A stretch of DNA of 24,583 bases from Thermofilaceae archaeon (GTDB lineage: Archaea > Thermoproteota > Thermoprotei > Thermofilales > Thermofilaceae): assembly GCA_038727095.1 (NCBI GenBank), contig JAVYWK010000027.1:1-24583 (forward strand). The letters are read 5' to 3'. This document shows positions 1-24,583 of this stretch, in pieces (position 1 is the stretch's first letter; each line of letters opens with the position of its first letter). The notes beneath the pieces are model-generated. The model made no database searches. It worked only from the letters and a program-made list of their open reading frames with translations, and was not told the origin of the DNA. Position numbers and translations under genes: made by a program.

Positions 1-880
1 CGGTCAGCTCCGCGATCTTTTGAGCGAACTCCTCTAGCTCCTTCAGGGTGGGCATCGCCGTGATCGGGAGCCTCTTCTGGCTCTCACCGACCCACGTGTA
101 GCCCTTCAACTCGACGAAGCGGGGTTGCGAACGCTCAATCAGCTTCGCGTAGCCCTCCGGCTCAACCATGTTCAACCCCCTGACCATGGTGAGCCGCATG
201 ATCGTCCTGCAGGCGAACTTGGGGAGGAGGTCCAGGCTCTCCAGCACCAGCTCCCACGCTCTAGGCGTCAGCGGTTTCGCGGCCTTCGCGAAGACCTCCG
301 GGTTCGGGCCGTAGACGCTGAGGTACAGGTTGGTTGGCTCAGCACCCCTCCTGAGGAGCTCATCGAGCCTCGAGGGGAGGGAGCCGTTAGTGACGAGGAA
401 AGCGGTCATGCCTCGCGCTTTCACCTCCTTAATCAGCTCCGCCAGCTTGGGGTAGAGGAGCGGTTCACCGTCCAGGCTGATCGCCATGTGCCTCGGGAAC
501 ATCGCCTCGAGGAACCGCTCCATCGTAGTCTGCGGGTTGCCCTTGTAGCCGGCGAGCAGCTTTCTCTGGGCGTGGATCGCCCCCTCAACGATGTCGGCCG
601 GTTCATCCCACTCCCACCCGGCCGGTATCTCGAACCTCCCCTCCAAGTGCGGCCTCCAGCAGAAGACGCACGCGAAGTTGCAGAAGTTGAGGACGGGCGT
701 CATCTGGACGCACCTGTGGCTGCTCACACCGTACCAGCGCTTGTAACACACGTACCCACCTTTCAGCGCGCTCTTCGTCCACCTGCACACCTCCACGGCA
801 GAGTGCCTACCCACGAGTACGTACCCAGCTCTCAAGTACCTCTTCACCGCCTGCACACTAAGCCTCTCTTCCTTCGACAC
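1..880 (-). CDS. taw1: 4-demethylwyosine synthase TYW1/Taw1 (radical SAM), 3' end runs off the window
   Basis: Not in ORF track (no stop in window). Manual translation from GTG at 880: MSKEERLSVQAVKRYLRAGYVLVGRHSAVEVCRWTKSAL..CYKRWYGVSSHRCVQMTPVLNFCNFACVFCWRP (CxxxCxxC) ... FVELKGYTWVGESQKRL. TTTAAG box ~30 nt upstream on the minus strand. Confidence 0.93.
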   Translation of the reverse strand, partial: MSKEERLSVQAVKRYLRAGYVLVGRHSAVEVCRWTKSALKGGYVCYKRWYGVSSHRCVQMTPVLNFCNFACVFCWRPHLEGRFEIPAGWEWDEPADIVEGAIHAQRKLLAGYKGNPQTTMERFLEAMFPRHMAISLDGEPLLYPKLAELIKEVKARGMTAFLVTNGSLPSRLDELLRRGAEPTNLYLSVYGPNPEVFAKAAKPLTPRAWELVLESLDLLPKFACRTIMRLTMVRGLNMVEPEGYAKLIERSQPRFVELKGYTWVGESQKRLPITAMPTLKELEEFAQKIAELT

Positions 881-964
881 TCGAACCCGTTCAAAGACAG
901 CGCCTCTGCTTAAATCCTCTTCGATGCGTGCGGCAAGTTTAAGAGTGAAATCCTTCCAAGTTGC

Positions 965-2494
965 GTGACAGTTATGCTAAAAATAACCGGGAAAGTATTT
1001 TCGGGCATCTACGAGGTTGTAAACGGCGTTTACCGGTTCAAGGCTTACGCTGCGGGAGAATGGGTTGAGGGCAAGGAGTATACACGAGTGAAAACCCCTA
1101 TCAACTCGACAATCATCGCGGAGGTCCCGAAACTCTCCTGGGAGCAGATCGATAGGGCCCTCAGTAGAATGCGTCAAATGGGTAAGTGGCAGATCAGGGA
1201 TATGCCCGGTTGGAGGAGGCTCGAGCTCCTCGAGAAGCTCGCCGACTTGATGGAGCGCTACCGGGAGGATCTAGAGTGGGCTCTCATCGTGAACAGCGGG
1301 AAGACGAGGGGCCAGGCAGCGGGGGAAGTGGACGCCAGCATCGATAGGTTGAGGAGGGCTGATCTCGACGCGAGGAAGATCTTCGGCGAGTACGCGCCGG
1401 GCGACTGGGATCCCACGACTGTGGAAACGGAAGCGGTTGTTAGGAGGGAGCCCTACGGCATCGTGCTCGCCATCGTACCCTTCAACTACCCGCTCTTCGA
1501 CACGGTGTCGAAGTTCACTTACAGCGTGATAGCTGGCAACGCGGTGGTCGTGAAGCCCCCATCAGCCGACCCCGTGCCGGTCATCCTCTTCGCTAAGCTC
1601 GTTGAAGAAGCCGGGTTCCCCCGCGAATCCTTCGCTGTGCTCACCGTGCCGGGCGCGGAGAGCGATAAGCTGGTATCGGACGAGCGGATCGACGTCATCA
1701 GTCTCACCGGCAGCAGCGCGACAGGTAAAAGAGTGCTGGCCGTAGCGGGGATCAAGCAGTACATCATGGAGCTCGGAGGCGGCGATCCAGCCATCGTGCT
1801 CGCGGACGCCGACCTCGACTACGCTGCTGACAGGGTGGCGGCGGGGATCCACAGCTACGCCGGCCAGAGGTGCGACGCAATAAAACTCGTCCTCGTGGAG
1901 AGGCCGGTGTATGAGGAGTTCACCAGGAGGCTTGTGGAAAAGCTCTCCAAGGTGACGGTCGGCGACCCCAGGGACCCCGAGACGGTCATGGGCCCGCTCA
2001 TCGAAGCGAGCGCGGCTGACGAGATGATGGCGGCCGTTGAGGACGCTGTGAGCAAGGGAGGCCGGATCCTCCACGGGGGTAGGAGGTTGGGTCCAACCCT
2101 TGTGGAACCGACGCTGATCGAGGTGAAGGACAAGGCGGCTCTAAGGCAGATGGCGCTCTACAGGGAGGAAGTCTTCGCCCCAGTAGCCCTCATCACGGAC
2201 TTCGAGAGCGAAGATGAAGCGATCGAGCTCGCCAACGGCAGGAGGTACGGGCTCGACGTCGCGATCTTCGGCTGGGACATGGACAGGATCAGGAGGCTCA
2301 TCAGGTTCCTCGAGTTCGGGGCAGTCTACGTGAACGACATGCCGAGGCACGGCGTAGGCTACTACCCCTTCGGAGGCCGCAAGGAATCGGGTATAGGGCG
2401 TGAGGGGATCGCCTACTCAGTAGAGTACGTCAGCGCCTACAAAACCATAGTCTACAACTTCAGGGGTAGAGGAGTCTGGAAGTACGGTAAGTGA
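965..2494 (+). CDS. gapN: Non-phosphorylating NAD(P)-dependent glyceraldehyde-3-phosphate dehydrogenase (ALDH family)
   Basis: PFNYP, TGS, MELGGGDP, catalytic AGQRCDAIK, EVFAP, C-terminal YYPFGGRK..GIGREG...YKTIV.N..G.GVW closely matching Thermoproteus tenax GAPN as recalled. Start may be ATG 974. Confidence 0.92.
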   Translation: MTVMLKITGKVFSGIYEVVNGVYRFKAYAAGEWVEGKEYTRVKTPINSTIIAEVPKLSWEQIDRALSRMRQMGKWQIRDMPGWRRLELLEKLADLMERYREDLEWALIVNSGKTRGQAAGEVDASIDRLRRADLDARKIFGEYAPGDWDPTTVETEAVVRREPYGIVLAIVPFNYPLFDTVSKFTYSVIAGNAVVVKPPSADPVPVILFAKLVEEAGFPRESFAVLTVPGAESDKLVSDERIDVISLTGSSATGKRVLAVAGIKQYIMELGGGDPAIVLADADLDYAADRVAAGIHSYAGQRCDAIKLVLVERPVYEEFTRRLVEKLSKVTVGDPRDPETVMGPLIEASAADEMMAAVEDAVSKGGRILHGGRRLGPTLVEPTLIEVKDKAALRQMALYREEVFAPVALITDFESEDEAIELANGRRYGLDVAIFGWDMDRIRRLIRFLEFGAVYVNDMPRHGVGYYPFGGRKESGIGREGIAYSVEYVSAYKTIVYNFRGRGVWKYGK

Positions 2495-2537
2495 GGAGAA
2501 AAAATAAAGAAAAATAAAAATATTTTTTCCTCTTTTT
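2495..2537. terminator. Bidirectional oligo-T terminator between convergent genes
   Basis: A-tracts followed by T-tracts (gagaaaaaataaagaaaaataaaaatattttttcctctttttt) between the gapN stop and the ferritin-like gene stop. Confidence 0.65.
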
Positions 2538-3014
2538 TTAGCCTCCGGGAGTTCCGTGCCAGGGGCTGTCCTTCCACACCTGCTCCCAGAACTCTTCGTC
2601 CGTGAGAACGCGGAACCTGGCAATCTTATCCTTTATGTCAGTCAACACCTTGTGGTGCTTCACCTCGTCCTCGTATATTGCCGCTAAAAGGAGCTGCATT
2701 CTAGCGTCTCGAGCCTCGTTCAACAGCTTCTTCGATTCCTCGATCATCTTGAGCTCGGTCTGTATGTGCCTATCTATCACGTTGGCTATCAGCTCGAGCT
2801 CCTCACCCGCGAGCCTCGGCTGCGAGGCTCCCGTGGCTATCTTTAGGAGGGCCTCGTAGATGCTCGCGTGCTTGTCGGAATCGCTGGCGACAGCCTCAAT
2901 GATCGCTGAGAGGGGGGCTATCCTTTCAACCGATTTGGCCAGCTCGCGTAGCTCGTTGGCGTAGCTTTTCTCCGCCTCAGCGAGCCTCCTTAAAGTTCGA
3001 ACAAGCTCCTCCAT
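2538..3014 (-). CDS. Ferritin-like (rubrerythrin-fold) four-helix protein
   Basis: Duplicated helix pairs with E...DSxKH and E...ExxH di-metal motifs; aromatic tail WEQVWKDSPWHGTPGG; 3 nt downstream of the encapsulin stop. Confidence 0.75.
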   Translation of the reverse strand: MEELVRTLRRLAEAEKSYANELRELAKSVERIAPLSAIIEAVASDSDKHASIYEALLKIATGASQPRLAGEELELIANVIDRHIQTELKMIEESKKLLNEARDARMQLLLAAIYEDEVKHHKVLTDIKDKIARFRVLTDEEFWEQVWKDSPWHGTPGG

Positions 3015-3017
3015 GTC

Positions 3018-4058
3018 CTACACCTGCTTGAGGATTGCAACCCCATGATCGTACCTTACCCTAACCGCTACCGTCTCCCACACTCTGAAGGTGTGGCTCC
3101 CATCCTCAGGACCCAGATACTCGACCTCAGTATCGGCCCCTACCACCAGGTCGATTGTCCTAGCCGTTGCTGAAGCCAGGATGGCCGTGTCATCCGGCAC
3201 AGCAGGGGTTGCAACAACATCGGTCAGAGCCTTCAGCCTAGTCAGCTCCATCACCCCCGTTCTTTCGTGGACAGCTAGCAGCTTCGCGTAGCGGGTTGGG
3301 CTTACGAAGAGGACGAAGGGCGGGGTAGCGTTGCTCTCCAGGAGCTTCGCAACGGCTGCGGAAACCTCTTCGACAGCTGCACCCGGCTTCGACCAATCGC
3401 TCATAGCGAGCTTGTGCGCGCCCTTCAACTCTTCTAGCGTTTGCAGCACAAGGTGATCCTCACCGAGCCCAAGCTCAACGGCTGCCCTGAGAGCGTCCCC
3501 CAGCTCCAAGGGCTGCCTCGAGGCTCTAGCGTAATCGATGGCGCTCTGGGAAATACGGAACTTCTGCGAGATTTCAGCCAGCTTCAGGAGGGAGACGCCT
3601 TCACCGGGCTTTTCGACGGGGACGTAGAGGGGCCCCCTTCCTACCCTAGTCAGAGGGAGGTGCTTCCTAAACACTCTAACCGAGTCGGCTGCGGAGAGAA
3701 CCTGGCTTCTAAGATACCTCCACTCCTCCTCGGATAGGGGCTCCTGGTTCGCCGGAGGATCCTGTACGGTAACGCCGGTGAGCTCAGCTACCTCCCGTGC
3801 ACCAGCTTTCAGCTCTTCAACCTGCTCAGGATCCAGGGTCTTCAAGACCGCTAGAAACTCGCCGACGTGCGTCTTCTCCTCCCTCGCGATATCCTCGAAA
3901 ACCCGCCTAACGTTCTCGTCGTCGATCGACCTGGCCAGCTGGAGGTAGAGGCTGATCGCGTCGAGCTCAGCGATGATCGATAGGCGGAGAGCATCAGCCA
4001 ACTCCTCCTTCGAGAGTTTCCTCCCAACCGGTAGTTCGAGGGGGTGTTTCGAAAGCAT
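3018..4058 (-). CDS. Family 1 encapsulin shell protein with N-terminal fused ferritin-like domain (Pyrococcus PfV type)
   Basis: N-term LRLSIIAELDAISLY..DIAREEKTHVGEF..LDPEQ..EL..G..EV.ELTG; C-term linocin/HK97 region SPTRYAKLL, DLVVG.D..VEYLGPEDG, ET.AVRV. ATG at 4058 preceded by a GGTGAG SD; 346 aa. Confidence 0.92.
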   Translation of the reverse strand: MLSKHPLELPVGRKLSKEELADALRLSIIAELDAISLYLQLARSIDDENVRRVFEDIAREEKTHVGEFLAVLKTLDPEQVEELKAGAREVAELTGVTVQDPPANQEPLSEEEWRYLRSQVLSAADSVRVFRKHLPLTRVGRGPLYVPVEKPGEGVSLLKLAEISQKFRISQSAIDYARASRQPLELGDALRAAVELGLGEDHLVLQTLEELKGAHKLAMSDWSKPGAAVEEVSAAVAKLLESNATPPFVLFVSPTRYAKLLAVHERTGVMELTRLKALTDVVATPAVPDDTAILASATARTIDLVVGADTEVEYLGPEDGSHTFRVWETVAVRVRYDHGVAILKQV

Positions 4059-4135
4059 ATCCCGCTCACCCAAGTGATTGGTGTCGTGGTATTTAATGCT
4101 TGCTGTAAAAATTCGGAAAATGCATTTGATGTTCT

Positions 4136-5374
4136 CTAATCTATCTTCCAGGAGCTTAAGCTTCTCAACCTTTTGACAGCGTCAGGGATAACTCTAAGGG
4201 CGTACTCAACATCTTCGGGCTTGTGGTAGTGCGAGAGCTTGAATAGGATGCTGCCGTGAGCCTCCTCGTGCCTACGCCCAATCGCTAGTAGCACGTGGCT
4301 CGGCTCCAGCACCCTACTGCTGCACGCGCTGCCGCTTGAAACGTAGATGCCGCGCATGCTCAACTCGACGGTGAGAGCCTCGCCCTCGACGTAGAGGAAG
4401 CTGAGGTTCGCGTTGTTCGGCGCCCTCCTATCCCCCAGGGGCCCGTTCACGAGCACCTGCGGCGTCCTCTCCAGAACCCCGCTGATTAGCCTATCCCTCA
4501 AGCTCCTCACGTAGGAGATCCTTTCCTCGAAGCTGCTGAACGCGGTCTCAACAGCTCTCTTAAAGCCGGCGATCGCGGGGACGTTTTCAACGCCAGGCCA
4601 CAGCTTCTCCGCGCTCAACTGGCCCCGAAGCGGTGGCTCCAGCTTCACCCCCTCCCTCACGTACAGCGCGCCTACGCCGCGGGGACCGTGAATCTTGTGT
4701 CCGCTCAGGGTGGCCATATCCACCCCCAACCCCTCAACGTTGAACGGGATCCAGCCGTAAGCGTCGGCCGCGTCCGTGTGGAAAACAGCTTCGGGGTTAG
4801 CGCTCTTCACCACGTCCACCAGCTCCTTGATGGGCTGAATCGTGCCAATCTCGTGGTTCACCGCTTGCACGCTCACGAGCACCGTATCTCTGTCGACGTA
4901 CAGCTTCATCACCTCGGGATCCACGAAGCCCTCCTTATCGACGGGGACCTGTACCACCTTGTAGCCGAAAAGCTTCGCCGCGTGCTCAGCCGGGAAGATC
5001 ACGCTCAAGTGCTCAACGGCTGAGACAATGACTTTACCCCTCTTCTCTCGGTTCGCCAGCAGGTAGCCGAGGATCGCGAGGTTGTTCGCCTCCGTCCCGC
5101 TGTGGGTGAAGGAGACTGCCTCCAAGTCCCTAACACCCAGGGTTTGGGCGATCAGCTCCTTAGCCTCGTAGACCACTTCCAGCGCTTCCCAACCCGGCTT
5201 GTGGGTGATCGAGGGGTGACCGTAGCCCCTCGCGTTGAAGTAGGGTAGCATCGCCTCTACGACCTCTGGCGGGACCCAGCCGCTGTTCTCCAAGTCGAAG
5301 TAAACCTCCCTCTCTGGCTGCCCGTGCTCCTTCAGCAGCTCCCGAACCTTCGCTGAGAGGCTCAATCTAACCAC
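4136..5374 (-). CDS. iscS: IscS/NifS-like class V PLP protein (cysteine desulfurase family, atypical active site)
   Basis: GTEANN, EH, SGHK (PLP Lys), SSGSACSS (catalytic Cys), PSHVL; in operon with iscU. Confidence 0.88.
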   Translation of the reverse strand: MVRLSLSAKVRELLKEHGQPEREVYFDLENSGWVPPEVVEAMLPYFNARGYGHPSITHKPGWEALEVVYEAKELIAQTLGVRDLEAVSFTHSGTEANNLAILGYLLANREKRGKVIVSAVEHLSVIFPAEHAAKLFGYKVVQVPVDKEGFVDPEVMKLYVDRDTVLVSVQAVNHEIGTIQPIKELVDVVKSANPEAVFHTDAADAYGWIPFNVEGLGVDMATLSGHKIHGPRGVGALYVREGVKLEPPLRGQLSAEKLWPGVENVPAIAGFKRAVETAFSSFEERISYVRSLRDRLISGVLERTPQVLVNGPLGDRRAPNNANLSFLYVEGEALTVELSMRGIYVSSGSACSSRVLEPSHVLLAIGRRHEEAHGSILFKLSHYHKPEDVEYALRVIPDAVKRLRSLSSWKID

Positions 5375-5600
5375 CTCTCCTCGCTACAAGTATGAGCATG
5401 CCGCCCTCCGCTTCGCGGAGCTCTGATAGGGTGTACCCGTGACTGGTGAGGATGAGCTTAACCACCTCGGCGGGCAGGTCGTTGGGGTCGAAGAGGAAGC
5501 CCAGTTCTCTCTCCCCGGCGTACCGCGAAAGGAGCGAGGGAAGCTTAACCGCCGGGTGATCAGTGCACCCAGCACCTCTCCTTAAGTCCAGCAAGATCAT
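5367..5600 (-). CDS. Small TusA/SirA-like sulfur-carrier candidate
   Basis: 77 aa; N-term LDLRRGAGCTDHP resembles LDxRGxxCPxP; overlaps both iscU and iscS, implying translational coupling. Confidence 0.55.
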   Translation of the reverse strand: MILLDLRRGAGCTDHPAVKLPSLLSRYAGERELGFLFDPNDLPAEVVKLILTSHGYTLSELREAEGGMLILVARRGG

Positions 5601-6115
5601 CGCTCATCACCCTCTAGATTCTTTATCGTCTTCTGGTACCGCTCCATCATTTCCTCCTCCTCGAGCGTTTGCTTCTCCTCAACCGTCAGTTGCTCGGGCA
5701 GCCAGCCGGGCTTCACACCTCTTCTCTCGTAGTAGGACCTAATCGCCCTCTTCAAGGCACCCACAGCCAGTATGCTGCAGTGGTACTTTATCGGGGGGAG
5801 CCCACCCAGCTCATCGGAGAGCTGCTTCCAGCTTATCGCCCAAGCCTCCCTCAAGCTCTTCCCCTTAACCATCTCAGTCAGGATGCTGGCCGCTGCGATG
5901 TTAGCGGCGCAACCGTAGCTCTCGAAGGTAGCCCTCTCGATAAAGTCCTCCCCACCCCTCTCCACAATCTTAAGGTACAGGCGGATCATGTCGCCGCACG
6001 CCGGGCTACCAGCGTGCTCGACAACCGTGGCATCTTCAAGCGGCCCAAGATTCCTCGGCTCCCTGAATATCTCCAGCACCTTTGGGCTGTAGGGGAGTGG
6101 GATACGAGTGCTCAC
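5597..6115 (-). CDS. iscU: IscU/NifU-N Fe-S cluster scaffold
   Basis: YSPKVL..F..PRN.G, GSPACGD, FESYGCAA, LPPIKYHCS: all three Cys plus Asp and His; Glu-rich C-terminal extension. Confidence 0.93.
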   Translation of the reverse strand: MSTRIPLPYSPKVLEIFREPRNLGPLEDATVVEHAGSPACGDMIRLYLKIVERGGEDFIERATFESYGCAANIAAASILTEMVKGKSLREAWAISWKQLSDELGGLPPIKYHCSILAVGALKRAIRSYYERRGVKPGWLPEQLTVEEKQTLEEEEMMERYQKTIKNLEGDER

Positions 6116-6198
6116 GCAACCACCATGACTATGTCATAAGAGCGGTTATAAACTTAGCTCACCCCTCGGAGTTATAAAAAAGATGAGTTCTTCGGGGT

Positions 6199-6756
6199 CT
6201 AGAAGCCGGTGTATTTCTCCCGCGGAGCCCCGCAGATCGGGCATTTGTCTGGCGGTTGGTCTCCGACGTACGTGTGCCCGCATATGGTGCAGATCCAGAC
6301 CTTGCCCTCTAGGGGCCAATCCTGACCCTTATCCACGTAGCTCTTCGCTTCACGGTATAGCTGGGCGTGGATCTTCTCAGCCTCCAGCGCCCACCGGAAG
6401 CTGCGCTCAGCCCTGCCCTCCCCCTGGAACCTGGCGAGCTCAACGTAGGCCGGGTACATTTCAGCCACCTCGTACTCCTCCCCTCGAATGGCCAGCTCCA
6501 GGTTCTTCGACGTGCTGCCCGGGCCCGCTGGAGTGCCGGCTACAGCCTTGAACTCACCGTTGTACTCGCTCAAGTTGTTGTAGTGGTTGCGAGCGTGAAC
6601 GAACTCCGCGTACGCGATAGCCCTGAACAGCCTGGCGACGTTGGGGAACTTCTCCCTCTCCGCGACGTCCGCGAATACGAGATACCTCATGTGCGCCATT
6701 GATTCGCCCGAGAACGCGCTGAGGAGAGCATCAAGCGTCATCGGTCGTACGGGCAT
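6199..6756 (-). CDS. rbr: Rubrerythrin
   Basis: AFSGES.A..RY, AE..HA.NH, GE.YE..MYP, EK.H, C-terminal rubredoxin knuckles CTICG...CPICG. Confidence 0.95.
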   Translation of the reverse strand: MPVRPMTLDALLSAFSGESMAHMRYLVFADVAEREKFPNVARLFRAIAYAEFVHARNHYNNLSEYNGEFKAVAGTPAGPGSTSKNLELAIRGEEYEVAEMYPAYVELARFQGEGRAERSFRWALEAEKIHAQLYREAKSYVDKGQDWPLEGKVWICTICGHTYVGDQPPDKCPICGAPREKYTGF

Positions 6757-6759
6757 CAA

Positions 6760-6968
6760 TAGACCCTTTACACCACTGGTATAAAAATCTCTTTATTCTA
6801 TTATAAAAACATATCAAAAATAAATTTTACCAAATTATTAATGAATAAAAATTTTTGTATTGGAGTGGTAAATAAAGATGCACCAGGGTAAAGTTAATTT
6901 TTGCACTTAAAAATCAATGAAGACTTATGTAGAAAGCACTTATATCGCTGGTTCTCGAGCTTCATCCG
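6760..6968. promoter_or_regulatory. Very AT-rich divergent promoter region (rbr / arsC)
   Basis: Strongly AT-rich relative to flanks; TTTTATA on the minus strand ~25 nt before rbr and CTTATAT ~25 nt before arsC. Confidence 0.6.
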
Positions 6969-7421
6969 ATGTCGGGGGAGAAGCTGGTACTCTTCGTCTG
7001 CACCGAGAACCGGTTTAGGAGCCAGATCGCGGAGGCCTACTTCAACGCTCACGCCCCTCCAGGCTGGAGGGCCATTAGCGCTGGAACGCAGCCAGCCCCC
7101 TCGGTGCACCCCAACGCGGTTGAACTGATGCTCGAGGAAGGGATCGATATATCCACGAAGAAGCCGAAGCTCCTGACACCGGACCTTGAGGCTGCCGCTG
7201 AAATCGGGGTTGTCGTGTGCGGCGGGTCAGAGGGAGGTACCTGCCCAGTTGTTAAGGCGAAGTACGTTGAGCAGTGGGAGATTCCGGATCCGGCGCGCAT
7301 GAGCCTCGAGGAGGCGAGGCGTTGGAGGGATGAGATCAAGCGGAGGGTTCTCGACCTGGTGGAAAGGATACAGAGGGGGGAGGTTCCCCCAAGGGGTAGA
7401 GCTCTAAGCTTAAGGTTCTGA
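6969..7421 (+). CDS. arsC: LMW-PTP-fold arsenate reductase (thioredoxin-coupled type)
   Basis: P-loop LFVCTENRFRSQIAE (CX5R), SAG, second Cys pair VCGG...TCP, W.IPDP. Confidence 0.82.
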   Translation: MSGEKLVLFVCTENRFRSQIAEAYFNAHAPPGWRAISAGTQPAPSVHPNAVELMLEEGIDISTKKPKLLTPDLEAAAEIGVVVCGGSEGGTCPVVKAKYVEQWEIPDPARMSLEEARRWRDEIKRRVLDLVERIQRGEVPPRGRALSLRF

Positions 7422-7507
7422 AGGCTTACGTTAGCTTGAGCTGCTTAGTTTGAAGGAGCTTTGAAAGTAATTCTTATAATTGGGTTGATGTAAGCCACTT
7501 GACCGGC

Positions 7508-7738
7508 ATGGCGAAGGTTAGAGTGGATAAGAGCCTGTGCATCGGTTGCGGCGCGTGCTGGGCTATCGCCCCGCAGATCTTCGAGGAGGACCCTGAGACC
7601 TTCAAGAGCAGGATCAGGGAGCCCTACAGGAAGAGCGACAGCGAGTCCGAGTCGATCGGAGAGATCCCCGCGGAGCTCACCAACGACGCGAAGACAGCCG
7701 CCGAGGGTTGCCCGACCGGCGCGATCACCATAGAGTAA
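7508..7738 (+). CDS. fdx: Single-cluster [4Fe-4S] ferredoxin
   Basis: CIGCGAC ... CPTGAI; no second cluster motif; own TTATAA promoter and T-rich terminator at ~7757-7771. Confidence 0.9.
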   Translation: MAKVRVDKSLCIGCGACWAIAPQIFEEDPETFKSRIREPYRKSDSESESIGEIPAELTNDAKTAAEGCPTGAITIE

Positions 7739-7856
7739 AAGAAACCAAAAACGGATTTTGTTTTATCTTTCTAGATCGGTTATGTAAGCATCTACCTGCT
7801 GATCGATCACCCTCGTGGTTGCAGAACTTTCATAAGGGATTAACCGATGCTCCGCT

Positions 7857-8516
7857 GTGCTTTGCGCCTCCATTAGGGATCTAGCGGAACGCTATGGGCT
7901 TGTGGTCGTTGAGAAGCCGGGGCGCTTTCGAGAGGAAAGGAACTTCGAGTTGTGGTTGTCCGGGAGCCGTCTTCTCGTGGCGAAGTGCTTCAACGGTAGG
8001 CCTCCCTACTACGCGAGGTGGATCGAGGTTTTCGCCGTCAATAACCATATCGAGACGGGGGAGGGTACCTTCGTTTTCGCGGGCTCAGCCTTAGAGCGCG
8101 AGCTCCTGGAGGCCCTCGCGGGCGAGCTCAAGGGTGGGGAGCTCATGTACATCGAGTACGGCTACGATAAGGAGACGGAGCGCTTGCTGCGCCTCGGCCT
8201 CCCTCCTCACGTGACGAGGTTGGGCTTCCTCCTTCTTCGCAACGGCTTCACGGTTCTGAAGGACTTCTACATCCCCGAGGGCTTCATGGAGGGTGAAGCG
8301 AAGCTGCAGGGGGAGAAACCGGCCAGCGCGGACGATGAGCGGCGGCACCTGGCCAGGATCGTTGAGGAGGTAGAGCGCGCACTCCCCAGCTTGAAGCGTT
8401 GGGCCGGCGAACAGGAGTACAGGTCGTGGATGCTGAGAGCCCTGGAGAGGGCGGAAGCTATACTTCAGGGTCTTGAACCTAAACTTTCATTTACGCGAGG
8501 TTCAGGGAAACTGTGA
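7857..8516 (+). CDS. DUF1122 family protein
   Basis: GRF.EE, F.GRPPYY..W.E, YIEY..D.ET, TRLG, GFT..KDFY.PEG..EG..KLQGEKP motifs. Confidence 0.8.
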   Translation: MLCASIRDLAERYGLVVVEKPGRFREERNFELWLSGSRLLVAKCFNGRPPYYARWIEVFAVNNHIETGEGTFVFAGSALERELLEALAGELKGGELMYIEYGYDKETERLLRLGLPPHVTRLGFLLLRNGFTVLKDFYIPEGFMEGEAKLQGEKPASADDERRHLARIVEEVERALPSLKRWAGEQEYRSWMLRALERAEAILQGLEPKLSFTRGSGKL

Positions 8517-8575
8517 GTAGGAATACTGTACACTCGTGAAGGAAGCTTTATAACACTGTCATTTTCCTCTTCCCT

Positions 8576-8749
8576 GTGGTTGAAGCTGTTGACCCGGTTT
8601 GCGGGATGAAGGTTTCTACGGAGAAAACCCCGCACAAGACCGTCTACAAGGGTAGAGTCTACTATTTCTGCAGCGCTCACTGTAGGAAGGCTTTCGAGGC
8701 CAACCCCGAATTCTACCTTGAGAAGGGGCCCGTGGGCATGCCCGCGTGA
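8576..8749 (+). CDS. copT: YHS/TRASH-domain copper chaperone (CopT-like), 57 aa
   Basis: Absent from the ORF track. Manual translation: MVEAVDPVCGMKVSTEKTPHKTVYKGRVYYFCSAHCRKAFEANPEFYLEKGPVGMPA. TTTATAA ~24 nt upstream; directly before copA. Confidence 0.88.
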   Translation: MVEAVDPVCGMKVSTEKTPHKTVYKGRVYYFCSAHCRKAFEANPEFYLEKGPVGMPA

Positions 8750-8756
8750 TGGAGGA

Positions 8757-11135
8757 ATGGTTAGGGAGAGGGTAAAGGTACTGGGCGTGGATTGCCCAAC
8801 GTGCGTCCTCTCGATACAGAGGGAGCTGTCGAAGCTGGGCGCCCAGATCGAGATCGACGCTTCAACGGGGGACGCTGTGGTGGTGTACGACTCCTCGAGA
8901 GTCACGCTGCGCGACATCGTGAGGGCTGTGAGAGCGGCCGGCTACGACGTTGAGAAGAGGTCGTTGACCCTCTCGGTGGAGTTGAGCGAGGAGGAGGCGT
9001 CGAAGTTCGAGTCCAGCGTCAGCAGGCTGAAGGGTGTGGTTGAGTGCCGATACTCGCCGGTCACGGGGCTGGCCAAGGTGGCGTACAACCCCTACACCGT
9101 CTCGGAGGAGGAGATCCTGTCAGCCGTGAGAGAGTTGGGTTACAGAGCTGAGGTGAGGGTCGGGGAGGTGGAGCACGCCGAGGGGAGGGGTGGGCAGCCC
9201 TGGGTCCCGCTGATCTCCTTCGCGCTGGGACTGACGGCGGTCACCTACCACTTCCTCGAAGCCTTCGAGCTTCTACCCCACGCCCCTGCCGCCTTCTACG
9301 GGGCGCTAGCCTCGATCGTGCTGCTACTCAACGCCAAGCTCGTCTGGAGGGGGTTCAGGGCGCTCACCCGCCTCTCCCCCACGATGGACTCGCTCATCGC
9401 CCTATCCTCGACTGTAGCCTACGCCTCCAGCATCGCTTTCGCATCCACTGGACACGGAGCCGGCTTCTTCGAGGCCGCGGCAGGCGTCCTCGGCTTCGTC
9501 TCAGCCGGCAAGTACCTCGAGGAGAGGTTGAGGAAGCGGGCCCTCAAGGCGTTAAGCGAGCTCGCCGCACTCCAGAGCGGTCGCGCCAGGGTAGTGAGGA
9601 ACGGTAGCGTAGTGGAGGTCGACGTGGAACAGCTGAAGGTTGGAGACCTGGTGGAGGTCCGCGCGGGCGAGAGGATTCCCGTGGACGGGGTAGTCGTGGA
9701 GGGCTGGGGTTACGTCGACGAGTCCGCGTTCACCGGGGAGCCTGTGCCGAGGTTCAAGACCGCGGAGAAGAGGGATCCCGTGCTAGCCGGCACGCTGCTC
9801 ACCTCGGGCTTCCTCCGCGTCTCAGCCACCAGGGTGGGCGGGGATACAACGCTGGCCCACATCATCGAGATCGTCAGGGAGGCTCAGTTCCGGAAGCCCG
9901 GCTTCCAGCGGGCCGCGGACAGGATCGTGGGCCTCCTAACCTGGGTCGTCATGGCGCTGAGCCTGGTCACGTTCGCCTACTGGCTGGCCGCGGGGGAGGG
10001 CCTCGAGAGGGCGGCGCTCTTCGCGGCGTCCGTCCTAGCGGTCACGTGCCCCTGCCCCCTGGGTATCGCAGTCCCCCTGACTGTAGCGGTGGCATCGATG
10101 ATGGCTGCGCGGAGCGGCATTCTAATCAGAGGGGGCGACGTGTTCGAGAGGGTGCGCCGGGTGGACACGGTCGTCTTCGATAAGACCGGCACCTTGACCG
10201 TCGGTGCGCCACGCGTCAGCAGCATCTACCCGCTCAACGGGTTCAGAGAGGAGCTGCTGCTCAGGCTAGCGGGCTCCGCCGAGAGGAGGAGCGAGCACCC
10301 GCTGGCTAAAGCCATCCTGGAGCGCTGCAGGGAGGCGGGCGTTGAGCCGCCCGAGCCGCAGAGCTTCGAGCACGTACCCGGGATGGGCGTAATCGCCGAG
10401 GTCGAGGGGGTAAGGGTTGCCGTTGGCTCGGAGAGGTTGATCGAGGGCGTCACGGGGGCGGCGCTGGATGGGGAGGCGCGGAGGCTGGCTGAGGAGGTGA
10501 GGAGTAGGGGTTCAACAGCGCTATTCGTCGCAGTGGACGGGAGGCTCGCGGGAGTGGTAGAAGTGCGCGACGAGGTCAGAGGGGAGGCGAAGAGGGTCGT
10601 CGCTCGGTTGAGGGAGATGGGCCTCCGGACTGTGCTGGCGACCGGCGACAGCTGGGCTTCGGGAAAGTGGGTTGCCCGAGAGCTCGGCTTGGACGAGGTG
10701 AGAGCTGAGCTCCCACCCGAGGATAAAGCTGAGCTGGTGGAGGACCTACAGAGGCGCGGAGCCAGGGTGATGTTCGTAGGCGACGGGGTCAACGACGCGC
10801 CAGCGCTGGGTAAGGCGTTCGTCGGCGTAGCCGTTGGAAGCGGAGCTGAGATCGCCAGGGAGGCGGGCGATGTAGTGCTGGTCTCGAAGGGCCTCGAGGC
10901 CCTCGTCCACCTGCTGGACCTGGGGAGGAGGGTGGAGAAGAAGGCGCTCGAGAACCTTGCCTGGGCCTTCATCTACAACATCGCGCTCGTCCCAATCGCG
11001 ATGGGCCTCCTCTACCACCAGTACGGCTTGATGCTGAGGCCGGAGATGGCTGCAGCAGCGATGATGCTCAGCGACATCTCCGTCGTCCTCAACGCCCTAT
11101 CCCTGCTCAAATGGAAGCCGGAGCCGCTCACCTGA
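8757..11135 (+). CDS. copA: P1B-type Cu(I)-exporting ATPase
   Basis: GVDCPTC MBD, TGEP, CPC, DKTGTLT, SEHP, GDGVNDAP, YN. Start ATG 8757 after GGAGG rather than 8718. Confidence 0.92.
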   Translation: MVRERVKVLGVDCPTCVLSIQRELSKLGAQIEIDASTGDAVVVYDSSRVTLRDIVRAVRAAGYDVEKRSLTLSVELSEEEASKFESSVSRLKGVVECRYSPVTGLAKVAYNPYTVSEEEILSAVRELGYRAEVRVGEVEHAEGRGGQPWVPLISFALGLTAVTYHFLEAFELLPHAPAAFYGALASIVLLLNAKLVWRGFRALTRLSPTMDSLIALSSTVAYASSIAFASTGHGAGFFEAAAGVLGFVSAGKYLEERLRKRALKALSELAALQSGRARVVRNGSVVEVDVEQLKVGDLVEVRAGERIPVDGVVVEGWGYVDESAFTGEPVPRFKTAEKRDPVLAGTLLTSGFLRVSATRVGGDTTLAHIIEIVREAQFRKPGFQRAADRIVGLLTWVVMALSLVTFAYWLAAGEGLERAALFAASVLAVTCPCPLGIAVPLTVAVASMMAARSGILIRGGDVFERVRRVDTVVFDKTGTLTVGAPRVSSIYPLNGFREELLLRLAGSAERRSEHPLAKAILERCREAGVEPPEPQSFEHVPGMGVIAEVEGVRVAVGSERLIEGVTGAALDGEARRLAEEVRSRGSTALFVAVDGRLAGVVEVRDEVRGEAKRVVARLREMGLRTVLATGDSWASGKWVARELGLDEVRAELPPEDKAELVEDLQRRGARVMFVGDGVNDAPALGKAFVGVAVGSGAEIAREAGDVVLVSKGLEALVHLLDLGRRVEKKALENLAWAFIYNIALVPIAMGLLYHQYGLMLRPEMAAAAMMLSDISVVLNALSLLKWKPEPLT

Positions 11136-11194
11136 TCCAGGCTGCGCGAGCAACGCATTTATGGTAGCACCACTGGTATCACTCAGTGGAACCG

Positions 11195-11452
11195 ATGGTT
11201 AGACTGAGGCTCAAGGTGGGACCGAAGGGGCAGGTTGTCATCCCAAAGGTGCTGAGGGAAAGGTACGGGATCAGAGAGAACGACTACGTCCTCGTGGAGC
11301 TCCGCGAGGACGAGCTGGCGATCAAGAGGGCTGAGAGCGTGGACGAGGTGCTCGGCTGGCTGAAGGCGAGGAAAACCGGCTCCCTTGCGAGGCTGGGCGA
11401 GCTCGCGGGCGTGGATCTGGAGGAGGAGTTCGAGGATGAGGGTGTTCGTTGA
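11195..11452 (+). CDS. vapB: AbrB/MazE/SpoVT-family antitoxin
   Basis: KVGPKGQVVIPK.LRE.YGI..D; acidic tail; overlaps the PIN gene. Confidence 0.88.
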   Translation: MVRLRLKVGPKGQVVIPKVLRERYGIRENDYVLVELREDELAIKRAESVDEVLGWLKARKTGSLARLGELAGVDLEEEFEDEGVR

Positions 11453-11843
11453 CGCCAACCTCCTCGTATACCTCAACGTGGGCCTCCCAGCTGAGGAGGC
11501 AGAGCTGCTCCACTCGTTCTGGGCCCAGCTCTTGAAGAGCCACGACCTATACACGAACGTCCTCGCGCTCGACGAAACCCTCTACGTCTCGAGGAGGCGC
11601 TACGGCGTACCGTACGAAGCCACGATCGAGTTCATCGATAGGGCCGTCATACCCTTCGTGGAGCTGCTACCTCTCGGCTTGGAGGAGTACGCGGCCGCGA
11701 GGAAGTATATCGAGGTCAACGGCTTGAAGCCGTCCGACGCGCTCCACGCGGCAACCGTTGAGGTGCACAAGCTCCACGCGATCGCGAGCGAGGACAGGGA
11801 CTTCGATAAAGCCGGCTTGAAGAGGCTCTGGCTTGAAACCTGA
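11436..11843 (+). CDS. vapC: PIN-domain toxin
   Basis: VFVDAN, DE, PSDALH, SEDRDF acidic PIN residues; ATG 11436 lies inside the antitoxin end. Confidence 0.9.
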   Translation: MRVFVDANLLVYLNVGLPAEEAELLHSFWAQLLKSHDLYTNVLALDETLYVSRRRYGVPYEATIEFIDRAVIPFVELLPLGLEEYAAARKYIEVNGLKPSDALHAATVEVHKLHAIASEDRDFDKAGLKRLWLET

Positions 11844-11864
11844 GCCCGCTCAAGGTGGCGCCCC

Positions 11865-12335
11865 TTGCGGGTTATAGTACGCTGGGCGAGGGACTCCGAC
11901 CTCCCCCGAGCAGCCGAGATCCTGGAGAAGTCGTTCACGGGGAGCTACAGGTACTGGAGCCTCCGGCTCCTCGACGTCCTCGACGTCCTGGTCGCTGAAG
12001 CCGACGGAGTCGTCGCCGGCGTCGCTGAAGTCTACGTGACGAGAGCGAAAGGCTACGGCAGGCTGGGCGTCATCGGATTCGTAGCGGTCGATCCCGCCTA
12101 CAGGCGGAAAGGCATCGGAAGGCGGCTAATTCAGGCTGCAGAGGAGTACTTCGTGGAGCAGGGGTGCAAGTACTCGGCCGCAAGCACCAGGCGCGATAAC
12201 GCAGCTTCAATAAGCCTCTTCTCATCCCTAGGCTACAGGGTGTACGAAAGGGGGAGCAGAGTGTTCGAGGAGCTCGAAGCCCCCCTATACGCCTACGAGG
12301 ATGACGTGGTCTTCCTAAAGAGCCTCCAGGAGTAG
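11865..12335 (+). CDS. GNAT-family N-acetyltransferase
   Basis: VAVDPAYRRKGIGRRLI acetyl-CoA motif; N.A...F..LGY. Confidence 0.88.
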   Translation: MRVIVRWARDSDLPRAAEILEKSFTGSYRYWSLRLLDVLDVLVAEADGVVAGVAEVYVTRAKGYGRLGVIGFVAVDPAYRRKGIGRRLIQAAEEYFVEQGCKYSAASTRRDNAASISLFSSLGYRVYERGSRVFEELEAPLYAYEDDVVFLKSLQE

Positions 12336-12363
12336 GGCTCAAAGGGTCGGACGGCAGCGACCG

Positions 12364-12717
12364 TTAGGCGAGGAGCTCCCTCAACTTCTCAGCTAGCTCC
12401 TTAGGGGTTTTAACTGAAAACATTTTGAAACGTTTCCCGTTGAACTCTTTCGGCAACCCTCGCGGAGGGTTACCCAGGATCGCCACGAAAACCTCCCCTC
12501 TCACATCCATCGACTTAGCCATCTCGAGTAAAGACAGAACGGGGTCAGGAGGTTTGATCGAAACGCAGACTAAGCGATCACGCCTCCGGGCAACGATATC
12601 GAAAGAATGCTTAAGCCCGCTTACACCCTCAACAACGGCGTCATCGAAAACCTCGAAGCCCATACCCTCTAACGCAGCCTTCGCCGCTGAAACGTACTCG
12701 CCTTCAACGTCAAGCAT
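12364..12717 (-). CDS. Small restriction-endonuclease-like (PD-(D/E)xK fold) protein, probably inactive
   Basis: L...GFEV....V.G.SG..H.FDIVA motif; similar to the C-terminal domain of 18071-19003. Confidence 0.55.
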   Translation of the reverse strand: MLDVEGEYVSAAKAALEGMGFEVFDDAVVEGVSGLKHSFDIVARRRDRLVCVSIKPPDPVLSLLEMAKSMDVRGEVFVAILGNPPRGLPKEFNGKRFKMFSVKTPKELAEKLRELLA

Positions 12718-12897
12718 TGTAACGCCCTTCCACTATCCTATTTTAATCTTTATCCTGAAAATGCCTTTGTAAAATTTTAATGCGCTAACCACCCGTACAT
12801 CAATACAGTTTAGATACGCTAGGCCAAGCAGTAACCAAACCGCTCCACTAGAAAACTCCCTATAATGCTAAAAGGAATGCTCGAGTAATCGCGCGAC

Positions 12898-13308
12898 TCA
12901 ACCGGTAAAGAGCTTTTCCACAAAGCTCCAGCAGTTACCCCTAGCGCTGCAAACCTTCACCACAAGCTGCGGAGCACACTGCCTGCCCGTCGCTATAGTT
13001 CTACGCTCCCCCGGGGCAACGTAGAGCGAACCGCTCCAAACCAAGCTCTCGTTAAAGTAGACGGATACGATACGCACACCGATATCACCCGTGCACGTTA
13101 CATCAACCTCAAGAAACCCGTTACGGCAGCGAACCAGCTCCACGACAACCCTCTCCCTCGCAGCCTCCCGAGCAGCTTGAGCCGACTCGATAAACCTCCT
13201 CTCCCACCACAAGTACCTAGGGTAAAGCCAAACCCATAAGACCGCGAAACCACCCACTACAACCAGCGTTGTAAGCAGCACAGCAACAACTTCAGCCTCC
13301 CCCCTCAT
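12898..13308 (-). CDS. Minor type IV pilin-like protein
   Basis: MRG|EAEVVAVLL hydrophobic helix (class III-like signal); ERVVVE..VDV.C.G...V.I.SVY.N pilin beta motif. Confidence 0.7.
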   Translation of the reverse strand: MRGEAEVVAVLLTTLVVVGGFAVLWVWLYPRYLWWERRFIESAQAAREAARERVVVELVRCRNGFLEVDVTCTGDIGVRIVSVYFNESLVWSGSLYVAPGERRTIATGRQCAPQLVVKVCSARGNCWSFVEKLFTG

Positions 13309-13446
13309 CCAGCCGCAACCAGTTCGAGGCGCCTCCTTAAAGCAGTTACGGTGATCAACCCCGCGATCCTCAACTATTACAGAGCGGGAGCGAGCTGGGA
13401 AGCATTAAACACCTATAAGACCGGCCGATAGCTAAGCGGGGTTACA

Positions 13447-14097
13447 GTGGAGAAGATCTTCGCTGAGAAAGTGATGGAGTGGTACAAGAGCAACAGGAGA
13501 AGCTTCCCATGGCGGGTTGGAATGAGCAGCGAGTGGATCACAGCCCTCACAGCCATCCTCCTGAGGAAGACGAGAGCCGAAACCGTCGCCAAGCACTACG
13601 AGAGAATCATCAAGGCACTAGAAACGCCCGAGCGCGCCCTCCAACTCAAAATCGAGGAGATCGAGGAACTCCTCAAACCACTCGGCCTCCACAAAACCAG
13701 AGCCAGGCAGATCCGCCAGCTCGCGGAAGCCTGGGGCAAGAGTGAAAAACTGCCGGGGCTAGGCCCCTACGCGCGCTCCCTCATCGATTGCCTCCACAAG
13801 CGCAAGCTCGTAGCCGTGGTCGACGTCAACACCGCACGCGTAGCATCCAGGTTCTTCGGAGTCGACAGAGGGAAAGTCGAGGAAGCGCTCCAGAAAGCAG
13901 TAGAGGCAGCGGGTACCTGTGAAATCAACCTCGCGATAATGGACTTCGCGGCAAAAATCTGCGCACCCCGAAAACCAAAGTGTGGTAAATGCACTTTAGC
14001 GGAAAACTGCGCACACCGAAGGCGGACGACCTCAGTACCGAATCCCGTTACAAGCGGGATGATTGTGAACTCTTACACCTCATCACGCAGGTTCTAA
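13447..14097 (+). CDS. mig: HhH-GPD DNA glycosylase, MIG (T/U:G mismatch)-like, with [4Fe-4S] motif
   Basis: WY...RR.FPWR, LLRKT (MIG type rather than MutY LQQT), LPGLGPY with Tyr at the lyase-Lys position, VDVN, Cx6Cx2Cx5C. Confidence 0.75.
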   Translation: MEKIFAEKVMEWYKSNRRSFPWRVGMSSEWITALTAILLRKTRAETVAKHYERIIKALETPERALQLKIEEIEELLKPLGLHKTRARQIRQLAEAWGKSEKLPGLGPYARSLIDCLHKRKLVAVVDVNTARVASRFFGVDRGKVEEALQKAVEAAGTCEINLAIMDFAAKICAPRKPKCGKCTLAENCAHRRRTTSVPNPVTSGMIVNSYTSSRRF

Positions 14098-14150
14098 ACA
14101 AGAAAAGCTCCCAGGGGTTAATTCTAAAAAGAAATTTTAACTTTAACTCC
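14098..14150. terminator. AT-rich terminator region between convergent glycosylase and pilin genes
   Basis: A-tracts on + (T-tracts for the pilin) and T-tracts on + for the glycosylase. Confidence 0.45.
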
Positions 14151-14573
14151 TTAACCCTTGGTGAAGGAGTATGTTGCTTCCACACCTTTACTTGTGACAA
14201 CCTTCGCTATGTAAGTCGTACCCGTGACCAAATTACAATTAGAAACTGAGACGTAACCTGCAGTACCTCTGGAAATATTTTTATTGGGAGCTGAACTACA
14301 CACAGCCGTCTTGTTCTCAAAGAGAACATATGCACTAGCTATGGTAACATCAACATCACCTATATTCGTAACGTTTATGTCTACTCTAGCACCAGTTACT
14401 TTAACGGCGTCGATTTTGATTCTTTCTTGTAGCTGGGAGGCTTGGCCTTCGGCTTGGCTGGTTACTCTGCCCATGTATCCTGAGACCCAGATGTAGGCTA
14501 GTACTGCTGCGACGACGGCGATTACGATTAGGAGCAGTGTGGCGATTACCGGGCTTACACCTCTCCTTTTCAT
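14151..14573 (-). CDS. Probable major archaeal type IV pilin
   Basis: MKRRG|VSPVIATLLLIVIAVVAAVLAYIW canonical class III signal; V.N.G motif, KVVT..G; sequons NVT, NKT, NIS; own BRE/TATA-like promoter at ~14603-14620. Confidence 0.92.
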   Translation of the reverse strand: MKRRGVSPVIATLLLIVIAVVAAVLAYIWVSGYMGRVTSQAEGQASQLQERIKIDAVKVTGARVDINVTNIGDVDVTIASAYVLFENKTAVCSSAPNKNISRGTAGYVSVSNCNLVTGTTYIAKVVTSKGVEATYSFTKG

Positions 14574-14715
14574 GTTTCTCGTACATAAGTGTTAGAATGA
14601 GCTTATTTATTTTTATCGCTTGATAAGCCTGCCCTCTGCTTTCGACTGTTGTGATTTTTAAGGGCTCAGTTTTCCATGCTTAAGGGGATTATCTAAGAGT
14701 AGAGTTCTGTAAAAG

Positions 14716-16500
14716 CTATGAACCGTAAGTGTATTCGTCTCCTCCAACAATTTCGGTGAAGGCTCTCTCGATGACTACGCTACCGGTGGAGTCTTTCACG
14801 ACGATCCCCGCGTTTACCACGATAAGGTCGGTGACTACTGTAACCCGTGCGACGCCGCTCGCGTCAGCTACGGCACTGCCGATTAAGGTGCCACCCGAGT
14901 ATAACTCCACCCTCCAGCCCTGCTCTAGACCCGTGACTTGAATGTGACGTGGGTCTACGCTCGAGATGATGAAGTTGTCGAAGTAGCCTGCGTCCCTGTC
15001 TACTATCAACGAGGCACGCTCCGGCGTGAAACCGCTAATGCTGGTGCTCAGCTGCGCTATAAGGGTGCCAGTAGAATCGTAAACACATGCTACTAGCGTG
15101 GACGAACTCCACTCGATAACGATCGTGTACCATCCACTTCCTGTAGGGGTAAACCTACTTACCACTCGAGTTCTCCATCTTCTTCCATCGTAGTAATCTA
15201 TTCTGAATCCGCTATCTCTACCTCTGTAGTCTAGGTTGGCTGAATAGATGTTAACGGGAGAGGTGATTTTCGCAATAGCGAGCCCCAATCGATCGGGTTG
15301 ATAAGTGTCTGCGAGAACCTGTACCGCTAAGTATGCTGCGCCGAATGGTATTTCTCTGTGGAAGAGAGATGCACCACCTGGGCCACCGTCGTTGTCGCTA
15401 CCTTGAAGCGCATTTGTGCTTCTGCGACCCTTACCGGCCTCTATCGTCCAGCTTCCACCCCAGCTGGTCCAACCGCTGGGCGTAGTTTCGAAAGCTGTGT
15501 AATGTAACGCATTCCTCTTTGTCAGGTAGAGGTCTTTGGCCTCGATAGTGAAGGTTTTCTCATCGTCCGTTTCGCCGGTTGCCGTGTTGACCGCGATTAC
15601 ACGCCACGTGTACTCCCCCCGGGTGGATGGCAGCTTCAATGCGAACTGAAGGGTTTTTGCTTCGCCTGGCTGCAGTTCTACTTCGCTCTCGGATACGACT
15701 CCGCCATCATGGTTGAGGATTCTAACTTGGACTGTACCAGCCACCCCTCCCACGTTCTTTACCTCCGTGTTGAAGGTTTGGTCGGATCCTACGGGCCCTG
15801 AGATTTTGCTGTTCCAAGAGGTTATCCGGAAGCTCGGGCTACCCTGCTGCTTTTCGAAAACTGCTGTTAAGCTCGTATCATCGTTCACCGTTATGCTGAT
15901 GCTGGCGTCGCTCGAGTAATACTCACCGTTGACCAGCCAGTAGAGGAAGAGGTAACCCTCGTTGGGGATCGCAGTGACACTAAATATGCCGCCGACCTGT
16001 ATCTCGTATTCACCAGGCTCAGGATCTGTTGTTCCACCCCCTTCGGGTTCAACAGCGATCCACACCTTCACTTTTCTATGTTGCGCTGCGACCCATGTGA
16101 GGGTGGTTGTTGCTTCTACACCGGTTGTGGTTACGAGCTTGAGAGTGTAGGTGCCTGGGCTCAACTGGACTTCTACTTCGATGCTTGCGTCTTCTCCCGG
16201 CTCGAGCTCAACTGAAAAGCCCGTGTCAGCGAAGACGGTTGTGCGATCCTGTCTCAGGATGTAGAGGGCGGTGATTGTGCTTGTTCTTGAGCCCACGTTG
16301 CGCACTGCTACGTGGAGCCTACCGTTGCTGTACCTGCTCGCCTCTATCTTCAACACCTCGCTTAACGGGCTCGGCTCTGAAACTTGTTTTATCGTGCTCA
16401 TGTAGCTGGTTACCCACACGTATGTGATGATCGAGGCTACAACAGATATGGCTACAAGGATGAGCACTGCTGCGAGGGGCGCAATACCCTTTCCAACCAT
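14716..16500 (-). CDS. Large pilin-adhesin (pilin domain plus multiple extracellular beta domains)
   Basis: Start ATG 16500: MVGKG|IAPLAAVLILVAISVVASIITYVW; pilin head; InlB-B-repeat-like (VTAIPNEGY.F..W..NG..LTAVF), CARDB/Ig-like and lectin-like regions; TTATATAA at 16530-16537. Confidence 0.8.
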   Translation of the reverse strand: MVGKGIAPLAAVLILVAISVVASIITYVWVTSYMSTIKQVSEPSPLSEVLKIEASRYSNGRLHVAVRNVGSRTSTITALYILRQDRTTVFADTGFSVELEPGEDASIEVEVQLSPGTYTLKLVTTTGVEATTTLTWVAAQHRKVKVWIAVEPEGGGTTDPEPGEYEIQVGGIFSVTAIPNEGYLFLYWLVNGEYYSSDASISITVNDDTSLTAVFEKQQGSPSFRITSWNSKISGPVGSDQTFNTEVKNVGGVAGTVQVRILNHDGGVVSESEVELQPGEAKTLQFALKLPSTRGEYTWRVIAVNTATGETDDEKTFTIEAKDLYLTKRNALHYTAFETTPSGWTSWGGSWTIEAGKGRRSTNALQGSDNDGGPGGASLFHREIPFGAAYLAVQVLADTYQPDRLGLAIAKITSPVNIYSANLDYRGRDSGFRIDYYDGRRWRTRVVSRFTPTGSGWYTIVIEWSSSTLVACVYDSTGTLIAQLSTSISGFTPERASLIVDRDAGYFDNFIISSVDPRHIQVTGLEQGWRVELYSGGTLIGSAVADASGVARVTVVTDLIVVNAGIVVKDSTGSVVIERAFTEIVGGDEYTYGS

Positions 16501-16660
16501 ACTAACTGAGGATAATGTAATTTCACGCCTTATATAATTACTTACTGAATTAACCGTCAAAAGTTACTACCCGATGACTCGAGAACATGTGAACCTTTCA
16601 TGCGAGCTTAGATCCTGTTTTCAACGGCTGGATTTTTATAGCAATGTTCTTCTCTTACAC

Positions 16661-18007
16661 GTGGCTCGCGGGATTTCGACTGTGATCGGCGCTCTCCTCT
16701 TCCTTCTCGTAGCATCGTTACTGCTTGCGCTCGCGCTAAGGGCGTTCAATGAGACCGTGCTGGCTCTCAATGAGGTGACCAATAATCAGAGAGCTGGGGT
16801 AGAGCATCTGGATATCGATATCGATTACATGGCGTGGAAACAGAGCCTGGCGAGCAGCGTTATCTCACGGATTAATGTCACTAAAGGGGTATCATCTGAT
16901 ACCCGCCCGGAGCTTCTCGACTACCCGGATGGGAATTCGATTATTATCGAGTCGGAGGCCGATATGACTACGGGTAGCGTGCCACCCGCGTCGGGTTGGG
17001 TCGAGTTGATAAAGAACGGGGAATTCAATGATGATTTTCAGTATTGGACCCCATCGACCGATTTGTGCAGTTGGAGTATAATAACCGTCGGTGGCGACAA
17101 GAAAGCGAGGTGCTTTTGCCGAGCTACTGGTACTGGAAGTGTTTCAGCGTTCATCCAGCAATCCTTCAACCTAGACTTTCCCGCTGCGATGGCTGTTCTT
17201 TCCTTCGAGTACAATAGTAGTATTTCGAAAAAAGGAGAGTCACTGGTCTTCTTTCTCGTGGTTGAAGTTTCGCGCGGCGGCAGGCCTGTGTGGTACTGGT
17301 TTATAGATCTGATGGCGCCAGGGAGGCAGGAGGGGCGTCTGACGCTAAGCTTGACAGGTGCTGTAACAGACCCAGGTTTATACACGCTCAATTTTTCTCT
17401 GCTCATGGCATGGAAGGGTACCACTGACTTCGTATTCACGCTGGATAAGGTTAGTTTGAGAGCTTCTGGGCAGGCTCCGCCACCGCCGCAGCCGATCGCC
17501 TATCATCAGCTCTTGTTCGTCGTTGATACTGTGAGCACTTTGCCGCGCTTTAACGGGCGATTGACTGTGAGCACTAATGCAACAGTGTCCATCGAACTGT
17601 ACCGCTGGCGTGATGGTGGGTGGGTTCTCGTTGAGAAGGGTGTTGTGCCAGCGGGTTCATTTTATCTGGTTGGTTTCGAAGGTGAAGGGGGTACGCAGTT
17701 CCTCGTCATAGCTTACTCGTCTGAACCCTTCAAGCTGGTATTGGACTACTTCGAGGTAATGGTGCTTGCTCCAACCCATGCAAGCGTGAAAGTGACGAAT
17801 TTGGGCACGGAACCCGTAGACGTGTACGCCGTCTGGCTTCGCAACTCATCGTGGGAGAAGAGGGTTGATGTTAAGAGCGTCTTGCTGCCGAACGATTCCC
17901 TCGAGATTAACTTCGATACGTACCTCAGCTTGTACAGGTTGTACGAGGTTAGGGTCGTTACCGGTACTCGTACTCACATAGTCAGGCTTACCCCGTCTGG
18001 CGGGTAG
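16661..18007 (+). CDS. Large pilin-like protein with internal beta-sandwich/CBM-like insertion
   Basis: Start GTG 16661: MARG|ISTVIGALLFLLVASLLLAL; TTTTATA ~21 nt upstream; LIKNGEF....W CBM-like start; C-terminal V.N.G...V..VW...VRVVT pilin strands. Confidence 0.72.
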   Translation: MARGISTVIGALLFLLVASLLLALALRAFNETVLALNEVTNNQRAGVEHLDIDIDYMAWKQSLASSVISRINVTKGVSSDTRPELLDYPDGNSIIIESEADMTTGSVPPASGWVELIKNGEFNDDFQYWTPSTDLCSWSIITVGGDKKARCFCRATGTGSVSAFIQQSFNLDFPAAMAVLSFEYNSSISKKGESLVFFLVVEVSRGGRPVWYWFIDLMAPGRQEGRLTLSLTGAVTDPGLYTLNFSLLMAWKGTTDFVFTLDKVSLRASGQAPPPPQPIAYHQLLFVVDTVSTLPRFNGRLTVSTNATVSIELYRWRDGGWVLVEKGVVPAGSFYLVGFEGEGGTQFLVIAYSSEPFKLVLDYFEVMVLAPTHASVKVTNLGTEPVDVYAVWLRNSSWEKRVDVKSVLLPNDSLEINFDTYLSLYRLYEVRVVTGTRTHIVRLTPSGG

Positions 18008-18070
18008 CAATTATGATTGAGGTGCAGGTTAACTGAGGCAGTCGGTTGCGTGCCAGCTGGCTGAGCTCCG

Positions 18071-19003
18071 TTAACCCCTTTTCTTAGCCTTCAGCTTTTC
18101 AAGTATTTGCGCGAGTCTTTCTTGGAGGTCTTTAGCGCTTTCGTAGTAGGTGATGTTGCTTCCCATGCCGCTGGGCGCGCTTTTCTCAAGGCTTTTGGGC
18201 GCGAAGACGATGTGCCGATCTTCGAAGTCGGCCTCCTTCGCGATGCTTGCGAGCACTTCGCTTAGAGCTCTGGACGAATCGGCGACAATATCCACGTACA
18301 TCTTGGTTCCATCGCTGGTCGAGGCGGCAATATCCACGCTATGGTAGTACCCGCTTTTCCCCTTCACTTGGGTCGAGCTTGCGACTTTCAACCCCGCAGC
18401 TGCGATCTCTCTGCTAGCGATTGCAACCAGCAGCTGCTTAGCCGTTTCCGGCAGCTTCTCCTTCCTAATCCTGAACCTGTAGATGTTAGTGTAGCGTGCC
18501 TGCTTGTAGTCGAACGTTAGCTTGCAATCAGCGCACCTCCAGGAGGGGAGGGGGGTTTCAAACCTGGCTCCGCAGTTTAAGCACTGGTAGAGGGTTCCGA
18601 TGGTTCTGGCATCCTGCAGGGGTTTCCCGCACTTGGAGCAGTTGGGCAGTTTTTCTGCTTCCTCTACAACGTTTACTCCCCCGCAAGTTACGTGCGCCAG
18701 GATGAGCATTCGTCTCAAGCTCTCCGAGCCGCAGTTGGGGCAGTGAAGCTTACTGAAGAGCCGTAGAGAACCGCAGTTCGGGCACACTACGATGCTCTCG
18801 TGGGGCTCTCTCTCGAGAACGCCTAACAGGATGAGCTCCTCCAGAGCTTCCTTCTCGGAGATTCCGTACCTGGCTGTGATCTTGAGTATGAGGGGGTAGA
18901 TTACGCCGGTGCTGTGGGAAATGCTAGGTTCTATGACGTCCAGGTTGGATGCTGCTATCTCTCGGAGGACTTCGTGGAGAGCGATGTTCCTATCCCGGCT
19001 CAT
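18071..19003 (-). CDS. TackOD1-like multi-Zn-ribbon protein with C-terminal REase-like domain
   Basis: G..YP plus wHTH-like segment, then CPNC, CPNC, HVTC, CSKC, CLNC, CADC; C-term VKGKSGYYHSVDI. Start ATG 19003 or GTG 19012. Confidence 0.7.
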   Translation of the reverse strand: MSRDRNIALHEVLREIAASNLDVIEPSISHSTGVIYPLILKITARYGISEKEALEELILLGVLEREPHESIVVCPNCGSLRLFSKLHCPNCGSESLRRMLILAHVTCGGVNVVEEAEKLPNCSKCGKPLQDARTIGTLYQCLNCGARFETPLPSWRCADCKLTFDYKQARYTNIYRFRIRKEKLPETAKQLLVAIASREIAAAGLKVASSTQVKGKSGYYHSVDIAASTSDGTKMYVDIVADSSRALSEVLASIAKEADFEDRHIVFAPKSLEKSAPSGMGSNITYYESAKDLQERLAQILEKLKAKKRG

Positions 19004-19035
19004 TCCCTCCACTCTAACACATATGTATTCGTGAG

Positions 19036-19046
19036 TTATTTATATT
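19036..19046. promoter_or_regulatory. Shared TATA element of divergent genes
   Basis: TTATTTATATT lies ~22-28 nt from both GTG 19066 (+) and GTG 19012 (-). Confidence 0.55.
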
Positions 19047-19065
19047 GGTTACTAATCGCTCAGCT

Positions 19066-20574
19066 GTGGTTGCAGAGGAAGCTGCAGTCTCAACCTACAT
19101 CCCCGAGAGTGAAGCGATTGTCGAGCTGTACGAGGTTTCACCACCCTTCGCCTACGCCGTCATTACGAGGGATAGGAGGACGGGGCGGATGCTATACAGG
19201 GTGCTGGAGCCGATCTTGACGCCGCAGGAGATGAAAGCCTTGGCAGAGGTAAAAAGGCTGCTGCTTGAGAGCCAGAGGCCGGCTCTCGATGAGCTCAGGA
19301 GGAGGGGGGTGGAGGAGGTTTTGAGGGGGAGAGTGAGAGATGTCGTGAGGAAGTTTAAGCTTCCCGTGGGCGAGGATGCTTTCGATAAGCTGTTCTACTA
19401 CGTGAGGAGAGATATGCTCGGATACGGGCCCATCGACGTCCTGATCAGGGATCCGAGGATAGAGGACATAAGCTGTGACGGTGTCGGAGCTCCAATCTAC
19501 GTGTGGCACAGCAGGTTTGAATCGCTGCCGACCAATATCGTGTTCAGCAGCCCCGAGGAGCTCGAATCGATCGTCGTGAGGCTCTCCCATAAAGCGGGGA
19601 AGCACATATCCGTTGCAAACCCGCTCGTCGAGGGTTCCCTGCCTGAGGGTTACAGGCTGCATGCAACTCTCTCAGAGGTCTCGAGGAGGGGTGGCACTTT
19701 CACCATCAGGAAGTTCAGGGAGATCCCCTTCTCGATCGTCGACCTTGTGAGGCTTGGAACCGTTTCGCTCGAGCTTGCAGCGTACCTCTGGCTTCTCGTT
19801 GAGGCGAGGAAGAGCCTAATGATCGTGGGGGCCACGGCCAGTGGTAAGACCACGACTTTGAACGCGGTGGCAACCTTTATCCGACCCGAGGCTAAGATCG
19901 TGACGATCGAGGAGACGCCCGAGCTCAACCTGCCGCACGAGAACTGGGTTCCGCTGGTGGCTAGGCCCTCCGTGGATCCGTGGGCTAGGAGCGTATCCCT
20001 GTTCGACCTGCTGAAGTCGGCGCTTAGGATGAGGCCCGACTACATAATCGTGGGGGAAGTGAGGGGGGAGGAGGCTTTCACGCTCTTCCAGGCTATCGCT
20101 ACGGGGCACGCGGGGATGTGCACGATGCACGCTGAGAACGTTGAGTACGCTGTGAAGCGGCTCGTGTCGGAGCCCATGAACGTCCCTTCCTTCCTGATCC
20201 CGCTGATGAACGTGATGCTGACCATCAAGAGGGTTCAAGTGGGGGAGGCGGTAGTTAGAAGAGTGGTAGAGGTTCGCGAGGTGTTTTCGGGTGAAAACGG
20301 GTTTGAGGGCCACGTGGTTTTCAGGTACAACCCGTTTTCAAACAGGATCGAGAGGGTGAGCGAGAGTAAGCTCCTGCCCGCCATCGCTGAGGAACGCTTC
20401 ATCCCGATGAGCGAGCTCGCGGAGGAGATCGAGAGGAGGCAAACCGTGCTGCGCTTCCTTCTGGAGAGGGGTATCACAGACTACGCGAGGGTTAGCAGGG
20501 TTGTCAGGGACTACGCGTTGAGGCCCGCGGCTGTCTACACGGCGATCGAAAGAGGGCTCTACGATTTGCGCTAG
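19066..20574 (+). CDS. Type IV pilus assembly ATPase (PilB/FlaI/AapE family)
   Basis: Walker A GATASGKTT, Asp box IEETPEL, Walker B IIVGEVRG, His box TGH...TMHA, IEDISCDG. Confidence 0.95.
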   Translation: MVAEEAAVSTYIPESEAIVELYEVSPPFAYAVITRDRRTGRMLYRVLEPILTPQEMKALAEVKRLLLESQRPALDELRRRGVEEVLRGRVRDVVRKFKLPVGEDAFDKLFYYVRRDMLGYGPIDVLIRDPRIEDISCDGVGAPIYVWHSRFESLPTNIVFSSPEELESIVVRLSHKAGKHISVANPLVEGSLPEGYRLHATLSEVSRRGGTFTIRKFREIPFSIVDLVRLGTVSLELAAYLWLLVEARKSLMIVGATASGKTTTLNAVATFIRPEAKIVTIEETPELNLPHENWVPLVARPSVDPWARSVSLFDLLKSALRMRPDYIIVGEVRGEEAFTLFQAIATGHAGMCTMHAENVEYAVKRLVSEPMNVPSFLIPLMNVMLTIKRVQVGEAVVRRVVEVREVFSGENGFEGHVVFRYNPFSNRIERVSESKLLPAIAEERFIPMSELAEEIERRQTVLRFLLERGITDYARVSRVVRDYALRPAAVYTAIERGLYDLR

Positions 20575-20585
20575 CGGGTGGTATA

Positions 20586-21443
20586 GTGGCTCCGGGATGG
20601 GTTCTAAACCTCGCTAAGCGCTTGAGCGAAAAAGCTGGGGTCTTCAAGGAAATCTACTATACGGCCGGCTTCGAGGAGCCTTTCGAATCCTACTTGGGGA
20701 AGTGGCTGATAGCCTACATCGCTTTGACACCGGCTATTACCGCCTTCCTGGTCTACCTCCACGGGTTAGTGCTCAAGTACCCCTTGCTCTTCACAATCAT
20801 ATTGACAGCTATTGTCCTGGTCATCTACACACTGCTTTTCACGTTCCTCCTCCTCTACTACCCCGTGTACAGGAGGTACTCCAGGGGGGTCGGTATCGAC
20901 TCGCGGCTACCCTACACCATCGCCTACTTCGCTGCTCTAGCATCATCCGGGATGGGTCTTGAAGCGATCGTTGAGAGGGTTGCCGAAGTCGAGGAGGTGA
21001 AGGCGACGAGGAGGGAGCTCGAGTTGTTCTTAACGGAGGTTAAGCTCCTAGGCTTGGACGTGCTGTCGGCTCTCGATAGGAGGTCAAGGGCAAGCCCCTC
21101 GATCCTGCTCTCCCTCTTCTTCTCGGGTCTCAGGGACGCTTACATTACGGCGGGCAACCTGTACGAGTACGCGGCCTTCATGGCCCGACGCTTGCTCGAG
21201 ATGAAGAGGAACGAGTTGAGGAACATCGTGAACTCCATCTCGATGGTGGCTGAGATGTACGTCACGCTGATGGTTGCTGCACCGTTAATGTTCGTCGTGA
21301 TGCTCGCAGTGATAGCGATGATGGGTGGAGCCGTGGGGGGTTTGCCGCCGCAACTGCTAATCGCGCTCATACTTGTGGTGGGCATCCCAGCGTCCGCCGC
21401 AGCTACGCTCGTCATACTGGATGGCATACTCTCGAAGGTTTAA
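20586..21443 (+). CDS. T2SS-F/TadC-like pilus membrane platform protein
   Basis: ID.RLP.....A.L..SG, G.D...AL......PS; multiple TM helices; follows the ATPase. Confidence 0.88.
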   Translation: MAPGWVLNLAKRLSEKAGVFKEIYYTAGFEEPFESYLGKWLIAYIALTPAITAFLVYLHGLVLKYPLLFTIILTAIVLVIYTLLFTFLLLYYPVYRRYSRGVGIDSRLPYTIAYFAALASSGMGLEAIVERVAEVEEVKATRRELELFLTEVKLLGLDVLSALDRRSRASPSILLSLFFSGLRDAYITAGNLYEYAAFMARRLLEMKRNELRNIVNSISMVAEMYVTLMVAAPLMFVVMLAVIAMMGGAVGGLPPQLLIALILVVGIPASAAATLVILDGILSKV

Positions 21444-21568
21444 CGACTCTGTTGTGAGCGAATCCCTTTAGATTTACCGGAGTGAAGAAAGGCACAGTGT
21501 TGAGGCTTGCTGAAAACTGAGGCTTGTAGCTCGATGAGCGATAGTGTTTTAGACTTGAATGCTGTGCT

Positions 21569-22507
21569 TTGGCAAAGACTGGTGGGGGGGTCTTGCCTTA
21601 CGTTGAGGTGAAGGGGGGCGTCAAGGCTCTGCTAGCAGCATTATCCATAGCGCTAGCCGTTGTACCTGCGGCATTAGCTATTGCTCTGCTCAGCTCTCGC
21701 GAGCTCGTTACGGTGGAGATTGCGCCCGGCCTTACGCTCGCTTGGGCTAGCGACGTGTACTTCCTCTTCTCCCTGTCGGCTGCGGCAGCTATCACCCCTT
21801 ACGCGGCGGTCAGCTTCATGAACAGGAGGTACGTTGAAGCGATTGAGAGGCGTTTACCGGCTTTCTTCGAGGGGGTGGAGGAGGGCGTTCGCGCCGGCAT
21901 GCCCCTGGTTAGAGCGGTGGAGACAGCGGCCAAATCCGTTGGGGGGCCCTTAGCGAGCGAGATGCTTACTGTTGTAAGCAGGGTGGAGCTCGGCGATACG
22001 TTCGAGGGTGCTCTCGAGGGGCTTGTGAAGCGGATTCCAGCGCCGGCTTTGAAGAGGGCGGTCAGCCTTCTGCTCGTCGCCTACCAGAGCGGGGGTAGGG
22101 TGGGGGAGGTTCTGGGTGCTGCAGCTGAGATGTATGGGCTGCTGAGGAGCTACGAGGAGGAGAGGAGGGCTACGATGGCCCCGTACGCCTACGCCATCTA
22201 CGTTTCGCTGATTGTTTTCCTGCTTGTAGCCACGATCCTTCTGCTAGTTTTCATTGCTCCGTTGGAAGCGCTCGGCAGGGAAGCTGCGCAGCTTTTAACA
22301 CCTCTTCCCCCTCCACTCTTCAAGGCGACGTTCTTCATGGCTGCGGCTATACAAGCGTTCGTCGGCGGCTTAGTCGCCGGCAAGATCAGCAGGGGTACTG
22401 TTAAAGCCGGGCTCCCCCAAGCTGTGGGCATGCTCGTCGCTGTTGCAGCCTACTTCCACCTATTGGAAGTATTTTTGGAACCTGCTTTCACCATACCGCC
22501 CGGTTAG
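21569..22507 (+). CDS. Second T2SS-F/TadC-like platform protein
   Basis: IE.RLP.F......RAGMP, GPL..E, G.....AL, SGG, GL.AGKI..G....G. Start may be TTG 21593 after a GGTGG SD. Confidence 0.88.
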   Translation: MAKTGGGVLPYVEVKGGVKALLAALSIALAVVPAALAIALLSSRELVTVEIAPGLTLAWASDVYFLFSLSAAAAITPYAAVSFMNRRYVEAIERRLPAFFEGVEEGVRAGMPLVRAVETAAKSVGGPLASEMLTVVSRVELGDTFEGALEGLVKRIPAPALKRAVSLLLVAYQSGGRVGEVLGAAAEMYGLLRSYEEERRATMAPYAYAIYVSLIVFLLVATILLLVFIAPLEALGREAAQLLTPLPPPLFKATFFMAAAIQAFVGGLVAGKISRGTVKAGLPQAVGMLVAVAAYFHLLEVFLEPAFTIPPG

Positions 22508-22589
22508 TTCAAAGGATCCAAAGAGCATTTTCAGCCATCTGTTCATCTGGAAAGATACTTTTAAAAAATCAGTAATAGTAGCCGTAAAC

Positions 22590-22796
22590 ATGTCCTCGAG
22601 TCTGGAAAGGCTAGAGAGAGCATTCAGAAGGCTCCCTAACCTAGTACACTCCGTGGACAGCCTTGAACTCTCCATCCTTCTGCTTAAAGCGACCTTAGAA
22701 GTAGCAGTTTTCGCTGCTCTCCTCTACCTAGTGGGCGAGGTAGTAAATGGGTTGTGGAGCTTAGCCCATAGCATTACGGGAGTCTTCCTCCCTTAG
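22590..22796 (+). CDS. Small hypothetical membrane protein (68 aa)
   Basis: ATG 22590 with TTTTAAAA ~23 nt upstream; hydrophobic C-terminal half. Confidence 0.55.
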   Translation: MSSSLERLERAFRRLPNLVHSVDSLELSILLLKATLEVAVFAALLYLVGEVVNGLWSLAHSITGVFLP

Positions 22797-22849
22797 GTTG
22801 AAGGTTTCCGAATACCCTACAGGCTTCCAGGAACCGAGGGTTACTCGTG

Positions 22850-23212
22850 TTATTGTTGAGTCCTTTTCAGCCACTCCTCGACTATATCCACGCCGTACAG
22901 CTCCTTGATCCTCCTCCTCCCCTCCTCCGTCATCCTGAGAGGGGTCCACGGTGGATCCCAGACGACCTCTACGTCGACCTCTTTGACCTCTGGCAGCTCG
23001 GTTCTGATTGCGTCCTCGACCATTGCCGGCATGAAGGCGGAGATCGGGCAGCCTGGTGCCGTCAGCGTCATCTTCACCTCAACTCGCTCCCCCTCGATCC
23101 GTAGGTCGTAGATCAGGCCCAGGTCGTAAATGTTGACCGGTATCTCAGGGTCGTAGACCTTTCGTAGAGCCTCTATGACCTTCTCCCTCGTGGTCACAGT
23201 TGACGCTGTCAA
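22850..23212 (-). CDS. DUF59 (SufT/PaaD-like) metal-sulfur cluster assembly factor
   Basis: VYDPEIPVNIYDLGLIY, MTLTAPGCP, VWDPPWTP..M. Confidence 0.92.
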   Translation of the reverse strand: MTASTVTTREKVIEALRKVYDPEIPVNIYDLGLIYDLRIEGERVEVKMTLTAPGCPISAFMPAMVEDAIRTELPEVKEVDVEVVWDPPWTPLRMTEEGRRRIKELYGVDIVEEWLKRTQQ

Positions 23213-23330
23213 TACTCGGTTTTTATGCCTTTCGCGCCCCGATGCGAGGACCGCGTGGCCGCTTTTACGCTGAAGGCCGTTGATTCAGCGGCATGCTTAT
23301 CAGCGGTCGAGCGGAGGGCACAGGGCGCTT

Positions 23331-23894
23331 ATGGGCGAGCAGCAGAAGGCTCAGGGCGCTGACGCCTACCTCCGGATGGTTCACGAGCTTAGGGAGGGGT
23401 TGCCGAAAATCGTCATCGACGTTGGGGTTGCGGTTCTCATCTGGCTGTTCTCGATGTACGTGTTCATCCCCCTCTCGAGGGAGTACGCGCTGATCGGAAT
23501 CCCCCTCCCGCAGCTCATCAGCCTCATCGCCGTGATCGCGATCGCGGCGATCACCTTCAGCATGATCAGGACGGCCTTGGGCGTTATCGACGCGGTGGCG
23601 GCCTACCTGGCGCACGAGGTTGGGTTGAGGCACAGGGCGAGCGAGGAGGAGCTGCGCAGCTACAGAGCTGGGCTCAGAGGGATCTTCTACGTCCTCGTCG
23701 CATCCCTCCTCTTCCTCCTATTCAAGGACTTCATCAACGTCATTCACCCGGCTCTCTCGGCGGTCATCCTCTTCTTCCTAGCCGTGTGGGCCGTCGTGAC
23801 GCTCGTTAGATCGGGTAGATCCTTCTCGAGGCTGGCTGAGATATACGCTAGCGAGTGGGTTTCCGAGCTGGAGAAGAGAAGGAGCAAAGGCTGA
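23331..23894 (+). CDS. Hypothetical 4-TM membrane protein
   Basis: Four hydrophobic segments, host-like codon usage; ATG 23331 preferred over TTG 23280. Confidence 0.7.
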   Translation: MGEQQKAQGADAYLRMVHELREGLPKIVIDVGVAVLIWLFSMYVFIPLSREYALIGIPLPQLISLIAVIAIAAITFSMIRTALGVIDAVAAYLAHEVGLRHRASEEELRSYRAGLRGIFYVLVASLLFLLFKDFINVIHPALSAVILFFLAVWAVVTLVRSGRSFSRLAEIYASEWVSELEKRRSKG

Positions 23895-23898
23895 GAGT

Positions 23899-24408
23899 GT
23901 GGAGCGGAGAGCCGCGGGGGGCGAGTGGGAGCGCTACGAGGAGGCAGCGGCCAAGCTGGGTAGGGCGGTAGTTGCGTACGCAACCGCCTTTCTCCTCTGG
24001 CTGTTCCTCATAGCCATCTTCGTGCCAGCCGCCAGCGCCCCCTCGTCGGAGCAGATACTGCCCATAGTAGCGCTCATCTTCCTCGCGGGGATAGCCGTTG
24101 AAGTCTACTGGGGGACCGTGAACCTGGTCGATTTCCTCAGCTTAGCTAGCCCGAGCAGAGTGACTAGGTTCCTGGCTCTCGAGCTGATAGTGCTCCTGGA
24201 CTCTCTGCTCCTAGCAACTCCGCTCCACTTCATATCCCCAGTGCTCGGCGGAGCCTGTATCGTGGTGGCAGCCGTGGCAGCCGTTCTGATCCTGGTGACT
24301 CACACGGAGGCGGCCTTAGAGCTGGTGTTCAACCGCTGGAGGAGAGGAGCTAAGGGGGCTGGAGCCGAAGAGGCTTCGGCAAACCCTGCAGCCGGTGGAT
24401 CTCAGTGA
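23899..24408 (+). CDS. Hypothetical 4-TM membrane protein
   Basis: 4 nt after the previous stop; similar hydropathy layout. Confidence 0.65.
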   Translation: MERRAAGGEWERYEEAAAKLGRAVVAYATAFLLWLFLIAIFVPAASAPSSEQILPIVALIFLAGIAVEVYWGTVNLVDFLSLASPSRVTRFLALELIVLLDSLLLATPLHFISPVLGGACIVVAAVAAVLILVTHTEAALELVFNRWRRGAKGAGAEEASANPAAGGSQ

Positions 24409-24582
24409 GGGTTCAAGCCTGAAGTGGAAGGGGCAAGCGTACCCCTTACCCATGATGTACAGCGCGATCCTGGCCACCTCCAGTTGGAGCTCGAGCTCGC
24501 TCAGCGGGCGTGAGGCGGCTCGAGAGGCTAGGCGTGAGATGAGCTCTTCAACGTCGCTACGGTCTCTCAAGTCTATCTGTGA
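24316..24582 (-). CDS. 3' end of a hypothetical gene entering from beyond the window
   Basis: Frame is open to the window edge (SQIDLRDRSDVEELISRL...CPFH...CRVC); overlaps the convergent gene by ~93 nt. Confidence 0.4.
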   Translation of the reverse strand, partial: SQIDLRDRSDVEELISRLASRAASRPLSELELQLEVARIALYIMGKGYACPFHFRLEPSLRSTGCRVCRSLFGSSPLSSSPPAVEHQL

Positions 24583-24583
24583 C

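Follow-up and report, generated by a model that had tools for sequence, protein, structure and literature searches.

A strand-skew flip beside a type IV pilin gene in a Thermofilaceae archaeon is a composite boundary at the edge of a strain-variable pilus island

In this archaeon, the composition of the two DNA strands flips sharply beside the major pilin gene. The flip is a composite boundary, not the product of a single two-armed process, and half of it reflects ordinary codon bias of the individual genes. To its left lies a patch in which the pilin-sense strand carries a genuine, strand-specific surplus of T and G and GC3 is lowered. The flip sits at the edge of a strain-variable type IV pilus island (14049-22631), whose insertion point is the extreme 3' end of a glycosylase gene. 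The likeliest cause of the patch, with a probability of about 0.35, is that transcription running out of the pilin gene exposes one strand to deamination.

The window, that is, the whole stretch of 24,583 nucleotides that was analyzed, contains the features listed below. Gene calls come from a simple ORF scorer and not from a standard annotation. Keto skew is G+T-A-C on the + strand at 4-fold sites, per gene (keto4), unless the coding strand is named.

11186..11452, + strand: VapB-type antitoxin (MazE/AbrB fold; PF04014, E 3e-9), just outside the patch
11385..11843, + strand: VapC (PIN) toxin (PF01850, E 1e-15), first gene of the patch; + strand keto4 -0.19
~11445..14048: strand-skewed patch, + strand A/C-rich and - strand (pilin-sense) T/G-rich; five genes in both orientations and three spacers
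11865..12335, + strand: GNAT acetyltransferase (PF00583, E 1e-19)
12364..12717, - strand: small gene encoding a free-standing paralogue of the TackOD1 C-terminal domain (BLASTP E 3e-5 against 18071-19012)
12898..13308, - strand: minor pilin-like gene (BLASTP E 1e-6 against the major pilin)
13447..14097, + strand: HhH-GPD DNA glycosylase (PF00730, E 2e-16)
14049..22631: 8.6-kb type IV pilus island, strain-variable, absent from the form found in three hot-spring metagenomes
14151..14396, - strand: major pilin, variable C-terminal coding part; T/A-ending codons, low GC3
14397..14573, - strand: major pilin, conserved N-terminal coding part; class III signal peptide and hydrophobic helix; A/C-ending, T-avoiding codons
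14574..14715, - strand: AT-rich spacer upstream of the pilin; GC 0.37, keto +0.23
14716..16560, - strand: large pilin-like surface protein; class III signal peptide, InlB B-repeat and CARDB domains
16574..18007, + strand: pilin-like gene; a class III signal peptide fits a start at 16661
18071..19012, - strand: TackOD1/zinc-ribbon protein (PF18551, E 9e-23)
19045..20574, + strand: PilB3-type secretion ATPase (PF00437, E 2e-35; PilB3_C)
20586..21443 and 21569..22507, + strand: two TadC-like membrane platform genes (PF00482 in both)
22850..23212, - strand: FeS-assembly protein (PF01883), right chromosomal flank of the island

Size and shape of the flip

At 4-fold sites, the step between 14097 and 14151 amounts to 6.7 SD, which makes it the largest in the 1.86-Mb genome and the first of 1393 boundaries (K=3) and of 1203 gene boundaries (K=5). 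The keto skew of the five genes from 11385 to 14097 (orientations + + - - +) is -0.19, -0.34, -0.43, -0.62, and -0.44, and that of the five genes from 14151 to 20574 (- - + - +) is +0.17, +0.14, +0.24, +0.15, and +0.25. Coding-strand keto4 over the whole genome has a mean of 0.047 and an SD of 0.13 (n=1591), and the left-hand run is the most extreme among 1178 runs of mixed orientation. All 20 consecutive 50-codon bins between 11447 and 14412 are negative, the next bin stands at +0.76, and the spacers across the flip have the same sign as their neighboring genes. Raw composition is strongly negative only at 12.0-14.1 kb and positive on either side, so the picture is one of a patch beside a mild plateau and not of two symmetric arms.

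The preliminary description had called the flip local and independent of gene direction, and this is borne out. Its hand counts are exact: 48 of the first 60 codons of the gene at 12898-13308 end in G/T, and 46 of the 51 codons from 6 to 56 of the major pilin end in A/C, with none ending in T. The glycosylase (143/216 codons) and the zinc-ribbon gene (191/313) are A/C-ending as described, and the gene at 16661 has the T/G tilt reported for it (270 of 448 codons ending in G/T). Flips elsewhere in the genome had been named as grounds for doubt, and to some extent they are there: 11 distinct sites in this genome (G000) have the same polarity at 2.3 SD or more, with the one at 14097|14151 still the largest. 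These up-flips compare with 4 down-flip sites; in the relative G015, there are 24 up-flip and 0 down-flip positions beyond 3 SD.

The patch to the left of the pilin

The patch extends 2.7-3 kb to the left of the pilin. Its 4-fold sites total A111 C164 G90 T26 on the + strand, meaning that the pilin-sense strand has T111 vs A26 and G164 vs C90; of these 391 sites, just 116 carry G or T on the + strand (z=-8.0). The three spacers are also negative (-0.18, -0.14, and -0.21). In each of the five genes the bias exceeds that of every orthologue examined. For example, the GNAT gene is at -0.34 (three orthologues: -0.01, -0.07, and -0.15), the glycosylase at -0.44 (five orthologues: -0.20, -0.19, -0.06, +0.03, and +0.01), and the small gene at a coding keto4 of +0.43 vs +0.17 in G003. 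The minor pilin-like gene, which directly adjoins the major pilin in G001 and G010, has the second highest coding keto4 (+0.62) among 1591 genes. GC3 is 0.59-0.69 in the three genes nearest the pilin vs 0.72-0.85 further left. The residual skew, ordered by distance from the 3' end of the pilin, is -0.49, -0.57, -0.38, -0.39, -0.24, and then -0.11. The left edge is abrupt, with VapB (third-position bin 11296-11444) at +0.36 vs VapC at -0.36. Close to it, the contigs of all three DNA runs stop at 11274, and one contig diverges from the window sequence past 11443.

The right side and the pilin head

The G/T-rich + strand to the right of the flip is mostly the result of conserved, gene-specific synonymous bias. 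On the sense strand, A and C prevail in the pilins and the TackOD1 gene, G and T in the ATPase, and these oppositely biased genes happen to occupy opposite strands here. In 6 of 8 genomes, the coding keto4 of the ATPase exceeds that of TackOD1 by 0.2 or more, and opposed biases of the ATPase and the regulator or pilin are seen again in most genera. Even where the two genes share a strand, the pilin is the more A/C-rich one (pilin -0.20 vs ATPase +0.20 in G010, -0.36 vs -0.01 in G022). The A/C-ending, T-free codons of the pilin head are likewise a conserved property of the gene: keto3 of the head is negative in 12/12 orthologues, which have 0-11 T-ending codons of 52. From codon 57 to the end of the major pilin, the third letters are T37 A19 C16 G12.

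The pilus island and exchange at its edge

The island contains a PilB-type ATPase, TadC-like platform proteins, and class III signal-peptide pilins, as archaeal type IV pilus loci do; a motif scan places class III signal peptides in the genes at 14151, 14716, and 16661. The major pilin, which has weak Pfam matches to Pilin_N and Arch_flagellin, sits at the island edge and points outwards, and no Pfam family matched the pilin-like gene at 16574..18007. Contigs of three runs from three studies (X1, X2, and X4) join 14048 directly to 22632, with no letters common to both sides of the joint. The one RNA run yielded low-depth contigs that belong to a different strain. The empty site has the order GNAT-glycosylase-FeS gene seen in the relative G004, where the glycosylase adjoins the FeS-assembly gene with no pilus genes between them. 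When the empty site is read through, the glycosylase reaches a stop 4 codons past the joint, and in the window its final 16 codons come from island DNA. No tRNA was found in the window, and the Pfam results include no integrase.

A second kind of joint, 14030->14396/7, occurs in contigs of X2 and X4 and spans the C-terminal coding part of the pilin. Its breakpoint is the border between the conserved N-terminal part, which has DNA matches in many relatives, and the variable C-terminal part, about 15 bases from the codon-usage flip. Summed contig depth falls in the bin 14083-14635 in all three DNA runs. A search of the 92%-complete genome with the full pilin (tblastn) found no silent pilin copies, the only matches being N-terminal ones in other full-length pilin genes. 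The idea of a pilin exchange hotspot, raised in the preliminary description, is supported in that exchange is seen at the spot, both as the island-less form (three runs) and as the 14030->14396/7 forms (two runs).

Read-through and deamination as the tentative cause of the patch

The established signature of transcription-associated mutation is a G+T excess on the non-template strand, and such strand asymmetry is known from bacteria and vertebrates. In PMC3269012, keto skew is put down to the deamination of C and A while the DNA is single-stranded. The patch could be a deamination footprint of this kind (C to T, A to G) on a pilin-sense strand that is repeatedly single-stranded. Transcription would start at a strong pilin promoter, probably an A/T-rich, TATA-like stretch some 30-45 bases ahead of the pilin start codon (within 14574..14715), and would leak past a T-tract (sense strand: TTTCTTTTT) that follows the pilin stop. 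From there it would cross the glycosylase gene in antisense, continue in the sense direction through the minor pilin and the small gene, and enter GNAT and VapC, again in antisense, which would make the - strand the non-template strand all the way. Further T5 runs on the - strand lie only at 13953 and 13745, with none from 13745 to 8000.

The position of the strong side downstream of the pilin argues for read-through. In G000 and G015 together, the downstream measure is in the top 1.5% of all genes for 4 of 10 pilin loci, and in three of these four it far exceeds the upstream measure; at one of them (G000 C10 43625), the three affected downstream genes are all antisense to the pilin. The G+T excess covers 11445-14150, a range that is non-template only if pilin read-through is assumed, and the first 56 codons of the pilin have the opposite bias. 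Read-through therefore needs an added assumption, namely that selection on the pilin's own codons masks the effect of deamination in the head. Also counting against it, seven hold-out pilin loci in other genomes average about zero (4/7 positive), and there is no - strand T5 tract at the abrupt left edge. Ten presumed highly expressed controls (five Alba, three thermosome, EF-1alpha, and EF-2) show no downstream effect (percentiles 6-85, median ~24). If the island arrived recently, there would be too little time for a skew built in place, and the general excess of up-flips over down-flips in G000 and G015 is not accounted for by read-through.

Alternative explanations

One could instead consider that ~11445-14048, perhaps up to 14396, was recombined in from a strongly strand-skewed lineage or element, with nothing acting on it now; the flip would then be a joint of DNA pieces with differing histories. 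This is somewhat unlikely. An import would explain the abrupt left edge, and both edges of the patch do lie beside strain-level breakpoints or contig ends (11274 and 11443 on the left, 14030 and 14048 on the right). The patch genes are as close to genomes of genus g7 as to those of the same genus: glycosylase identity is 66.7% to G004, 66.0% to G018, and 65.2% to G021, and the best DNA match of the VapBC part is in G020. G015 has an equally large strand skew over domains of 10-30 kb. Another large flip in G000 is at the edge of an island as well, one that we take to be DUF1156/DUF499-like. Archaeal pilus loci are known to have moved by horizontal transfer (PMC4858521). However, the order GNAT, small gene, minor pilin also occurs in G003 and GNAT-glycosylase in G004, so an imported block would need to have replaced the resident allele, with a close relative that is strongly skewed and not among the sampled genomes as its donor; its DNA identity to any sampled genome is at most 74%. 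A random mosaic should also give equal numbers of up- and down-flips, unlike the counts above, and an import does not explain the downstream position of the strong side at the other pilin loci with a strong effect.

Another explanation, which is unlikely, is that imported DNA repeatedly replaces the pilin C-terminal cassette and the island, and that its deaminated tails build up an origin-like flip. In a doubly resected linear fragment, the - strand is single-stranded on the left flank and the + strand on the right; deamination would hit the 3' tails, or the strands newly made outwards from them, and the flip would be centered on the variable piece. The metagenome joints are direct evidence of exchange at exactly the flip site. 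The derived polarity agrees with a resected imported fragment, the opposite sign being expected from a chromosomal break resected inwards. Such a footprint would account for the up-flip excess and the island-edge positions, and it is independent of expression level, in agreement with the negative highly expressed controls. Yet two comparable arms are expected, and after subtraction of the orthologues the right one is at about +0.1 vs -0.25 to -0.42 on the left, with just +0.12, +0.13, and -0.02 on the far chromosomal flank (22850-24408). The other strong loci have their strong arm downstream, the hold-out pilin loci (n=7) show no average effect, the island joint has no common sequence, and no silent cassettes, recombinase genes, or inverted repeats were found. 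The suggestion that synthesis or recombination starts from the pilin head keeps its polarity, which fits outward synthesis or 3'-tailed imported DNA. The skew as a footprint of such events is unsupported: the pilin-head bias is conserved in all 12 orthologues, the right-hand bias is mostly gene-intrinsic, and the two sides are very unequal.

That replication starts at 14.1-14.7 kb, from an origin or some other fixed zone of initiation, is very improbable and was rejected, with no origin features found: no ORB and no orc1/cdc6 in the window, a dispensable right arm, and unequal arms. Its polarity is that of true origins of the family, whose ORB-bearing spacers (G000 C7 32172-32591 and G015 695343-696295) both lie on up-flips, the flip at C7 being weaker than that at the pilin. 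The right plateau (+0.2, ~8 kb) resembles the C7 origin arm (+0.07 to +0.15, ~8 kb), and nowhere on the contig is GC lower than in this region. However, scans for the ORB core (a 13-mer from G015 with at most 2 mismatches in the window, and 9-mers with at most 1 mismatch near the flip) found none, while recovering three elements at the C7 spacer. A repeat search of the window gave nothing notable, and Pfam scans of 26 window ORFs gave no initiator gene. A Cdc6_C domain model finds no orc1/cdc6 on the contig and matches G000 only at C1:40771 and C12:20278. The candidate origin spacers measure just 53 and 142 bases, the entire right arm is an island missing in some strains, with largely gene-intrinsic bias, and replichore-scale skew is absent from the genome.

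Comparison with known systems

Read-through with deamination would resemble the known transcription-associated asymmetry in the T/G excess of the would-be non-template strand, in the inclusion of spacers and genes of both orientations, and in its fading with distance. It would differ in that the known cases concern the transcribed gene itself, whereas here the footprint is in a presumed read-through zone and the gene head has the opposite bias. A limited literature search found no archaeal case. Archaeal Orc1/Cdc6-ORB origins, as located by Z-curve and Ori-Finder methods, share with the flip its sign (as at the G000 C7 and G015 ORB spacers) and the AT-richness, but not the lack of an ORB and an initiator gene, the one dispensable arm, or the unequal arms.

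Bacterial pilins vary by gene conversion between pilE and pilS in Neisseria and by inversion in Moraxella. As in those systems, a conserved N-terminal part is joined to a variable C-terminal part with an exchange breakpoint at the border; unlike them, there are no silent partial copies in the genome and no invertase or inverted repeats in the window, and the variation is between strains and not within a cell. The deamination gradient on the displaced strand of vertebrate mitochondrial DNA, as presented in PMC3269012, has the same C-to-T and A-to-G signatures on one strand and the same contrast of G/T-rich and A/C-rich strands, but it spans a whole replicon instead of a 3-kb chromosomal patch. 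In Sulfolobus islandicus, loss of pilin genes leads to virus resistance, according to PMC7217056. As there, a natural archaeal population here includes members with and without pilus genes; the difference is that here the whole 8.6-kb locus varies.

Gene content of the locus

The genome under study is an archaeal genome bin of 52 contigs and 1.86 Mb (G000), and the window is the entirety of its 24.6-kb contig C27. Genes were called with a simple ORF scorer of our own, and Pfam scans gave the following content.

Left part of the window: housekeeping genes
Between the housekeeping genes and the pilus locus: a VapBC pair, then a GNAT acetyltransferase, two small minus-strand genes and an HhH-GPD glycosylase
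14151-14573, minus strand: major pilin of a type IV pilus locus
Type IV pilus locus: a pilin-like surface protein of 614 residues and another pilin-like gene
Type IV pilus locus: a TackOD1/zinc-ribbon gene, a PilB3-type ATPase and two TadC-like genes
After the pilus locus: an FeS-assembly gene

The product of 12898-13308 (the minor pilin) is a distant relation of pilin, and that of 12364-12717 is a stand-alone paralogue of the C-terminal domain of the TackOD1/zinc-ribbon protein (18071-19012; 26% identity, E 3e-5). The small gene and the TackOD1/zinc-ribbon gene both count as pilus-locus genes. In the left part of the window, 3018-4073 encodes a rubrerythrin/EncFtn-like N-terminal part fused to an encapsulin (Linocin_M18) shell domain, and it adjoins a small rubrerythrin-like gene at 2538-3014.

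A skew flip at the edge of the pilus island

Skew was expressed as G+T minus A+C at 4-fold sites (keto4). On the plus strand the five genes at 11385-14097 (strands + + - - +) have values of -0.19, -0.34, -0.43, -0.62 and -0.44, and the next five (- - + - +) have +0.17, +0.14, +0.24, +0.15 and +0.25. The preliminary description had claimed a skew that ignores gene orientation and turns at the pilin; its hand codon counts are identical to those of the recount, and the sign indeed holds for genes of both strands on either side. Coding-strand keto4 across the genome is 0.047 (SD 0.13, n=1591). The run at 11385-14097 is the most extreme among 1178 mixed-orientation runs, and the flip between 14097 and 14151 ranks first of 1393 boundaries at K=3 and first of 1203 at K=5 (6.7 SD), so the cusp said to exist is present at synonymous sites. 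All 20 of the 50-codon bins over 11447-14412 are negative, and the following bin is at +0.76. The spacers carry the sign of their own side (left -0.18, -0.14, -0.21; right +0.23, +0.21, +0.12, +0.18). Raw composition is strongly negative only at 12.0-14.1 kb and positive on either side of it; the overall shape is a patch beside a mild plateau.

The plateau on the right is, by comparison of orthologous sequences, mostly gene-intrinsic. When each gene is read on its sense strand, G/T prevails in the ATPase and A/C in the TackOD1 and pilin genes across genomes; ATPase minus TackOD1 keto4 is at least +0.2 in six of eight genomes, and in G010 and G022, relatives with pilin and ATPase on one strand, the pilin is still the more A/C-rich. 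Once the orthologue mean is subtracted, about 0 to +0.29 is left over for the island genes, with a mean near +0.1. Within the major pilin, the first 52 codons past the signal motif are A/C-ending and T-poor in all 12 orthologues, which represent eight or more genera (third-position keto skew -0.04 to -0.77; 0-11 T-ending codons); past these codons, T is abundant and GC3 low. As all 12 share the bias of the pilin head, the pilin gene's internal flip near codon 57 is one of its conserved traits. A plausible reason would be that T runs are avoided where successive codons have T as their second base.

The patch on the left (about 11445-14048) is real and lineage-specific, and the bias of all five of its genes exceeds that of each orthologue examined.

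Own-strand keto4 of the patch genes and of their orthologues
Glycosylase: -0.44; five orthologues -0.20, -0.19, -0.06, +0.03, +0.01
GNAT: -0.34; three orthologues -0.01, -0.07, -0.15
Minor pilin: +0.62; three orthologues -0.07, +0.48, -0.10
Small gene: +0.43; one orthologue +0.17
VapC: -0.19; two orthologues +0.23, -0.10

Plus-strand residuals of these genes run from -0.25 to -0.42, and their 4-fold sites total A111 C164 G90 T26. On the pilin-sense (minus) strand this amounts to T:A of 4.3 to 1 and G:C of 1.8 to 1, the pattern expected from deamination of C and A on the minus strand (PMC3269012). GC3 goes down to 0.59-0.69 in the three patch genes nearest the pilin. Codon bias linked to expression was rejected as the cause of the patch, as the ribosomal-protein and elongation-factor genes of the genome are without A/C bias. 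Inversion of the GNAT, small gene and minor pilin was also rejected, as their order and orientation are identical in the relative G003, where they lie beside a P-type ATPase.

Exchange junctions in natural populations

Parts of the region were found as contigs in 20 hot-spring metagenome runs from nine studies, and the contigs of three DNA runs and one RNA run were aligned to window positions 8000-24583. Contigs of all three DNA runs contain a joint from 14048 to 22632 that skips 8583 bases, the entire pilus island, with no letters shared at the joint. The relative G004 likewise has the GNAT, glycosylase and FeS genes consecutively, without pilus genes. The glycosylase frame (13447-14097) runs 16 codons into the island in the window; in the island-less form its stop lies four codons past the joint. 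Summed contig depth over the island is about half in two of the DNA runs (X2 and X4), a hint that some strains lack it. No contig bridging 14048 in the island-bearing form was among the contigs listed. Misassembly is unlikely, the island-less and island-bearing forms both being natural variants.

Contigs of two DNA runs match to 14030 and then again from 14396/7 (the letters between are not known), and summed depth is lowest in the bin 14083-14635 in all three. By these breaks and the depth minimum, the C-terminal half of the pilin varies between strains, and the exchange breakpoint is at the conserved/variable boundary of the major pilin. In G001 and G010, two other relatives, the minor pilin immediately adjoins the major pilin; in G003 the GNAT, small gene and minor pilin are ordered as in the window. 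Strain variation within the island extends further: one run has 15 extra bases behind 17584, and three runs have 128 other letters in place of 112 bases at 18007-18120.

Recurrence at other pilin loci

For each pilin, keto residuals corrected for orientation were averaged on the pilin-sense strand over the three downstream genes (D) and the three upstream genes (U). In G000 and the complete genome of the relative G015, D ranks among the highest 1.5% of genes at four of ten pilin loci (C27 14151, C10 43625, G015 202821 and G015 1296130), and is far above U in three of the four. These statistics were picked after the pattern was seen, and the small probabilities they imply are to be discounted. 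At C10 43625 every affected downstream gene is antisense to the pilin, and the three genes downstream have no Pfam family. This second contig carries another PilB3-type ATPase and pilin pair (41617-46021), and the genome's second largest flip at K=3 lies at the 3' end of its pilin.

D was positive at 11 of 13 loci of a first sample, picked by DNA similarity to the window and in part mutually syntenic. Of the hold-out loci, which came from other genomes, seven had two or more downstream genes; D was positive at only four of these and averaged close to zero. The pilin's own bias is negative at 12 of 14 and at 9 of 10 loci; its relation to the D-U difference was dropped as separate support, being merely the up-flip excess restated. 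Searches aimed at neighbouring questions found no paper tying pilin genes to local strand skew.

Flips from negative to positive on the plus strand (up-flips) are in excess in the family. G015 has true strand-based skew (opposite-orientation neighbours, r=0.41; spacers against the 4-fold skew of flanking genes, r=0.58, n=634), with 24 up-flip and no down-flip positions beyond 3 SD. The signal in G000 is weaker (spacer r=0.30, n=613; 11 distinct up-flip sites against 4 down), and another of its large up-flips borders an island coding for large proteins that we take to be DUF1156/DUF499-like. A random mosaic would not produce such an excess. Replichore-type skew was rejected for G000: plus-strand keto4 of opposite-orientation neighbours correlates at r=-0.009, or 0.08 after removing the mean coding bias (0.04 without C27), and its large contigs have a mean skew near zero.

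Two further stretches stand out. The 21.7-kb contig C28 of G000 is skewed in the same direction over its full length in both gene orientations (mean residual -0.145, t -3.9), and could be a mobile element or the neighbour of an origin. In G015, a gene run at 648254-654330 beside a 1.2-kb gap has extreme A/C-ending codons (keto4 down to -0.96) and Q-rich products, and looks like foreign DNA.

Possible causes of the patch

Read-through transcription from the outward-pointing pilin is our tentative main reading of the patch, at a probability of roughly 0.35. It would account for the one-sidedness, decay and sign of the patch, for the antisense genes and spacers being affected as well, and for the other strong loci having their strong arm on the downstream side of the pilin. 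The reading is weakened by the negative controls (in ten genes presumed to be highly expressed, D-U lies at percentiles 6 to 85), by the abrupt left edge, by a pilin head biased the other way and by an expression level that is only presumed. No T5 run that could serve as a termination signal is found on the minus strand at the left edge. The RNA run, X19, gave low-depth contigs at 12.4-14.6 kb and none at 10.2-12.4 kb; such contigs show neither strand nor level.

That the patch is an imported block is doubtful: import explains the sharp edges at the junctions and leaves the shared synteny and the polarity bias unexplained. Exposure of one strand during recombination, which is rather unlikely, explains that bias and the association with junctions, and leaves the unequal arms unexplained.

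A replication origin at the flip, which the preliminary description had allowed for, is very improbable: the polarity is origin-like, yet the window contains no orc1/cdc6 gene (the two copies sit on contigs C1 and C12), no repeats of note and no core resembling an origin recognition repeat (ORB). Another contig, C7, scanned in the same way, has three ORB-like elements in one 420-base spacer (32172-32591), likely a chromosomal origin of this genome. Its flip has the polarity of that in the window and is smaller, at 2.7 SD, with flanks of -0.16 (five genes left) and +0.07 to +0.15 (six genes right). In G015, an ORF-free AT-rich spacer at 695343-696295 also has three ORB-like elements and coincides with that genome's largest K=5 flip. 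With ORB-bearing spacers of both genomes on flips of the same direction, the polarity in the window fits that of origins. Among G015's largest flips is also an ORF-free AT-rich gap without ORB-like elements (210143-210904; GC 0.34), and the only RNA gene at the flips of G015 is a single tRNA at 799 kb.

Skew flips are a common basis for calling archaeal replication origins. The strongest flip of G000 is very probably a non-origin and that of its ORB origin is weaker, so calls made from skew only can mislead in such genomes. For Thermofilum adornatum, a preprint gives four origins predicted with Ori-Finder2 and calls for validation (bioRxiv 10.1101/2021.04.30.439615).

Implications for Thermofilaceae

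A joint reading, which we regard as improbable, is that in Thermofilaceae one DNA strand repeatedly becomes single-stranded, with fixed outward polarity, at variable genes for surface filaments and at the edges of islands. The routes to this state could be replacement by imported DNA, recombination-dependent synthesis or R-loop-primed synthesis, and heat-driven deamination of the exposed strand would then write origin-like flips at non-origins. If true, such single-strandedness would account for both the up-flip excess and the extremes at four of ten pilin loci. Should the patch be the footprint of read-through, it would be a kb-scale trace left by deamination coupled to transcription in a hyperthermophile; should it be linked to recombination, skew could serve to locate exchange hot spots. 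The locus itself combines a natural presence/absence polymorphism of an entire pilus system with replacement of alleles over the pilin's exposed half; pressure exerted by viruses or competitors is expected to produce both.
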